Assembly: GCA_016235545.1 (NCBI GenBank)
Contig: JACRKB010000073.1
Span: 25,015 to 89,014 of the forward strand
From: Verrucomicrobiota bacterium
GTDB taxonomy: Bacteria; Verrucomicrobiota; Verrucomicrobiia; Limisphaerales; SXTU01
Length of the DNA: 64,000 nucleotides
Direction of reading: 5' to 3'
In this document: positions 1 through 64,000 of the stretch, in pieces
How positions within the stretch are numbered: the stretch's first letter is position 1
Layout of the letters: every line of letters starts with the position of its first letter
The notes under the pieces: model-generated
Database searches by the model: none
What the model was told of the DNA's origin: nothing
The model's input: only the letters and a program-made list of their open reading frames with translations
Position numbers and translations under genes: made by a program

Positions 1-1026
1 GGGCTGGCTGCGGCCGGCTACTACTTCTGGCAGGAGCGTGCGCGGTCCGCTGCGACCGCCGGCTTGGTGAACGGCAATGGCCGGATCGAGGCCACGGAGA
101 TCGACGTGGCCACCAAGCTGCCCGCGCGCGTGAAGGAGATTTTTGTGCAGGAGGGCGACTTCGTCGCCGCCGGACAACCGCTCGCCGAGATGGTGGTCGA
201 GACGCTGCTCGCGCAGCGCACGGAAGCCGAGGCGCACGCGCAGCAGGCGCACAACGCCGTCGCGAGCGCGCAGGCGCAGGTGGCGGTGTGCGAGAGCAAT
301 CTCGCGGCGGCACGCGCCGCAATCGTCCAACGCGAGACCGAACTCGCCTCGGCGCAACGCCGCCTCCGCCGCACCGAGAGCCTGCAAACCTCCGGTGCCG
401 AGCCGGAGCAGGTGCTCGACGATGCTCGCGCCGCGGTGCTCGTGACCGAGGCCGCCCGGGTCGCGGGCGTCGCGGCCGCCGCCGCTGCCGAGGCGGCGAT
501 CGACGCCGCCAAGGCGCAGGTCGTGGGCGCGCGATCAGCCGCCGCTGCCGCCGAGGCCACGATCGCGCGCATCGAGGCCGACATCCGGGACAGCCAGCTC
601 ACCTCGCCGCGCGACGGGCGCGTGCAATTCCGCATCGCCCAACCCGGGGAAGTCCTCGGCGCCGGCGGCAAGGTGCTCAACCTCGTCGACCTCGGCGACG
701 TTTACATGACTTTCTTCCTGCCCGAGACGGTCGCCGGACGCATCGCCATCGGCGCGGAGGCGCGAATCGTGCTCGACGCCGCGCCCGAATACGTCATCCC
801 CGCGCGCATTTCCTTCGTTGCGAGCACCGCGCAATTCACCCCGAAAACCGTCGAGACCGCGAGCGAGCGGCAGAAGCTGATGTTCCGCGTCAAGGCGCAG
901 ATCGACCGCGCCCTGCTTCAGCGGCATGTGAATTCGGTTAAAACCGGGCTGCCCGGCGTGGCGTGGGTGCGGCTCGATTCGTCCGTCGCCTGGCCCGCGC
1001 ACCTCGCCGTTCGCCTTCCGCAATGA
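1..1026 (+). CDS. HlyD-family membrane-fusion (periplasmic adaptor) protein, 5' end outside the window
   Basis: Frame 1 is open from nt 1 ([16 protein letters not shown]... then [38 protein letters not shown]), which reads as a TM anchor followed by a lipoyl-like hairpin. A long Ala/Gln/Glu coiled-coil segment and a C-terminal beta domain follow. The TGA at 1024-1026 overlaps the next ATG (ATGA). Confidence 0.85.
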
Positions 1027-3758
1027 ATGCCGGCGGTGCCAGTCCCGCCGCTCCGGTGGCGCGGCTGTCCGGCGTCAGCCTGCGCTATGGCCGCACCATT
1101 GCGCTGGACGCGGTCGACCTCGAGGTGCCGGCGGACGCGGTCGTGGGCCTGATCGGTCCGGACGGCGTGGGCAAGTCGAGCCTGCTCGCCGCGCTCGCCG
1201 GGGCGCGCCGCATCCGGGACGGGGAAGTCAACGTATTCGGCGGCGACATGCGCCGCGCGCGCCATCGCGATGCCGTGGGGCCGCGCATCGCCTACATGCC
1301 GCAGGGGCTCGGCCGGAATCTTTATCCGACGCTGTCCGTCGAGGAGAACCTCCAGTTTTTCGGCCGGCTCTTCGACCAGGACGCCGACACGCGGCGGCAG
1401 CGAATCGATGCGCTGACGCAGGCGACCGGCTTGCACCCGTTTCTCGAGCGGCCGGCGGGCAACCTTTCCGGCGGCATGAAACAGAAGCTGGGCCTGTGCT
1501 GCGCGCTCATCCACGATCCCGACCTACTGGTGCTCGACGAACCGACGACCGGCGTCGATCCGCTGGCCCGCAGCCAGTTCTGGCAATTGCTCGCGCGCAT
1601 CAGGGCCGGCCGGCCCGGCATGAGCGTCGTCGTGGCGACCGCCTACATGGAGGAGGCCGACGGATTCGACTGGATCGTGGCGATGAACGCCGGCCGCGTG
1701 CTCGCGACGGGCACGCCGGCGGAGATCCGCCGCCGCACCGGCAGCGACTCGCTGGAGACGGCGTTCATCCGGCTGTTGCCCGAGGAAATCCGGCGCGAGC
1801 ACCGCCCCGTCGCGATACCGCCGCTCTCCGCCTTCGGCCACGAGGAGACCGCCATCGAGGCGAGCGGATTGACGAAGCGATTCGGCCAGTTCACCGCCGT
1901 CGACCGCGTGAGTTTTCGCATCCGTCGCGGCGAGATTTTCGGATTCCTGGGCTCGAACGGCTGCGGCAAGACCACGACCATGAAAATGCTCACCGGCCTG
2001 CTCCCGGCGAGCGAAGGCCGCGCCTGGCTGTTCGGCTCCGAGGTGAATCCGCACGATTTGGCGACGCGCCGCCGCGTCGGCTACATGTCGCAGTCGTTCT
2101 CGCTCTATTCGGAGCTTACCCTCGAGCAGAATCTCGTGCTGCACGCCCAGCTGTTCCAGGTGCCCGCCGCGCAGATCCCCGCGCGCGTCGAGGCGACGCT
2201 CGGACGTTTCGGGTTGACGGAGCGGCGCGGGGAGCTGCCGGAGAGCCTGCCGCTCGGCCTGAGGCAGCGGCTGTCGCTGGCGGTGGCGATGGTCCACGAG
2301 CCCGAGCTGCTCATTCTCGACGAGCCCACTTCCGGTGTCGATCCGGTGGCGCGCGACGTGTTCTGGCAACTGCTGATCGACCTCGCGCGCGGGAGCGGCG
2401 TCACGGTCTTCATCTCCACGCACTACATGAGCGAGGCGGAGCGTTGCGACCGTGTGTCGTTCATGCACGCGGGCCGCGTGCTGGTGAGTGACGCGCCGGC
2501 GGAGATCGTGCGCCGGCGAGGCGTGCGCACGCTGGAGGAGGCGTTCATCGCCTACCTGCGCGAGGCCGCGCCGCCCGGCGAAACGGCCGCCCCGGCGGCG
2601 CCGGCACCGGGCCGGGCACACGCGCCGCGGACGCATTTCAGCCCGCGCCGCATGCTCGGCTACGTGATCCGCGAGACGCTCGAACTCCGGCGCGATCCCG
2701 TGCGCGCCACCCTCGCGATGGTGGGCAGCATCCTATTGATGCTCATCATCGCCTACGGCCTGAGCTTGGATGTCGAGAATCTCAGGTTCGCCGTGCTCGA
2801 CCGCGACGACACGAGCCTGAGTCGGGACTACACGCTCAACCTCGCCGGTTCGCGCTACTTCGCCGAGCAGCGGCCGCTGGCGGACGAGGCCGATCTCGAC
2901 CGCCGGATGCGCACAGGGGAGTTGTCCTTGGCCGTGGAAATTCCGCCGGGATTCGCCCGCCAGATCAAGCGCGGCGCGCCGGTGCAGGTGGGGGCGTGGA
3001 TCGATGGCGCGATGCCCGCGCGGGCGGACACCGTGCGCGGCTACGTCGCCAGCCTGCATCAGCAGTGGCTCGCCGAGCAGCTGAAGAGTGCCGGCATCGA
3101 TGTCGGGGCCGGCTACTCCACAGTCGAGACGCGCTTCCGCTACAACCCCGAGGTCACCAGCCTCCCGGCGATGGTGCCCGCCGTCATCCCGCTCCTGCTG
3201 CTGATGCTGCCGGCCATGCTCACGGCGCTCGCCGTCGTGCGCGAGAAGGAGCTGGGCTCGATCGTGAATTTCTACGTCACACCCGTCACGCGCGTAGAGT
3301 TCCTCTTCGGCAAGCAATTGCCCTACGTGGCGCTGGGGATGCTCAATTACCTGCTGATGGTGCTGCTCGCCATCACGCTGTTCGGCGTGCCCCTGAAGGG
3401 CAGTTTCGCCGCGCTGACGCTGGCCGCGCTGGTCTTCGTCGGCATCTCGACGGGGCTCGGGCTGTTCGCCTCGGTCTTCACGCGCAGCCAGATCGGCGCG
3501 ATGTTCTTCACGCTCGCGGGCACGTTGCTGCCCGCGATCTCGTATGCGGGGCTGCTCGACCCTGTCTCTTCGCTGGAGGGGGCGGGGCGCATCATCGGGG
3601 AGCTGTTCCCCGCCACGCACCTGCTCACGATCAGCCGCGGGGTTTTCGCCAAGGGACTCGGTTTCGCCGAGTTGGGCGGCTCATTCTGGCCGTTGCTGCT
3701 GGCACTGCCGGCGATCTTCGGTCTGACGCTCGCGCTGCTGCCCAAACAGGAGGCCTGA
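1023..3758 (+). CDS. Fused ABC transporter with two ATPase domains plus an ABC-2 permease (RbbA-like architecture, 911 aa)
   Basis: Two Walker A motifs ([16 protein letters not shown]), two signature/Walker B pairs ([16 protein letters not shown]; [16 protein letters not shown]) and a C-terminal multi-TM ABC-2 domain. The start at ATG 1023 was chosen because it overlaps the upstream stop; the ORF track begins at 963. Confidence 0.9.
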
Positions 3759-3761
3759 ACC

Positions 3762-4889
3762 ATGCGCCGTCTGCGCAACATCTACCGGCTCGGCGTGAAG
3801 GAATTCTGGAGCTTGGGGCGCGACCCCATGATGCTCCTGCTGATCGCCTCGGTGTTCACCTTCGGGATCTACATCGCCGCCACCGCCATGCCCGGGACGC
3901 TCAACCGCGCCCAGCTCGCCATCGTGGACGAGGACGTCTCGCCGCTCTCGGCCCGGCTCGCGGCGGCGTTCTATCCGCCGCACTTTTCGGTGCCCGCGCT
4001 CGTCGGCCGGGAAGAGGTGGATGCGGGGCTCGACGCCGGGCGGTTCACCTTCGCCCTCGACATCCCGTCCGACTTCCAGCGCGACGTGCTGGCCGGCCGC
4101 GCGCCGGCCTTGCAACTGAGCGTGGACGCCACCCGGATGCTCCAGTCCTTCTCCGGCGACGCCGCCATCCAGCAGGTCGTGCAGGGCGAGGTGAACGAGT
4201 TCGTCCAGCGCCACCGTGCCACAACCGTCCCGGCGGTCGATCTGGCGTTGCGCGTGCGCTTCAACCCCAACCTGGAGCCCGCTTGGCTCGGCGCGCTGAT
4301 GGAAGTGATCAACAACATCACCATGCTCTCCATCGTGCTGGCGGGTGCCGCGCTGTTGCGGGAACGCGAGCACGGCACGGTCGAACACCTGCTCGTCATG
4401 CCGGTGACGCCGGGCGAGATCATGGTGTCAAAGACGTGGTCGATGGGGCTCGTGGTTCTCGGGGCCTCGGCCCTCTCCCTCACCGTGGTCGTGCAGGGAG
4501 TCCTGCGGGTGCCCATCGAGGGCTCGGTGGCGCTGTTCCTTGCCGGGACCGTCCTGCACCTGTTCGCCACGACTTCGATGGGCATTTTCATGGCGACGCT
4601 CGCGCGCTCGATGCCGCAGTTCGGCCTGTTGCTGATGCTCACGCTGATCCCGCTGCAACTGCTGTCCGGCGGCTTCACTCCCCGCGAGAACATGCCGGAG
4701 ATCGTGCGCGGGATCATGCTGCTGGCGCCCACGACGCATTTCATCATGGCCGGGCAGGGCATCCTTTTCCGTGGCGCCGGCCTCGGGGTGGTCTGGCCGC
4801 AGTTCCTCGCGCTCGCCGTGATCGGCGGGGCGTTTTTCAGCCTGTCGCTCTGGCGTTTCCGCCGCGCGCTCGGCCAACTCGCGGATTGA
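3762..4889 (+). CDS. ABC-2 type transporter permease (YhhJ-like partner of the fused ABC protein)
   Basis: 375-aa ORF starting 3 nt after the previous stop. It has an N-terminal TM, a large periplasmic loop, then 5 hydrophobic helices. It is paralogous to the C-terminal half of the preceding gene. Confidence 0.85.
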   Translation: MRRLRNIYRLGVKEFWSLGRDPMMLLLIASVFTFGIYIAATAMPGTLNRAQLAIVDEDVSPLSARLAAAFYPPHFSVPALVGREEVDAGLDAGRFTFALDIPSDFQRDVLAGRAPALQLSVDATRMLQSFSGDAAIQQVVQGEVNEFVQRHRATTVPAVDLALRVRFNPNLEPAWLGALMEVINNITMLSIVLAGAALLREREHGTVEHLLVMPVTPGEIMVSKTWSMGLVVLGASALSLTVVVQGVLRVPIEGSVALFLAGTVLHLFATTSMGIFMATLARSMPQFGLLLMLTLIPLQLLSGGFTPRENMPEIVRGIMLLAPTTHFIMAGQGILFRGAGLGVVWPQFLALAVIGGAFFSLSLWRFRRALGQLAD

Positions 4890-4914
4890 CCGCCGGCGGC
4901 GGACTCCGGCTGCC

Positions 4915-5040
4915 GGAAAGCTTGCGCTCGACGCCCATCGCCTATGGCGGCGGGGACAATGCGCCCGGCGCCAACGATGGCGAGGGTGTCGTCAACCAAG
5001 CCCACTACCATCGCGCCATGCTCGCGCACGGGCACGGCGG
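4915..5040 (+). pseudogene. Orphan fragment of a GH1 beta-glucosidase gene (internal ~35 codons only)
   Basis: Translates to IAYGGGDNAPGANDGEGVVNQAHYHRAMLAHGHG, versus LAYGGGDKAPGANDGEAVVNQAYHHAMLAHGHG in the intact GH1 at 22779-24134. About 90 of 100 aligned nt are identical, with one 3-nt indel (counted by eye, 4938-5040 vs 23308-23406). There is no start codon, no catalytic motifs, and no similarity beyond the fragment. Confidence 0.6.
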
Positions 5041-5432
5041 TAGCCGAGCCATCGCACCGGCTGCTCCTCGTGCAGGGGTGCGAGCGAGACTCGACGCGGA
5101 GTTCCGGCATGTAGCTCGTGTCGTAGAACGGGCTCGACGATTGCGAACTCGCACGCCACGAGCGCGGAGCGCACGTCGGCCAGCGCGCGCTCCACGGCGC
5201 CGCGTGAATTGCAGTCGCGCGAGAGGTGCGTGAGATAGATGCGCCTCCAGCGCGGACTCGCCACGACCACGAGCAGTTCGCGCGTGGCTTCATTGGGAAC
5301 GTGGCCGTGCCGGCCGCTGATGCGCTGTTTCACGGACCAAGGGCGCTGAGTGTCCGACTCAAGGAGGCGCGGGCAGGAGTTGGCCTCGATGACGAGCTCG
5401 TCGGCGTCGCGCACGCGGACTTGGGGCGGCAC
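4992..5432 (-). pseudogene. 5'-truncated MBL-fold metallo-hydrolase remnant (C-terminal third only)
   Basis: The ORF reads ...ELVIEANSCPRLLESDTQRPWSVKQRISGRHGHVPNEATRELL...IYLTHLSRDCN. This matches the C-terminal 'E.NHD..lL...P..lK.RI.g..GHLSNe' and 'THLS..cN' blocks of YycJ-type MBL hydrolases. The N-terminal HxHxDH metal site is absent because the ORF abuts the stop of the GH16 gene (5439). Its 3' end overlaps the GH1 fragment on the other strand. Confidence 0.5.
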
Positions 5433-5438
5433 GGGAGC

Positions 5439-7043
5439 TTATTGGAGGACCCATTTCACGGCGTCGGCGATGACGTAACCATTGGCGCCGTCGTTGCGGA
5501 TGCGGACATAGCCGGTGGCGCCGGCGGTGAATGAGTAGGTGCCGAGGGAAACCCAGGCGCCGTTGTCGTTTTGCTGATTGACGGTGACGGTGTGGGTCGC
5601 GCCGGTGCCGTCGACGATGTCGATGGGGGTGTTCGAGGCGCGGTTGGCGCCGGCGGTCCAGCGGGCGTAAACGGCGTAAGAGCTGGTATGGGGAAGGGTG
5701 GGGGCGAACTTGACGGATTTGCCGCCGGCGGAGCCGGTGTTGCCGTCATGGAGGTAGTTGGCTCCGTAATAGCCGGTGGTGGAGGTGCTGGTGGTCCAAG
5801 AGCCTGTAATGGTGACGGCGGAGGAATCGGTATTGTCGACGATCGTCTCGGCGGGGCCACCTTGGACCCATTTTACGGCATCGGCGATGACGTAGCCGTT
5901 GGCGCCGTCGTTGCTGATCTGCACGATGCCGGGGAGAGAGGCGCGGAGCGGGTAGTAGGTGCCGAGGCGAACCCACGTGGCATGGTTCTGCTGCTGATCG
6001 ACGGCGAAGGAGCGGGCGTTGCCGAAGGAGTCGATGACGTCGATGGGGGTGTTCGAGGCGCGGTTGGCGCCGGCGGTCCAGCGGGCGTAAACGATATAGT
6101 TGCCGGAAGTGGCCAGGGCTGGAGTGTAGAGCACCGATTTGCCGCCGGTGACGCCGGTGTTGCCGTCGTGGAGGTAATCGGCGCCGTAATAACCGGAGTT
6201 GTAAGTGCTCGAGGTCCAGGCGCCGTTTTTGGTGATGCCCGACGAATCGGTATCATCGACGACGACTTCGGGCGGAGCGTAGTAGCGGACCCAATCGACG
6301 AGCATTTCGCTGGGGAGCAGGGTGTCGTCGATGGTGGAGTTGAACGCGATCGTAGTGAGCCAGATGTTGGCGTTGTTGTGATCGGGATAGGAGGAAATGT
6401 CGGTGGTGGAGGTCTCGACTCCGTCCAAGTAGTAGGTGACTTTGGTGGCAGTGAAGAGCGCGCCGAGGGTGTGAAAATTGGCGTGCATATCCGTGGTGTA
6501 GAGGGTGCGGGTGCCGATATTGTGCACTTCGGGAGATGGGCTCCATTTATGATAATCGGTGGTATAACGCGGGAGGTTGTTGGAGTCCTGCTCGCAGATG
6601 TCGATTTCCTGCTCGTTGGCGCCTTTGCCGGTGTCGACGCCGTTGTAGCCCATGACCCAGAAGGACGAGTGCCAGCCGGCGCCGGCTGGCACTTTGAACC
6701 GCGCCTCGTAATAGCCCTCGGCGTAACCGGCTTTGCTGATGATTCCACCGCCGGTGTAATTGTAGCTGCCGACGATCTCCTTCTTCACGGCGAGGTGGAG
6801 ATAGCCTCCGCTCACGCTGACGTTGGCGGCTTGCTGCTGGCTGTTGCCGCGAGCATCGGTGCGATAGCTCCAGGCACTGGTATCGAGGCTCGTGCCCGTG
6901 AAGTCGTCGGAAAAGGCGAGCGTGTAGCCGGAGGGAACTTGCGCGTGGACGCCGGCGGCGAGGACGGTAGCGATGCATAGTCGCGGCAGGGAAGCGAAAC
7001 GCAATACGCGCGCCAGAAGCCGGGAGGAAACGAGTGGAAACAT
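5439..7043 (-). CDS. Secreted GH16 glycoside hydrolase with two tandem C-terminal ~140-aa putative carbohydrate-binding modules
   Basis: Signal peptide MFPLVSSRLLARVLRFASLPRLCIATVLAAGVHAQ (start moved to ATG 7043; the ORF track begins at 7214). GH16 catalytic motif E-I-D-I-C-E within NEQEIDICEQD, plus the concanavalin-like block DDFTG..LDTSAW. Two repeats follow: (D.TDSS..T..G.WT.S......GYYGA.YLHDGNTG..GGKSV...P.L...S.Y.VYARWTAGANRASNTPID..D..G......V.QQ......W..LGTY........G.V.I.NDGANGYVIADAVKWV). Confidence 0.85.
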   Translation of the reverse strand: MFPLVSSRLLARVLRFASLPRLCIATVLAAGVHAQVPSGYTLAFSDDFTGTSLDTSAWSYRTDARGNSQQQAANVSVSGGYLHLAVKKEIVGSYNYTGGGIISKAGYAEGYYEARFKVPAGAGWHSSFWVMGYNGVDTGKGANEQEIDICEQDSNNLPRYTTDYHKWSPSPEVHNIGTRTLYTTDMHANFHTLGALFTATKVTYYLDGVETSTTDISSYPDHNNANIWLTTIAFNSTIDDTLLPSEMLVDWVRYYAPPEVVVDDTDSSGITKNGAWTSSTYNSGYYGADYLHDGNTGVTGGKSVLYTPALATSGNYIVYARWTAGANRASNTPIDVIDSFGNARSFAVDQQQNHATWVRLGTYYPLRASLPGIVQISNDGANGYVIADAVKWVQGGPAETIVDNTDSSAVTITGSWTTSTSTTGYYGANYLHDGNTGSAGGKSVKFAPTLPHTSSYAVYARWTAGANRASNTPIDIVDGTGATHTVTVNQQNDNGAWVSLGTYSFTAGATGYVRIRNDGANGYVIADAVKWVLQ

Positions 7044-7227
7044 GGAAACGTGGGTTGAGGTGGGTAGGGCGGGCGGGGAACGCGAGTCGCGGCGGCGATG
7101 GGCGCCGGACGGCTCCGTTTCCCATTTTACCGGCCGCAGGGTGGAGGGGCCGACTGTGTTCGCAGGCGCCCTGGGCGCGAGTCGCCGCACAGTGAAAGCG
7201 TTTACTTGCGGCAAAGCCGCAGCCCGC

Positions 7228-8271
7228 TCACAGGGCGAATTCCACCAGGGGCTGCTGGCGGGGGCGCAGGGTGCCTCCCTCGATCCAGTGGCCGTCGAAC
7301 AGCAGTTCCATGGGGTCCGCGGGCAGGCCGGTCTCGTTGCGCAGCAACTGGCCGATCACCAAATCGACGGCGTTGGCGGCGACCATGGCATGGCCAGGAT
7401 TCACGCCGGCGGCGGCGGCGCGCTCCTCTTCGAGGGAAACGACGGCAAAGCCGATTTTCTCGCCGGCCGCCCCCAACAGTCGTCGCACGGGTTCCATGTG
7501 GGTCTGGTGCGTGAGGATGATCGCGTCGGGCTTCCGTTTCTTCAGCCACGACACGATCGCGCGCGGCTCAAACTTCGCAAACTTACGCAAGGCATCCGGA
7601 GCTCGCGCGGGCTCCGGATGGTAAGCGAGAAAGGCCGCGGCATGCGTGCGGCTGGCGCGCTCATTGACGACGGTCTCCAGCAGGGCGACAGGCCGGCGAT
7701 AGCCGCGCGCGGCGAGTTCGAGCATGATCCGGCGCATCGCCATGTAGTGATAGTGGCCGGCTCGGTGCAACTCGGGGTGGCAGCGGGCGTTGCCGATGAG
7801 CGCCGCGGAGTGCCGGGTCCAGAGCATGTCGAGATCGACATGGGTGAGGCGGTCGCAGCCCGAGAACACGATGCCGGTGATGCCGCGCGCGTGGAGCACG
7901 TCGCTCAGGCGGCGCGAGGTCATGCCGGGATCGAACAGGCGGAATTCTTCGAGGAGATAGCCGCGCTCGTTTGCGCGCTGGCGCGCGCCGGCAAGGCATT
8001 GCCGGTCGAAGAGAGAGTCGAGGCGGCCCGAGTTGCGCTCAATCCAGACAAAGGCGATTTTCGTGGCCGATAGTGACACCCGCCCGGCCTTGATGTGGGC
8101 CATGAGCGCGGCGACCGCCGGGTGGGCGCGATAGCCCATTTTGTCGGCGAGTTTTCTGACGCGGTCGCGGGTGGCGGGAGGGATCTTCGGATGGTCGCGC
8201 AGCGCGTAGGAAACGGTGGAGACGGCGAGGCCGGCGGTGCGGGCGAGGGCCGTGAGTGTGCACGATTTCAT
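7228..8271 (-). CDS. LacI-family transcriptional regulator
   Basis: N-terminal HTH CTLTALARTAGLAVSTVSYALRDHPKIPPATRDRVRKLADKMGYRAHP followed by a periplasmic-binding-protein-like sugar-binding fold. Paralogous to the ORFs at 20054-21112 and 48397-49440. Confidence 0.9.
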   Translation of the reverse strand: MKSCTLTALARTAGLAVSTVSYALRDHPKIPPATRDRVRKLADKMGYRAHPAVAALMAHIKAGRVSLSATKIAFVWIERNSGRLDSLFDRQCLAGARQRANERGYLLEEFRLFDPGMTSRRLSDVLHARGITGIVFSGCDRLTHVDLDMLWTRHSAALIGNARCHPELHRAGHYHYMAMRRIMLELAARGYRRPVALLETVVNERASRTHAAAFLAYHPEPARAPDALRKFAKFEPRAIVSWLKKRKPDAIILTHQTHMEPVRRLLGAAGEKIGFAVVSLEEERAAAAGVNPGHAMVAANAVDLVIGQLLRNETGLPADPMELLFDGHWIEGGTLRPRQQPLVEFAL

Positions 8272-8286
8272 GCCGGGCGCGCAGGT

Positions 8287-8304
8287 TGGTGAACGTTTTC
8301 ACCA
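8287..8304. promoter_or_regulatory. Candidate LacI-type operator (inverted repeat TGGTGAA-CGTT-TTCACCA)
   Basis: Perfect 7-nt inverted arms around a 4-nt spacer, 16 nt upstream of the LacI start (8271, minus). It lies in the divergent region shared with the TBDR pseudogene (8436, plus). It has the same xxxGAA-CGTx-TTCxxx architecture as the sites at 18442 and 21119. Confidence 0.45.
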
Positions 8305-8435
8305 AAGCAATGATTTCCTTGTCCGGCCTTTCCCATCACTCACTGCCCACCTTCGTTCCTAACCGATTCGCCGGTTGCCTCAGGGCGGGATAGTTCCCTG
8401 CTGTGCGGCCGGCGATTTCCAACCCCGACACCCCC

Positions 8436-11082
8436 ATGAATCCTCCGTCCCGTTGCCTCGTCGTGCCTTCTCTGGCCGTCTTGTCCGGCCTGCTTGCCTG
8501 GGCGGTCAATCCGGCCCGCGCCCAAGCGCGCGCGCCGGCCGCGCCCGATCGGAAAGCCGCCCCCCCGAGGAGGTTTACACACTATCGGCCTTCGAGGTGC
8601 GCAGCGCGATGGACTCGGGTTACCGCGTCGAGAACGCCGTCGCCACGACGGGCGTCGCCCAAGCGCTGATCGACACGCCGCTGCCCATCACGGTCGTCAC
8701 CGGAGAGTTTCTCCGCGATGCTGGCCTCGATGGATTCACCGGTTCGCTGCGCTACGTGAGTTCGATCAGCTTCGATCCGCACGCGAGCAATGGCAATTTC
8801 GCGCCTGGTCTCAACCGGGGCAACTCGCAGGCGAACGGCACCACCTTTCGCGGCCAGCCCTACAACGGCACCTTTCGCAACGGCCTGCGTCTCCAGTTCG
8901 GTTTCGCCACGGAGAACGTCGATCGTATCGAGGTGGCGAAGGGCCCGATGGCGGTCTTCGTTGGCGGCGCCACCTTGGGCGCGAGGTGAACGTCGTGACC
9001 AAGCAGCCGAGCTTCGCGCGCGCGCAGGAATTCACCCTTGGCGTCGGTTCGCACCAGTCTTATCGGGGACATCTCGACCTCACCGGGCCGCTCTCGCGCA
9101 CGCTCGCCTACCGGTTGATCGCGGAGTATCGCGATGGCAACACCTGGCGCGATTACTCGCACTCGCGCACGCTGTTCGTGAACCCGCAGTTGCTCTGGCG
9201 GCCGACCGAGAAGTTCTCCACTCGCCTCGATGGCTACTTCCGCGATGCGACCGGCAATCTCGTGTCGCAGAACGTCAGCTCGACCGCCAACTACCAGCGC
9301 GCCTACGACAATCCCAGCCCAGCGCTCCTCAACCTCGGCACGCTCCGCTACGCCGGAGCGCCTCCTTTCACGGTGGCGGAGTATCGCACGCGCATCGGCC
9401 AGGCCTTCGGCACCTGGCGGCAGGACGTGTTCGACACCACCGGCCAGTGGGTTTCGCTCGGCATGGGCGAAGCGCTCGTGGCCGGCAACGGTCCGACTGG
9501 GCGCGCCTACAACTGGTTCGGACCGAACGCCGGCTTCAAGGAGCCAGTCAGCCTGCTCGAGAGCGATTCGACGCTGGCGGTCACCGATTGGCTGCAGTTC
9601 CGCGCGATCGGCCGCTACATGCACACCAACCTCGAGCACAGTTATTACAGCTTCGGCACGCGCCAGTATGCCGACGGCAACAACCCGCTCGATTTCGGCA
9701 GCGGCACGCGCATCCGCCAGACGACGCTCGACGGCAAGTTCGAGGGCGTGGTCAAGGGCCATCTCTGGCGGTTCGACGGCACGCTCCTGGGCGGAATCCA
9801 ATATAACAGCGCGAAGAACCGGATCGAGGATGCCTTCTTCGACTATTCCGGCGCCGTCCCCGTCGCCGCTTCGCCCAACGTCGGCAACAATCCCGCGGCG
9901 ATCCTCACCGGCCAGCAGGTCTATCACTACTTCGACCCGCGCGTGCATCCGTTTCCGGACACGCGCCTGGTCACCCGCTGGCCGAGCGAGGTGCGCGGCG
10001 CCGGCCAGTTGGCTTACAACTATACCAAGGACATCGCCCGCGCCAGCTACGCCGCCGCGAGCCTCGGCGCCTTCAACCACCGCATCACGCTCACCGGCGG
10101 CATCCGGCGCGCGAATGCCTCCACCTTTGCCGACCAGCAGGACCCGCGCCGCGTGGAACTGACCGGCTCGGCGAGTAGCAAGTCCACCCCGACAACTTCG
10201 TCCTACATGTATGGCCTCAGCGTGCGCCTGCGCGCCGGCTTGAGCGCCTATGCCAGCTACAACAGGGGCGAGACCGCCCGCACCGGTTCGCTCGTCAGCC
10301 GCGTCTCATTCGGCATCTCGCCGCCGGACATCGTCACGCCGGCCGAGCAGGCGGCAAATCCCGTGCCCAACGACATCGGCGAAGGCAAGGAAGTCGGCCT
10401 CAAGTTCGACTTGCTCGAACACAATCTTACCGGGAGCGTCGGCTGGTTCACGCTCACGCGCGGCAACATCCTCGTCGCCGACACGGTCAAGAGCGGCACC
10501 GACCCGCGCAACGCCGGCACGGAAGTGGACAGCAATCCCGCCACCGCCAACCCCGGCGTCCGCCAGCGGGTCGCGTGGTTGACGCCGATCGACGGCAACA
10601 TCACCGCGGGCTACGAGGCCGATCTCGTCTGGACTCCCGCGCGCAGCTACAGCCTCGTTTTTGGCGCGACCCACCTCACGAAGAATGCCACCACCGTTTC
10701 GAAACCGCTCGGCGCCGATCCGACCACGAATCGCGACTACCTCGTGCTGAACGGACGCCCGCTCGACTTCGCTTCCAACGACATGATCCGCATCTACCAG
10801 CGCTACGCCTTCCTCGATGGCGCGCTCAAGGGCGCCTCGGCCGGCCTCGGCGTGCGCTACCAAAGCTCGTTTTGGCCGCAGGCCTCCAATTCCGCCTGGG
10901 GCGTGGTCTTCCCCGCCTTCACCGTCGTCGATCTCACTTTCGGCTACGACACGAAGGTCCACGGGCACAAGGTCTCCTTCACCCTCAGCGTCAACAACGT
11001 CCTCGACAAAGTCTATATCGAGGGTAATCGCGACTACGGTCCGCCGCGCGAGTTCTTCCTCTCCACCCGTGTGCCGTTCTGA
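8436..11082 (+). pseudogene. TonB-dependent receptor interrupted by two -1 frameshifts (pseudogene, phase-variable, or sequencing error)
   Basis: The signal peptide MNPPSRCLVVPSLAVLSGLLAWAVNPARAQA is in frame 0. The plug domain (EEVYTLSAFEVRS...DRIEVAKGPMAVFVGGATLG) is in frame 2 after a C7 run at 8560-8566. The barrel (EVNVVTKQP ... C-terminal FFLSTRVPF) is in frame 1 after ~8979-8984, where an in-frame TGA appears at 8987-8989. All three segments are collinear with the intact TBDR paralogs in this window. Confidence 0.8.
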
Positions 11083-11203
11083 ACGCGTGATCGATTCATC
11101 CGGCGCGGCGGGGAACCGCGGGCATCCCGGTCCTCAAGCCTTGCCGCCTGACGATTTCCTCCCGGCTTTCCCCGCCGCGCCGGCGCGCGACCGCGCTTTC
11201 CGC

Positions 11204-12022
11204 GTGCGCTGCCCTGCCGAGTGGCGGCTGCTCGGATTCGCGCTGCTTGCGGCGCTCCCCGCTCAGGCGGCGGTAGAAGCCCGTCACGTGCTCTATTTTG
11301 GCGACTCCATCACAGCCGGCAGCGAATTGCCCGCCGACCGCCGACTCATCGATCGTTGGCCCGCGCAGGTGATGGCGCTCTCGCAAGGACGCTTGGTCGA
11401 ATGGAACGAGGGCCTCGGCGGTCGCCCGACCGATGCCGAGGCGGACTTCGCCGCCGCGCTCGCACGTCATCCCGCTCCCGATGCGCTCGTGCTGGCGCTC
11501 GGCACGAACGACTCGCGCGATCTCTCGGCTGATATGGCGCCGAAAGCAGTCGCGCATCTCCGGCGGATGATCGCCGCCGCGCGGGCCGCGCATCCCGCGA
11601 TTAAAATTCTGCTGGCCGGCCCGCCGAACATCGCGCTCGAGCACCTGGGCCCCACCAAGCCGATCGGCCCGCAGCGCGCCGCGAATCTGCGCGCGCTGAA
11701 CGCAGCTTTCGCCCGGCTGGCCCGCGAATCTCACTGCCGCTTCGTCTCGTTCTACGGCGTCGTGCCGCCCGCCAGCTTGGCGAAGGATGGCGTGCATCCC
11801 GACGCCGCCGGCAATCGCGCTCTCGCCGCCGTCGCCCTCCAGGCGATCGAGGCGCTGTTCGCACCGCCCGTCCGGGCTCAGGTCGCAGTCGCGCACGCGG
11901 ACCGCCTCGGCGATCTCCGGGCCCATCGGGCCCTCCCGCGCCTCCACGAGCCGGGTAATCCGCCCGGCTTTGGGGCGGCGACTCCCTTCGGCCCGCGGGG
12001 AGCACCGCCGGTTCCAGCATGA
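11204..12022 (+). CDS. SGNH/GDSL-family hydrolase (esterase), probably secreted
   Basis: Block I is YFGDSITAG (Ser nucleophile), followed by GLGG, GTND and a C-terminal DGVHPD (Asp/His). The putative signal is RCPAEWRLLGFALLAALPAQA. There is no in-frame ATG downstream of the TBDR stop, so GTG 11204 is proposed and the start is uncertain. The stop overlaps the next ATG (ATGA at 12019-12022). Confidence 0.75.
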   Translation: MRCPAEWRLLGFALLAALPAQAAVEARHVLYFGDSITAGSELPADRRLIDRWPAQVMALSQGRLVEWNEGLGGRPTDAEADFAAALARHPAPDALVLALGTNDSRDLSADMAPKAVAHLRRMIAAARAAHPAIKILLAGPPNIALEHLGPTKPIGPQRAANLRALNAAFARLARESHCRFVSFYGVVPPASLAKDGVHPDAAGNRALAAVALQAIEALFAPPVRAQVAVAHADRLGDLRAHRALPRLHEPGNPPGFGAATPFGPRGAPPVPA

Positions 12023-13416
12023 AAGGAATTCCATACCTGCGCTGGTGGATCGCCGTGCTGCTCTTCGGGGCGGCCGTGCTGAACTACGTCGATCGACAGA
12101 CGCTTTCCGCGCTGGCGCCCACGATCCAGCGCGACCTCGCGATGGACGACCGCGCATATGCGGACATCGTGAACCTTTTTCTCGTCGCCTACACGATCGC
12201 CTACCTCGTGGCGGGATCGCTGACCGATGCGCTCGGGACGCGCGCCGGTATGATGGTCTTTGTCGCCTGGTGGTCGATCGCGAACGCGCTCACGGCCGCT
12301 GCGAGCGGCGTGCGGTCGCTCGGGGTGTTTCGTTTCGCGCTCGGACTCGGCGAGGCCGGCGTCTGGCCCGCCGCCTCGAAGGCCGTGGGCGAATGGTTTC
12401 CGGCGCGCGAGCGGGCGCTCGCGATCGGCTGCTACACGATGGGGGCGACGATGGGGGCGACGCTCGCGCCTTATCTCGTGATTCCGCTCACCTCCCATGC
12501 GTTGGGCGAAACCTGGCCGATGCTCGCGCGGCTGCTTGGCTCGGGCGCGGGCTGGAGGCTGGCGTTCGTTCTAACGGGCGCGGCGGGTTTGCTGTGGTTG
12601 ATTCCGTGGGCCGCGATTTACCGCCGGCCGGGCGAATGCCGCCTGATCGGCGAAGAGGAATTGCGCTTGATCACCGCCCCGGACGAAGGCCCGGTCGGCG
12701 ACCCGGCGCGCGCGTGGAGCTGGCGCGAGATTTTGACCAGCCGCGTAGTCTGGCTGCTGTTGTTCGCGCGGTTGCTCACCGATCCGGCGTGGTATTTTTT
12801 CCAATTCTGGTTTGCCAAATACCTGCACAGCGAGCGCGGGCTCGACCAGCGGCAACTTACGGTCACGTGGGTCATCTATGCCGCCGCAGGCGTCGGGAGT
12901 CTGCTGGGCGGCTGGCTGTCAGGCTGGCGAATCCGTCGCGGGGCGGAGGCGGCCAGCGGCCGGCTGCAAGTGATGGCCGGTTGCGCCGTCCTCATGCTGC
13001 TTTCACCGCTCGTCGCCTCGGCCGGCTCGGTGTGGGCGGCGCTGGGGTTCGCGGGGCTGATCGTCGCCGCGGCGTTGGCCTGGCTCATCAATCTCTCGGC
13101 GCTGATCGTCGATCGCGTGCCCGCGGCCGCGCTCGGCACGGTCTTTGGCGTCGTGGCGGCGGGCAGCACGCTGGGCGGGTTGCTCATGAATACGCTCGTG
13201 TCCGCGATGGTGGCGTCGGCGCCGGCCGTGCCGGCAGGGTTTCTCGACCGCGCGATCCAAGCCGGCTTGGGCCCGCTGCTTTCGCTCGTGCAGGGGCGGG
13301 GCTATGGCTGCTGGTTCTGGGTCATGGCCTGTCTGCATGCGCTGACATGGCTGCTGCTGCGGTTTGGCGGCGTGGGCCGGCGCGCGCCGCAGTCCGTTCC
13401 TTTTCCCAGCTCATGA
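12019..13416 (+). CDS. MFS transporter (ACS/hexuronate-transporter-like)
   Basis: 465 aa with ~12 predicted TM helices. The N-terminus WWIAVLLFGAAVLNYVDRQTLSALAPTIQRDL resembles ExuT/ACS-family MFS proteins. Translationally coupled on both sides through ATGA overlaps. Confidence 0.9.
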   Translation: MKGIPYLRWWIAVLLFGAAVLNYVDRQTLSALAPTIQRDLAMDDRAYADIVNLFLVAYTIAYLVAGSLTDALGTRAGMMVFVAWWSIANALTAAASGVRSLGVFRFALGLGEAGVWPAASKAVGEWFPARERALAIGCYTMGATMGATLAPYLVIPLTSHALGETWPMLARLLGSGAGWRLAFVLTGAAGLLWLIPWAAIYRRPGECRLIGEEELRLITAPDEGPVGDPARAWSWREILTSRVVWLLLFARLLTDPAWYFFQFWFAKYLHSERGLDQRQLTVTWVIYAAAGVGSLLGGWLSGWRIRRGAEAASGRLQVMAGCAVLMLLSPLVASAGSVWAALGFAGLIVAAALAWLINLSALIVDRVPAAALGTVFGVVAAGSTLGGLLMNTLVSAMVASAPAVPAGFLDRAIQAGLGPLLSLVQGRGYGCWFWVMACLHALTWLLLRFGGVGRRAPQSVPFPSS

Positions 13417-15707
13417 TTCTCGCTCCTCCCGTTGCACATCGTTCTCTGCGCCTCGAGCGCTTAGCTGCCGACCTCGTCGTGGCGGGCGGGGGGCTCGCGG
13501 GCACCTGCTGCGCGCTGGCCGCCGCGCGCGCCGGACTGCGCGTGATCCTCGTGCATGACCGTCCGGTGCTCGGCGGCAATTCCTCCAGCGAGGTGCGGCT
13601 GTGGGTGCTCGGCGCCACCTCGCACATGGGCAACAACAACCGCTGGGCGCGCGAAGGGGGCGTCGTCGATGAGCTGCTCTTGGAAAACCAGTTTCGCAAT
13701 CCCGAGGGCAATCCGCTCATCTGGGACACGATCCTGCTGGAAAAGGTGCGCGCCGAGACGCGACTCACCCTGCTGCTCAACACCGCGGTGCACGAAGTGG
13801 ACAAGGCGGACGCCGACACCATTCGCGCCGTGCGCGCATTCTGCTCCCAGAACTCGACCGCCTACGAGTTGGGGGCGCCGCTCTTCGTCGATGCGACGGG
13901 CGACGGCCTGGTGGGATTTCTTGCCGGGGCGGCGTTTCGCCTCGGCGCGGAGTCGCGCGCGGAGTTCGGGGAGCCCTACGCGCCCGCGATGCCGACGCGC
14001 GATCTGCTTGGACATTCGATATACTTCTATTCGAAGGATGCCGGCCGGCCCGTGCGCTTCGTGCCGCCGAGCTTCGCCTTGCGTGACATCGCCCAGGTGC
14101 CGCGCTATCGCGACTTCAACGCCGCCGAACACGGCTGCCGCCTGTGGTGGATCGAATACGGCGGCGTGCGCGACACCGTGCACGACACCGAGGAGATCAA
14201 GTGGGAGCTCTGGAAAGTGGTTTACGGCGTGTGGGACTACATCAAGAATTCCGGCCGCTTTCCCGAGGCGGAGAACCTCACGCTCGAGTGGGTTGGCACC
14301 ATCCCCGGCAAACGCGAGAGCCGCCGTTTCGAAGGCGACTACCTGCTCGTGCAACAGGATATCATCGAGCAACGCCGCCATCCGGATGCGGTTTCGGCGG
14401 GCGGCTGGGCCATCGATTTGCATCCGCCGGAGGGAGTCTTTAGCCCGCAGCCCGGCTGCCAGCAGTGGCATGCGAAGGGCATTTACCAGATTCCGTATCG
14501 CTGCCTTTACAGCCGCAATATCACGAACCTGTTTCTGGCCGGACGCCTCATCAGCGCTTCCCACATTGCGTTCGGCTCCACGCGGGTCATGGCCACCTGC
14601 GCGCACAGCGCGCAGGCGGTCGGAGTGGCGGCGGCGATCTGCCGTCGCGATGGGGTGCGCCCGCGCGACGTGCTCGCCTCCGCCCGCATGGCCGATCTCC
14701 AGCAGCGCCTGCTTCGCGTCGGGCAATTCATCCCGAACGTGCCGTTGCGTGCCCCGACCGATCTCGCTCTCCAAGCTCGCATCCACGCCTCCAGCGTCCT
14801 GCGCCTGGATGCCTTGCCCGCCGGCTCCGAACGGCTTCGGCTGACCGAATCCTGGGCCAGCCTGCTGCCGGTGCCGCCCGGGCCGGCTCCGGTGGTCGAA
14901 TACAAGGTTGATGTCGCCCGCGACACCGAGCTGATCGCCGAGCTGCGCGTCAGCGGCAAGGCATGCAATCACACCCCGGACCGCACGCTCGCCACACTGC
15001 GCCTCCCGCTCAAGGCCGGCAGGGCGCAAACTATCCCATTGCGCTTCGCCGCCGGTTTCGAGCAGGCCTGCTACGCCTTTTATTGCCCCGCAGCCAATGA
15101 CGCAGTGGCGGTGCACTTGAGCGACCGCCGCCTGACGGGAGTGTTGGCGGTGACGCAAAAGTTCAACGCCGCGGTCTCCAGATTTCCGCGGCAGGAGCCT
15201 CCGCCCGGCAGCGGGATCGAAGCGTTTGAGTTTTGGCTGCCGCAACGTCGCCCTCTCGGCAAAAACCTTGCCTGCCGCATCACACCACCGCTCGCGGCAT
15301 TCGAGCCGTCCAACCTGACCAACGGTTTCGCCCGGCCGACGAATCAACCGAACGCGTGGGTCTCGGCCTTCGACGACCCGGCGCCCACGCTCACCCTTGA
15401 GTGGCCGACCCCGGTTCTGCTCGAGCGCATCGAACTGGGGTTCGACACCGATTTCGATCACCCGCTTGAAACCGTGCTCTTGCTTAACCCCGAGACGGTC
15501 TCGCCTTTTTGCGTGCCAGGCGTGCAGGCCTACAATGAAAACGGCCAGCTGTTGGGGGAGATTCGCGACAATCATCAGAGCGTCGCGGCCATCCAGCTGG
15601 TGACAGCAGCCGAAATCACGCGGCTCACCTTGCGCCTGACCCCGCCGGCCGGCGGGGCTCCGGTCGCGCTCCTGCGGCTTTCGTGTTTCGGGCCGGAGGC
15701 GGCGTGA
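13413..15707 (+). CDS. FAD-dependent oxidoreductase (large, ~764 aa) with a C-terminal beta-sandwich-like extension
   Basis: Rossmann dinucleotide motif DLVVAGGGLAGTCCALAAARAG..VILVHDRPVLGGN at the N-terminus, starting at ATG 13413 and overlapping the MFS stop. The track ORF 11787-15707 is an upstream read-through. The C-terminal ~150 aa (NLTNGFARP..NAWVS...PTLTLEWPTPVLLERIELGFDTDFD) resembles a galactose-binding/discoidin-like domain. Confidence 0.85.
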   Translation: MILAPPVAHRSLRLERLAADLVVAGGGLAGTCCALAAARAGLRVILVHDRPVLGGNSSSEVRLWVLGATSHMGNNNRWAREGGVVDELLLENQFRNPEGNPLIWDTILLEKVRAETRLTLLLNTAVHEVDKADADTIRAVRAFCSQNSTAYELGAPLFVDATGDGLVGFLAGAAFRLGAESRAEFGEPYAPAMPTRDLLGHSIYFYSKDAGRPVRFVPPSFALRDIAQVPRYRDFNAAEHGCRLWWIEYGGVRDTVHDTEEIKWELWKVVYGVWDYIKNSGRFPEAENLTLEWVGTIPGKRESRRFEGDYLLVQQDIIEQRRHPDAVSAGGWAIDLHPPEGVFSPQPGCQQWHAKGIYQIPYRCLYSRNITNLFLAGRLISASHIAFGSTRVMATCAHSAQAVGVAAAICRRDGVRPRDVLASARMADLQQRLLRVGQFIPNVPLRAPTDLALQARIHASSVLRLDALPAGSERLRLTESWASLLPVPPGPAPVVEYKVDVARDTELIAELRVSGKACNHTPDRTLATLRLPLKAGRAQTIPLRFAAGFEQACYAFYCPAANDAVAVHLSDRRLTGVLAVTQKFNAAVSRFPRQEPPPGSGIEAFEFWLPQRRPLGKNLACRITPPLAAFEPSNLTNGFARPTNQPNAWVSAFDDPAPTLTLEWPTPVLLERIELGFDTDFDHPLETVLLLNPETVSPFCVPGVQAYNENGQLLGEIRDNHQSVAAIQLVTAAEITRLTLRLTPPAGGAPVALLRLSCFGPEAA

Positions 15708-16136
15708 GGAGGTGCCTCCGGCCGGTTGGCCAGCCCCGCTGCCTCAGCCGGAACGCAGAGGGGGGGCAACGCCACTGAGTTTCTCGGTTCGCATGGGATC
15801 CTCCATGCCGAGACAGGCCACCAGTCGAACAATGCCGGCGGGCAGCGGCCGGCCATTGACCAGCGTCGTGACGATCACGCGGCAGGCGCATTTCAACTTG
15901 GATTCCGCTGTTGCGCGTCAATTTTAGCATAGAGACGGTGTTTTCCCGTGGGTAGCGGCGTGTCGGTTTTCAACGACGGCACAGTGGTGCGGATCAACTC
16001 ATGGAGCCGGAGGTATCCGTGCCATTCGTGCTAATCCGTGGTTCCAACTGTTAGGTTCATTTGGCCGATGGAGGAAAGGCCGGAGCCGAAACGGGACCGG
16101 TCAAGTTCCGCGGATCTGTCTTGGCAGCGATGGCCG

Positions 16137-16164
16137 AAAAAAGGGAGCCGGCGGACCGGCTCCC
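16137..16164 (-). terminator. Rho-independent terminator of the TBDR gene
   Basis: On the minus strand the sequence reads GGGAGCCGG-TCCG-CCGGCTCCC followed by TTTTTT. It starts 28 nt after the stop codon at 16192-16194. Confidence 0.75.
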
Positions 16165-16191
16165 CTGTGGTTATTGCCTATTACCCAAGAA

Positions 16192-18354
16192 TCAGAATCG
16201 CAGGCCGACGGAAGCCTTCACCCGCCGCGGCCAGCCGCGGGTGATCTGCTTCTCGACGTAGTCCTCGTCGAAGAGATTTTCGACGTTCACCTTGAAGACG
16301 AGCTTCTGGCCGCCGGAGAGCTTGCGCTCGGCGCCGAGCGCCAGATCCACGCGGGTGTAGCTCGGGGCGATCAACTGGAACCGCGCGGCGTCGTGGTCGG
16401 CCACCATGTCGCCGACGTAGATCACGCCGACGCCCGCCCAGAGATTCTTGAATCCGCCCATGTCGGGCAGCGTCTGCTTGGCCCAGATCTTGAACTGGTG
16501 AGTGGGCGCATCGCCGAGGCGCGTGCCGGCGGCCGCAAGGAAGCGAACGTCCGGGATGACATTTTCGGTATCCAAATAGGCGTAGGAGGCGATGACCTCA
16601 GTTTGCGCGGTGAGCTTGGCGTAAAGGTCGAGTTCCACGCCAGTGGCGGTCTGCTTGCCGGCGATACTGGGAACGTTGCGGGCGAGGATCGGGTCGAAGG
16701 CCTGCACCTCGATGCTTTCGCGGGTAGTGTCGAACCAGGCGAGCGTGCCGCTGAGACGCTCGGAGCCGAACTTGAAGCCCGCTTCCCAGGATTTACCCTC
16801 TTCAGGCTGACCGGGAAAGTTGCCGTTGGGGCTGAAGGACTCGCCATACATCGCGTAGGCGGTGAGGTCTTTCCGGATGCGGAACGAGGCACCGATCTGG
16901 GGGCTGGTGTTCCAGGAATTGGAGCCGCTGACGGTGGGCACGGCCGGCTGCAGATTGGTGACCTTGGGCTCGGCGTGGGAACGGCCGACACCGCCCAGCA
17001 ACGTGAGCCGCTCCTGCAGCGTCGTGAGCTGGAGCATCGCGTAGTAGCGCTCGGTCTTGCCCTCGTTGAGCTGGTATTGCGTGCGGCTATAGGCGGAGGA
17101 CGGGAATGGGGGAATATCGTAGGTGCGGGCAGACCGGTCCAACACGGCGAAGGGGCTGCCTGGCGCATTCCACTGGATGGCGCGGGAGTCAGTCTCGCCA
17201 TAAATCTGGCCGATTACCGCCGTGAGCTTGCCGATGGGCAGCTTGAACTGGCCGGTCAGGTCGGTCTGGATGTTCGTGGCCGAGTTTTTGTTATCGTTGT
17301 AAACGGGAGTGGCCGTAACCGCAGTTCCCGCGGCGTTCAGGCCGGCGCCGACGCGGCGGAGGGCATCGTAGTAGGTTTCCGAGTAGGCGGAGCCGTTGCG
17401 GAGCGTCCAGTTTTCAGAGATGTTCCAGATCAGCTCGGTGTAGGTGTTGTATTCGCGGAAGTTGGCGTAGGTGTTCGGACCAGCAGTGTTGTATTCGCGG
17501 TCCGGCATGAGGAAGAAGGCGGGGGTCGCGCCGGGGCCGAGCGGTAGCAGGATGAACGCTTCGGCGTCCTCTTTCTGCCGCAGGTAGCGCTGCTCCACCC
17601 GGAAGCTGAGGCGGCGGCTGCGCCACTCGAGCTGGCCGTTCAGAAGCGTGCGTGAGGTGTGCTCGTAATCGCGGAAACCGCCGCTGTCCTGATAGGCGCC
17701 AATCACGCGGTAGAGCAACTGGCCATCGCCGAGTTTGGCGAGCGGGCCGGTGAAGTCGGCGACGGTGCGGTAGAACTCGTAATCGCCCACCTCGAAGTCG
17801 AGGGAACGCTTGGCCACCGCGAGCGGTTTCTTCGTGACGACGTTGATGCGTCCGCCGGGCTGGCCGTTGCCGTAGAGCAGGCCGGTCGGCCCCTTCAGCA
17901 CCTCGATGCGGTCGTATTCGGCGTTGTCGCCGCGAGCCTGGAGGGCACCCGGGACGTTGAAATAGTTGCGCAGCGGCGCGCCGGCGTTGAAGCCGCGGAT
18001 CGCGAACTCCTCATAGATGTTGGAGGACGAGCGCACGCTGCTGACGTAACGGAGCGCCTCCTGGATGTTGCCCGCGCCGGTGTCGCGGATGAGTTGGTCG
18101 GTCACCACTTGGGCCGAGAAGGGTGCGTCGATCAGCGGGATGTTGACGCGCGTGCCGACCATGGAGTTGGCGACGACATAGGTATCCTCGCCGGACTGGA
18201 CGGTGAAGGGATCCAGCACGTAAACTTCCTCTTTCGCAGGACGTGAGGCCGGCGGTGTCTGGGCGACGGCGGAGATCGAACAGGCGAGCGCGCCGAGCGC
18301 ACTCAGCAGGAAGCGCCGCGCGAACGGCGCGGCGGGAACAGCATGGGGTTTCAT
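16192..18354 (-). CDS. TonB-dependent outer-membrane receptor
   Basis: Signal peptide MKPHAVPAAPFARRFLLSALGALACSISAVAQ (ATG 18354). Plug motifs are present (LDPFTVQ..., IRGFNA, DRIEVLKGPTGLLYG, GGRINVVTKKP). A long beta-barrel ends in ...KASVGLRF (terminal Phe). Confidence 0.9.
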   Translation of the reverse strand: MKPHAVPAAPFARRFLLSALGALACSISAVAQTPPASRPAKEEVYVLDPFTVQSGEDTYVVANSMVGTRVNIPLIDAPFSAQVVTDQLIRDTGAGNIQEALRYVSSVRSSSNIYEEFAIRGFNAGAPLRNYFNVPGALQARGDNAEYDRIEVLKGPTGLLYGNGQPGGRINVVTKKPLAVAKRSLDFEVGDYEFYRTVADFTGPLAKLGDGQLLYRVIGAYQDSGGFRDYEHTSRTLLNGQLEWRSRRLSFRVEQRYLRQKEDAEAFILLPLGPGATPAFFLMPDREYNTAGPNTYANFREYNTYTELIWNISENWTLRNGSAYSETYYDALRRVGAGLNAAGTAVTATPVYNDNKNSATNIQTDLTGQFKLPIGKLTAVIGQIYGETDSRAIQWNAPGSPFAVLDRSARTYDIPPFPSSAYSRTQYQLNEGKTERYYAMLQLTTLQERLTLLGGVGRSHAEPKVTNLQPAVPTVSGSNSWNTSPQIGASFRIRKDLTAYAMYGESFSPNGNFPGQPEEGKSWEAGFKFGSERLSGTLAWFDTTRESIEVQAFDPILARNVPSIAGKQTATGVELDLYAKLTAQTEVIASYAYLDTENVIPDVRFLAAAGTRLGDAPTHQFKIWAKQTLPDMGGFKNLWAGVGVIYVGDMVADHDAARFQLIAPSYTRVDLALGAERKLSGGQKLVFKVNVENLFDEDYVEKQITRGWPRRVKASVGLRF

Positions 18355-18441
18355 GGCGAGGGTCGGGGTTGCGGGCCGTAGCCCGGGGGGGATGACGGGC
18401 GGAGCGAAAGCGCTGGCGCGAGCGGTCGCAAGTCGCCGCCG

Positions 18442-18457
18442 CTCGAACACGTTCGAG
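18442..18457. promoter_or_regulatory. Candidate LacI operator CTCGAA-CACG-TTCGAG
   Basis: 16-bp inverted repeat with 6-nt perfect arms, located in the divergent TBDR/sulfatase intergenic region. It is the exact reverse complement of the site at 21119-21134. Confidence 0.55.
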
Positions 18458-18521
18458 CCCGCGGGATTTGACTGGAGGCTCCGGGTTGCGATGCTTCCGG
18501 CCTCTTCGCTCCCGCCCCCTC

Positions 18522-20033
18522 GTGAAAGCCATCGTAGTCGTTTTCGATTCCCTCAACCGCCATTGCCTGCCGCCCTACGGGGGCGAGGGCGTCCACGCGC
18601 CGAATTTCACGCGGCTGGCGGCGCGCACGGCGCGCTTCGAGGCGTCCTACGTCTGCTCGATGCCGTGCATCCCCGCGCGGCGGGATTTCCTCACCGGCCG
18701 CCCGAATTTCCTGCACCGCAGTTGGGGGCCGATGGAGCCGTTCGACGACGCGTTTCCGGAGATGCTCGGCCGCGCCGGCGTGCACACGCACCTCGTGACG
18801 GACCACCAGCATTACTTCGAGGACGGCGGGCTCAACTACCACACGCGCTACTCCTCGTGGGAGTTCTTCCGCGGCCAGGAAGGCGATCCCTGCTGCGGCC
18901 TCGCCGGCGATCCGTTGTGGCCACCGCGCGCGGCCGGGCAGAACGCCGCGCGCTCCGATCTGGTGCGGCAAGACCTCGTCAACCGCCAGCACCTGCTCAA
19001 GCGCGAGACCGACTGGCCGCAGCGGAAGACCTTCGACGCGGGGCTCGACTTCATCGGCCGCAACCATGCGCGTGACGGCTGGCTGCTCCAGATCGAGACC
19101 TTCGATCCGCACGAACCTTTCTTCAGTCCACCCGAAGCCAAGGCGGCCTACGCCGACCATTTCGCGAAGTATCGCGGCCCCGAGTTCGACTGGCCCGCCT
19201 ACGATGCCGTGAAGGAGGGTCCGGACGAGGTGCGGCATTGCCAGATGGAATACGCCGCGCTGGTCACCTATTGCGACCGCCAGCTCGGCCGCGTGCTCGA
19301 CGCGATGGATGCGCACGACCTGTGGCGCGACACGATGCTCGTCGTGTGGACCGACCACGGCTTCCTGCTCGGCGAGCACGACTGCTGGGCCAAGATGCAT
19401 GTGCCGTGGTATGAGGAACTGGCGCGCACGCCGTTCTTCGTGTGGGATCCGCGCTGCGGCGCCGCCGGCGTCGCCCGGCAGGCGCTCGTGCAGCCGTCCA
19501 TCGACCTCGCGCCCACGCTGCTGGATTTCTTCGGCGTGCCGGCCGCGCCGCACATGACCGGGTGCAACCTCCGCGCCACGCTCGCCGCCGACACGCCCGT
19601 GCGCGACGCCGCGCTCTTCGGCACCTGGGGCGGGCAGGTCAACCTCGCCGATGGGCGCCATGTCTACATGCGGGGCACGCAAAGACCCGGCGTGGCGCTG
19701 CACGAATATACGCTCATGCCGGCGCGCATGCGCCGCCTTTTCTCGCGGGAGGAACTCGCGCCGGATCGCGTCGCACTCTGCGGCCCGCTGCCCTTCACCA
19801 AGGGCATGCCCGTGCTCCGCGTGCGCCACACCGGCGGCCCACTCGACGGCGTCGTGCCGCCGGATAATCCCGAGACTGCGCGCACGCTGCTCTTCGACCT
19901 TGCGCGCGACCCGCGCCAGCAGGCGCCGCTCGCCGACCCCGCGCTGGAGGCGCGGCTGGCCGCGCGGCTCGCCGCCGGGATGCGCGCCGTGCACGCGCCG
20001 CCCGAGCAATTCGAGCGCCTCGGCCTCGCCTGA
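18522..20033 (+). CDS. Cys-type sulfatase without a recognisable signal peptide (predicted cytoplasmic)
   Basis: (V/M)KAIVVVFDSLNRH...YVCSMPCIPARRDFLTGR contains the C-x-P-x-R formylglycine motif followed by LTG. The start is either GTG 18522 or ATG 18468. Neither N-terminus has a hydrophobic h-region or a twin-arginine motif. Confidence 0.85.
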   Translation: MKAIVVVFDSLNRHCLPPYGGEGVHAPNFTRLAARTARFEASYVCSMPCIPARRDFLTGRPNFLHRSWGPMEPFDDAFPEMLGRAGVHTHLVTDHQHYFEDGGLNYHTRYSSWEFFRGQEGDPCCGLAGDPLWPPRAAGQNAARSDLVRQDLVNRQHLLKRETDWPQRKTFDAGLDFIGRNHARDGWLLQIETFDPHEPFFSPPEAKAAYADHFAKYRGPEFDWPAYDAVKEGPDEVRHCQMEYAALVTYCDRQLGRVLDAMDAHDLWRDTMLVVWTDHGFLLGEHDCWAKMHVPWYEELARTPFFVWDPRCGAAGVARQALVQPSIDLAPTLLDFFGVPAAPHMTGCNLRATLAADTPVRDAALFGTWGGQVNLADGRHVYMRGTQRPGVALHEYTLMPARMRRLFSREELAPDRVALCGPLPFTKGMPVLRVRHTGGPLDGVVPPDNPETARTLLFDLARDPRQQAPLADPALEARLAARLAAGMRAVHAPPEQFERLGLA

Positions 20034-20053
20034 ACGGCGCGGGCGCCGCTCCC

Positions 20054-21112
20054 TCACCGCGGCCGGCGTTCGGATGTCGTCGGGCCGTCCTGCCAGCGTC
20101 CTTCGACCAGAGTCGTCTGAGGCAGCACGGGCAGGCCGCGCTCGCCGCGGTAAAGCTGGCCCACCACTACGTCCGCCGCGACCCGCCCGACGACCTCAAG
20201 CCGGTGGTCGTAGCCGGTGCAGGGCAGGCGCGTCATTCGATGCGCGAGGCTGACGAAGCCGACCTCGTCCGGCACCGCGACGCCGATCGCCTCGAGCCAG
20301 TGCAGTGTCTCGTCGCCGAAGCCCAGGATGGCGTCCGGCCGGTGGGCGCGGAACCAGGCGAGGAATTTCTCGCGTTCGTATTCGTCGATGCGGGGGAAGG
20401 GCACGGCGCGCATCGCCGTGGGGCAGCGCTCGAAGTAATGCAGGAAGCCCGCCGTCCACAGTCCCCGGCTGCGCTCTTCGTCCGCGCGGCCGATGTGCAT
20501 GCCCACGCGGCGGTAGCCCAGCCGCTCCAGCCGGAGCAGCACCTCGTGCACGCAGTAGCAGTAATCGTAGAACACGCGGGAGAGGCCGGCGTTGGCCTCG
20601 AAGTAGCCGATCGCCGCGACGGCGAACGGCGCCCAGTTCATGTTCCAGCGGAAAAACGGCGAATGCAGCGGCGCGATCACGAGTCCCTCGATGCCGCGGG
20701 CCACGAGGATCTGGCCGAGGCGCTGGTCGGTCATCGACTCCGGCTGGAAGGAGATCGTCTCGAAATCGAAGCCGAGCTCCTCCGCGCGCTCCTGCGCGCC
20801 GGCCTGGTAGGCGCTGATCACGTTCCAGATGCCCGGCGGCTCCTGCGCGGGCGGACCCCAGGTGTTGACGAAGCCGATGGTCGGACGGTTGCGCGGCGAG
20901 GCCCGGGTGCGGACCTGCATCATGAGCGCGTTGACCAGCGGATTGGGCCGATAGCCGAGCTTCTCGGCGGCGCGCAGCACGCGCTGGCGGGTGCGGGCAT
21001 CGACGTTGCCGAGGTTGCGCAGCGCGAGCGAAGCGGTGGATTTGGCCACGCGCGCCGCGCGGGCGATCTGGGAGAGGGTGACGGGCACAGGCGACCTCCG
21101 GGAGTGGGCCAT
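20054..21112 (-). CDS. LacI-family transcriptional regulator
   Basis: HTH VTLSQIARAARVAKSTASLALRNLGNVDARTRQRVLRAAEKLGYRPNP. Start moved to ATG 21112 (MAHSRRS...); the ORF track extends to 21265. Confidence 0.9.
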   Translation of the reverse strand: MAHSRRSPVPVTLSQIARAARVAKSTASLALRNLGNVDARTRQRVLRAAEKLGYRPNPLVNALMMQVRTRASPRNRPTIGFVNTWGPPAQEPPGIWNVISAYQAGAQERAEELGFDFETISFQPESMTDQRLGQILVARGIEGLVIAPLHSPFFRWNMNWAPFAVAAIGYFEANAGLSRVFYDYCYCVHEVLLRLERLGYRRVGMHIGRADEERSRGLWTAGFLHYFERCPTAMRAVPFPRIDEYEREKFLAWFRAHRPDAILGFGDETLHWLEAIGVAVPDEVGFVSLAHRMTRLPCTGYDHRLEVVGRVAADVVVGQLYRGERGLPVLPQTTLVEGRWQDGPTTSERRPR

Positions 21113-21118
21113 TACGGG

Positions 21119-21134
21119 CTCGAACGTGTTCGAG
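21119..21134. promoter_or_regulatory. Candidate LacI operator CTCGAA-CGTG-TTCGAG (autoregulatory position)
   Basis: Same 16-mer as 18442-18457 in the opposite orientation. It lies 7 nt upstream of the LacI start codon and ~100 nt upstream of the divergent GPH transporter gene. Confidence 0.55.
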
Positions 21135-21234
21135 CGCGAGTCAATTGTTTCCCCGGCTCGGGCCGCCGACACTCGCTTCCCCGCGTTCATCCCCGCCCGG
21201 CCGCTTCCGCGATCACCCGCCACTCCCGACCTCC

Positions 21235-22623
21235 ATGCCCCAGCCGTCCGTCGCCACACCGCCACCCGAGGAGCGCCTCACCGTGGCGCAGAAAACCGCC
21301 TTCGGCCTCGGGTTCACCGGCAACACCCTCATGGGCATCGGCATTGAGACGATGCTCTTCCCGGTGTTCGCGCTTTATCTCGGCCTCTCGCCGCAGGTGA
21401 TCGGCCTCGCCGTCGCCCTGCCCCGGCTGTGGGACGGCGTGATGGACACCGTGATCGGCACCTACAGCGACAATTTCCGCTCCCGCTGGGGGCGGCGCCG
21501 GCCGTTTATCGTCGTCGGCGCGGTGGCGAGCGGCCTCGCCTACGCGCTCATCTGGATGGCGCCGCGCGGACTGGGCTCAAGCGGGCTGACCGCGTGGCTG
21601 CTCGTCACGCTGATCGTGTTCTGGACGGCGAACGCGGCCTTCTTCGTGCCGCTGGAGGCGCTCGGCATGGCGTTGTCGAAACACTACGACGAGCGGACCT
21701 CGCTGATGGGTTTCCGGAGTTTCTTCGCCAAGGTCGGCACGCTGGCCAGCAGTTGGAGTTTCTGGCTGGTCGAGAAGGGCTGGTTCGGCGCCGGGCAGCG
21801 CGGCGCGATCATCGTCGGCGCGATCTGGGGCGTCCTCATCATGCTGTTCGGCGCGTGGCCGGGCGTGTTCCTGCGCGAGCGCGCGGACGCGGCGGCGCCG
21901 CCGGCGGTGAAGTTCTGGCATTCGCTGAAGACGGCAGTGCGCAACGCCTCGTTCCGGCGCATCACCCTCTATCTGCTTTTCATGGCGGCCTCCGTCTCGG
22001 TCTCCTCGGCAGTGCAGTTCTACACGACGCTGTTCTGGGTGGCGCAGGGCGATTCCAAGCTCACCTCGCTGCTCACCGGCGCGGCCAGTTCGCTGAACAT
22101 CGTCTGCGGCATGCTGTCGCTGCCGCTCGTGAGCTGGGGCGCGCGGCACATCGGCAAGCACCGGATGGCGCTGGTGTCGGCCTTCGTCACCGCGCTGGGC
22201 GGGCTGCTCAGCTGGTGGTTCCTCACGCCGGCGCTCCCGTGGCTGTCGCTCGCGGTTGCGCCGTTCTTCGGCATCGGCATCACGGCGGTTTACCAGCTCT
22301 ACTTCGCGATGGTGGCGGACGTAGCGGAGGAGGGCGCGCTGCGCCACGGCGTCCGCAACGAGGGCATGTATTCGGCGATCTCGAACTGCATGATCAAGGC
22401 CGGGCTGGCGCTCTCGTTCGCCCTCGGCGGCGCACTGGTCCACTGGCTGGGTTTCACTGGCAACGACATCCGCCCGACGCCGGAGATGCTCGGGCACTTG
22501 CGTGTGCTGCGCGCGCTCCTGCCGGCGGGCACCGCCGCCCTGGCGATGCTGTTCGTCATCGGTTACCCGCTTACCAAGGAGCGCCTCGAGGCGCTGCGCG
22601 CGCAGGCGGCGCGGCCGGCCTGA
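21235..22623 (+). CDS. Glycoside-pentoside-hexuronide (GPH)/MFS-type cation symporter
   Basis: LTVAQKTAFGLGFTGNTLM...PRLWDGVMDTVIGTYSDNFRSRWGRRRPFIVVG matches the GPH hallmark D-x-x-x-G-x-x-S-D-(x)-R-S-R-x-G-R-R-R-P, with ~12 TM helices. Start at ATG 21235. Confidence 0.85.
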   Translation: MPQPSVATPPPEERLTVAQKTAFGLGFTGNTLMGIGIETMLFPVFALYLGLSPQVIGLAVALPRLWDGVMDTVIGTYSDNFRSRWGRRRPFIVVGAVASGLAYALIWMAPRGLGSSGLTAWLLVTLIVFWTANAAFFVPLEALGMALSKHYDERTSLMGFRSFFAKVGTLASSWSFWLVEKGWFGAGQRGAIIVGAIWGVLIMLFGAWPGVFLRERADAAAPPAVKFWHSLKTAVRNASFRRITLYLLFMAASVSVSSAVQFYTTLFWVAQGDSKLTSLLTGAASSLNIVCGMLSLPLVSWGARHIGKHRMALVSAFVTALGGLLSWWFLTPALPWLSLAVAPFFGIGITAVYQLYFAMVADVAEEGALRHGVRNEGMYSAISNCMIKAGLALSFALGGALVHWLGFTGNDIRPTPEMLGHLRVLRALLPAGTAALAMLFVIGYPLTKERLEALRAQAARPA

Positions 22624-22778
22624 GGCATTCATCCTATTTCATCCTTGAAAACGAAAACAGGCAGCGGGCACACCTGCGCGGATCGAAAGCTCCCGGTCGC
22701 GCGGTCCGGCCTCCGTCAGTTCCACCGCGCACCTTCCGCGGCCCGCCCGCCGGCGGAGCGACCCGGGAATTTCGACCC

Positions 22779-24134
22779 ATGAGCATCAAATCCCACCCCC
22801 GCACCTTTCCTCCGCGCTTCGCGTGGGGCGTCGCCACCGCCGCTCCGCAGATAGAGGGCGCCGCCTTCGCCGACGGCAAGGGCGAGTCCATCTGGGACCG
22901 CTACTGCCGCGTGCCCGGCAAGGTGCATAACGGCGACACGCTCGACGTCGCCTGCGACCACTACCGGCGCTACCGGAGCGACGTGGCCCTCATGGCCCGG
23001 CTGGGCGTGAAACACTACCGTCTCTCGCTCGCGTGGCCGCGCCTGCTTCCCCAGGGCCGCGGCCCGGTGAACCAGAAGGGCGTCGATTTCTACCACCGGC
23101 TCCTCGACACGCTGCACGCGCACGGCATCACGCCCTGGGTCACGCTGTTCCACTGGGATCTGCCGCAGGCCCTGGAGGACGAGGGCGGCTGGCGGCGGCG
23201 GACCACCGCCGACGCTTTCGCCGGTTATGCCGACCTCGCCGTCCGCTCGTTCCGCAGCCAGGTGAAAAACTGGATCACGTTGAATGAGACCAATTGCTTC
23301 ACGCGCCTTGCCTACGGCGGCGGCGACAAGGCGCCCGGCGCCAATGACGGCGAGGCCGTCGTCAACCAAGCCTACCATCACGCCATGCTCGCGCACGGGC
23401 ACGGCGTGCGCGCCGTGCGCGAACACGGCGGACGCGGCGCGCGCGTCGGCATCACCGACAACCCCATTGTCTCGGTGCCCGTCACGGAAACGGCGGCCGA
23501 CATCGCGGCGGCGCGCGACCTGTTCCGCTTCGAGAGCGACCGCGTGCTCGGCGCGATCTGCAACGGCCGCTACTCCGAGCGATACCTGCGCGCGGCCGGC
23601 GCGGACGCGCCGCGCTTTGACCCGCGCGATTTCCAGCTGATCGGCCAGCCGACGGACTTCCTCGGCCTGAACATCTACACCGGCCAGTTCGTCCGCGCGG
23701 GCCGGCGCGGACGCCCCGAGATCCTGCCGTTCCCCGCCGGCTACCCGCGCGCCGACAGTCCCTGGCTTTATCTCCTGCCGCAGGCGATGTATTGGGGCGC
23801 GCGTTTCGCCGCCGAGCTGCGCGGCGTCCGCTCCCTCTACATCACCGAAAACGGCGCAGGCTACGACGACGCGCCGCCGGCCGGCGGCGAGGTGCTCGAC
23901 CTGCACCGCCGCGAATACGTCCGCCAGTGCCTCGGCGAACTGCATCGCGCCATCGGCGACGGCGCGCCGGTCGACGGTTATTTCCTCTGGTCGCTGATGG
24001 ACAACTTCGAGTGGCAGGACGGCTACGCCCGTCGGTTCGGCATCGTTTACAACGATTTCGCCACGCAGAAGCGCACACCGAAGCTCAGCGCGCGCTGGTA
24101 TGCCGAAGTGATGAAAACCAACCGCCTGTTGTGA
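22779..24134 (+). CDS. GH1 family beta-glucosidase/beta-glycosidase (cytoplasmic)
   Basis: FAWGVATAAPQIEGA..., HYRLSLAWPRL, TLFHWDLPQALED, acid/base region WITLNETN and nucleophile YITENGAGY. No signal peptide. Start at ATG 22779 within track ORF 21429-24134. Confidence 0.92.
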   Translation: MSIKSHPRTFPPRFAWGVATAAPQIEGAAFADGKGESIWDRYCRVPGKVHNGDTLDVACDHYRRYRSDVALMARLGVKHYRLSLAWPRLLPQGRGPVNQKGVDFYHRLLDTLHAHGITPWVTLFHWDLPQALEDEGGWRRRTTADAFAGYADLAVRSFRSQVKNWITLNETNCFTRLAYGGGDKAPGANDGEAVVNQAYHHAMLAHGHGVRAVREHGGRGARVGITDNPIVSVPVTETAADIAAARDLFRFESDRVLGAICNGRYSERYLRAAGADAPRFDPRDFQLIGQPTDFLGLNIYTGQFVRAGRRGRPEILPFPAGYPRADSPWLYLLPQAMYWGARFAAELRGVRSLYITENGAGYDDAPPAGGEVLDLHRREYVRQCLGELHRAIGDGAPVDGYFLWSLMDNFEWQDGYARRFGIVYNDFATQKRTPKLSARWYAEVMKTNRLL

Positions 24135-24237
24135 ACTCCAACCACCGCCCCTCGAACCCGGCCCCGACGACGCCCGCCTTGCGCCCCGGGAATGGCGGCG
24201 GCCGGTGCCAACGCCACGGGCGCGCAGAGGAGCGGCG

Positions 24238-26064
24238 ATGCAGGAGCTGACCGGAGCTGCGGAGCTGGCGGAGCGCTCGGTCGGGGTCATCGCGCGACGC
24301 CTGCGCGCGAACCTGCGCCCGCCCCTCGCCGCGGAGTTGCGGGGGGCGCGGACATTCGACTGGCGCGCGGATCTCGCGGCCGGCGCCACCGTGGCGTTGC
24401 TGACCGTTCCCCAGTGCCTCGGCTTCGCGCTGATCGTGGGCCTGCCCCTCGATGTGGTGCTGGGCACCGCGGTGATCGGCGCCGTGGTCTGCACGGTGTT
24501 CTCCTCGTCGCGACACCTCGTCTTTGGGCCGACCAACACCATCAGCATCCTGCTCGCGGGCGCGGTTTTCTCCCTCGGCGACGTGCCGCTCACGCCGCTG
24601 GAGAAGGTGCTGCTGATCGGCATGCTCGTCGGCGCCTTCCAACTCGCCGCCGGCTTATCCGGCACAGGCCGGCTCGCCCGCTTCGTCTCGCGGCCCGTGG
24701 TGCTGGCCTACACGACCGGCGTGGGCGTGCTCATCGCCGCCAGCCAGCTCTCGCACCTCCTCGGCATCGGCCGCTCGTCCGATGTCACGCTGCCCGGCAC
24801 AATCCGGCATCTGGTCATCAGCCTGCTGACGTGGGATCTGCACTGGGTGACGTTGCTGGTCGGATTGGGCAGCCTCGCGCTGCTGCTCGTGTTGCGTCGC
24901 TGGCGCCCGGCTTGGCCGGAAGGGCTGATCGTGATGCTGCTGGCGGCGGTGGTTTTCAAGTTCGCGCACGAGCGGTTGCCAGGAGTCATGCTCGTCGGCG
25001 GCATGGACGAGCTGCAATTCCTGCCACACTGGGTCGGCTTGCCGCTCAATCTCGAGGGGCTGGCGCTCGTTCCACGCATCGTGGCCACCGCGCTGGCCAT
25101 CGCCCTGCTGGGGATGCTGGAGGCGGTCTCGATCGCCAAGAGCCTGGCGGCGCGCTCGGGGCAGCGCATCGATCCCGACCAGGAGCTGATCGGCATGGGT
25201 GCCGCCAACATCCTGTGCTCCGCGTTCGGCGCGATGCCCGGCTCAGCCTCGTTCCTGCGCAGCGCCGCCAACCTGCAGAGCGGCGCGCGCTCGCGGCTCG
25301 CGACGGTGCTGAGCTGCAGCCTGATTCCGGTGCTCGTGTTCGCGCTCTCGCCGCTACTCGCCTCGATTCCCGTGGCCACGCTGGCCGCCTACCTGGTGCT
25401 GATTGCCTTCCGCCTGCTCAACCCGCGGCAGGTGACGGTGGTGCGCCGCTCCACGCGCTCCGACGCGGCGGTGTTCTGGGTCACGCTCGGCTCGACGCTC
25501 TTCCTGCCCCCGGACACCGCGATCTACATCGGGGTCGGGCTGTCCGTCGGGCTTTTCCTGCAAAAGGCGAGCGAGCCCTCGCTGGTTGAATACGCGGTGG
25601 ACGAGACCGGGGCGCTGCGGGCCGCCCCCGCCCGCGCCGACGTGCCTCCCCAAATCTCCATCGTGCACGTGGAGGGCGATCTCTTCTTCGGCGCGGCCGA
25701 TCCGTTCCACGACCAGGTCCGGCAGCTCGCCGCCGAGGAACGCATCCGCGTCGTGATCCTGCGCCTGAAGAACGCGCGCCTGATCGACGCCAGCACGGTG
25801 TTGTCCCTGCTGCAGCTCCGCGAATTCCTGCACGGCGGCGGCCGGCACCTGCTGCTCAGCGGCGTGATGCCGCCGGCGATGCGCGTGCTCCGCGAAAGCG
25901 GCGCGCTCGCCGAGCTGGGCGAGGAGAACGTCTTCGTCGCCGAGGAAAATCCCACGGTGAGCACCAAGCGCGCCCTCCAGCGGGCGCAGGCCCTCCTCGG
26001 CGCGGCGCAACCCGAGGTCCGGCTCTTCTACGACACCCTCCCCGCGCCCGCCGGGGCGCAATGA
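24238..26064 (+). CDS. SulP-family anion (sulfate) transporter with a C-terminal STAS domain
   Basis: DLAAGATVALLTVPQCLGFALIVGLP and multiple TM helices, then a STAS-like tail (ISIVHVEGDLFFGAAD...VVILRLKNARLIDASTV). Start at ATG 24238, preceded by GAGGAG. Confidence 0.9.
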   Translation: MQELTGAAELAERSVGVIARRLRANLRPPLAAELRGARTFDWRADLAAGATVALLTVPQCLGFALIVGLPLDVVLGTAVIGAVVCTVFSSSRHLVFGPTNTISILLAGAVFSLGDVPLTPLEKVLLIGMLVGAFQLAAGLSGTGRLARFVSRPVVLAYTTGVGVLIAASQLSHLLGIGRSSDVTLPGTIRHLVISLLTWDLHWVTLLVGLGSLALLLVLRRWRPAWPEGLIVMLLAAVVFKFAHERLPGVMLVGGMDELQFLPHWVGLPLNLEGLALVPRIVATALAIALLGMLEAVSIAKSLAARSGQRIDPDQELIGMGAANILCSAFGAMPGSASFLRSAANLQSGARSRLATVLSCSLIPVLVFALSPLLASIPVATLAAYLVLIAFRLLNPRQVTVVRRSTRSDAAVFWVTLGSTLFLPPDTAIYIGVGLSVGLFLQKASEPSLVEYAVDETGALRAAPARADVPPQISIVHVEGDLFFGAADPFHDQVRQLAAEERIRVVILRLKNARLIDASTVLSLLQLREFLHGGGRHLLLSGVMPPAMRVLRESGALAELGEENVFVAEENPTVSTKRALQRAQALLGAAQPEVRLFYDTLPAPAGAQ

Positions 26065-26128
26065 CGCCGCCGCCGCGCGCGATGCAGATTGCCGCGCACG
26101 CGCGGACGCGCATCGTATCCGCTCACCC

Positions 26129-27418
26129 ATGCCGCCCGATTCCACCCGCGCCGATTCCCGCTCCGCCTTCGGCGTGATGACCAAGCCCATCGGGCCGCTC
26201 TGTAACCTCGACTGCGACTACTGCTATTACCTGGAGAAGGCGCACCTCTACCCGGGCGCGTCCAATCCCCGCATGTCGCCCGCGACCCTCGAACGCTACG
26301 TGCGCGACTACATCGCCGCGCAGCCGGGCCCGACGGTCAGCTTTGCCTGGCAGGGCGGCGAGCCCACGCTGCTCGGCGTGGGCTTCTTCCGCGAGGCCGT
26401 CGCGCTCCAGCGCCGCCACGCCGGCGGCAAGCGCATCGAGAACGCCCTCCAGACCAACGGCACCCTGCTCGACGACGAATGGGGCGCGTTCCTCGCCGCG
26501 GAGAATTTTCTCGTCGGCCTGAGCATCGACGGCCCGCGCCATCTGCACGACGCCTACCGCGTGGACAAGGGCCGCCAGCCCACGTTCGACCGCGTGCTCG
26601 CCGGACTCGAGGTGCTGCGCCGCCACCGCGTCGAGTTCAACACCCTCACGACCGTCCACCGGAAGAACTCCGCGCAACCGCGCGAGGTTTACCGCTTCCT
26701 CAAGTCGATCGGCTCGCGCTACCTCCAGTTCATCCCCATCGTCGAGCGGCCCGCGGCGGAGACCGGCGGCGACGAGGGCCTCTGGCTCGCTCCGCCGCCC
26801 GACCACGCCGGGGCAGCCGATCTCGACGGGCACGTTACTCCATGGAGCGTGCGGCCCGCCGACTACGGCCAGTTCCTCGGCACGATCTTCGACGAATGGG
26901 TGCGGCACGACGTCGGCCGCGTCTTCGTGCAGCAGTTCGACGCCGCCCTCGCCAACTGGTGCGGCGAGCCCGCCGGCATCTGCGTGTTCAACGAGAACTG
27001 CGGACACGGCCTCGCCCTCGAGCACAACGGCGACCTCTACAGCTGCGACCACTACGTCTATCCCGCCTACCGCCTCGGCAACCTGCTCAACGACCGGCTC
27101 GGCGACCTGGCCGCCTCGGCCCGCCAGCGCGAGTTCGGCCAGGCCAAGTCCGCCACCCTGCCCCGCTACTGCCGCGAGTGCCCCGTGCGCTTCGCCTGCC
27201 ACGGCGAGTGCCCCAAGCACCGCTTCCTCCGCACGCCGCAGGGCGAGCCCGGCCTCAATTACCTCTGCGCCGGCTACAAGAAATTTTTCCACCACATCGA
27301 CCCTGCGATGACCACCATGGCGGCGTTGCTCCAGTCGGGCCGTGCCCCGGCCGAGATCATGGCGTTGCCCCGCACGCACTGGCTGCCCGGCCGCACCAGG
27401 GCGGGCCGGACGCCGTGA
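26129..27418 (+). CDS. Anaerobic sulfatase-maturating enzyme (radical SAM / SPASM)
   Basis: Radical-SAM cluster motif CNLDCDYCYY, then GGEPTL. The C-terminal SPASM cysteine clusters read C..NENCGHG...YSCDHY and RYCRECPVRFACHGECPKHRF. Confidence 0.9.
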   Translation: MPPDSTRADSRSAFGVMTKPIGPLCNLDCDYCYYLEKAHLYPGASNPRMSPATLERYVRDYIAAQPGPTVSFAWQGGEPTLLGVGFFREAVALQRRHAGGKRIENALQTNGTLLDDEWGAFLAAENFLVGLSIDGPRHLHDAYRVDKGRQPTFDRVLAGLEVLRRHRVEFNTLTTVHRKNSAQPREVYRFLKSIGSRYLQFIPIVERPAAETGGDEGLWLAPPPDHAGAADLDGHVTPWSVRPADYGQFLGTIFDEWVRHDVGRVFVQQFDAALANWCGEPAGICVFNENCGHGLALEHNGDLYSCDHYVYPAYRLGNLLNDRLGDLAASARQREFGQAKSATLPRYCRECPVRFACHGECPKHRFLRTPQGEPGLNYLCAGYKKFFHHIDPAMTTMAALLQSGRAPAEIMALPRTHWLPGRTRAGRTP

Positions 27419-27419
27419 A

Positions 27420-27449
27420 CCGCCCCGCGCAGGTCGAATTGCGGGGCGG
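27420..27449. terminator. GC-rich hairpin between convergent genes (possible bidirectional terminator)
   Basis: CCGCCCCGC-(12 nt)-GCGGGGCGG, a 9-bp perfect stem lying between the anSME stop (27418) and the TBDR stop (27468). There is no U-tract, so its function is uncertain. Confidence 0.4.
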
Positions 27450-27467
27450 CCGAATTGCGGAGAAGGC

Positions 27468-30400
27468 TCAGAATTTCCGGGTGAGCTCCAAGTAGTAGCT
27501 GCGGCCCTTGGCGCTGACGGTGCCGCCCTGGTAGCCGCGGGACTCGTCGGCGAGCGGCGGCTCCTCGTCGGTGAGGTTGGTCACGCCGAGGCGGACGCTG
27601 AGGCCCGCCAGCAGCTTGTTTTCCTTGCCGAATCGGTAGGCGACGTAGGCGTTCTGCTGGATGACGTCCTCGATCCACCAGCGGTAGCGGACCACGCCGC
27701 CGGTGTCGTTGTAGACCTTGATGTAGTCGGGCTGGCCGAGGGATTCATAGACGGTCTGGGTGGTGGCGGCGCCGGTATCCATCGAGCCGCCGTAATACTC
27801 GGCGAACCAGCCTGCGCTCCAACCCTTGAGGCGCCAGTTGAGGCTGAGGTTGCCGCGCCACTTGGCATTGCCGTTCTCCTCGAGCACGGAGTCGACCGGC
27901 GAGTCCTCGTCGACCTTTTCGTCGAACTTGCGGTTGTAGGTGGCGCCGGCGCGGACATCGAACTGGCCGAAGCGATTCTTCGGCAGCCGGTAGTTGAGCG
28001 CGAAGTCGATGCCTTCGAGATCGCGGCCGGAAAGGTTGAGATAATCGTCGATGACGCTGAGGACGGCGCCGACCGGGGCGCGCTGCTCGCTGGCGGGGCG
28101 GCCGGCGTTGTAGGCGGCGTAGGCGTCGCGGTCGGCCTGGGTGACGGGGGCGCGCGTGACCTTGGGGTTGCCGCGGTAGTTGGCGGTGCCGGAGCCGGTG
28201 TCGAGGGCGTTGGGGTTGCCGCCGGCGGCGAGGGTGAAGGCATCAAGCAGCTCCTCGTCGCGCAGGAGCTGGCCGGTGGCGCTGACGTTGTCGATGACCT
28301 TGTTCTGATCCATGCGCCACCAGTCGGCGGTGAGGGTGAGGCCCTTGATCCACGGCACTTCGAAGGCGACACCGATCGTGGCGATCTTGGATTCCTCGGG
28401 CTCGAGGGAGGCGTTGCCCTGGCGGAAGACGGTGCGGTTGGTGGGGCCGTCGGTGATGAGGTTGGTGACCTCGAAGCGATAGGGGTCGGAGACGCCGGTG
28501 ACGGAGCGCTGGAGGGGCGAGGTGTTGGTCTGGACGAGATTGGGGGCGCGGAAGGACTCGTTGAAGGAGGCGCGCACGAGGAAACGGCTGGCCGGGCGCC
28601 AGGCGAGGGAGTATTTGGGCTTAAAGGCGTCGCCGAAGTCGGAGAACTTCTCGTAGCGGCCGGCGACGGAGAGTTCGAGGAGCTTGACGAGAGGCAGTTG
28701 GTTGCCCTTGCCGACGAAGGGCACGAGCACCTCGGCGTAGCCGGAGATGACGTCGCGGTCGGAGGCGAGGTTGACGTTGGGGCTGAGGGCGATGAAGTCG
28801 TTGTCGATGGCCGGCAGGACGAACCCCGCGCCGTTCTGGCCGTGGAAGGGCGGGCGCCAGTCCTTGTAGGTCTCGTAGCGATACTCGACGCCGGCGGCGG
28901 TGCCGATGCGGCCGCCCCAGAAATCCCAGACGGTGCCGTTGATCTTGGCGTCCCAGGTGGCAAGCTCCGTGGTGCCTTCGCGGATGAAGGTGTCGTAGAG
29001 GGGATCGACGACGCTGGCGGGGTTGGTGTAGGGCTGGTCGATTTGGATGACGCCGCCGACGTTGCGGAAGGTGTAGCCGAAGGGGTTGAAGGCGGTGGCG
29101 TCGGTGCGGACGAGGGCCTCGGCGAGCCGGCTGTGGCGGATGTTGTAGTCCTCCTCGTCGCGCGTCCAAGCGCGCGAGTAGAGGAGGGCCGATTCCCACT
29201 CGAAGTCGCCGTAGGTCTTGCCACGGAGACCGGCGACGCCACGGAGGGCCTGCGAGAGGACGTTGATGTCGCGCTGGCGGAACTCGCGCGGGCGCACGCC
29301 GGCGGTGAGGAGGACATCGGCGGGCGCGCCGGTGATGCGGGGCGTGCCGTCGGCGTTGGGCGCGCCGGTGGGATGGTAGAAACGCGAGCCGAAGGGATTC
29401 CAAGGATTGTCGCGGCTGACGAAGATGTTGACATCGTCGGTGGCGTCGACGGCGACGGGATCGCGGTGGTTGAAGGATTCGGCCCGATAGTAGGAGAGTT
29501 CGCCGAAGGCGCTGAGGCGGTCGTTGATCTGATGGTCGAGGGCGGTGAAGAAGTTGATGCGGTCGGTGCGCGGGAGGATGACGCGGTCCTGGTTCAGGTT
29601 GTAATAGTAGTCGCGTTCGACGCTGGTGGGGGAGCGCGAGGGCGTGCTCTGGCGGAAACCGACGCCGCCGGCCGCGAGCGGCACGAAGAAGAACGAGCCG
29701 GAGGTGGAGGCGGTGAGCGTGGTGGAGGGTGTGGTGGAAGTGGTGATGCCGGCGTTGCCGGTGGGACGCGCGCCGACGAAGACGCCGCTGGAGTTGAACG
29801 TGCCGCGCTGGAAGTTGCCGAACTGGGACGCGCTGGAGCGGTTGTCGAAATCGTTGTCGGTGGTGGACCACGGCTCGGGGAGATTGGCCGTGCGGCGGAT
29901 GTCGGAGTCCTTGGAGAATCGGCGCTGGTTGGTGCCGAGGAGGTCGCGGTGATAGTAGTCGAGCATCGCGAGGACGCTGGTGCGACCACCGTTGAAGAGT
30001 TGGCCGCCGGAGAGGGTCACGCGCCAGTCATTGGCCCCGCCGTGCTCGGTGACGCTGCCGCGCACGGAGAGTTCGTAGCCGTTGTAGTCGCGGCGGAGGA
30101 TGGTGTTGACCACGCCGGCGGCGGCGTCGGCGCCGTAGATGGCGGACGCGCCGTCGCGGAGGACCTCGACGCGGTCGATCGCGGCCATGGGGAGCTGGTT
30201 GACGTTGACGGCGAGAGCCGGGGCGCCGCCCTCGGCCTGGGAGATGGGGTGCGGGGCGAGGCGGCGGCCGTTGATGAGGACGAGGGTGTTGCCCGAGCCG
30301 ATGCCGCGGAGGTTGAGCGAGGTGTTGTCGCCGCGGGCGTCGGCACCGAGAACGTTGGTCTCGGTCAGGGTGAGGACGCCGCCGCTGGGGAGCATCTGCA

Positions 30401-30635
30401 GGAGTTCGGAGGCGGTGGGCGCCGCGAAGGCCGCGAGATCGTCGCGATCGAGCACGGTGACAGGGAGCGTCTTTTCCTGATCGAGGCGGCGGAGGTGGGA
30501 CCCGGTGACGGTGAAGGCGTCGAGCTTTACGGGCTCGTCGGCGGGTGCGGGCGCGGTCTGGGCGAAAACGGCGACGGCGGCCAAAGCGGCGGCGCTCGCC
30601 GCGACGCGACGGAGGTTCTTCAGGTTGGTGGTCAT
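27468..30635 (-). CDS. Large TonB-dependent outer-membrane receptor (~1055 aa)
   Basis: Signal MTTNLKNLRRVAASAAALAAVAVFAQ (ATG 30635). Plug motifs are present (LDAFTVTGS, NLRGIGSGNTLVLINGRR, IDRVEVLRDGASAIYGADAAAGVVN). C-terminal ...SYYLELTRKF. Confidence 0.9.
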   Translation of the reverse strand: MTTNLKNLRRVAASAAALAAVAVFAQTAPAPADEPVKLDAFTVTGSHLRRLDQEKTLPVTVLDRDDLAAFAAPTASELLQMLPSGGVLTLTETNVLGADARGDNTSLNLRGIGSGNTLVLINGRRLAPHPISQAEGGAPALAVNVNQLPMAAIDRVEVLRDGASAIYGADAAAGVVNTILRRDYNGYELSVRGSVTEHGGANDWRVTLSGGQLFNGGRTSVLAMLDYYHRDLLGTNQRRFSKDSDIRRTANLPEPWSTTDNDFDNRSSASQFGNFQRGTFNSSGVFVGARPTGNAGITTSTTPSTTLTASTSGSFFFVPLAAGGVGFRQSTPSRSPTSVERDYYYNLNQDRVILPRTDRINFFTALDHQINDRLSAFGELSYYRAESFNHRDPVAVDATDDVNIFVSRDNPWNPFGSRFYHPTGAPNADGTPRITGAPADVLLTAGVRPREFRQRDINVLSQALRGVAGLRGKTYGDFEWESALLYSRAWTRDEEDYNIRHSRLAEALVRTDATAFNPFGYTFRNVGGVIQIDQPYTNPASVVDPLYDTFIREGTTELATWDAKINGTVWDFWGGRIGTAAGVEYRYETYKDWRPPFHGQNGAGFVLPAIDNDFIALSPNVNLASDRDVISGYAEVLVPFVGKGNQLPLVKLLELSVAGRYEKFSDFGDAFKPKYSLAWRPASRFLVRASFNESFRAPNLVQTNTSPLQRSVTGVSDPYRFEVTNLITDGPTNRTVFRQGNASLEPEESKIATIGVAFEVPWIKGLTLTADWWRMDQNKVIDNVSATGQLLRDEELLDAFTLAAGGNPNALDTGSGTANYRGNPKVTRAPVTQADRDAYAAYNAGRPASEQRAPVGAVLSVIDDYLNLSGRDLEGIDFALNYRLPKNRFGQFDVRAGATYNRKFDEKVDEDSPVDSVLEENGNAKWRGNLSLNWRLKGWSAGWFAEYYGGSMDTGAATTQTVYESLGQPDYIKVYNDTGGVVRYRWWIEDVIQQNAYVAYRFGKENKLLAGLSVRLGVTNLTDEEPPLADESRGYQGGTVSAKGRSYYLELTRKF

Positions 30636-30643
30636 GGGAGGGG

Positions 30644-30657
30644 CAACGACGTCGTTG
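30644..30657. promoter_or_regulatory. Perfect 14-bp palindrome CAACGACGTCGTTG in the 5' leader of the large TBDR gene
   Basis: Self-complementary 14-mer located 9 nt upstream of start codon 30635 (minus strand). It could be an operator or an RNA hairpin occluding translation initiation. Confidence 0.3.
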
Positions 30658-30784
30658 TTCCGGAGGCGCTGAGCTGGCAAGGGCATCAGGGGGGGTAGTT
30701 CTACGCATACTCGGAGTCGCCGGGCAAAACCCGCGCTCATCGCACTTGTCTCCCGCAGCGGTCTGTCGAAGATGGCTCCGCATC

Positions 30785-31456
30785 ATGCTCAAGGTCGTCC
30801 CACCCACCGCCACCGCCACCGCCGCGCCGCGCATCATCCTCGTGGAGGACACGGAGACTTTCCGCGTGGTGCTGAAAGGCGAGCTGCAGCGGTGGCTGCG
30901 GCGCTGCGAAGTGCGCGACTATGCGCTGGGCCGGGAGGCACTGAATGCGTGCCTCGAGGTGCGGCCAGACCTCCTCATCGCCGATCTGCATCTGCCCGAC
31001 ATGGACGCCCGCAGCCTGATCCGCGCCCTGCGCTTGCGCGGGGTGGGGGCGCGGGCGATCGTGCTGACGGCGCATCCCGACGCCCGGCTGCCGGGGGAGC
31101 TCGTGGGCTTGGGCGTGGCGGGGTTTGTGGACAAGAGTTCGCCGCTCGGGCAAGTGGAGCGGGCGGTGCGCCGGGTGCTGGAGGGTGGGATGTTCTTTTC
31201 TGCGCCGGTGCGCCCGCCGCTGCCCCCGCCCGCCGCGGCGCGGGAGGCGCCGGAGACGCCGCTCTCGGTGCTTTCGCCGCGCGAGATGGATGTGCTGCGG
31301 CTGGTGGTGTGCGGCCTGGCCTCGAAGGAGGTGGGCGACCGGCTGGGCCTGAGCCCGCGCACGGTGGAGAAGCACCGGGCGCATATCCTGGCCAAGCTCG
31401 GCATCCGCGATCTGCCCACGCTGGTGCGCTGGGGCCTGATGAACGGCTTGGATTGA
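30785..31456 (+). CDS. NarL/FixJ (LuxR-type) response regulator
   Basis: Receiver domain (RIILVEDTE..., DLLIADLHLPDMD, IVLTAH, FVDKS) followed by a LuxR HTH (LSPREMDVLRLVVCGLASKEVGDRLGLSPRTVEKHRAHILAKLG). Start at ATG 30785. Confidence 0.9.
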   Translation: MLKVVPPTATATAAPRIILVEDTETFRVVLKGELQRWLRRCEVRDYALGREALNACLEVRPDLLIADLHLPDMDARSLIRALRLRGVGARAIVLTAHPDARLPGELVGLGVAGFVDKSSPLGQVERAVRRVLEGGMFFSAPVRPPLPPPAAAREAPETPLSVLSPREMDVLRLVVCGLASKEVGDRLGLSPRTVEKHRAHILAKLGIRDLPTLVRWGLMNGLD

Positions 31457-31471
31457 CCGGGCGAGGCGCGA

Positions 31472-33508
31472 TCAGTCCACCGCGGGCAGCACGACGCGGA
31501 ACGTCGCGCCTTCGCCGGGCTGGGATTCCACCTCGAGCGTGCCGCCCTGGCTGGCGAGCAGCTCGTGCGCGATGGAGAGTCCGAGGCCGTGGGTCGGCTC
31601 GCCGGCGGTGGGCGCGGCCGAGAGTTGCCCGAACGGCGCGTAGAGCCGCGCGAAATCCTCCGGCGCCAGGCCGGGTCCGTTGTCGCGCACGGCGAGCAGC
31701 ACGCGATCGCCGGCCGGCTCGAGGGTGACAGCGATCAGACCGCCGACCGGGCTGAATTTGAGCGCGTTGGAGAGCAGGTTCTCGAGAATCTGCCGCAGTC
31801 GGGCAGCGTCGGCCCGCACGCGCAGGGGAGCGCCGACCGGGGCCACGAACTCGAGGGTCTGCCGCTTGCCGACGGCGAGGCCGGCGAAGCCCTCGACCGT
31901 TTCGCGGGCGAGCACGGCGAGATCGACGGTGACGAGGTGAAGTTCGAGCCGGCCGGCCTCGAGTGCGGCCCGGTCGAGGAATTCATGCACCAGGCCGCCC
32001 ATGCGCAGGCTGTCGGAATAAATGGCGTCGGCGAGGCGGTTGACCGCGGGGTTGTGCTCCGCCTCGCGCCGGATGCTGGCGGCGGCCGAGCGCACGAGGG
32101 CGATGGGGGCCTGAAGATCGTGGGAGGCGATCTGCAGCAGGCGGGTCTTGAGCTGCGCGGCGTCCACGGCCGCCTGGCGCGCCTCCTCGGTGGCGGCGAG
32201 CGCGCGGCGCTCGGCGCGGAGACGCTGGCGCTGCGTGAACGCCACCGCGCCGCCCAACCCGATGGCGAGCAGCAGGCCGGCGGCGATGGCGGCGTTTTCG
32301 CGGCGACTCCGGCCCAGTTCCTCGGCTTGGAAGATCCGTTCGCGCTGGAGCCGCTCGATTTCGCGGTCGCGTTTCTCGGCGTCGAAGCGCGCCTGCAACT
32401 CGGCGATGCGGTCCTGCGCGCGCTCGTTGAGGACGGCGGCGTTGGCGGCGGCGAGCGCCCGCTCGGCCTGCAGGGCGGCCAGCAGTTCGCCGCGTGCCTC
32501 GTGGGTGAGACTCAGCTCGCGGTGGATGGAGGCGAGCACGGTCTGGCTGCCGAGCTTCTCGGCGAGGGCGAGGCCGGCGCGGAGGTGCGCGAGCGACTCG
32601 TCGGCTCGGCCCAGCTGGCGCAGGAGCGAGGCGAGGCGGCTGTGCGCGAGGGCGAGATTGCGGGGCACGCCGACGCGCTCGTAGATGGCGAGCGCCTCCC
32701 GTTGCTGCGCGAGCGCGCCCTCGAGATCGCCGGCGGCCTGGGCGACGTTGGCCAGGTTGGTGAGGGTGTCGGCAACGCCCCGGTCGTGGCCGAGCGCGCG
32801 GCGGAGGCGGAGCGACTCCTCGTAGAGTTCGGCGGCACGGTCGTAGCTTTTGCCGGCCATGTGGTAGTTGCCGTAGAGATTGAGCACGAACGTCAGCGCG
32901 GAAGGATCGCCGCCACGGCGCGCGTGGTCGAGCGCGCTCGCGTGGCGCCGGCCGGCCTCCTCGCGCTGGCCGAGCCGCAGGTAGGTCGAGCCGAGGCCGG
33001 CTTCTCCCAGCGCGAGCAGGCGTTCGTCGTGTAGTTTCTCGGCGAGGCCGAGCTGCTGCAGGTAGCACTCGACCGATTCGGGATACTGGCCGCGGCTCCA
33101 ATAGGTGCGGCCGAGCAGGAAGAGAAACTCCGCTTCGATCCGCTCGTCGCCGCGATCCCGAGCGCGGGCTCGGCCTGCCTGAGCCAGCGAATGCGCGGTG
33201 GTGTAGTCGCCCCGGCGCCGGTGAACGGAGGCGAGCTCGACTAGCGCCTTCAGCTCCTGGTGCTCATCGGTGGCGAGAGCGCGGGCGCGTTCGGCGGCGG
33301 CGAGGGCGCGCGGCAGGTCCACCGGTTCGAGTGCGCGGGCCAGGCGTGCCAGCAGCGGCGATCGCTCGGCCGGTGCCGCGGCGGCGAGCTGTTGTTCGAG
33401 GCGCACTACGTCGGCCGAATCGCCCGGCGCCGCCGCGAGGACACCGACTGCGCCGGCCAGCAGGGTGGCCAGCACGGGGCGGAGGAGCGAGTGCGGGACG
33501 GGGAACAC
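31472..33508 (-). CDS. TPR-repeat sensor histidine kinase
   Basis: Signal/TM at the N-terminus, ~8 TPR-like repeats (..YTTAHSLAQAG.., ..GNYHMAGKSYDRAAELYEESLRL..), a coiled coil and a TM (AAIAAGLLLAIGLGGAVAF). H-box IASHDLQAPI, then HATPase N/G boxes (LLSNALKF, DNGPGL, GLGLSIA). Confidence 0.9.
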   Translation of the reverse strand: MFPVPHSLLRPVLATLLAGAVGVLAAAPGDSADVVRLEQQLAAAAPAERSPLLARLARALEPVDLPRALAAAERARALATDEHQELKALVELASVHRRRGDYTTAHSLAQAGRARARDRGDERIEAEFLFLLGRTYWSRGQYPESVECYLQQLGLAEKLHDERLLALGEAGLGSTYLRLGQREEAGRRHASALDHARRGGDPSALTFVLNLYGNYHMAGKSYDRAAELYEESLRLRRALGHDRGVADTLTNLANVAQAAGDLEGALAQQREALAIYERVGVPRNLALAHSRLASLLRQLGRADESLAHLRAGLALAEKLGSQTVLASIHRELSLTHEARGELLAALQAERALAAANAAVLNERAQDRIAELQARFDAEKRDREIERLQRERIFQAEELGRSRRENAAIAAGLLLAIGLGGAVAFTQRQRLRAERRALAATEEARQAAVDAAQLKTRLLQIASHDLQAPIALVRSAAASIRREAEHNPAVNRLADAIYSDSLRMGGLVHEFLDRAALEAGRLELHLVTVDLAVLARETVEGFAGLAVGKRQTLEFVAPVGAPLRVRADAARLRQILENLLSNALKFSPVGGLIAVTLEPAGDRVLLAVRDNGPGLAPEDFARLYAPFGQLSAAPTAGEPTHGLGLSIAHELLASQGGTLEVESQPGEGATFRVVLPAVD

Positions 33509-33517
33509 GAGAGAGGC

Positions 33518-35752
33518 TTAGGGCGGATCAGGCTGCGCGGCAAGCGAGGCCGCGCGAGCGGCGGCGGCGCGGGCGCCCTCGCGGTCGCCGAGGCGCTGGA
33601 GCACGCTGGCGAGCGCGTGCGGGTAGTCCGCGGTGCGTGGTTCGGCGCGTTCTGCCTGGCGCAGCGCCTCCGCCGCCTCGGCGAGGCGGCCGCGCTTGGC
33701 GAGCAGGAGCCCGAGGTTATACCAGGCGCGGTGCAACGCCGGGGCGCGCTCGACGGCGGCGCGGAGGAGGCGCTCCGCCGCGTCGGGCTGCCCGGCTTCG
33801 GCGTGGGCGAGCGCGGCTTGCAGCGCGAGGGGCGCGTCGTCGGGCGCGAGCGCGACCGCGCGGTCGAGTTGCTCCGCGGCGTCGGCGATATTGCCGTCGG
33901 CGGCGAGCACGAGGCCGAGGGATTGGCGGATGCCCGGGGAAAACGGATCCCACTCCGTGGCGCGGCGCAGCTCGGCGGCGGCCTCGGCGAGGCGGCCGCG
34001 GTTGGCCCAATCCTGCGCGCGGCGCACGCGGCCGGCGGGCTGGTCGAGCGTGAGCGCGAGGTAGTCGTCCAGCTCGCGCCGCGCGGGCGAGGCGGCGGGC
34101 AGGGTGGGCGAGAGTGCCCACGCGGCTTCGAGGCGCACGCTGCGGACCGGATCGGTCAGCAGCGGACCGAGCCGCTCGGCCGCGTCGGGCGCGCCGAAGA
34201 AGTAGCGCGCGGCGGCGGCGCGCTCGAGCGGATCAGCGGCGCCGAGCGAAGCGACGGCGATCTCGCGGCCGTGGACGGCGTCGCGCGTGCGCGGCAGCAG
34301 CGTGAGCAGGGTGGCGCGCCAGGCGGGGATGTCCTCGCGCCGCCAGGTGTCGAGGAGGAGCGCGGCGGCGCCGGGCGCATCGCTTTGGGCGGCGGCGACG
34401 GCGCGGGCGCGGAGCCGCTGGCGCTCGCGGACGCGGGAGCCGAACCACTCGTCGGCCTTGGTCACGGTCCAGTCCAGCCCGCGGTCGGCGTGGCAGGAGG
34501 AACAGGCGTTGGGGATGCCGAGTTCGCGGGTGAGGAGCGGATCAGGCGAGAGCCAACCGTGGTCGTGCCGGGGCGCGCGTTGCATGTAGTTTTTCGCCGG
34601 CATGTGGCAGGCGATGCAGGAATTGCCCGCGCTGCCGGGCTGGTGGCGCGAGTGGGCGGATGGATCGATGGGCACGGCGCGCGTGCCGCCGGGGAGCACA
34701 CGGCCGGGCGCGGCATGGCATTGCAGGCAGAGCTGGTTGTCCGCGGCCGGAAGGATCGTGCGCGTGGTGTGCGGATCATGGCAGTCCAGACAGGTGACGC
34801 CCGCATGGCCCATGCGGCTGAGCTGGACCGAGGTCCAATTGAAATCCTCGTCGCGCTGCTGGCCGTCGGGATAGAACGTGGCGGCGTCCACGGGCAGCGT
34901 GAGGCGGAAATGATCGGCGTAGCGGTCCCCGGGCGTGAAATTTTCGGTGAGCGGCTCGTGGCGACCGTGGCAGGTCGCGCAGGTCTCGGCCATGCGCTGG
35001 CGGTCGCCGCGGAATGGCGCGGGCGGCGTGGAGGGTCGCGAAGCGTGCGGGTCGCCGTGGGCGGCGGGCATCGCGCCGTGGCACTGGATGCAGCCGACGC
35101 CGTGCTCGATCCAGGTGGAGGCGTAGCGGTCGGCCGCCGGGTCGTAGTTTTTCCGGTAGCCGGTCATGTGGCAGGGAGCGCACATGGAATTCCAATTCAT
35201 GCCGCGGCCGGTCCAGTGACCCCACTCGCCGGGGCGGCGGCGCTCTTCGCCGAAAACATTGAACCACTCGCGACGCCCGACATCGTAGGCGAGATCGGTG
35301 GGTTGCCAGCGGCCGCCCGGGGCCGCGACGAGCGGCTGCCAGAGGGGCTTGGCGCCAAGGATGAACTGCGCAGTGTAAGTGACGGACGGCTCGCCGGCGC
35401 GCAGTTCGGTCAGGCGCGGACCGCTCTCGGTCCAGGCGAGCGCGAAATCGGAGCCGCCCGCGGTGGCGCGAGGATGCGCGGCGAAGGCCTCGCGATCGCG
35501 TGCCGGATCGACGGGGCGGTTGGCGAGAGCGTGATCGGTGCCCGACCAGGCTTGGAAGATCTCGGCGTGACATTCGCGGCAGGACGCGGAGGTCTGGGTC
35601 GCGGCCGCGGGCGGGCCGGAAGCTGATGTGCCGCGCGGGGCGCAAGCCACGGTGCCGAGCAAGAGCAACGCGCCCGGTGCCGCCAGCGCGAGGAGGGCTC
35701 GCAACAGGTGCGCGGTGCGATGTTCGGAGACTGGGACGCGCGGTGCGATCAT
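33518..35752 (-). CDS. Periplasmic octaheme c-type cytochrome fused to a C-terminal TPR domain
   Basis: Signal-like N-terminus. Eight CxxCH motifs: CRECH, CAPCH, CIQCH, CATCH, CLDCH, CLQCH, CIACH, CSSCH. The C-terminal ~300 aa are TPR-like (..AWYNLGLLLAKRGRLAEAAEALRQA..). The stop lies 9 nt before the kinase start. Confidence 0.9.
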   Translation of the reverse strand: MIAPRVPVSEHRTAHLLRALLALAAPGALLLLGTVACAPRGTSASGPPAAATQTSASCRECHAEIFQAWSGTDHALANRPVDPARDREAFAAHPRATAGGSDFALAWTESGPRLTELRAGEPSVTYTAQFILGAKPLWQPLVAAPGGRWQPTDLAYDVGRREWFNVFGEERRRPGEWGHWTGRGMNWNSMCAPCHMTGYRKNYDPAADRYASTWIEHGVGCIQCHGAMPAAHGDPHASRPSTPPAPFRGDRQRMAETCATCHGRHEPLTENFTPGDRYADHFRLTLPVDAATFYPDGQQRDEDFNWTSVQLSRMGHAGVTCLDCHDPHTTRTILPAADNQLCLQCHAAPGRVLPGGTRAVPIDPSAHSRHQPGSAGNSCIACHMPAKNYMQRAPRHDHGWLSPDPLLTRELGIPNACSSCHADRGLDWTVTKADEWFGSRVRERQRLRARAVAAAQSDAPGAAALLLDTWRREDIPAWRATLLTLLPRTRDAVHGREIAVASLGAADPLERAAAARYFFGAPDAAERLGPLLTDPVRSVRLEAAWALSPTLPAASPARRELDDYLALTLDQPAGRVRRAQDWANRGRLAEAAAELRRATEWDPFSPGIRQSLGLVLAADGNIADAAEQLDRAVALAPDDAPLALQAALAHAEAGQPDAAERLLRAAVERAPALHRAWYNLGLLLAKRGRLAEAAEALRQAERAEPRTADYPHALASVLQRLGDREGARAAAARAASLAAQPDPP

Positions 35753-36086
35753 GGGCGGAGCAGCTCACGCGTGCGCGCAATCGCCCGGCCGGGCAATCTT
35801 CTTTCTTGGTCCCTGTGATCCCGGCTCCTGGGCGTCGATGTTGTCGCGGGAAAATTATCGCGTTGGTGGGCACCCGGTTGGCGAGGGGTGGTAAAAATTA
35901 CCTAAATGTCACTAAGGGGTGTCCGATGTTGTGGGAACAGTTTCGGCACGTTTGCGCGCCGGAGCTGCGTTCTCCGACAGCATCAAGGGCCACCCCGAGT
36001 TGCATGGCATCGCCGTGCGACATCGCGCACGCATGGCTCCGGATCTGGCAGGGGAGCACCGTTCACCTCAACTCCCGACACCTCCC

Positions 36087-37286
36087 ATGCGTCCCACCTC
36101 TCGCTTCATCCTCGCCGGCGCGCTCCTGCTCGGCACCACCCTGCTCACCCGCGCCGCGGTCACCGTCGGCAGCACCAACGTCCAGATCGGCGGCTTCTTC
36201 AGCCAAGGCTACCTGAAGAGCAGCAAGAACAACCACCCCTTCGAGGCCAAGGACGGCACCTGGGACTTCCGCGAGATGGCGGTCAACGTCTCCACGACCA
36301 TCGGCACGCACCTGCGCGTGGGCGCGCAGGGCTTCGCGCAGAAGCTCGGCAACTACGGACGGGACGAGGTTCTGCTCGACTGGGCCAATGCCGATTACAA
36401 CTTCCGCCCCGAGTTCGGCGTGCGCGCGGGCCGCATCAAGTATCCGAAGGGTCTCTACGGCGAGGCGCTGGACGTCGATGCCATCCGCCCCTTCATTTTC
36501 CTGCCGAACAACATCTACAGCGTCGTCCGCCGCGATTTCTCGGCCTCCTTCGACGGCGCGATGTTCTACGGCTCGCTGAACGCGAAACAGGCCGGGAGCT
36601 TCGACTACAAGCTCTTCTACGGCGACATCGCCATGAGCCCCAAACAGGGCGTGGCTGACCTGTTCAACAACGCCAACCTCTTCGCGGCCCCGGGCGTCCA
36701 ATCGCTATCGGTCGAGAAGGTCTATGGCGTCGCCATCGATTGGAGCACGCCGTTGTCCGGCCTGAAAATCCACGCGTCCTATTCGAAGCTCGACCAAGCG
36801 GTGGCGACCGGTCGCTTCCTGGCCGTTCCGGCCTTGCCGTTGCGCGCCGAAGTCTCACCCGCCTACACCACGGTGGGTGCGGAATACACCCGCGGCGACT
36901 GGACCCTGGCCGCCGAATACATGCACGAGGACGGCCCCGTGGCCTACCAGACCCAGCCCGCCTCGGTATTTTCCGTCGCCCGCCAATACGGCACCCGCAA
37001 TTACTACGCTTCCGTCGCCCGCCGCTTCGGCGAGAAATGGGAACTCGGCGCCTACTACGCGAAAGCCAAGAACGCCCACCCCGCCGCGACCGATCCCGAG
37101 CCCGCGCGGCACCTCGACGACTGGGCCTTCGCCATCCGCTACAACGTCAACGAGCACGTCATCGTGAAAGCGGAGTTCCACACCATCGACGGGCGCTACA
37201 ACGTGATCAACACCCCCCGCACCCCCAACCCGACGCTCGCCGACTCGATGTCGTTCTGGGCCCTCAAGACGACGTTCGTGTTCTGA
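36087..37286 (+). CDS. Putative outer-membrane beta-barrel porin (uncharacterised family)
   Basis: Signal MRPTSRFILAGALLLGTTLLTRAAV (ATG 36087). The body shows an alternating amphipathic beta-strand pattern rich in Y/G/N/A. The C-terminus WALKTTFVF ends in an aromatic residue, as expected for OMP barrels. Confidence 0.7.
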   Translation: MRPTSRFILAGALLLGTTLLTRAAVTVGSTNVQIGGFFSQGYLKSSKNNHPFEAKDGTWDFREMAVNVSTTIGTHLRVGAQGFAQKLGNYGRDEVLLDWANADYNFRPEFGVRAGRIKYPKGLYGEALDVDAIRPFIFLPNNIYSVVRRDFSASFDGAMFYGSLNAKQAGSFDYKLFYGDIAMSPKQGVADLFNNANLFAAPGVQSLSVEKVYGVAIDWSTPLSGLKIHASYSKLDQAVATGRFLAVPALPLRAEVSPAYTTVGAEYTRGDWTLAAEYMHEDGPVAYQTQPASVFSVARQYGTRNYYASVARRFGEKWELGAYYAKAKNAHPAATDPEPARHLDDWAFAIRYNVNEHVIVKAEFHTIDGRYNVINTPRTPNPTLADSMSFWALKTTFVF

Positions 37287-37324
37287 GCGCACCGCCCCCT
37301 CCCCTCCGCCAACCGACTCGCACC

Positions 37325-37744
37325 ATGAAACCGTTTTTCCTCCGCCTCCTCGCGCTCGCGGCCCTCACCGGCCTTTGTGTCGTCGCCCAGGCCGCTCCCA
37401 CCCTCGTGGGCAACAAGAACCTCGCCTCGGAAAAGATCGACGCCGCCACCGTCAAGGCCGTCTTCCTCGGCAAGAAAGTCGCCTGGGAAGGCGCCGGCCG
37501 CGTCACCCTCGCCGTGCTGAAGGGTCCGATCGCCGACGAGTTCCTCAAGGGCGCCGTCGAGATGGACTTCGGCCAGTTCAACAACTACTGGCGCCGCCTC
37601 GCCATGACCGGCGGCGGCACCGCGCCCAAGTTCTTCGACAAGCCCGACGATCTCCGCCGCTTCGTTGCGGAGACGCCCGGAGCCATCGGTTTCCTCGACG
37701 CCTCGGCCGTCGATGCCTCCCTGATCACCCTCAACGGCAACTGA
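37325..37744 (+). CDS. Small secreted PBP-like (phosphate/anion-binding-protein-like) domain protein
   Basis: Signal MKPFFLRLLALAALTGLCVVAQA. The 139-aa body carries ..VKAVFLGKKVAWEGAGRVTL..., WRRLAMTGGGTAP and ETPGAIGFLDAS. From memory this resembles single-lobe PstS-like proteins that sit beside signalling genes. Confidence 0.7.
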   Translation: MKPFFLRLLALAALTGLCVVAQAAPTLVGNKNLASEKIDAATVKAVFLGKKVAWEGAGRVTLAVLKGPIADEFLKGAVEMDFGQFNNYWRRLAMTGGGTAPKFFDKPDDLRRFVAETPGAIGFLDASAVDASLITLNGN

Positions 37745-37754
37745 GCCGCCCGCC

Positions 37755-39314
37755 ATGAGCGCCAGCACCACTCTCAGCCTCAAGCGGGCCTTCACCGGCA
37801 TCATCCTCGGCTACGTCTGCCTGACGGCGCTGATCGTGGGCGTCGGCGTGCTCAGCGCGCAATTCTCCCGCACCGGCGCGCGCAAGACCGCCGAGATGAG
37901 CGAGCTCCTGCTGCCGGCCCTCCAGGATCTCGCCGGCCTGCAGGACGCCGCCCTCCGCTACCACCTCGCCAACCTGGAGTTCGTCACCGGCCGCGACGAG
38001 GAGATCCAGAAGCGCAAGCTCGAGGAGGCCGCGCGGCAGCGCCGCGATCTCGAGCGGCACGCCCAGGCGCTCGACGGCCGCCTCCAAGCGCTGAATAGCG
38101 GCATCTCGCGCGCCGCGCTCACCGCGGCGGTCGGCCAATACGACGGGGCCGTCGAGCGGCTCCGCGCCGCCCTCAAGGCCAACGATTTCACCGAGGCCAT
38201 GCGGCTGCTCGACACCGAGGTCGCCGCCGCAAGCGCCGCGGTGGACGCGGCCTTGGCCAAGCTCACCGAACAGGTCTCCTCACAGGCCCTGGTCAACGGC
38301 GGCGAGACCTCCGCCATCCTCGCCCGCAACCTGAAATTCGGTGTCACCCTCAGCATCGCCGTCGGCGCGCTCGGCTTGGCCGGCAGCGGCCTGGTGTTCT
38401 GGCTCAGCCGGCGGATCAGCCGCCCGCTCCAGCAGGCGATGACGCAGATGCACGAATTCACCGAGAGCACCGCCACCGCCTCCGTCCAGATCTCGAATTC
38501 CAGCCAGTTGCTGGCCGACGGCGCCAGCCAGCAGGCCGCCTCGCTGGAGGAAACCAGCGCCTCGCTCGAAGAGATGTCCGGCATGACCCGCCGCAACGCC
38601 GAGGCCGCCGAGAACGCCAAGCAGATCGCCGGCGCCACCCGCACCGCCGTCGAGGCCGGATCGGCCGGCATGCAGCGCATGAACACCGCGATGGAGGGCA
38701 TCAAATCCTCCAGCGACGAGATCGCGAAGATCATCAAGACCATCGACGAGATCGCCTTCCAGACCAACATCCTGGCTCTCAACGCCGCCGTCGAGGCGGC
38801 ACGCGCGGGCGAGGCCGGCGCCGGCTTCGCCGTCGTCGCCGAGGAGGTCCGCGCCCTCGCCCAGCGCTCCGCCACGGCCGCGAAGGAGACGGCCGAGAAA
38901 ATCGAAGCCGCTCTCGCCAAGAGCGCCGAGGGCACGCGCACCAGCGCCGAAGTCTCCGGCATGCTGACGCAGATCGTCGAGCAGGTTCGCCGCATGGACA
39001 CGCTCGTGGCCGAGATCGCCACCGCCTCGCGCGAGCAATCCGAGGGCATCACCCAGGTCAACAAGGCCGTGTCCGCGATGGACAACGTTACGCAGTCCAA
39101 CGCCTCCACCGCCGAGGAGAGCGCCGCCGCCGCCGAGCAGCTCTCGGCCCAGTCGCGCGAGCTCAAGGGCGTCGTCGAGCAGTTGCGCGGGCTCATCGGC
39201 GGCGGAGCCGCCGCGCAGCCGCGCGAGGCTGACGTCTCCCCCGCCGTGGTCGCACCTGCGGCGCGCGCTCCCAGACGGCCAGTCGCCCACGCGCCGGGTG
39301 CGGCGCACGCTTGA
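37755..39314 (+). CDS. Methyl-accepting chemotaxis protein
   Basis: N-terminal TM, a helical sensor region, a second TM plus HAMP. The highly conserved signalling hairpin reads IDEIAFQTNILALNAAVEAARAGEAGAGFAVVAEEVRALAQRS. Methylation-site-like EE/QQ heptads are present. Confidence 0.92.
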   Translation: MSASTTLSLKRAFTGIILGYVCLTALIVGVGVLSAQFSRTGARKTAEMSELLLPALQDLAGLQDAALRYHLANLEFVTGRDEEIQKRKLEEAARQRRDLERHAQALDGRLQALNSGISRAALTAAVGQYDGAVERLRAALKANDFTEAMRLLDTEVAAASAAVDAALAKLTEQVSSQALVNGGETSAILARNLKFGVTLSIAVGALGLAGSGLVFWLSRRISRPLQQAMTQMHEFTESTATASVQISNSSQLLADGASQQAASLEETSASLEEMSGMTRRNAEAAENAKQIAGATRTAVEAGSAGMQRMNTAMEGIKSSSDEIAKIIKTIDEIAFQTNILALNAAVEAARAGEAGAGFAVVAEEVRALAQRSATAAKETAEKIEAALAKSAEGTRTSAEVSGMLTQIVEQVRRMDTLVAEIATASREQSEGITQVNKAVSAMDNVTQSNASTAEESAAAAEQLSAQSRELKGVVEQLRGLIGGGAAAQPREADVSPAVVAPAARAPRRPVAHAPGAAHA

Positions 39315-39323
39315 CCTGCACGG

Positions 39324-39367
39324 GCCGGCCGGGAATTCCGGCCGGCTCCAGCGCCCTGCGGCTTTTT
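39324..39367 (+). terminator. Possible terminator region after the MCP gene
   Basis: GC hairpin GCCGGCCGGGAATTCCGGCCGGC (one bulge) 10 nt after the stop. A short GCC-CTGC-GGC hairpin and TTTTT (39363-39367) follow. The geometry is imperfect. Confidence 0.35.
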
Positions 39368-39602
39368 GAACACCCCGGCGCGGAGCACGCCGCCTCCGCG
39401 TCACGCCGGTGGGCGCTGCGGGAGTCTTTCATCCCGCCCGAGGGGATACCAATCTGAATTCCGCAGGGGAGACAGAGAGCACAGAGCCAAACCGGAGAAT
39501 CACGGAGGGTTGAAAACGGGAAGCAGGGCGGGTCCTACTCACCCGTGACGTGAACGAGTCCGAAGAGAGGACGAATATAGCCCGCATATTTCACACCCGG
39601 TT

Positions 39603-39711
39603 TGTCATCGCGAGCCCGACGTAGTCGGGCGTGGCGATCCAGCGAGCGCTGGATGTCAAGCTGTCGGCCTGCGGCCTCGGTAGCTTCGTCGCTCCGCTCC
39701 TCGCAATGACA
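39603..39711 (+). repeat. REP/MITE-like palindromic element, copy 1 (TGTCATCGCGAG ... CTCGCAATGACA)
   Basis: Terminal inverted repeat TGTCATCGCGAG / CTCGCAATGACA, with internal GTGGCGATCCAG..CTGGAT and CTTCGTCGCTCCGCTCCTCGCAATGACA blocks. These are shared with the copy at 46330-46405. The track ORF 39535-39738 ('CHCEERSDEA') is just its translation. Confidence 0.7.
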
Positions 39712-39826
39712 GGTGTAAAATAGGCGGGTTGGGTTCAAAGGGCGATTGAGATCGGCGCCAAGCTCCGGGTCTTCGGCTCGAACGGTCCGCGCCTCCCCGG
39801 CACGGGCGCGGTGTGGCCCGGCGGGC

Positions 39827-41938
39827 TCAGGCGGCGGGCGGGGCGATCTCGGCCAGCGCGGCGGCGAAATCGCAGGGGTGAAAGGGCTTCAAGAGCACGC
39901 GGGGCGGTGGGCCGGGGATAGCGCTGAGCGCGTCGGGCCGGTCGGCGAGTAGATTGGAGTAGCCGGTCATCAGGATCGCGGGAACGCCCGGATTGAGCGT
40001 CCTGATCTCGTGGAGCAGGGCGAGCCCCGAGATGCCTCCGGGCATGACCATGTCCGTGATCACGAGGTCGTAGGCGCCAGGAGACTGCCGCCAAAGTTCG
40101 AGGGCGGCGCGGCCGTTGGGGGCAACGTCGCTGGGGATGCGCTCGTTGGCCAAGACTTTGGGGAGCAACTCGCGCACGATCTCGTCGTCCTCGGCGACTA
40201 GGGCGCGACCGAAGCGGCCGGCTCCGCGCTGGGCCACCGGCGCGCCGGGCGCGCCGGGCGCGGCGGGAGGCTCTACGGTCGGGGCGGCGGGGGCGACGGG
40301 ATGGTAGAGCGTGAAGGTCGTGCCCGCGCCGGGCTGGGTTTTCACAGTGACCCAGCCGCCCTGCTGATGGACGATCGCGTAAACGGTGGACAGGCCGAGG
40401 CCCGTGCCTTTGCCGGGCTCCTTGGTGGTGAAGAAAGGTTCGAAGACGTGGGGGAGCGTCTCGGGCGCTATGCCGGTGCCGGTATCGGCGACGGAAATCT
40501 CGATGAAGTCGCCGGGGCGGGCGTCGATCTGGCGGCGGGCGGCTTCGGCGTCCACCGTGAGCGGGCGGGCGGCGATTTCAATGCATCCTCCACGGGGCAT
40601 GGCGTCGCGGGCGTTGACGACGAGGTTGACGACGACTTGTTCGAAGCTCGCGATATCGGCCACCACGCGGGGCAGGTTGGCGGGGATGTTCCAGCGGATC
40701 TCGATGTCGGCGCCGATCAACCGGCGCAGGAGCGGCCGGAGTTCGGCGAAGACCTCGTTCAGGTCCGCGAGTTCGGGCTGCAAGATCTGCTTGCGGGCGA
40801 AGACGAGCAACTGGCGGGTGAGGGCGGCGGCCCGCGTGGCGGCGGTCTGGATGGGCACGGCCATGCGCCGCACCTCCTCCTCCCGGGCGAGGTGCCGGAT
40901 CTCTCCGGCATAGCCTTGGATCGCCGTGAGTATGTTGTTGAAGTCATGGGCGATGCCGGCGGAGAGCTGGCCGATGGCGTCGAGCTTCTGCGATTGGCGG
41001 AGCTGCTGCTCGAGCTCGAGCTGCTGCGTGACGTCGCGCAGGAGCCAGATGGAGCAGAGCCGGCCGTTGAGCTGGATGCGGCGGCCGACGCAGCGGATGT
41101 GCCGCTCGGGCTCACCCGGCAGACGGAAAACGAAGGGATAGTCGTCGATCTCCTCGCCGGTGACGACCCGCTCGAGCAGGGCGCGCCAGCGCTCGGGATC
41201 GACGCCGCGACCGAAATTGTCGGTCGTGGTGCGGGCGAGCTCCGCCGGCGTCGTGTGGAAGAGGCTTTCGAAGGCGCGGTTGACCGCGAGGATGGCGAAG
41301 CCGGGCTCATGGGCGAGGATGGCCTGCGCGATCGGGCTGGCGTTGAAGGCGGCGGTGAAACGGGCCTCGGATTGGACGAGCTCGTCGGTGCGGTGGCGGA
41401 CGGCGCGATCGAGCTCGTCGAGCCGGGCGCGGTGGGCGCTGGCCAGTTCCCACTTCGTGGTCAGGGAATGGGCGAGCTGCAGCACCTCCACGTGATCGAA
41501 GGGTTTCTTGAGGATGAGGAGGTTGGACGACTGCCCGAGGCGCTCGCGGATGGTGGACCAAGTGTGGTCGGAATAGGCCGTGCAGATGACAATCTGCAGC
41601 TCGGGGTCGGCAGCCCAGAGGTGGCCGATGGTTTCGAGGCCGTCCCAGCCCGGGGGCATGCGCATGTCGACGAAGGCAAGGGCGTAGGGCCGCCCCGCCG
41701 CGAGGGCGCGCTGGACGAGTTCGAGGGCCTCGGCCCCCTGATAGGCGGCGTCGAGATCGTATCTCGGAGGGGAGGGAGCGGGGGCAGGTTCGGTGTCGCC
41801 GAACACGGCGGTGGCAAGCGCGTCGCGCGCCGCGGCGTCGGCGGGTGGCAGGGCGAGGATCTTGGCGAAATCCAGGTGGATGGACGCCGTGTCGTCGACG
41901 ATCAGGATGCGGTGGAGAGCGGGTGCAGGGGTATTCAT
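39827..41938 (-). CDS. Hybrid sensor histidine kinase / response regulator (REC-PAS-HisKA-HATPase-REC)
   Basis: Start [16 protein letters not shown] (ATG 41938, ATGA overlap with the upstream stop). N-terminal receiver ([12 protein letters not shown]), a PAS-like region, H-box [13 protein letters not shown], HATPase (NARDAM, DTGTGI, GTGLGLS), and a C-terminal receiver (ALVAEDDE..., [15 protein letters not shown]). Confidence 0.9.
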
Positions 41939-43629
41939 GGTGCAGCCGGTGGGGTGAAGACGAGGGGCAGCTCGAGTGTGAAGGTGGCCCCGAGCCCGCG
42001 TCCGTCGCTCGCGGCGCGGAGCGTGCCGCCGAGGTTGGCGGCGGCGAGGGCGCCGGAGTGCAGGCCGAAGCCGTGGCCATCCTTCCGCGTGGTGTAACCG
42101 TGCTGGAAGAGCCGGGCGATGTCCTCGGGGGCGATGCCGACGCCGTTGTCGCAGACGGCGAGGCGCACGCGTCCGGCGGCGACGGTGAGCCGCAAGGTGA
42201 CGCGCCGGTCCGGAGCGGGGCGGGTTTTGACGGCGTCGATGGCGTTCTGGACGAGGTTGACGACGATCTGAAGGGCGAGATGGCGGTCGGTGCTGAGCAG
42301 GGGGCGTTCCGGGGGATAGTCCTGCTCGATGACAACCTGATGCCGCTGGAGGGAGGCGCGGGCGATGCGCTGCGCGTCGGCGAAAAGCTCCGCGGGGTCG
42401 AAGGTCTGGGTGAGGCCGCCGGCCTTGGTGTAGTCCTGCTGGACGGCGACAATCTGCCGGATGTGGTCGATGTTGGTGGACAGGGACGAGAGTTCGCGGG
42501 TGAGATCGGCGCGGCATTGCTGGAGCCCGGCTCCGATTTCGACGATCAACCCGGGCACATGGCGCCCGCGGGGATCCTCGGCGATAAAGCGCGGGGCCTC
42601 GGCGCCGCGCTCGCGCAGGAGGGCGGCGGTGCGGTCGAGGAGCCCGAGGTGCGGGTTGGCGGCGAGCTCGTCGCGGACGATGTTGGCGGAGACGTTGACG
42701 GAGTTGAGGACGTTGCCGACGTTGTGGAGGATGCCGGTGGCGACCTGGGCCATGCCGGCGAGGCGCGAGGCCTCGAAGAGGCGGCGCTGGGTCTCGGCGA
42801 GGTCGCGGTGGGCGCGTTCGGCGGCGTCCTTCTGCTCGCGAAGCTCGCGGGTGCGGGCCTCGACGCGTTCCTCCAACCTGAGATTGGCTTCCTGCAGGTT
42901 GCGGTCGCGGGTTTGGATGGCTTCGGTCATCCCATTGACGGAGCGGGCGAGCTGGCCGAGTTCGTCCTGCCGGTCATTCTCGGCGCGGGCGGCCAGGTCG
43001 CCGCGCGCCACCCGGCCGACCACCGCCTGGAGCTTCAGGAGCGGGCTGAAAAGCAGGCGGGCATTCAGGTAGGCGGCGCCGAAAGCGAGCGCCATCGCGC
43101 CGGCGGCGAAAGCGAGCGTGTGCCGCAACAGGCGGCGGAGGCCCTCGTCGTGGGCGTGGAGGGACAATCCCACATGGATGCGCCCCCAGGGAATGCCGCC
43201 GTATTCCAAGGGCCGGGAGTAACGGTAGGCGCGCCCCGGCAGGGGCGGGAACTCGCCGATCTCGCCGTGCGGCTCCGGCGCGCCCGAGCGCCAGGAGCGG
43301 TCGAGCTTTTCGGTGTGCCAACCCTGCCGGTCGTGCACGAGGGTGAAGCCGTCGCTGCGCGCAAGCACGATGAAATCGATCTCCGCGTCGCCACGGATGA
43401 CCGTGGTGCACTGGTCCACGACGGCGGTATAGTCCTCAGTCACCAGCGCGGTGGCCGAGAGTTCCTGAAGAAACAGTGTGATGCTGTTGGCCTTGGAGGC
43501 GAGCGCGTCGAGCGCATCCTGCCGCTGCTGGGGAAAAAGCGCTGCGGCGTAGAGCCCGACCATGACCAGCGCGATGCCCCAGATCTGCAGGGTGGCGCGC
43601 CAAACCAGGCAAGCGCTCGGGGGCTTCAT
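41935..43629 (-). CDS. Membrane sensor histidine kinase (periplasmic sensor domain - HAMP - coiled coil - kinase core)
   Basis: Start MKPPSACLVW (ATG 43629, ATGA overlap). Two TM segments flank a ~150-aa periplasmic region. HAMP (LKLQAVVGRVARGDLAARAE), H-box GILHNVGNVLNS, and HATPase (VQNAIDA, DNGVGI, GFGLH). Confidence 0.88.
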   Translation of the reverse strand: MKPPSACLVWRATLQIWGIALVMVGLYAAALFPQQRQDALDALASKANSITLFLQELSATALVTEDYTAVVDQCTTVIRGDAEIDFIVLARSDGFTLVHDRQGWHTEKLDRSWRSGAPEPHGEIGEFPPLPGRAYRYSRPLEYGGIPWGRIHVGLSLHAHDEGLRRLLRHTLAFAAGAMALAFGAAYLNARLLFSPLLKLQAVVGRVARGDLAARAENDRQDELGQLARSVNGMTEAIQTRDRNLQEANLRLEERVEARTRELREQKDAAERAHRDLAETQRRLFEASRLAGMAQVATGILHNVGNVLNSVNVSANIVRDELAANPHLGLLDRTAALLRERGAEAPRFIAEDPRGRHVPGLIVEIGAGLQQCRADLTRELSSLSTNIDHIRQIVAVQQDYTKAGGLTQTFDPAELFADAQRIARASLQRHQVVIEQDYPPERPLLSTDRHLALQIVVNLVQNAIDAVKTRPAPDRRVTLRLTVAAGRVRLAVCDNGVGIAPEDIARLFQHGYTTRKDGHGFGLHSGALAAANLGGTLRAASDGRGLGATFTLELPLVFTPPAAP

Positions 43630-44570
43630 GGTTGGTCGCGGAGAAAAGCGCTGGGGTCGACGATGGCCGGCGGCAGCTGGCGGAGCAACTGGCGGCAGGT
43701 TTCGAGCGCTTCGGCCGGGCAGTTGTCGAGCCGGTTGAATCCGAAGAGGAGGAAGGTCTGCCGTCCGGAGGGCGTGGTGTGGACCGTCCGGAGCATCGCG
43801 AACATGCGCTGGTGGAACGCGGAACCGGGCGGCAGGGCGAGCCATACCACCGAGGCGACCAAGCGGGGGGATTGGGCGACGATGCGGACGGAGGCGGCGA
43901 GCTGGGGGTTCATCTCGCAGGCGGTCTCGTAGGTGGCGCGGGTGACGAGGCAGAGATCCGCTTGGCGGAAATAGACGGGGAGCAGGGCTTTCGCGGGTTT
44001 GGCGGCGGGCTGGGCCGAGGCGAAGAAATCGGCCATGAGCGGGAGGCCGGCGTGATGGAGCTCGGTTTCCAGCCAAAGGCGGCCGAGCTGGGCGGTGGCG
44101 CGGGACTGGCGGAGGAGGATTTTGCCGCGGAAATCGGCGAGCGTGCGGCCGGGTGAGTCGCGGTGGCAGACCAGCAGGTATTCGTCGCCGGGCGTGTCGC
44201 GCCGCACGGGCGTCATGAGTGTGCCCGGGGGCGGCGGAGCGCGCATCGTCAGGTAATCGACGCTGGTCATCGAGATCATGTCGATCTCGCCGGCGACGGC
44301 GGCGGCGAGCGCGTCGTCGTGGTCGCGATACATGCGCGAATCGGGGCGGAGCGCGACGCCGAATTCGCGGCCGATGACCTGCGCCCAGGTGTTGAACGCC
44401 GCCTTGGTGTCCTGCTCGGTGACCCCGCCGAAGACATGGGTGAGGAACCCGATGCGGTAAACCTCCTCGGCCGCGCCCAGGGTGGCGCAGCCAAAGGCGA
44501 GGCCCAGGGCGGCGAGCAGGACGCGCGCCGCGCGGAGGGGGGATGGGGCGGGATTTGGGGTGGCGGGCAC
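43626..44570 (-). CDS. Periplasmic solute-binding protein, PhnD/phosphonate-binding-like fold
   Basis: Signal/lipoprotein-like N-terminus (LLAALGLAFGCATLGA). Contains YRIGFL..., GEIDMISMTSVDYL and ...LVCHRDSPGRTLADFRGK. The type-2 PBP pattern is recalled from PhnD-like proteins that pair with kinases. The family call is moderately confident. Confidence 0.75.
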   Translation of the reverse strand: MPATPNPAPSPLRAARVLLAALGLAFGCATLGAAEEVYRIGFLTHVFGGVTEQDTKAAFNTWAQVIGREFGVALRPDSRMYRDHDDALAAAVAGEIDMISMTSVDYLTMRAPPPPGTLMTPVRRDTPGDEYLLVCHRDSPGRTLADFRGKILLRQSRATAQLGRLWLETELHHAGLPLMADFFASAQPAAKPAKALLPVYFRQADLCLVTRATYETACEMNPQLAASVRIVAQSPRLVASVVWLALPPGSAFHQRMFAMLRTVHTTPSGRQTFLLFGFNRLDNCPAEALETCRQLLRQLPPAIVDPSAFLRDQP

Positions 44571-44573
44571 GGA

Positions 44574-46103
44574 TCAGGGTGGCGGGGTGGGCTCGGTGGC
44601 CAGCGCGTGCCCGACCTCGCGGCCGACGAGGAGCGCGAGCCGGGCTTGGAGCGCCGCGTGGTCGTAGCGGGTCTTGAGGTGTTGCGCGGCCATGAGCGCC
44701 TCCATGAGCTGGGCGCGGACGACCTTCTCGGTGTCCACGAGCTGGTCGAAGTAGGCGCGGGTGTTGAGGTCGCGGTCCTCCTCGGCGGCGCGGCGCGCGG
44801 CGAGGCTGGCGTCGTGCGCGCGTTCGGCGGCGGCGAGTTCGAGGACGATCTGCCGGAGCTGCAGGCCGAGCCCCTCGCGGAGCAGGATTTTTTTCTCCTG
44901 GAGCGCGGCCAGCCGCGCGCGGGCCTCGCTGATGCGCTCCCGGGTGAGGTGGCCGTCGAAGAGTGGCAGGCGGAGGCCGAGACCGACGGTCCAGCCGCGT
45001 TTGTTGCGGTCGGAGACGAAGCCCCCATCGTAACCGTTCTCGATGCGGTGCAGGCTGCCGGTCAGCGCGAGTTGCGGGGCCTGTCCGCTGCGGGCCTCGC
45101 GCACGGCGCCCTCGGCGGCGAGCAGCCCGGCGGCGAGGGCGCGCCAGTCGGGATTGAACTCATAGGCCTGCCCGGCGAGGGCGGCGAGATCGCCGTGGAA
45201 AGGGGCAAAGGGGATGTCGCGCTCCGCGGGCGAGACCGATTCCTGCCACGGCAGGCCCATGACGTTGGCGAGCGCGGCCTGGGCCAGCGCCTCGTTCTTC
45301 GCGAGCGTGGCGGTCATCGCGCGGAGACTCTCGACCATCACTTGGTTCGAGAGATAGTCGCTTTTGGTGACCGTGCCGCTCCCGGTCCGGTAGACGGATT
45401 CGGTGAGCTTGAGCGTGGCTTCCATGCGCTCGAGGGTCTCGCTCCCGAGGCGATGGAGCTGCCGCGCAAGGACGGCGCCGTAGTAGAAGCGGGTGACGGA
45501 TTCGACGATCTCGAGGTCGGTGCGGCGCGCCTGTTCCTGGGCGGCGAGGACGCCGCCGCGCGCCTGGGCGCGGAGTCCGGCGCGCAGTCCGCCGTCGAAG
45601 AGCAGCCACGAGAGGTCGAGGGTCCCGGCGATGGTCTCGCGGTCGGCGAGCTGGATATCCTGAACGGGCACGGTGAATTGCTGGGGGGCGCTCGAGATGG
45701 TTTGCGCGGGGGTCTGGACGGGAAGCTGCACCGCCGCGGGGCCGAGCACGCCGGCGGGCACCGTGATGAGGGCGACGCCGGGGGGCACGGACACATCTTG
45801 CGGCGGGATGGTCCAGGAGGAGGTGGGAAACACGAAATTGCGATACTGGTCGAGCAGCTCGTAGCCGGCCTTGAGGCTCAATTGGGGCCAGTAACCCGCG
45901 AGCGCCTGGCGCAATTGCGCTTCGGCGGCGGCGAGGGCGAACCGGGAGGCCGGGCGCTGGCGGTTGCGCTCCCACGCCGTGGACAGGCATTGCTCGAGCG
46001 AGCACTCCGGGAGCGGTTCGGTGCGAGTCTCCGATTGTCCCGACAAGGGCGGGAGCAGGAGCGCCGCGATGCCAAAAACACCCCAGGCACGGCGGAAGCG
46101 CAT
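44574..46103 (-). CDS. TolC-family outer-membrane efflux protein
   Basis: Signal MRFRRAWGVFGIAALLLPPLSG (start 46103 preferred; 46133/46142 are also possible). Two OEP repeats with typical LSLEQCLSTAWERN...A..A..AQLRQA.AGYWPQLSL and a later helical repeat. The stop lies 3 nt before the PBP start. Confidence 0.8.
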   Translation of the reverse strand: MRFRRAWGVFGIAALLLPPLSGQSETRTEPLPECSLEQCLSTAWERNRQRPASRFALAAAEAQLRQALAGYWPQLSLKAGYELLDQYRNFVFPTSSWTIPPQDVSVPPGVALITVPAGVLGPAAVQLPVQTPAQTISSAPQQFTVPVQDIQLADRETIAGTLDLSWLLFDGGLRAGLRAQARGGVLAAQEQARRTDLEIVESVTRFYYGAVLARQLHRLGSETLERMEATLKLTESVYRTGSGTVTKSDYLSNQVMVESLRAMTATLAKNEALAQAALANVMGLPWQESVSPAERDIPFAPFHGDLAALAGQAYEFNPDWRALAAGLLAAEGAVREARSGQAPQLALTGSLHRIENGYDGGFVSDRNKRGWTVGLGLRLPLFDGHLTRERISEARARLAALQEKKILLREGLGLQLRQIVLELAAAERAHDASLAARRAAEEDRDLNTRAYFDQLVDTEKVVRAQLMEALMAAQHLKTRYDHAALQARLALLVGREVGHALATEPTPPP

Positions 46104-46329
46104 TCCGACCGGGAGGCGGAGCGGGGCGTGCATTGTAACCATAATTTAACCTGTTTTATCGGCAGAAGCACGGTCTACTTGACTTGCATCGAATAAGTTC
46201 CCCGAGAGGACGGGGCCGAACGGCCGGGGTGGCGTGGCAGATGGAATCCACCCCGGATTCCGACAATGAATTTGCGCCGCAAGAGCGTGGGAGGGGCTTT
46301 ATGCCAATCGCCTGTTGCATTTGCATCAT

Positions 46330-46405
46330 TGTCATCGCGAGGTGCGCGAAGCGCGCCGTGGCGATCCAGCTGGATTGCTTCGTCGCTGCGCTCCTCGCAA
46401 TGACA
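46330..46405 (+). repeat. REP/MITE-like palindromic element, copy 2 (shorter variant)
   Basis: TGTCATCGCGAG-GTGCGCGAAGCGCGCC-GTGGCGATCCAGCTGGATTGCTTCGTCGCTGCGCTCCTCGCAATGACA. It has the same termini and core as copy 1 and the same orientation. Confidence 0.7.
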
Positions 46406-46427
46406 GGGTAAAAGCAACGGGCGACTG

Positions 46428-46484
46428 GCTTTACGCCCCGACTTTCCCGGTGCATGCATCGCGTTCCCTGTCGGGGCGTAAAGC
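46428..46484. repeat. 15-bp perfect inverted repeat (GCTTTACGCCCCGAC / GTCGGGGCGTAAAGC) with a 27-nt loop
   Basis: Read directly from the sequence. The arm motif GGAGGGGCTTTAYGCC recurs at 46290-46305 (direct) and 46475-46490 (inverted), flanking the REP copy. Confidence 0.6.
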
Positions 46485-46624
46485 CCCTCCTACATGGCGG
46501 CCAATCGCGGAATCCGGGGCTACCGGAGCGGGTGGCACGCCAGTGAGTTTCCGGTTGCATGACCGCGGGAGAGGCGGCGGTATCGCACCGCACCCGCTGT
46601 TGCGCGGTGCGCTGCACTCGGCCC

Positions 46625-48391
46625 ATGACTCCCCTCGACCTCCTGTTCTCGCTCGCGCCCCTCGGGGCGATGCTCGCGGCGGGATTCATTTTTTCCCGGC
46701 GGGGGGGGCGTTCGGTGCAGGATTTCGTGCTGGGCGATCGGAAATTTTCGTGGTGGCAGGCGGGGACGGCAATGGTGGCGGGGGCGTCGAACGCGGACAG
46801 TCCGCTGCACCACTCGGGCAAAATCCGCCGCGACGGGCTGACGGGCGCGTGGTATTACTGGTCGCAGATTGTCGGGCAGTTGTTCGGCGCGCTGGTGTTT
46901 TCGCGGCTGTGGCGGCGGTCGGGACTGACGACCGTCGTCGAGTTCTACGAGTTGCGCTACGCGGGGCGGGGCGCCGCTGCCGGGCGGGGCTGCGCGATGG
47001 TGCTGGGCACGTTTGTGGAAAGCACATTCGGGATCGCGCTCGGGCTGGTGGCGGTGGTGAAGCTGTCGGAGGTATTTCTCGGGCTCCATCAGCCGGTGAG
47101 TTTGTGGGGAGTCGATTTCGCCCCGGGCCTGCTGGTCGCGCTCGCCGCGCTGGCGCTGGCGGCTTCGTATTCGGTGGTGGCGGGGTTGTTTGGCGTGGTG
47201 GCGGGCGACGTGACGGAGTTTCTGATCACGCTGGCGTGCTCGTATGCGCTGATGTTCTTTGTTTACCGCGCGACGGGCTACCACGCGGGGCTGAGCGAGG
47301 GGCTGGAACGGCTGGGGTTGGCGGCGCAGCGGGAGCTGGCACCGGCGTGGGGATTGTCGGCGCTGGTGTTCTTCGTGTTCCAGCCGCTGGCGACGGCGGC
47401 GGGGGTGAACAGTATCAACCAGCGTTTCCTCGCGGTGCGCGACGAGCGGCAGAGCGCGCTGGCCGGCGTGTGGCGGATCGTGAACCACTACTTCGTGCGC
47501 TGCTGGCCTTGGCATCTGTGCGGGCTGTGCTCGCTGGTGCTGCTCGCCGGCTCCGCGCCGGAGCATGAACTGGCGTATGCGGAGCTGATTCTGCGTTATG
47601 TGCCGGAGGGGTTGCGGGGCTTTATGTTCGGCAGCCTCGTCATGGCGTTCATGGGCACGGCGAGCACGGCCATGCACACGAGCGGAGCGGTATTCGTGAA
47701 CGATTTCTACCGTCCCTACTTCCGCCCGGCGGCGCCGGATCGACATTATCTGTGGATCATCCGCGGGACGATGGTGGTGTTCGCCGCGGCCGGGGTTGCC
47801 GTGGCGATGGCAAACGACCACATTCTCAGCCTCGTGCAGCTTTACTACAAGGTCGTGAGCGCGGCGGGTCTGCTGATGCTGTTGCGGTGGTTCTGGTGGC
47901 GCGTGAACGGCTGGGCGGAGGCGGCGGCGCAACTGGCGGCGCTGCCGGTCGCGCTGCTGTTCGAGCAGGGGGATCGCATTTTCGGGGAGGGGCGCGACCC
48001 GGTGGACTGGCTGGCGGCGCGTTTCGGCGGCGGCACGGCGGACGATCACTTCGCGGTGTCTTTCATTTTGACCATCGCCGCGACGACCGTCATCTGGCTG
48101 GTGGTCATGCTGCTCACCCCGCCCGAACCGATGGAGAAGTTGGAGACGTTCTACCGGCGTATCCGGCCCTACGGTTTCTGGGGCCCGGTGGCGGCGCGAT
48201 GCCCAGAGGTGCGGGTGACGGACCGGTTCGCGCGCGATCTGCTGCTCTACGTGCTGGGCCTCACGGTCTGCGCGTGCGTGCTGCTCGGCGGCGTGGCGCT
48301 CACCTGGGGGAACGTTGCGCTGGGCGCGGGGCTGCTGGCGGCGGGCGGTTGCGGTGGCTGGTTGCTGGTGCGGCGGCTTCAACGGACCTAG
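46625..48391 (+). CDS. Sodium:solute symporter (SSS) family transporter
   Basis: Start MTPLDLLFSLAPLGAMLAAGFIF (ATG 46625). About 13-14 TM helices, with an SSS-like N-terminal block (SVQDFVLGDRKFSWWQAGTAMVA) and ...VVEFYELRY. Confidence 0.85.
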   Translation: MTPLDLLFSLAPLGAMLAAGFIFSRRGGRSVQDFVLGDRKFSWWQAGTAMVAGASNADSPLHHSGKIRRDGLTGAWYYWSQIVGQLFGALVFSRLWRRSGLTTVVEFYELRYAGRGAAAGRGCAMVLGTFVESTFGIALGLVAVVKLSEVFLGLHQPVSLWGVDFAPGLLVALAALALAASYSVVAGLFGVVAGDVTEFLITLACSYALMFFVYRATGYHAGLSEGLERLGLAAQRELAPAWGLSALVFFVFQPLATAAGVNSINQRFLAVRDERQSALAGVWRIVNHYFVRCWPWHLCGLCSLVLLAGSAPEHELAYAELILRYVPEGLRGFMFGSLVMAFMGTASTAMHTSGAVFVNDFYRPYFRPAAPDRHYLWIIRGTMVVFAAAGVAVAMANDHILSLVQLYYKVVSAAGLLMLLRWFWWRVNGWAEAAAQLAALPVALLFEQGDRIFGEGRDPVDWLAARFGGGTADDHFAVSFILTIAATTVIWLVVMLLTPPEPMEKLETFYRRIRPYGFWGPVAARCPEVRVTDRFARDLLLYVLGLTVCACVLLGGVALTWGNVALGAGLLAAGGCGGWLLVRRLQRT

Positions 48392-48396
48392 GCATC

Positions 48397-49440
48397 ATGG
48401 CCAAGATCCTGCCTGTCACGATGTCGGATGTCGGCCGCGCGGCCGGAGTGAGCCAGGCGGCGGTGTCGCTGGCTTTCCGGAGCGACCCGAGCATTCCGGC
48501 GGCGACGCGGCAGCGGATCTTCGCCGTGGCGCGGCGGCTCGGCTACCGGCGGCACGCCGCGATCTCGGCACTCATGGCCCAGGTGCGCGCGCGCAAGCCG
48601 ATGGCGATCAAGGCGGAGTTGGGCGCGCTGACGTTCTGGTCGGATCGAGCGGCGTTCGAGCAGAACCCGACCTGGCAGGAGCAGTGGCGTGGCGCGCAGG
48701 CGCGGGCGCGCGAGCTGGGATATGCCTTGGAGGAATTCTGGACCGGCAGCCCCGGTATGAGCCTGCGGCGGCTGTCATCGGTGCTGCAGGCCCGCAACAT
48801 CGAAGGCGTGCTCGTTTTTCCGCTACCCACCCCGCAGGGGCTCAAGTTTCCGTTCGACCGGTTTTCGGCCATCGCGATCGGCTACACGCTGGAATCGCCG
48901 CTGGTGCATCGCGTCGTCACCGCGCATTTCGACTCGGTGTTGATCGCGCTGTCCGAGTTGCGGAGCCGCGGCTACGCCAATATCGGCCTCGTGCTGGACG
49001 AGCATATGAGTCAGCGCGTGCGCCGGAACTGGAAGGCGGCGTTCTACGCCTACGGGCTGGAGCTGGGGCGCGTGGATTCCGCCGCGATCCTCTCGTTGCC
49101 GAGCCAGGGGGCGCCGGAACGCCTGGGCAAATGGCTGCGGCGCTTCCGGCCCGACGCCGTGCTTTGCGGCGGCCCGCAGCCGATCCGCGCCTGGTTGCGC
49201 GAACTGGGGTTGTCCGCCCCTGCGGACATCGGCATCGTGCGCTTGGCGAACATCCAGCCGGAGGAACGCTGCGCCTGTATCGACGAAAAGTGGCGGCAGG
49301 TCGGCGCCGCGGCGGTCGATCTGCTCGTCGGCCAACTGCACCGCGGCCAGCGCGGCATTCCGGAGCGCCCGATGCTCACGCTGGTGCGTGGCGAGTGGGT
49401 TGAGGGTGATTCGGTCCGCCGACCGATAAAGCCGGCGTGA
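48397..49440 (+). CDS. LacI-family transcriptional regulator
   Basis: HTH VTMSDVGRAAGVSQAAVSLAFRSDPSIPAATRQRIFAVARRLGYRRH. Starts 5 nt after the SSS stop. Paralog of the regulators at 7228 and 20054. Confidence 0.9.
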   Translation: MAKILPVTMSDVGRAAGVSQAAVSLAFRSDPSIPAATRQRIFAVARRLGYRRHAAISALMAQVRARKPMAIKAELGALTFWSDRAAFEQNPTWQEQWRGAQARARELGYALEEFWTGSPGMSLRRLSSVLQARNIEGVLVFPLPTPQGLKFPFDRFSAIAIGYTLESPLVHRVVTAHFDSVLIALSELRSRGYANIGLVLDEHMSQRVRRNWKAAFYAYGLELGRVDSAAILSLPSQGAPERLGKWLRRFRPDAVLCGGPQPIRAWLRELGLSAPADIGIVRLANIQPEERCACIDEKWRQVGAAAVDLLVGQLHRGQRGIPERPMLTLVRGEWVEGDSVRRPIKPA

Positions 49441-49581
49441 CCGCCGTCTCGCGCCCGGCGGTCGGCACTTTTTCGCGACAAGTCCCGTTGCGATTGAGCA
49501 GCGTGAGGCCATCCGGTTCGTTCCGGCTGTTCGCGACACTGCTCCCCACCGTGGTCGCTGCGGCCCTCCAACACTTTCCTC

Positions 49582-50655
49582 ATGACGCTCGCTTCGTTTT
49601 CCCGTTGGCCGATTCCTCGGCAGCTTGGCCTATGCTTCGCGCTGTTCTTCGTTGCAACCGCGACCGGCGCTGAGCGCTACTCCGCCACGACGGTGGAAGA
49701 GGCGGGGGTGACGCTGATCGTGCTCCGCGACGAAGTTGCAGGCATGGAGGCGGCGATCGCGCCGCGACAAGGGGGAGAACTATCGAGTCTGCGTATCCAT
49801 TTTCGCGGAGAATGGCTCGAACTGCTCTACCGAGCCAGGGACTATCGCGAAGCGACCGGTTGGAGGGGCAAGGCGCCTTTGCTCTGGCCCGCAGTCGGGC
49901 GCAATTTCTCGCGCACCCAGCCGCGCGACCCAAATGCGGAACTGTGCTCCTACGATTTTGCCGGGCGCCGCTACGATCTGCCCATCCACGGATTCGCGCG
50001 GATGCAGGCGTGGCAAGTGATCGGGACACGGGCCAACGCGGATGGCGCTGCGGTCGAGGTTGAGCTGACCGACAACGCCGCGACCCGCCGGCAATACCCC
50101 TTCGGTTTCAGTTTCCGCATCGTCTACCGGCTGGCGGAAGGCCGCTTGACGCTCACGCACCGGATCGCGGCGGCACGCGAGAACGATGCGACGATGTTTT
50201 TTTCAATCGGTAACCATGTCACGTTCCGCCTGCCGCTGGTGCCTGGCTCCGCGCCAGGCGAGACGACGCTGCAGACGCCTTCGCGGTTCGAATTGCCGAA
50301 GGACGCCAATACGCTGCCGGCGGGAGAGTCGCGCCCACTGGACTTGTCGAAGCCCAGCCGGCTGGCCGAACGCTCGTTCCTGCCGCCACTCGGGCTGGCC
50401 GGCTACGAGGGCGACCCGTGGGTGCGACTCGCCGACCCGACGGGATTGGCCATCGTGGTGACGCACCAGGCGGAGCGCCTCCCCGCGGGCCAGTGCATTC
50501 TTTTCAATCTGTGGGGTTCGCCGGCGAGCGGCTATTTCAGCCCGGAACCGTGGGTCGGTCTCACCGATTCGCTGAACCGCCGCGCCGGCCTGATCGAGTT
50601 GCAGCCGGGCGAGCAGTGGGCGTGGAGGATCGATTTCGCAGTCGAGGGGCGCTGA
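49582..50655 (+). CDS. Aldose 1-epimerase (mutarotase)-family protein, secreted
   Basis: Signal-like LGLCFALFFVATATGA. Blocks GKAPLLWPAVGR, LPIHGFAR...W, YPFGFSFRIVYRL, and MFFSIGNHVTF resembling the G.HPYF region of galactose mutarotase-like folds. Confidence 0.75.
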   Translation: MTLASFSRWPIPRQLGLCFALFFVATATGAERYSATTVEEAGVTLIVLRDEVAGMEAAIAPRQGGELSSLRIHFRGEWLELLYRARDYREATGWRGKAPLLWPAVGRNFSRTQPRDPNAELCSYDFAGRRYDLPIHGFARMQAWQVIGTRANADGAAVEVELTDNAATRRQYPFGFSFRIVYRLAEGRLTLTHRIAAARENDATMFFSIGNHVTFRLPLVPGSAPGETTLQTPSRFELPKDANTLPAGESRPLDLSKPSRLAERSFLPPLGLAGYEGDPWVRLADPTGLAIVVTHQAERLPAGQCILFNLWGSPASGYFSPEPWVGLTDSLNRRAGLIELQPGEQWAWRIDFAVEGR

Positions 50656-50774
50656 TTACTTTTTCGGGATAAGTCACGAGGGGGTTGGATTCGCGCGTCG
50701 GCCGCGCAATACGTCCTGTACCGCTCTACCCCCACGCTGGCGGCCAAGCGGCAACCCTATCACCCAAACCCCGC

Positions 50775-52937
50775 ATGAAGATGAGACACATTCGATGCAT
50801 GTATCCGTTGCTGGCCGCGCTTTGCGCCGCTCGCATCGCCATGGCGCAGGATGTCCCAAGCGCCGCCGATAAACCCACGCAAGAGACCCAGGACGCAAAC
50901 GACAAGGTCGTCGAGCTTTCGCCCTTCGTAGTCCAAGCATCTGCCACCAACAGCTACATGGCGACGAATTCCGCGTCCGGCACGCGCATCGCGCTGCCGC
51001 TCGAGTCCACTCCGCTGACGATCAGCGTCGTCACAGCCGACCTGCTCAAGGACAAGGGCACGCCTTCGGTGAACGAGGCTCTGCGCTTCATGCCCGGCGT
51101 GCGCCGCAACGCGAACAACTCTGATCAGTTCAAGATCCGCGGCTTCCAGGCGCGGGCTCCGCGCGTGGACGATTTCTACGATGCCGGCGACCTGAATGAG
51201 GGCCGTTCCCGCTATGAGATGGCCGAGATGGAACGCGTTGAGCTGATTAAGGGACCGACCTCGGTGCTCTTCGGCTTCGGCAATCCCGGCGGCGTGCTGA
51301 ACATGATCACGAAGCGGCCTCAGTCGAAGGAGGCCTATTCGGTGACCGCCACCCTCGGTAGCTGGGACCAGAAGCGCATCGCACTCGATGCCACGGGGCC
51401 GATCGCCAAGAAGGGCGATTGGGAACTCCTCTATCGCCTGATCACCGTCAAGGAAAGCGCTGAAGGCTTTCGTGATTTTGAGGACTCCAAGAGCGAATTC
51501 GTGAGCGGCCAGCTCCAGCTGAACTATCGCAACACAACGAGCCTCCGCGTGCGTTTCCGCTATCACGACATTTGGGAGCATGAGGCGTTCACGCTCATGC
51601 CCTACGACATCGCGGACGGCACCATCATCATTCCCGAAATCAGCTACAACGTGAGCGGGCCGCTCGGCGACTTCGCCCATCTGAAGCAGCTGTCCACGAA
51701 CTACGAGTTCACCCACAGCTTCTCCTCGCACCTGCACTTCCGCGCCGCCGCCACCGATCACGAGTTCTATTTCAACTCGCTGCGCCGCATCGGCGAAGCC
51801 CTGATCCCCGACCACACGGGCGTCAACGTCGTAGGGGCGATGGACGACAACAAGCGGCAGATCAAGGCCTGGCAAATGGACCTCACCGGCAACTGGGATT
51901 TCTCCGCCGCCAAGCTCAAGCTCGTGGCTGGCGCCAACGGCACCCACTCGCTCTCCCGCATCGAAGGCAAGAACAACACGAATCTGCCGGTGTTCACGCT
52001 CAACCAGGCGACGCGCAACTACACGCTCGGCAACCCGGCCGACTACATTCCCGGAGCGAACGATTTCCGCGATAACAATATGGATCGCGTCTACTACGCG
52101 CTCACGACCGTCCAAGCATTCAATGACCGCCTGACCCTGCTCGCGGCGGTCGGTCGAGGTGAAAGCGATACCAACAATACGCTCATCCGCAAGACGCCTC
52201 CCACAGTGACCGTCGGGCATTTCAAGGTCACCAAGCCGCAATTCGGCGCCTCTTATGAACTAAGGAAGGGCCTGTTCATGTTCGCGAACATGTCGGAATC
52301 CGCCGCGCCGAACGTGCGCTTCCCGGCGACCCCCGAGGAAGGCAAGAGCTACGACATCGGCTTCAAGTTCAATCAGGACAAGTTCGCCGGTAGCGTCGCC
52401 TACTTCCATACCACGCGCTCTAACATTCAGGTCCAGATCTTCAACACCACCACCGGTCTGACGAGCTTCGAACTCTCCGGCGAGGAGATGGCCGAAGGCG
52501 TCGAATCCGACTTCCAATACTTCCCCACCAAGCAGCTCCAGATTGTCGGCACCTATGCCTGGACAAACTCGCGCGTCGTGTCCGATGCGCAGCGCCCCGG
52601 CCGCGTCGGCACCACGCTGCCCGACGTGCCCCGCAACGCCGTGCGCCTGTGGAGCAAATACACGTTCAATGGCGGTGCCTTGGACAAGGTTTGGGTCGGC
52701 GCCGGCTATCTCTACACGAGCCAAATGATCGGCAACCGCAACCCCGTGCGCTATAAGGTCCACGTCGATGGCTGGCAGCGTTTCGACGCCAGCCTCGGTT
52801 ATACGACGAAAATGGGTAAGGCGCGCGTCGATTACGTCCTCAACGCGGAGAATCTCCTCGATAAGGACTACATCGATTACATGTTCGTGCGCGGCCGGCC
52901 GTTCAATCTGAAGGCCTCCGCGACGTTCTCGTTCTAG
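50775..52937 (+). CDS. TonB-dependent outer-membrane receptor (paralog of 56667-58862)
   Basis: Signal [25 protein letters not shown]. Plug motifs ([52 protein letters not shown]). C-terminal ...LKASATFSF. Confidence 0.9.
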
Positions 52938-53059
52938 CACGTAATCGGAAAAAATCGGTTCATCCTTGGGGAACGGCCATTGCCGTGGTCCGCACCGGAC
53001 GGCGCATAGCGTTCGGTGCGGGCTTCCTCCACGAAGCATTGTTCCGCTGCTCTTTCGGC

Positions 53060-54637
53060 ATGAGCCTGCTCTCCAGCGCTATTTTCGGTCTGCTTTTCGC
53101 GAGTGTGCCTCCTTCTCCGGCGATGCAGACCGCACCGCCGCCACGGCTGGAAATTTCCGAGGGCGCGGTCGAGGGAGCTCTCGTCTCGGACGGCGCCGTT
53201 CGGATGTTCCTCGGCATCCCCTACGCGGAGCCGCCTACGGGGTCATGGCGCTGGCGCGCACCCCGTGCCAAGCAGCCTTGGACCGGTGTGCTCAAGGCCA
53301 ATCGTTTCGGCCCACACGCGATGCAGGGCCAGCCGTATGGCGACATGGGCTTTCGCGACGAGGGGGCGAGTGAAGACTGCCTCTATCTCAATGTCTGGGC
53401 TCCGGCGCGGCCCGATGCCCCGAAATTGCCTGTGATGGTTTGGATCCACGGCGGCGGTTTCGTCGCCGGGGCCGGTTCGGAACCGCGGCAGGATGGCCGC
53501 TATCTCGCGCAGCGCGGGGTCGTGGTGGTCAGCATGAATTACCGGCTCGGCATCTTCGGTTTCTTCACGCACCCGGAGCTGGCGGCGGAGTCTCCACACG
53601 ACACCTCCGGCAACTACGGTCTGATGGATCAGATCGCCGCCCTTGAGTGGGTGCGACGCAACATCGCCGCATTCGGGGGCGACCCCGACAACGTCACCGT
53701 TTTCGGGGAATCGGCCGGCTCTTTCTCCGTCTCGGCCCTCTTGGCCTCGCCCCTCGCGCGCGGCCTGTTTCACAAGGCCATCGGGCAAAGCGGAGCCTTT
53801 TTTGGCGAAACCTTGCGGGCGTTAAGGCGGGAGGAAGCCGAAAAGCGCGACCTTGCCTTCGCCGACGCCGCGTTCCACACGCACGCGCTCTCGGATCTGC
53901 GCACCGTGCCGGCGGACACGCTCCTCAATGCATCGCTCGGTCCGCATGCGAGGTGGTTTTCACCGACGATCGACGGCGCCGTCCTGCCGGAAGATTGTTC
54001 TGCAATTTATCGCGCCGGCTCGCAGGCCTCCGTGCCGCTGCTCGCCGGCTGGAATCGGGACGAAGGGGCGCGGCGCGCTTTGCCCGGACTGTCTGTCGCG
54101 ACCCTCCCTGAACTCACGCGGTATGCCGTCGGCCGTTTCGGGGCGGCAGCACCGGAATTCCTGCGGCTTTTCGGGGCGAACGACGACGCTTCGGCGGCGC
54201 TCGCAGCCCACGAACTCTCGGGCGCCGATTTCATCGCGCTGTCCACCTGGAGGTGGATGGAGGCGCATCTGCGCACCGGGCACGCGCCGGTTTACCGCTA
54301 TCGCTTCGATCAGCCCATGCCCCAGACGCCCGATGCACCCGCCGGCTCGACCGGCCTCGTCCCGCACGCCGCGGACATTCCCTTCGTGTTCGGTGCTCTG
54401 GCCGACATCAAGAATAACTGGACCGACGCGCACCGTGCCGTCTCCGCCCTGATGGTGGCTTACTGGACCAATTTCGCGCGTTGCGGTGACCCGAACGGTC
54501 CCGGCCTGCCTCACTGGCCGCAATATGTTTCCGAAAGCGGGTTTCCCGTCATGCACCTCATGGGCCAGCCCCACGCCCAGCCCGACGAGGAGCGCGAGCG
54601 CTACCAATTCATCGATCGCGCCGCGGCGCCACATTGA
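53060..54637 (+). CDS. Type-B carboxylesterase/lipase, secreted
   Basis: Signal [31 protein letters not shown], oxyanion-hole VWIHGGGF, and nucleophile elbow FGESAGS. The C-terminal acid/His region includes ...[12 protein letters not shown]. Confidence 0.9.
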
Positions 54638-54743
54638 GCATGGGCCCGCATATCCCGCGGACTTGGTCCGGGAGGTGCTATTACGATATTAGTATCAGCG
54701 GCCTTGCTGGAGTCTGTTTTTGCCCAGTTTAGTGGGGGCCACG

Positions 54744-54761
54744 GGTTCACCGCGGTGAACC
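54744..54761. promoter_or_regulatory. Perfect 18-bp palindrome GGTTCACCGCGGTGAACC upstream of the sulfatase gene
   Basis: Self-complementary 18-mer 16 nt upstream of ATG 54777 and ~105 nt upstream of the preferred start at 54867. It contains the GTGAAC half-site also seen in the 8287 site, but with inverted arm polarity. Confidence 0.3.
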
Positions 54762-54866
54762 TCACCCCATCTCAGCATGAGTCACGCCCCAACCCCGCAA
54801 ACTCCTTTTCGGCCGCCCAGCGGATTGAGTGGGAAATCTTCCCGGATTTCCTGTTTTAAATCCGCA

Positions 54867-56600
54867 ATGATCGTCGGCGTGGCGAGCTTGGCCCCGGCTT
54901 TGTTCGCGACCGGCCCTGCGGTCCCGGCAAAGCAGCCCAACGTCGTGGTGGTTGTCCTCGATGACGCGGGATTTTCCGACCTCGGTTGTTACGGTTCCGA
55001 GATCCGCACCCCCAACCTCGACCGGCTCGCCGCCACCGGTCTTCGTTTCACTCGTTTCGACACCAAGGCCATTTGCGCTCCTTCTCGCGCGTCCCTGCTC
55101 ACAGGCGTCGAGCCCCATGCTCTCGGAATGGCAGACCTGCCTTCCAAAGCGACCACTCGGCCGGCTGGCTTCACCCGACACAGCACCTGCGGTGAACTCC
55201 CGGCCAACGTCGATCTGCTTCCGCAGGCGCTCCAGCGCGCGGGTTATTCCACTTGGCTGCTCGGCAAGTGGCATCTGATTCCCAGCTGGGAAGACGGCGC
55301 ACCCGGTCGCAACTCCTCCTTCCCGCTCCAGCGCGGCTTCGACTACGCGTGCTTTTTCAAGATGGGCTGGACCGACCAATACCACCCCGAACTCTACGAG
55401 GGCAACGCCCGGCTGCCGGTCCCGGCTGATCCCGCCTATCACTTCACCACGGATATGGTCGATCGCGGCATTCGGCTCATCGATGCGCAACGTCGCGAGC
55501 GCCCCGAGAAACCTTTCTTCCTCTATCTCGGATTGGGTGTTCCCCACGCCCCGATCCAGGTGCCGGCGTCTTACATCAATCGTTATGCCGGTGTTTACGA
55601 ACGGGGCTGGGATGTGCTTCGCGCCGAACGCTTCGCTCGCCTGCAACGCCTCGGCCTTGTGCCGGCGGATGCACGTCTCCCCGCGCTCGATCCCGGCGAC
55701 CCCGCGTGGGACGCGCTGAACGAGCAGGAGCGCCGGGTCTATGCGCGGTTCATGGCCACCTTCGCGGGATTTCTCGAGCACGGCGACGAGCAGATCGGCC
55801 GCCTCGTCGCGCACCTTGAGCAGACCGGCCTGACGAAAGACACGCTGATCGTCGTGTTGTCCGACAATGGCGCCGCCAGCGAATCCAAACCTGGCCGCTT
55901 CCGCCATCCCTATAACGGTGGCCCGACACCGCTGGCGGAAATGGACGCCCACCTGGACGAACTCGGCACCGACAAGACCCTCGCGCTCTATCCACGCGCC
56001 TGGGCCACGCTCGGCAGCGCGCCCTATCGCCGCTACAAGCTCTGGCCGCATCTCGGTGGCGTGCGCTGCCCGTTGATCATCGTGCCACCGGGCGGAGCGC
56101 GGGACGCGGGCGGGGTGCGCGGTCAATTGGTGGATATCGTCGATCTCGCGCCGACCATCGCCGAGTTCGCCGGCGCCCATTTCGCTGCCGCCGTGGACGG
56201 AGAACCGGCCGTTCCCGTCGCCGGCAAGTCAATCGTGCCGCTGCTGGCCTCAGCCGATGCCGCCCCGGTCCGCACGGTGCAGTTCTTCGAGCTGCGCGGC
56301 AACCGCGCCATCACCGCCGGCTCCTGGCGCGCCCTCACCATGCACCGCCCGGCAACACCCTTCTCCGACGACCGCTGGGAACTCTACGATCTCGCCACCG
56401 ATCCTTTCGAGACCCGTGACCTCGCCGCGGCGCGCCCGGAGAAGCTGCAGGAGTTAATTCTCCTCTGGGAAAAGGAGGCCGCCACCCACGGCGCGCTCCC
56501 GCTCCAGCAGCCGACCCCGCAGATTCTTTCCGTCAGCGGATTCGAGGACGCCTTTGTCCCAGCCGCATCCGCTCACGGCACCACCGGCACGCCACCGTGA
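54867..56600 (+). CDS. Cys-type arylsulfatase, secreted
   Basis: MIVGVASLAPALFATGPAVPA signal (ATG 54867; ORF open from 54777). NVVVVVLDDAGFSDLGCYG, then the formylglycine motif CAPSRASLLTG, then GKWHL. Confidence 0.88.
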   Translation: MIVGVASLAPALFATGPAVPAKQPNVVVVVLDDAGFSDLGCYGSEIRTPNLDRLAATGLRFTRFDTKAICAPSRASLLTGVEPHALGMADLPSKATTRPAGFTRHSTCGELPANVDLLPQALQRAGYSTWLLGKWHLIPSWEDGAPGRNSSFPLQRGFDYACFFKMGWTDQYHPELYEGNARLPVPADPAYHFTTDMVDRGIRLIDAQRRERPEKPFFLYLGLGVPHAPIQVPASYINRYAGVYERGWDVLRAERFARLQRLGLVPADARLPALDPGDPAWDALNEQERRVYARFMATFAGFLEHGDEQIGRLVAHLEQTGLTKDTLIVVLSDNGAASESKPGRFRHPYNGGPTPLAEMDAHLDELGTDKTLALYPRAWATLGSAPYRRYKLWPHLGGVRCPLIIVPPGGARDAGGVRGQLVDIVDLAPTIAEFAGAHFAAAVDGEPAVPVAGKSIVPLLASADAAPVRTVQFFELRGNRAITAGSWRALTMHRPATPFSDDRWELYDLATDPFETRDLAAARPEKLQELILLWEKEAATHGALPLQQPTPQILSVSGFEDAFVPAASAHGTTGTPP

Positions 56601-56666
56601 GGCGTGCATTCAAGATCCCGCACCCCCTTTTTGCCGAACGACCCAAGTAACCTACCTCCTGCCCCC

Positions 56667-58862
56667 ATGAAAACCTACCCAAACCGCAACACACGTCTCA
56701 TCTTTCTCGTCTGCGCGACGTTGCTGACCGCCAGCGTTCGAGCACAAGAATCCGCCCCCGACACCGCAACCCCCGTCCAAGCCAAGGACGGAGGTGTCGC
56801 CAGCGACACAGTCTTCGAACTCTCTCCATTCGAGGTGAGCGCCTCGAAAGATAACAAATACATGCCGACCAATGCTGCGAGCGGCACACGTATCGCCCTG
56901 CCGCTCGAGTCCACTCCCCTAGCCATCAGCATCATGACCTCCGAGCTGATGAAGGACAAGGGCATGGAAAACATTAACGAGGCGATCCGCTTCATGCCCG
57001 GCATTCGTCGCAACGCCAACAACTCCGATCAATTCACCATCCGCGGCTTTCAGGCCCGCGCGGCCCGGCGCAATTATTTCTCCGACGCCGCCGACCTCTC
57101 CGAGGGACGCGGACGCAACGTCTCGGCAGAAATCGAACGCATCGAAGTCCTGAAAGGTCCGTCCACCGTCCTCTTCGGCTTCGGCAATCCCGGCGGCGTC
57201 ATCAATATCATCACCAAGAAGCCGCTCAACAAACAGCGCACCTCCGTCACCCTCGAGGCGGGCGACTTCGACCTCTTCCGCGGCACGATCGACGTCACCG
57301 GTCCGCTGGCCAAGCTCGGCGAAGCCCAGCTCCTCTACCGCGTGATCGGCTCCTACGAGGACGCCGGCGGCTTCCGCGACTTCGAAGCGCGCGACCAGCA
57401 ATTCGTCAACGCCCAGTTGCAGCTCAACTTCAAGCGCACCCAGTTGCGCACCGAGGTGCGTTTTCAGGACCTGGAGGAGCACGAGGCCTTCATTCTCATG
57501 CCCTTCGAGCCCAACACCGGCACGCTCGCCTTGCCTGAGCGCTCCTACAACACCGCCGGTCCCGACACCTACGCCAACCAAAAGCAGATCACCACCTCGG
57601 TCGAACTGACCCACACCTTCAACGAGCATTTTTCCATGCGCGCCGCCGCCGCCCGCGACGAGCACTACTACGACGCGGTCCGCCGCGTGGGCGCGCAGAT
57701 TCCCGCCAACCAGGTGCCCCTGTCCATGGCGTCCACCGTGGTCGTCACCGGCAATATCGATGACGATAAGCGCGCCATCGACTCCTGGCAGGTGGATTTC
57801 ACCGGCAGCTTCGACCTGCCGTTCGGCAAGCTAAAGACGGTCGTCGGCGCCAGCAGCACGGATGCCGCCGCCCGCATCGCCACCTTCGTGAACAATAATC
57901 TTCCGCAGAGAAATTTCCCCATCTTCAACATCGCGGCCCGCAACTATAGCGTCGGCAATCTCAGCGATTACGTGCCGCAGTCCGCAGGCACCACCCGCGA
58001 AACGCGACTCGACAAGGTTTACTACGCGCTCGGCACCCTCACCGCCTGGAACGATCGCCTGACGCTGCTCGCCGGCGTCGGCCACGGCACCAGCGAAACC
58101 TATATCAAGCAGGTGCTGGCCACCACCCCCGCCGATGTCGGCGATTTCAAGGTGACCAAGCCGCAATTCGGCGCATCCCTCCGCATCCTCCCCAAGACCT
58201 TCCTATTCGCCAACACTTCCGAGTCGGCCTCCGCCAATCTGCGTTTCCCCGACACTCCCGAAAAGGGCAAGAGCTACGACGTCGGCATTAAAGTCGCCGC
58301 CGAAAAATTCTCCGGTAGCGTCACCTACTTCGACACCACTCGAGAAAACATCCAAGTGCAGGTCTTCAACGGCCTGACCGGCACGACAACATTTGAACTC
58401 TCCGGCGAAGAGCAGGCCAAGGGCGTGGAGGTGGAGTTCCAGTATTTTCCCAGCAATCAGTTCCAACTCGTCGGCTCCTATTCCTACATGGACACCGAGG
58501 TCATCTCCGACAATCAACGCCCCGCCCGCGTCGGCACCGAATTGCCGGACACCCCGCGAAATTCCTACCGTCTGTGGGCGAAATACACCTTGGACAAGGG
58601 TCCGCTCAAACGCGCTTGGATCGGTGTCGGCTACCTCTTCACTGATAAAATGCGTGGCAACCGTAACCCGGCCAATTTCCGCATCTGGACCGACTCTTGG
58701 TCGCGCGTCGACGCCTCCCTCGGCTACGACATGAAGATCGGCAAGACCAACGTAAACTGGGTTCTCACCATGGAGAATCTCGAGGATAAGGACTACATCG
58801 ACTACATGCTCATCCGCGGCCGTCCCTTCAACGCCCGCCTGAGCGCCACCTTCACCTTCTGA
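56667..58862 (+). CDS. TonB-dependent outer-membrane receptor (paralog of 50775-52937)
   Basis: Signal MKTYPNRNTRLIFLVCATLLTASVRAQ. Plug motifs ([52 protein letters not shown]). C-terminal ...RLSATFTF. Confidence 0.9.
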   Translation: MKTYPNRNTRLIFLVCATLLTASVRAQESAPDTATPVQAKDGGVASDTVFELSPFEVSASKDNKYMPTNAASGTRIALPLESTPLAISIMTSELMKDKGMENINEAIRFMPGIRRNANNSDQFTIRGFQARAARRNYFSDAADLSEGRGRNVSAEIERIEVLKGPSTVLFGFGNPGGVINIITKKPLNKQRTSVTLEAGDFDLFRGTIDVTGPLAKLGEAQLLYRVIGSYEDAGGFRDFEARDQQFVNAQLQLNFKRTQLRTEVRFQDLEEHEAFILMPFEPNTGTLALPERSYNTAGPDTYANQKQITTSVELTHTFNEHFSMRAAAARDEHYYDAVRRVGAQIPANQVPLSMASTVVVTGNIDDDKRAIDSWQVDFTGSFDLPFGKLKTVVGASSTDAAARIATFVNNNLPQRNFPIFNIAARNYSVGNLSDYVPQSAGTTRETRLDKVYYALGTLTAWNDRLTLLAGVGHGTSETYIKQVLATTPADVGDFKVTKPQFGASLRILPKTFLFANTSESASANLRFPDTPEKGKSYDVGIKVAAEKFSGSVTYFDTTRENIQVQVFNGLTGTTTFELSGEEQAKGVEVEFQYFPSNQFQLVGSYSYMDTEVISDNQRPARVGTELPDTPRNSYRLWAKYTLDKGPLKRAWIGVGYLFTDKMRGNRNPANFRIWTDSWSRVDASLGYDMKIGKTNVNWVLTMENLEDKDYIDYMLIRGRPFNARLSATFTF

Positions 58863-58878
58863 CGCTCCCCGCTTCTAG

Positions 58879-58917
58879 GCCTGCCGCTGGCGCCACAGTC
58901 GAGCGGCAGGCTTTTTT
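58879..58917 (+). terminator. Rho-independent terminator
   Basis: GCCTGCCGCT-(13 nt loop)-AGCGGCAGGC followed by TTTTTT, beginning 17 nt after the TBDR stop. Confidence 0.8.
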
Positions 58918-58955
58918 GCCCCCATGTTTTTCTGCTGTCCCAAATTGAAAAAACC

Positions 58956-59915
58956 ATGAAGTTGTTTCGCTCTGGCTCACTCGCTCTCCTTTGCTCCGTC
59001 GCGCTGCACGCGTCCGATGCCCCCAGCTCCATCCCGCCGGACCAGCCATCCGCTCAACTCTTTAGCGCGGACGCCTACGCCGCCGTGAAATCGTTCTACG
59101 AATACGACAAGGGGATTCCCCTCGACGCAAAAGTGGTGGATCGAATCGAGACGCCCGCTTTCGTCCGCGAGAAGATCGCCTTTACCGCCCATTCCGGCGA
59201 GCGTATCGCCGGCTGGCTTGCCGTGCCGAAAAATACCGCGATCCCGCCACCGTGCATTCTTGTGCTGCACGGCGTCGGCAGCACCAAGGATTCGTGGTGG
59301 CGGCCCGACAATCCCACCGGTCCGCTCGCCCCCCGCCTGCTCGAGGCCGGCTATGCCGTCTTCATGCTCGATGCGCGTTTCTTCGGCGAACGGAGCTATC
59401 TGGGAGATTTCGCGAATCCTCAGAATCTTGTCGGCAAGAACGGTTGGCTCTTCCGTTTCCGTGACCTGATCGTGCACACCGTGATCGATTACCGCCGCGC
59501 GCTCGACTATCTCGCAATCCGGCCTGAGATCGATCCCAAGCGCCGGATGATTTTCGGCTACAGCATGGGCGGCGTCACGGCGATCAACCTGCTCGCGGTC
59601 GAGCCGCGCCTCGCTGGCGGCGTCATCTGCGTCGCTCCACCCATGCTCGCCGGCCCAGCCACCGGCCCGCTCGCCGCGGCCCGCCAAAGGCTCGCCTCCG
59701 TCGCCCCCGAGAACCACGCCCGCGCGCTCGCAGGCCGGCCCTTGCTGTTCCTCATGGCCGACAAGGACGAATACTACACGCCCGCCGCCGCTGAAGCTAT
59801 GATTGCGTTGATTCCCGGCGACGCCAAGCAGGTGAGGTTTTTCGACAGCGGGCACATGCTGCCGCACACCTACATCGACGAGGTGATCGGTTGGATGAAT
59901 ACCACGGGTTGGTGA
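58956..59915 (+). CDS. Secreted alpha/beta-hydrolase (dienelactone-hydrolase/acetyl-esterase-like)
   Basis: Signal MKLFRSGSLALLCSVALHA. HG oxyanion region ILVLHGVGSTKD, nucleophile elbow GYSMGG, and a late D...GH (FFDSGHM) consistent with a Ser-Asp-His triad. Confidence 0.8.
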   Translation: MKLFRSGSLALLCSVALHASDAPSSIPPDQPSAQLFSADAYAAVKSFYEYDKGIPLDAKVVDRIETPAFVREKIAFTAHSGERIAGWLAVPKNTAIPPPCILVLHGVGSTKDSWWRPDNPTGPLAPRLLEAGYAVFMLDARFFGERSYLGDFANPQNLVGKNGWLFRFRDLIVHTVIDYRRALDYLAIRPEIDPKRRMIFGYSMGGVTAINLLAVEPRLAGGVICVAPPMLAGPATGPLAAARQRLASVAPENHARALAGRPLLFLMADKDEYYTPAAAEAMIALIPGDAKQVRFFDSGHMLPHTYIDEVIGWMNTTGW

Positions 59916-60084
59916 ACTGGGGCATTCTTAGGAAGCTCTACACTAGATGGCTTCTTCTGCCCGCCAAATACGTGTAGAAACACCTTAGGAATTCAGGGTT
60001 GGCAACGGAGAGCCCTGCGCGAATCTTTTGCCATAACCATGAGAGGTGCTGCTCTTTTGGCAAGGGTGCCGGTCAGAACATAAG

Positions 60085-60441
60085 ATGCCCGGCTATATTC
60101 TTCTTTTGCACGCTCGAGGGTCTGCTGCAGATAATTTCGGGACGCAGCTCGATAAGCTCGGCTTTGAAACCCAAGTTGCCCAATCAGCTCAGGAAGCCCT
60201 CGAGATGGCCCAGTTTCAGAAATTCGACGTTTTGATTGCCGACGTCGATGATCCCGAACGTGCTGAGAGAACCTTGTTGGACCGGATCCGCGGTCAACAG
60301 TCCAGCCTGAAGGCAATTGCGCTTTGTGACTTCAGCCGACAAGAGACGCGTATGACGGGATTCGATAAGTATGCTCAGCGAGACTGTTTTGCTTCAGTTA
60401 AAGCGGCTATAGAGGAAATTTTTGAAAGGCGTGCCTATTGA
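60085..60441 (+). CDS. Stand-alone degenerate receiver (REC-like) domain protein
   Basis: 118 aa: MPGYILLLHARGSAADNF...FDVLIADVDDPE...KAIALCDF. It shows the (beta-alpha)5 receiver pattern with the acceptor Asp retained. The N-terminal acidic pair is replaced by H-A and the conserved T/S by Cys. It lies in a region of lower GC. Confidence 0.5.
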   Translation: MPGYILLLHARGSAADNFGTQLDKLGFETQVAQSAQEALEMAQFQKFDVLIADVDDPERAERTLLDRIRGQQSSLKAIALCDFSRQETRMTGFDKYAQRDCFASVKAAIEEIFERRAY

Positions 60442-60539
60442 TCTTTTCTCAAGTAGCGCACGAATTCTAGAATTTGATTTTTCCAACAATTATGGAGAAC
60501 GGGTTATATGCTCCCGGACTTCGAAGCGCGGCGGGGATT

Positions 60540-61212
60540 TTGCTGCCGAGGGCTTGGACGCGCACACGCTGGCCGAGGCGGCCATGGTTGAAAAATGACA
60601 AAGCGTGGATTGAGCAAAAGAAATGGGGCGGTCGTGCGAAAAGCCCTCGGGGAGCAGCGCTTCGAGGGAACCGGGGCAGTGCAATGTCTCGCCCGACTCT
60701 ACACCGCGCTGCGCTACTTCGTGAACTTCTTCCAGACCTCGTTCAAACTTGCTGAGAAAGCGCGCGATGGCTCGACGGTCCATCGTCGCTATCTCGCTCC
60801 CGCGACGCCCTGCGAGCGCCTGTTGGAACACTCGGCAATCCCGACGGCGACAAAGGTCAGATTGCGAGAGGTCGCGGAAATGCTCGATCCGATCCGGCTG
60901 CTCGAAGAGGTGCGCGCTGCTCAAACGCAGTTGGAAACCGTGTCCCGAGGAGGAAGCGTGTCTGCACCTCGAAGTGGCGAACCCGATCTCGTGAGATTCC
61001 TTGCGAATTTATCAATGGCGGTGTGCGACGAAGAGACTTCAGCCACACGTAGTCCTGTCGGGTTGGTCGCGCCAGCAGCCGTAAGCGTTAGCGGGCCGAA
61101 CTTGAAGCCGACAATGACCAACGCGAAGGTTGAGTCGCCTTCGGCAGATCCAGCAGCGTCTACGCCGTCGAAACCGTCTCTTCCGCTACCACCTGAGATC
61201 GTGCGTCGCTAA
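60540..61212 (+). mobile_element. 3' remnant of a DDE (integrase-core/rve-type) transposase gene, frameshifted and 5'-truncated
   Basis: One frame gives ...AWTRTRWPRRPWLKNDKAWIEQK. The next frame continues NGAVVRKALGEQRFEG...LARLYTALRYFVNFFQTSFKL..G..V.RRY..PATPCERLL. Together they reconstruct the 'R.RP...ND.A.vEQKNg.vvR' catalytic-Glu block and the C-terminal tail typical of these transposases. An extra A near 60615 breaks the frame. No N-terminal DD region is present. Confidence 0.65.
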
Positions 61213-61311
61213 CCGAGTTACGTGAGGCAACGCGACCAGACTGTCGTCCCTCCACGCCTCCCTCAGTTTTTTAACTGGCGAACCGAACCAAGTCAGACCG
61301 ACGCCACAGGG

Positions 61312-61359
61312 GGTGGGTCAATTTTATCTGCTCGCCGGTGGGTCAAAATTAACTGCTCG
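61312..61359 (+). repeat. Tandem 25-nt repeats (probable transposase-binding subterminal repeats of the decayed element)
   Basis: GGTGGGTCAATTTTATCTGCTCG (61312-61334) and GGTGGGTCAAAATTAACTGCTCG (61337-61359). A weaker third copy (..TCAGTTTTTTAACTGGCGA..) lies at ~61263-61283. All are just 3' of the transposase remnant. Confidence 0.6.
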
Positions 61360-61439
61360 ATCACACTGGATGACGATGCTCAACCGCGCTGAGCGGGCAT
61401 CCAACGGGGTCAGGCCGGAATGGCGCTAAGTTAGGCATG

Positions 61440-61993
61440 TCATTTCAGGGCGCGGGAGGCGGATATTTTCATCGTAGCGCGTGGCTCCGTGAGCAGTTGG
61501 TAGTTCTTGGCGCGGTGCTTTCGTGCGCGTGGCTCGCTGCGATCGGGAAGGGGGATGACCCGGTCGGCGGCGATGATGCGTAGCAGTTCCTGACGGGCGC
61601 GTTTGAACTCGAACATCCGCGACGCGAACAACGGGCTCCACTGCCGCAGCGTGTCCACCGTGCCCTTGAAGCTCAGGCGCGAGAGTTCGCCGTGGTGCGT
61701 CCAGGCGGCTTCGAGCATGAGCGCGCGGACGAGATTGTAGGCGATGACCTGCAACCAGACTTCCTTCTCGACCAGCTCCGGGCTCCGCAGCGCAGAACGT
61801 CCAGTCCGAGCGTCGTCTTGATGTCGCGGAAGCACAGCTCCACTTCCCAGCGCCGCCGATACAACGCCGCGATCGCCGCGTCCGGATAGAGTTCCTCGTC
61901 GAGCAGCGTGGTGACCAACTCGACTTCCTCGGTGCGGAAGCCCGGTACGCTCACTTTGAAACGCACGATCCGCACCGGCAACTCGCCCGGCAA
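61440..61993 (-). mobile_element. IS4-family transposase gene remnant (C-terminal part, one frameshift, N-terminus missing)
   Basis: LPGELPVRIVRFKV...VELVTTLLDEELYPDAAIAALYRRRWEVELCFRDIKTTLGLDVLRC carries the IS4 Y-(2)-R-(3)-E-(6)-K signature. After a frameshift near 61790 it continues in another frame as RSPELVEKEVWLQVIAYNLVRALMLEAAW.... The first two thirds of a full transposase are absent. Confidence 0.75.
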
Positions 61994-62143
61994 TTACGCC
62001 CACGCCTCCTGGCTCCACGTTGCCGCACGCTCCTTCAGAACGTTCAGACCAGTGTATCCGTCTTTGCCGTCTTCCTGCAAAACCCAGACGGTGCCCTCGA
62101 GCCCGGTTTCGAACCAATCCGTGAGTGTTCCGTAGATTTTCAT
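61994..62143 (-). CDS. Small orphan ORF (49 aa), possibly 3'-truncated by the IS4 remnant
   Basis: [49 protein letters not shown]. Its ATG overlaps the stop of the upstream ORF (ATGA at 62140-62143). The stop is immediately adjacent to where IS4 homology starts. No family was recognised. Confidence 0.3.
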
Positions 62144-62454
62144 GAGCTCGCTTTTTTCGATTTGCGCGCGCGGAGGGCGGGGAGTTTCGACAAATCTACG
62201 GCGCGAAATCGTCCGTTGCGAAGTTCATCGAAGATTTGCCAATACATTTCGCTGCTGAGCTCGATGGAACGGACGGCGAATAACTGACTCCGTCCCTTTC
62301 TCGGCCACGTCTTCCAAGTATAATAGAAAAACACGACACCGCCTCGCACACAGTAGTCGAGTGCGCGGCCGGGATAGCGTCGGAAATCTGACGCCCGCAC
62401 AAGCCAAGGGACCAGGTGTTTGGGTTTCGTGTGTCGAGAGGCTAAATTTTTCAT
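62140..62454 (-). CDS. Small orphan ORF (104 aa), basic protein of unknown function
   Basis: ORF-track entry in ~50% GC DNA. Its end is translationally coupled to the downstream small ORF. No recognisable motif. Confidence 0.35.
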
Positions 62455-62519
62455 GTCGAGTGACGGAGTCGATGTCGCGGCTTAGACTTGGAAAATCTGG
62501 TTTTGCAGCCGAAATGCTT

Positions 62520-62973
62520 TCACCGGCTCGATGTCGCTCGACTGGGATCGGATTTCGTCAGCTTGCCTATCGCTCGCAGAATTCGTTGTTGGCGACGCCT
62601 CCTGCGTTTGAGGTCTGCCAAAATTCGTGCCGCAGACCGATCGCTGCGCGGAAACAACCACGAGTCGCTCGTGTGTTTGCGCCAGCGCCGGCCCCGTTGG
62701 CTAAGAACGTGCTCACGGTAACGGGCGCGATTTTCATGTGCCGCGGCGTGGCCGAGTAGTTTCAGTTCGCGAGCAGATTTCAAAGCGAGATCGAATCGCG
62801 TGCTCGGAACCGCGAATATACTCCCATATGGCGATTGGGATGCGGATCGTTGCTCCTCGTTCGCTCACCTCGAAGCGGTCACTTTCGATCCTTAGCCACA
62901 CGGCGTCTTCGTCCCACGCGTCCGCATAAAGGTGGAATTTTTGTCCGCTCGCGAGAGTGGCCTTGGTTGACAT
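62520..62973 (-). pseudogene. Possible frameshifted hypothetical gene (two overlapping small ORFs)
   Basis: MSTKATLASGQKFHLYADAWDEDAVWLRIESDRFEVSERGATIRIPIAIWEYIRGSEH... (start 62973) overlaps a second frame (..ELKLLGHAAAHENRARYREHVLSQ...RILADLKRRRRRQQRILRAIGKL, to 62520). The two look like halves of one small protein family I recall only vaguely. Confidence 0.25.
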
Positions 62974-63307
62974 GAAGGAGATGCGTTCGCCGGCAGTTCG
63001 GAGCGCGAAACGATTCGTTCCGTCGGTTCCAGCCGCTGATCCCGGATGCAAACGCCTCCTGCCTTCGTATGAACGAAGAATTCTACCGCGGATGAGGTAG
63101 CACGCGCGGGTATGTTGCGCGCCGAGTTGACCGAGAAAAGCTGCGGGGAGCGCGCGATCCCCGGGCGAGCGATGCTTCGCACCGCTCGCCCGGCTACGTT
63201 TCGGATGGAATCCGGCGTTCGGGTTCCGCGAGGCGTTCACCATTAAGCCCGGTGCGGTGTACCTCCCATCCAATCGATTCACAGGTAGGGAGGCGCGCGG
63301 AGGCGTT

Positions 63308-63937
63308 ATGAACTACACTTTTGCGATCTGCTCTCACGAGACGCTCTTGCGGCAAGCGTTGGTGAGTTGCTTGGAGCGCGATGCCCGAGCCCGATGCGTT
63401 GCGGAGTTTTCCTCGAGCGTGGATCTTGATCGGACTCCGGTGGGCACGGATTTGCTGCTGTTAGATGTCGACGGCCCCGAAGAATTGTTTCCTCGCAAAT
63501 TGCAGACGATCCTCGGTTCCCGTCGACCCCGATGTGTGCTGTTGCTGACGGGCGCGACGGGAGGCTATGCCGCTCACTTGGCTTGGATGAACAGTTGCCA
63601 CGGTCTGTTGCACAAGTCCGATACGTTCTCGGCGGTGCGTGATGCGATCGACCGAGTTCTCGAAGGCGGCGTTTCGCTGAGTCCGAACGCGGAGGTTTCC
63701 GAGAGAATGGATTTCTCCCGCGTGCTCTCCGAACAGGAAATCGAGCTGTTGCGTGAGATGGCGCGTGATGAGGATCTGAAGCTCTTCGCACGCCGCGTGG
63801 GGCTGTCCCCAGCGACTGTGCGAACTCACCGAAGAAATATCTTCCGCAAATTGAATCTTCGAACCCAGGCGGGCGTGGTGCGCTTGGCGCTGCGCTCCGG
63901 CCTCCTGTCGCTCCATGCATTCATCGGACATCAGTGA
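63308..63937 (+). CDS. LuxR-type regulator with an atypical receiver domain
   Basis: C-terminal LuxR HTH (LSEQEIELLREMARDEDLKLFARRVGLSPATVRTHRRNIFRKLN). The N-terminal REC-like domain retains the acceptor Asp (LLLLDVDG), T (LLLTG) and K (LLHKS), but the acidic pair is replaced by S-H (FAICSHE). ATG 63308 is preceded by GGAGG. Confidence 0.8.
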   Translation: MNYTFAICSHETLLRQALVSCLERDARARCVAEFSSSVDLDRTPVGTDLLLLDVDGPEELFPRKLQTILGSRRPRCVLLLTGATGGYAAHLAWMNSCHGLLHKSDTFSAVRDAIDRVLEGGVSLSPNAEVSERMDFSRVLSEQEIELLREMARDEDLKLFARRVGLSPATVRTHRRNIFRKLNLRTQAGVVRLALRSGLLSLHAFIGHQ

Positions 63938-64000
63938 TTGGCAATGGCGCGACGCGCCCTCGCCGGCGGTCCGCTTCGCGTCCCGCCGGCGTCTCTGATC

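Follow-up and report, generated by a model that had tools for sequence, protein, structure and literature searches.

A TolC-like outer-membrane protein in conserved linkage with a PhnD/ArrX-like binding protein and a sensor kinase: a candidate envelope-spanning sensory module

In a verrucomicrobial genome, a gene encoding a TolC-like outer-membrane factor (OMF) heads a compact operon in which it is followed by the genes of a secreted solute-binding protein (SBP), a HAMP sensor kinase and a hybrid kinase. Comparable loci combining OMF, SBP and sensor kinase number about 170 and are distributed over at least four bacterial phyla. We interpret this gene set as an SBP-dependent phosphorelay of the AioX/AioS type provided with a dedicated TolC-like partner, forming one self-contained envelope-spanning sensory module, and we assign to this interpretation a probability of about one half. 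TolC-family proteins are regarded as ducts through which efflux pumps and type I secretion systems export their substrates. Our literature search for TolC or OEP proteins associated with a PhnD-like SBP, a histidine kinase or trans-envelope signalling found no such arrangement, and the data presented here suggest a previously undescribed envelope-spanning sensing module.

Organization of the locus

The operon lies in the window, the whole stretch of 64,000 nucleotides that was analysed, and is arranged with its neighbours as follows.

39827-46142, minus strand: four-gene operon in the order OMF, SBP, HAMP kinase, hybrid kinase
44574-46142, minus strand: OMF gene, 522 aa, with an alternative start at 46103
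43626-44570, minus strand: SBP gene, 314 aa, GTG start
41935-43629, minus strand: HAMP kinase gene, 564 aa
39827-41938, minus strand: hybrid kinase gene, 703 aa
46143-46558, no strand assigned: divergent intergenic region 5' of the OMF gene, presumed promoter region
37755-39314, plus strand: MCP gene, convergent neighbour
46559-48391, plus strand: SSF symporter gene, divergent neighbour

Direct reading of the sequence bears out the original prediction of four minus-strand genes joined by one 3-nt gap and two ATGA overlaps. The OMF gene stops at a TGA (44576-44574), which is followed by 'tcc' and by the GTG start of the SBP gene at 44570; the SBP and HAMP kinase genes overlap in ccATGAag (43629-43626), and the HAMP kinase and hybrid kinase genes in ccATGAat (41938-41935). 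The OMF gene itself had also been recognized correctly; the end proposed for it, 46103, corresponds to the internal Met14 of an open reading frame running to 46142. Translation from Met14 yields a more canonical signal peptide than translation from 46142.

The region upstream of the OMF gene contains a perfect 16-nt inverted repeat (46427-46442 and 46470-46485) that occurs a single time in the window; two matches were reached in 0 of 100 shuffles. A consensus scan detected no sigma-70-like promoter on either strand of the cluster region and, on the minus strand, nothing resembling a terminator. Its consensus may not suit Verrucomicrobia, so that these negative results carry little weight in such a genome. 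The open reading frame at 46175-46459, 5' of the OMF gene, was considered as a hidden Hpt gene and ruled out, its translation being repeat-derived and of low complexity.

The TolC-fold outer-membrane factor

The OMF matches the Pfam family OEP (PF02321) over two tandem stretches (E 5.2e-39, 134 bits for a cut-off of 22) and carries a Sec-type signal peptide without lipobox. Its AF2 monomer model (pLDDT 77.6) displays long helices in antiparallel arrangement, about 67 residues each (186-253 and 397-465), and the best Foldseek matches of this model (lowest E-value 3e-17) are TolC, OprM, ST50, OprJ, OprN and CusC. Compared with solved structures of the TolC type, TM-scores range from 0.62 to 0.82 at 15-21% sequence identity. 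With its barrel strands and helices of TolC length, the modelled protein has the TolC fold. Assignment to two NCBIfam families was rejected: the score for the TolC subfamily (TIGR01844) is 86.8 bits, far under the cut-off of 225.15, and that for the NodT lipoproteins (TIGR01845) is 55.5 bits for a cut-off of 210.05, the lipobox being absent. A conserved cysteine, Cys52, is part of a T-L-D/E-E/Q-C motif that is not a lipobox.

The barrel carries an insertion:

45639-45854, minus strand: Pro/Val/Gln-rich insertion of about 72 aa, OMF residues 97-168, between barrel strands 1 and 2

Short beta-strands are predicted within it by the AF2 secondary structure, and its conservation reaches 0.71, as against 0.65 for the flanking barrel strands. 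In farther OMF clades sharing the same synteny, the corresponding loop is about 25 aa long or unrelated. The OMF is conserved to an unusual degree, with 52-62% identity between phyla, the best-conserved parts of the protein being the helical tips (0.81-0.89).

The solute-binding protein and its sensor kinase

The SBP belongs to the Pfam family Phosphonate-bd (PF12974; E 1.8e-18). A profile built on the SBPs of the module retrieves ArrX as its top match (1.6e-13), followed by the phosphate-binding MCA1014, the phosphonate-binding PtxB, AioX and PhnD; nothing relevant was found in the literature under the name MCA1014. These proteins carry ordinary Sec signal peptides, which rules out the lipoprotein considered as an alternative, and the operon contains no ABC permease or ATPase gene beside the SBP gene. 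The mutual identity of module SBPs is just 22-34%, and a locus encodes between 1 and 6 or 7 of them. The conservation of the OMF set against the divergence and copy variation of the SBPs is consistent with a structural partner of general use to which the SBPs add specificity.

The next gene encodes a membrane kinase in which Pfam recognizes HAMP and HATPase_c domains and finds no match to HisKA.

41935-43629, minus strand: HAMP kinase, ordered TM1, putative periplasmic sCache-like domain, TM2, HAMP, long DHp (His302), HATPase
43120-43524, minus strand: periplasmic sensor domain, about residues 36-170
42700-42732, minus strand: H-box ILHNVGNVLNS, residues 300-310, the phospho-accepting histidine being 302

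The H-box had been predicted in this kinase and is indeed present; in a DHp alignment it aligns with the FixL-type H-box. The sensor domain is 35-44% identical across all related loci and gives weak matches to sCache_3_2 in 23 of 37 orthologues (best E 2e-7; E 0.05 for the protein of the window). The architecture of the kinase varies among relatives, which occur with or without GAF, HisKA and a fused REC-Hpt.

The hybrid kinase and downstream outputs

Pfam detects two Response_reg domains, PAS, HisKA and HATPase_c in the last protein of the operon, which is thus a REC-PAS-HisKA-HATPase-REC hybrid kinase.

41414-41914, minus strand: REC1, with an insert, Asp91
41021-41365, minus strand: PAS
40787-40972, minus strand: HisKA
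40295-40657, minus strand: HATPase
39869-40201, minus strand: REC2, Asp629

A CckA orthologue was considered and rejected, the best NCBIfam models scoring 345 and 316 bits for a cut-off of 1000; the type of kinase core is all that the two proteins have in common. REC1 is the part of the hybrid kinase that is kept in relatives, at 44-60% identity. The window contains no Hpt or output regulator gene. The absence of an output domain announced by the original prediction therefore holds for this operon but not for the system, since relatives carry either the same atypical N-terminal receiver fused to GGDEF-EAL or an Hpt, the latter fused to the kinase or encoded by a stand-alone gene directly 5' of the OMF gene. 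Judging from these sequences, the missing output domain is a trait of the lineage of the window and not of the whole system. Orphan hybrid kinases without local Hpt or response regulator are common in general.

Conservation of the gene neighbourhood

Related loci were gathered from OMF relatives, so that the counts given below express the share of OMF loci with an SBP or a kinase. The close clade was sampled through 80 genome loci whose OMFs are 50-60% identical, 79 of them usable for SBP scoring, from Verrucomicrobiota, Acidobacteriota, Desulfobacterota and one MAG labelled Pseudomonadota. An SBP gene directly adjoins the OMF gene in 74 of these 79 loci and lies elsewhere in the cluster in 2 more, and a homologous sensor kinase is found at most 8 kb downstream in 58/60. 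For the distant clade, metagenomes were scanned with an alignment of 4 distant OMF sequences, yielding 80 loci with OMFs 33-65% identical to a seed that in turn shares about 37% identity with the OMF of the window. The SBP gene adjoins the OMF gene in about 58 of 60 of these loci, a count reached after correction of three scoring artefacts and one partial match at a contig end, and the kinase is present in all 31 scored (31/31). Farther still, Arcobacteraceae OMFs only about 24-30% identical adjoin the same SBP family, and the kinases encoded beside them match the sensor-domain HMM with E-values of 1e-37 to 1e-48. Conservation of synteny had been set beforehand as a test of the prediction, and its outcome in all these samples is strongly positive. 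The association between a TolC homologue and an SBP-dependent phosphorelay is genuine and no product of chance.

The genes of this three-way synteny are tightly packed. Among 140 OMF-to-SBP junctions, a 4-nt overlap is possible in 42 and the gap is of 0-30 nt in 65. One MAG carries two modules with a separate OMF in each; locus L172 combines a single OMF with two SBP-kinase sets. Signalling neighbours are kept even in exceptional loci, which include OMF-kinase pairs without any SBP (L171, L012 and L075, the last with a PAS hybrid kinase) and locus L069, where an HTH-REC regulator adjoins the OMF. In Poseidonibacter parvus and P. lekithochrous, an intact OMF gene without SBP or kinase occupies an orthologous chromosomal slot, which shows that the OMF can outlive the sensor genes and suggests a sensor-independent use of this protein.

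Neither the OMF nor the sensor region was matched by tblastn in 72,556 plasmids, and the module appears to be chromosomal and carried by environmental taxa. It is common in bacteria of wetland, peat, sediment and groundwater.

Search for pump partners

The operon had been predicted to lack any Hpt, output, adaptor or inner-membrane pump gene. This is borne out and extends to the flanks, as neither the operon nor the 10 kb or so around it contains an Hpt, DNA-binding, HlyD, RND or ABC gene. The sole exporter of the window, an ABC-2 system (942-4889), was discarded as a pump partner, being 40 kb from the operon and not conserved with the module. In 13 related contexts annotated with Pfam, the flanking genes are not conserved and no adaptor or inner-membrane transporter adjoins the module. 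In 104 loci, the nearest gene 5' of the OMF belongs most often to Response_reg (10) or Hpt (8); HlyD, RND, ABC and MacB are absent from the 25 commonest families listed. The one exception to this absence of pump genes is a lone MacB-like gene located about 4 kb upstream in locus L086.

A model for the module and its alternatives

From the gene neighbourhood we infer which components touch each other, which way the ligand flows and what it is, and in what order the phosphate is transferred. The secreted PhnD/ArrX-like SBP would capture a small ligand, probably an oxyanion by virtue of its family, and, once loaded, would dock on the putative single-Cache-like domain that the kinase exposes in the periplasm, as AioX does on AioS. 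The HAMP kinase would then autophosphorylate at His302 and pass the phosphate to Asp91 of the atypical N-terminal receiver, which here is part of a PAS-containing, CckA-like hybrid kinase. From there, the Asp629 receiver would have to pass the signal to an Hpt or a response regulator encoded elsewhere, and in other lineages the equivalent receiver would directly drive a GGDEF-EAL enzyme. The TolC-fold protein would be a dedicated partner of the sensor instead of serving a tripartite pump encoded at the locus as its exit duct. Most likely it would act as a port or docking platform in the outer membrane, and its tunnel would present or deliver the ligand to SBP and kinase. The periplasmic tunnel of TolC measures roughly 100 angstrom, and the geometry of the OMF is extrapolated from it.

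Several points count against such a role. The OMF retains the complete TolC architecture and could thus still dock on adaptors encoded elsewhere. TolC-family tunnels are shut at their periplasmic end without adaptor, we know of no physiological role for import through them, and general porins would ordinarily let through the small anions that PF12974 proteins bind. A bolder version of the model, which we advance tentatively and consider possible, holds that a whole TolC-fold clade was repurposed from export to sensing, its trimeric tunnel becoming the arm by which a trans-envelope two-component sensor reaches the outer membrane. The tunnel would either pipe an external solute onto SBPs docked where it opens into the periplasm or pass on a signal from the surface, and the kinase would sample the cell exterior instead of the bulk periplasm.

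These readings have to be weighed against more conventional ones. We consider it rather unlikely that the OMF is an ordinary exit duct for adaptor/pump pairs encoded elsewhere, co-transcribed with a two-component system that regulates those pumps and senses their substrate or envelope stress, according to the logic of CusRS/CusCFBA or BaeSR/TolC with the pumps unlinked. The complete TolC fold, whose helices match those of TolC in length, the tip motifs as the most conserved parts, the lone OMF kept by both Poseidonibacter species in the same chromosomal slot and the one OMF for two SBP-kinase sets in L172 all argue for such a duct, and OMF genes unlinked from their pumps are well known, E. coli tolC being apart from acrAB. 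However, no recurrent adaptor or pump family emerges from the window, the 13 contexts or the 104 upstream genes, L086 excepted. A shared duct would have no need to accompany an SBP and a kinase through four or more phyla, or to be copied along with each module, and the OMF clade, the SBP clade and the sensor domain stay associated down to about 24-30% OMF identity. This last observation, together with an order and content kept while SBP number, kinase architecture and outputs were reshuffled and with the overlapping or tightly packed stop and start codons of most loci, makes it highly improbable that the linkage is a neutral accident of gene order in an inherited or transferred block, even if 52-62% OMF identity across phyla is compatible with horizontal block transfer.

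The OMF could also be the primary receptor, its conserved insert of about 72 aa, whether extracellular or lumenal, detecting an extracellular or surface cue and a conformational change reaching SBP and kinase through the alpha-barrel, in a logic akin to that of the TonB-dependent transducers (FecA-FecR-FecI). Exposed loops of outer-membrane proteins are not typically conserved across phyla as well as membrane strands, as this insert is, and the OMF-kinase pairs devoid of SBP point in the same direction. We nevertheless find this distinctly unlikely, as the long insert is limited to the close clade, the variation in copy number and the divergence of the SBPs designate the latter as specificity determinants, and signalling through a TolC barrel is, to our knowledge, without precedent.

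Significance

If the proposed sensory module is real, a signalling role would be added to the TolC family by way of a large multi-phylum clade, and it would be explained how periplasmic sensors see external solutes behind tight outer membranes. The sensor would be modular, its SBPs being swappable and numbering 1 to 6 or 7, and its outputs c-di-GMP or a phosphorelay. Repurposing of the whole clade, should it have occurred, would define a new class of cell-surface signalling in which interchangeable SBPs set the specificity upstream of these outputs. Were the OMF an exit duct after all, the module would still be a useful marker for an unrecognized regulon of unlinked efflux pumps. Carriers that can be cultivated, such as Paludibaculum fermentans, Arcobacter spp., Desulfosudis oleivorans and isolates of Opitutaceae, make the hypothesis directly testable.

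Comparison with known systems

The proposed module would resemble FecA-FecR-FecI at the level of function, as an envelope-spanning sensor in which an outer-membrane protein is coupled, genetically and functionally, to an inner-membrane transducer. The parts of that system are unrelated and all absent here: its TBDT has 22 strands and a signalling domain at the N-terminus, and it works through an anti-sigma factor and an ECF sigma factor. With TolC, OprM and CusC, the OMF shares two OEP repeats and, in its monomer model, the fold that builds a 12-strand barrel and a long alpha-tunnel in their trimers, and the cus and czc operons also associate an OMF gene with a neighbouring two-component system. 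It differs from these proteins by its low identity (15-21%), its conserved 72-aa insert and its scores below the NCBIfam cut-offs, and in nearly all loci sampled it adjoins an SBP and a HAMP kinase with a putative sCache-like domain, unlike pump OMFs with their adaptor and pump genes.

In LuxP-LuxQ and TorT-TorS, a periplasmic SBP modulates a membrane kinase that initiates a multi-step receiver/Hpt relay. The scheme of SBP and kinase phosphorelay is similar to the one proposed here, but these systems use other SBP families, have no OMF and rely on a hybrid kinase that is itself the membrane sensor, whereas a plain membrane kinase here would feed a soluble REC-PAS hybrid kinase. The tetrathionate and thiosulfate kinases TtrS and ThsS employ a PhnD-like periplasmic module for sensing and not for transport (PMC5408782). 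That domain is fused into the kinase and no OMF is involved, whereas the SBP of the module is separate and secreted and its kinase possesses a putative sCache-like domain of its own.

The closest parallel is offered by AioX-AioS-AioR and ArrX-ArrS-ArrR, in which a secreted, non-transporter SBP of the PF12974 family is encoded beside a membrane kinase and activates it (PMC5908839, PMC8050422), AioX acting through the sCache-like kinase AioS (PMC8050422, PMC5908839). The module likewise places a secreted PF12974 SBP gene beside a membrane kinase gene without any transporter, and ArrX is the best solved match of its SBP profile (E 1.6e-13). The Aio/Arr systems, however, have no OMF, a single SBP where the module has 1 to 6 or 7, and a sigma-54 response regulator with adjacent target oxidase or reductase genes; neither such a regulator nor arsenic oxidase/reductase genes are found within the window. 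The partner of the module is instead a REC-PAS hybrid kinase, replaced in relatives by REC-GGDEF-EAL or Hpt, without local target genes. Rather than a member of aio/arr, the module is an analogue of the AioX/AioS type.

Organization of the operon

The region from 39827 to 46142, carried by a verrucomicrobial MAG of about 70% G+C, is occupied by four ORFs, all on the minus strand. Their only naming is that of the NCBI products: TolC family protein, PhnD/SsuA/transferrin family substrate-binding protein, HAMP domain-containing protein and response regulator.

Genes of the operon (coordinates, strand, product, length, domains)
44574-46142, minus strand, TolC-fold outer-membrane factor (OMF), 522 aa, two OEP repeats
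43626-44570, minus strand, PhnD/ArrX-like binding protein (SBP), 314 aa, Phosphonate-bd
41935-43629, minus strand, HAMP histidine kinase, 564 aa, HAMP and HATPase_c (HisKA not matched)
39827-41938, minus strand, hybrid kinase, 703 aa, REC-PAS-HisKA-HATPase_c-REC

The original prediction of a tightly joined four-gene cluster is confirmed, since its ORFs, junctions and H-box were all recovered. Between the TGA of the OMF gene and the GTG of the SBP gene lie 3 nt, the two announced ATGA overlaps lie at 43629-43626 and 41938-41935, and the H-box ILHNVGNVLNS, at kinase residues 300-310, aligns with the FixL-type phospho-acceptor helix. The end coordinate 46103 proposed for the cluster has to be moved, as it marks a Met inside the longest ORF. 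Read directly from the translations, the catalytic residues are intact in both kinases and both receivers. The cluster is bordered by a convergent MCP gene on one side and a divergent SSF symporter gene on the other, and a consensus scan detected neither promoter-like sites in the region nor, on the coding strand, any terminator-like site. No gene for an Hpt protein, DNA-binding regulator, adaptor, RND or ABC component was found in the cluster or within about 10 kb; the sole exporter of the window is an ABC-2 system located 40 kb away.

Between the divergent OMF and SSF symporter genes, the intergenic region carries a perfect 16-nt inverted repeat (GGCTTTACGCCCCGAC / GTCGGGGCGTAAAGCC, 27-nt spacer, 46427-46485) that occurs once in the window and may represent an operator, REP-like element or RNA hairpin.

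The TolC-like protein

The AlphaFold2 model of the OMF (25 homologues, pLDDT 77.6) reproduces the TolC layout, with two barrel-strand pairs and two helices of 68-69 residues, each accompanied by a helix partner of 35-36 residues. Foldseek neighbours are TolC, OprM, ST50, OprJ, OprN and CusC (E values down to 3e-17, TM 0.62-0.82) at an identity of only 15-21%. The sequence distance to solved OMFs is large (profile E about 1e-7), and the protein scores far under the NCBIfam cut-offs for both TolC and NodT. Its N-terminus is a Sec-type signal peptide without lipobox. Barrel strands 1 and 2 are separated by about 72 inserted residues, rich in Pro, Val and Gln, that are predicted to form a series of short strands and are kept as well as the membrane strands (conservation 0.71 versus 0.65). 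Within the protein, conservation peaks at the two helical tips (0.81 and 0.89). The long insert is confined to a close clade of OMFs.

Conservation of the module

Conservation of synteny, the check called for by the original prediction, was examined in three sets, and the OMF-SBP-kinase linkage is kept. Close OMF relatives number in the hundreds, at 52-62% identity, in Opitutia, Limisphaerales, Syntrophobacteraceae and others. Scanning one genome per species gave 80 loci from Verrucomicrobiota, Acidobacteriota (Bryobacterales, Solibacter, Paludibaculum fermentans), Desulfobacterota (Syntrophobacteraceae, Desulfosarcina, Desulfosudis, Smithella, Desulfonatronum) and one MAG labelled Pseudomonadota. 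According to local BLAST and HMM searches, a PhnD-like SBP gene adjoins the OMF gene in 74 of 79 usable genome loci and lies inside the cluster in 2 more, with one to six or seven SBP copies per locus. Where sufficient downstream sequence was available, a kinase homologous to that of the window over its N-terminal 250 residues is present (58 of 60 loci), usually followed by a protein sharing the atypical N-terminal receiver of the hybrid kinase. Among 140 OMF-to-SBP junctions, a 4-nt overlap is possible in 42, and the gap is 0-30 nt in 65.

One MAG (JAZDPP01) contains two copies of the module, L014 and L017, each with its own OMF and with different SBP and kinase sets. The two OMFs are 79-91% identical across two aligned segments; that of L014 is broken up between two ORFs, perhaps through a frameshift or because of an error in assembly.

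Across the 1.84 billion representatives searched, the OMF clade fades gradually to about 25-30% identity, and 172 of them reach E <= 1e-30. Four more distant, short-loop OMFs seeded a metagenome scan that yielded 80 further loci. The SBP gene adjoins the OMF gene in about 58 of 60 usable loci of this distant clade, a figure corrected for three mis-scored overlapping upstream SBPs and one partial match at a contig end, and a sensor kinase is present in 31/31. In Arcobacteraceae, whose OMFs share only about 24-30% identity with that of the window, the sensor-domain HMM matches the kinases at E 1e-37 to 1e-48. The five loci (L168-L172) occupy a single conserved chromosomal slot (TGT ... TrkA_C) with contents varying among genomes, and constitute a natural series bearing on whether the OMF depends on the sensor.

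Contents of the Arcobacteraceae slot
OMF-SBP-kinase
OMF-kinase, with a receiver (REC) as neighbour
one OMF amid two SBP-kinase sets and REC-PAS-GGDEF (L172)
OMF alone, in two Poseidonibacter species

Signalling components and output

Module SBPs have signal peptides of the ordinary Sec type; an acidic motif, VNENDA, is conserved past their first strand. Their profile finds ArrX as the nearest solved structure (E 1.6e-13), followed in order by 7T1M, a phosphate-binding protein, PtxB, a phosphonate-binding protein, AioX and PhnD. The 7T1M entry (MCA1014, E 4.8e-13), an uncharacterised Methylococcus protein whose structure is apparently unpublished, shares the N-terminal VNE.DA motif of the module SBPs. 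The periplasmic domain of the kinase is 35-44% identical across loci and matches sCache_3_2 weakly (23 of 37 orthologous sensor domains, best E 2e-7; window protein E 0.05).

The reported lack of an output domain holds for this operon and proves to be specific to its lineage rather than a property of the whole system, relatives having GGDEF-EAL or Hpt domains. Several Acidobacteriota and Desulfobacterota loci encode a fusion of the atypical receiver to GGDEF-EAL, and in some lineages the sensor would act through c-di-GMP enzymes. In Syntrophobacteraceae, the kinase combines HAMP-GAF-HisKA-HATPase-REC-Hpt-REC in one protein. Loci of the distant clade often have a stand-alone Hpt gene (133-163 aa) immediately upstream of the OMF gene and in the same orientation, forming Hpt-OMF-SBP(n)-kinase operons.

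Stand-alone Hpt genes (locus, coordinates)
L097, 7364-7855
L100, 7006-7497
L103, 1915-2322
L119, 7056-7457
L123, 5386-5796
L140, 2282-2710
L141, 7332-7742

A dedicated partner or an ordinary exit duct

We propose, with a probability of roughly one half, that the module is an SBP-dependent sensor of the AioX/AioS type which passes its signal to a phosphorelay and has the TolC-fold protein as its dedicated partner; contact between the components, the ligand class, the order of phosphotransfer and the action of the OMF all belong to this proposal. The high, uniform conservation of the OMF, set against the divergence of the SBPs (22-34% identity, far beyond that of the OMF) and their variable number, fits a generic structural arm combined with swappable specificity modules. 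The dimensions of TolC are known, its tunnel measuring 100 angstroms. Judging from this size, such a tunnel would, together with an SBP (about 50 angstroms) and a Cache domain (about 40 angstroms), approximate the width of the periplasm.

The main alternative is that the OMF is a conventional exit duct, serving pumps not linked to it, and is merely co-expressed with a regulator. The completeness of its TolC architecture and its retention by Poseidonibacter without sensor genes speak for this explanation, which we nevertheless regard as unlikely. Adaptor and RND genes adjoin the module in none of 13 Pfam-annotated related contexts, whose flanks are unrelated and not conserved. When the nearest upstream genes of 104 loci, chosen by codon-usage scoring, were scanned against Pfam, the commonest families were Response_reg (10 loci) and Hpt (8 loci), then DnaE domains, which are local synteny in Verrucomicrobia; HlyD, RND, ABC and MacB are absent from the 25 most frequent families listed. 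Signalling neighbours persist even at SBP-less loci, with a PAS hybrid kinase in L075 and an HTH-receiver regulator in L069. A variant reading, in which the OMF would itself be the receptor, appears quite improbable.

Other genes in the window

The MCP gene bordering the cluster adjoins a Porin_4-like gene (35919-37286). Just past these genes lies an unusual cytochrome-kinase pair (31472-35752, minus strand): a 744-aa protein joining multihaem cytochrome c motifs to TPR repeats, and a TPR-HisKA-HATPase kinase 9 nt downstream. A cluster at 18396-27418 groups a sulfatase, a SulP/STAS sulfate permease, LacI regulators, MFS transporters and a radical-SAM/SPASM protein similar to anaerobic sulfatase-maturating enzyme. 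Three TonB-dependent receptor genes are found in the 64 kb (16192-18552, 27468-30740 and 50685-52937).

Relation to known systems

Full-text searches turned up no account of a TolC-family gene linked with PhnD-like SBPs and kinases, and neither the OMF subfamily nor the SBP is represented by a curated NCBIfam model. The parts of the module are of known kinds; their combination appears undescribed. The TolC family would gain a new role if the OMF proved to take part in sensing. Both ArrX and AioX are SBPs with a signalling function, activating histidine kinases, and AioS possesses an sCache-like sensor domain (PMC5908839, PMC8050422); the sensing domains of TtrS and ThsS are also built from PhnD-like modules (PMC5408782).
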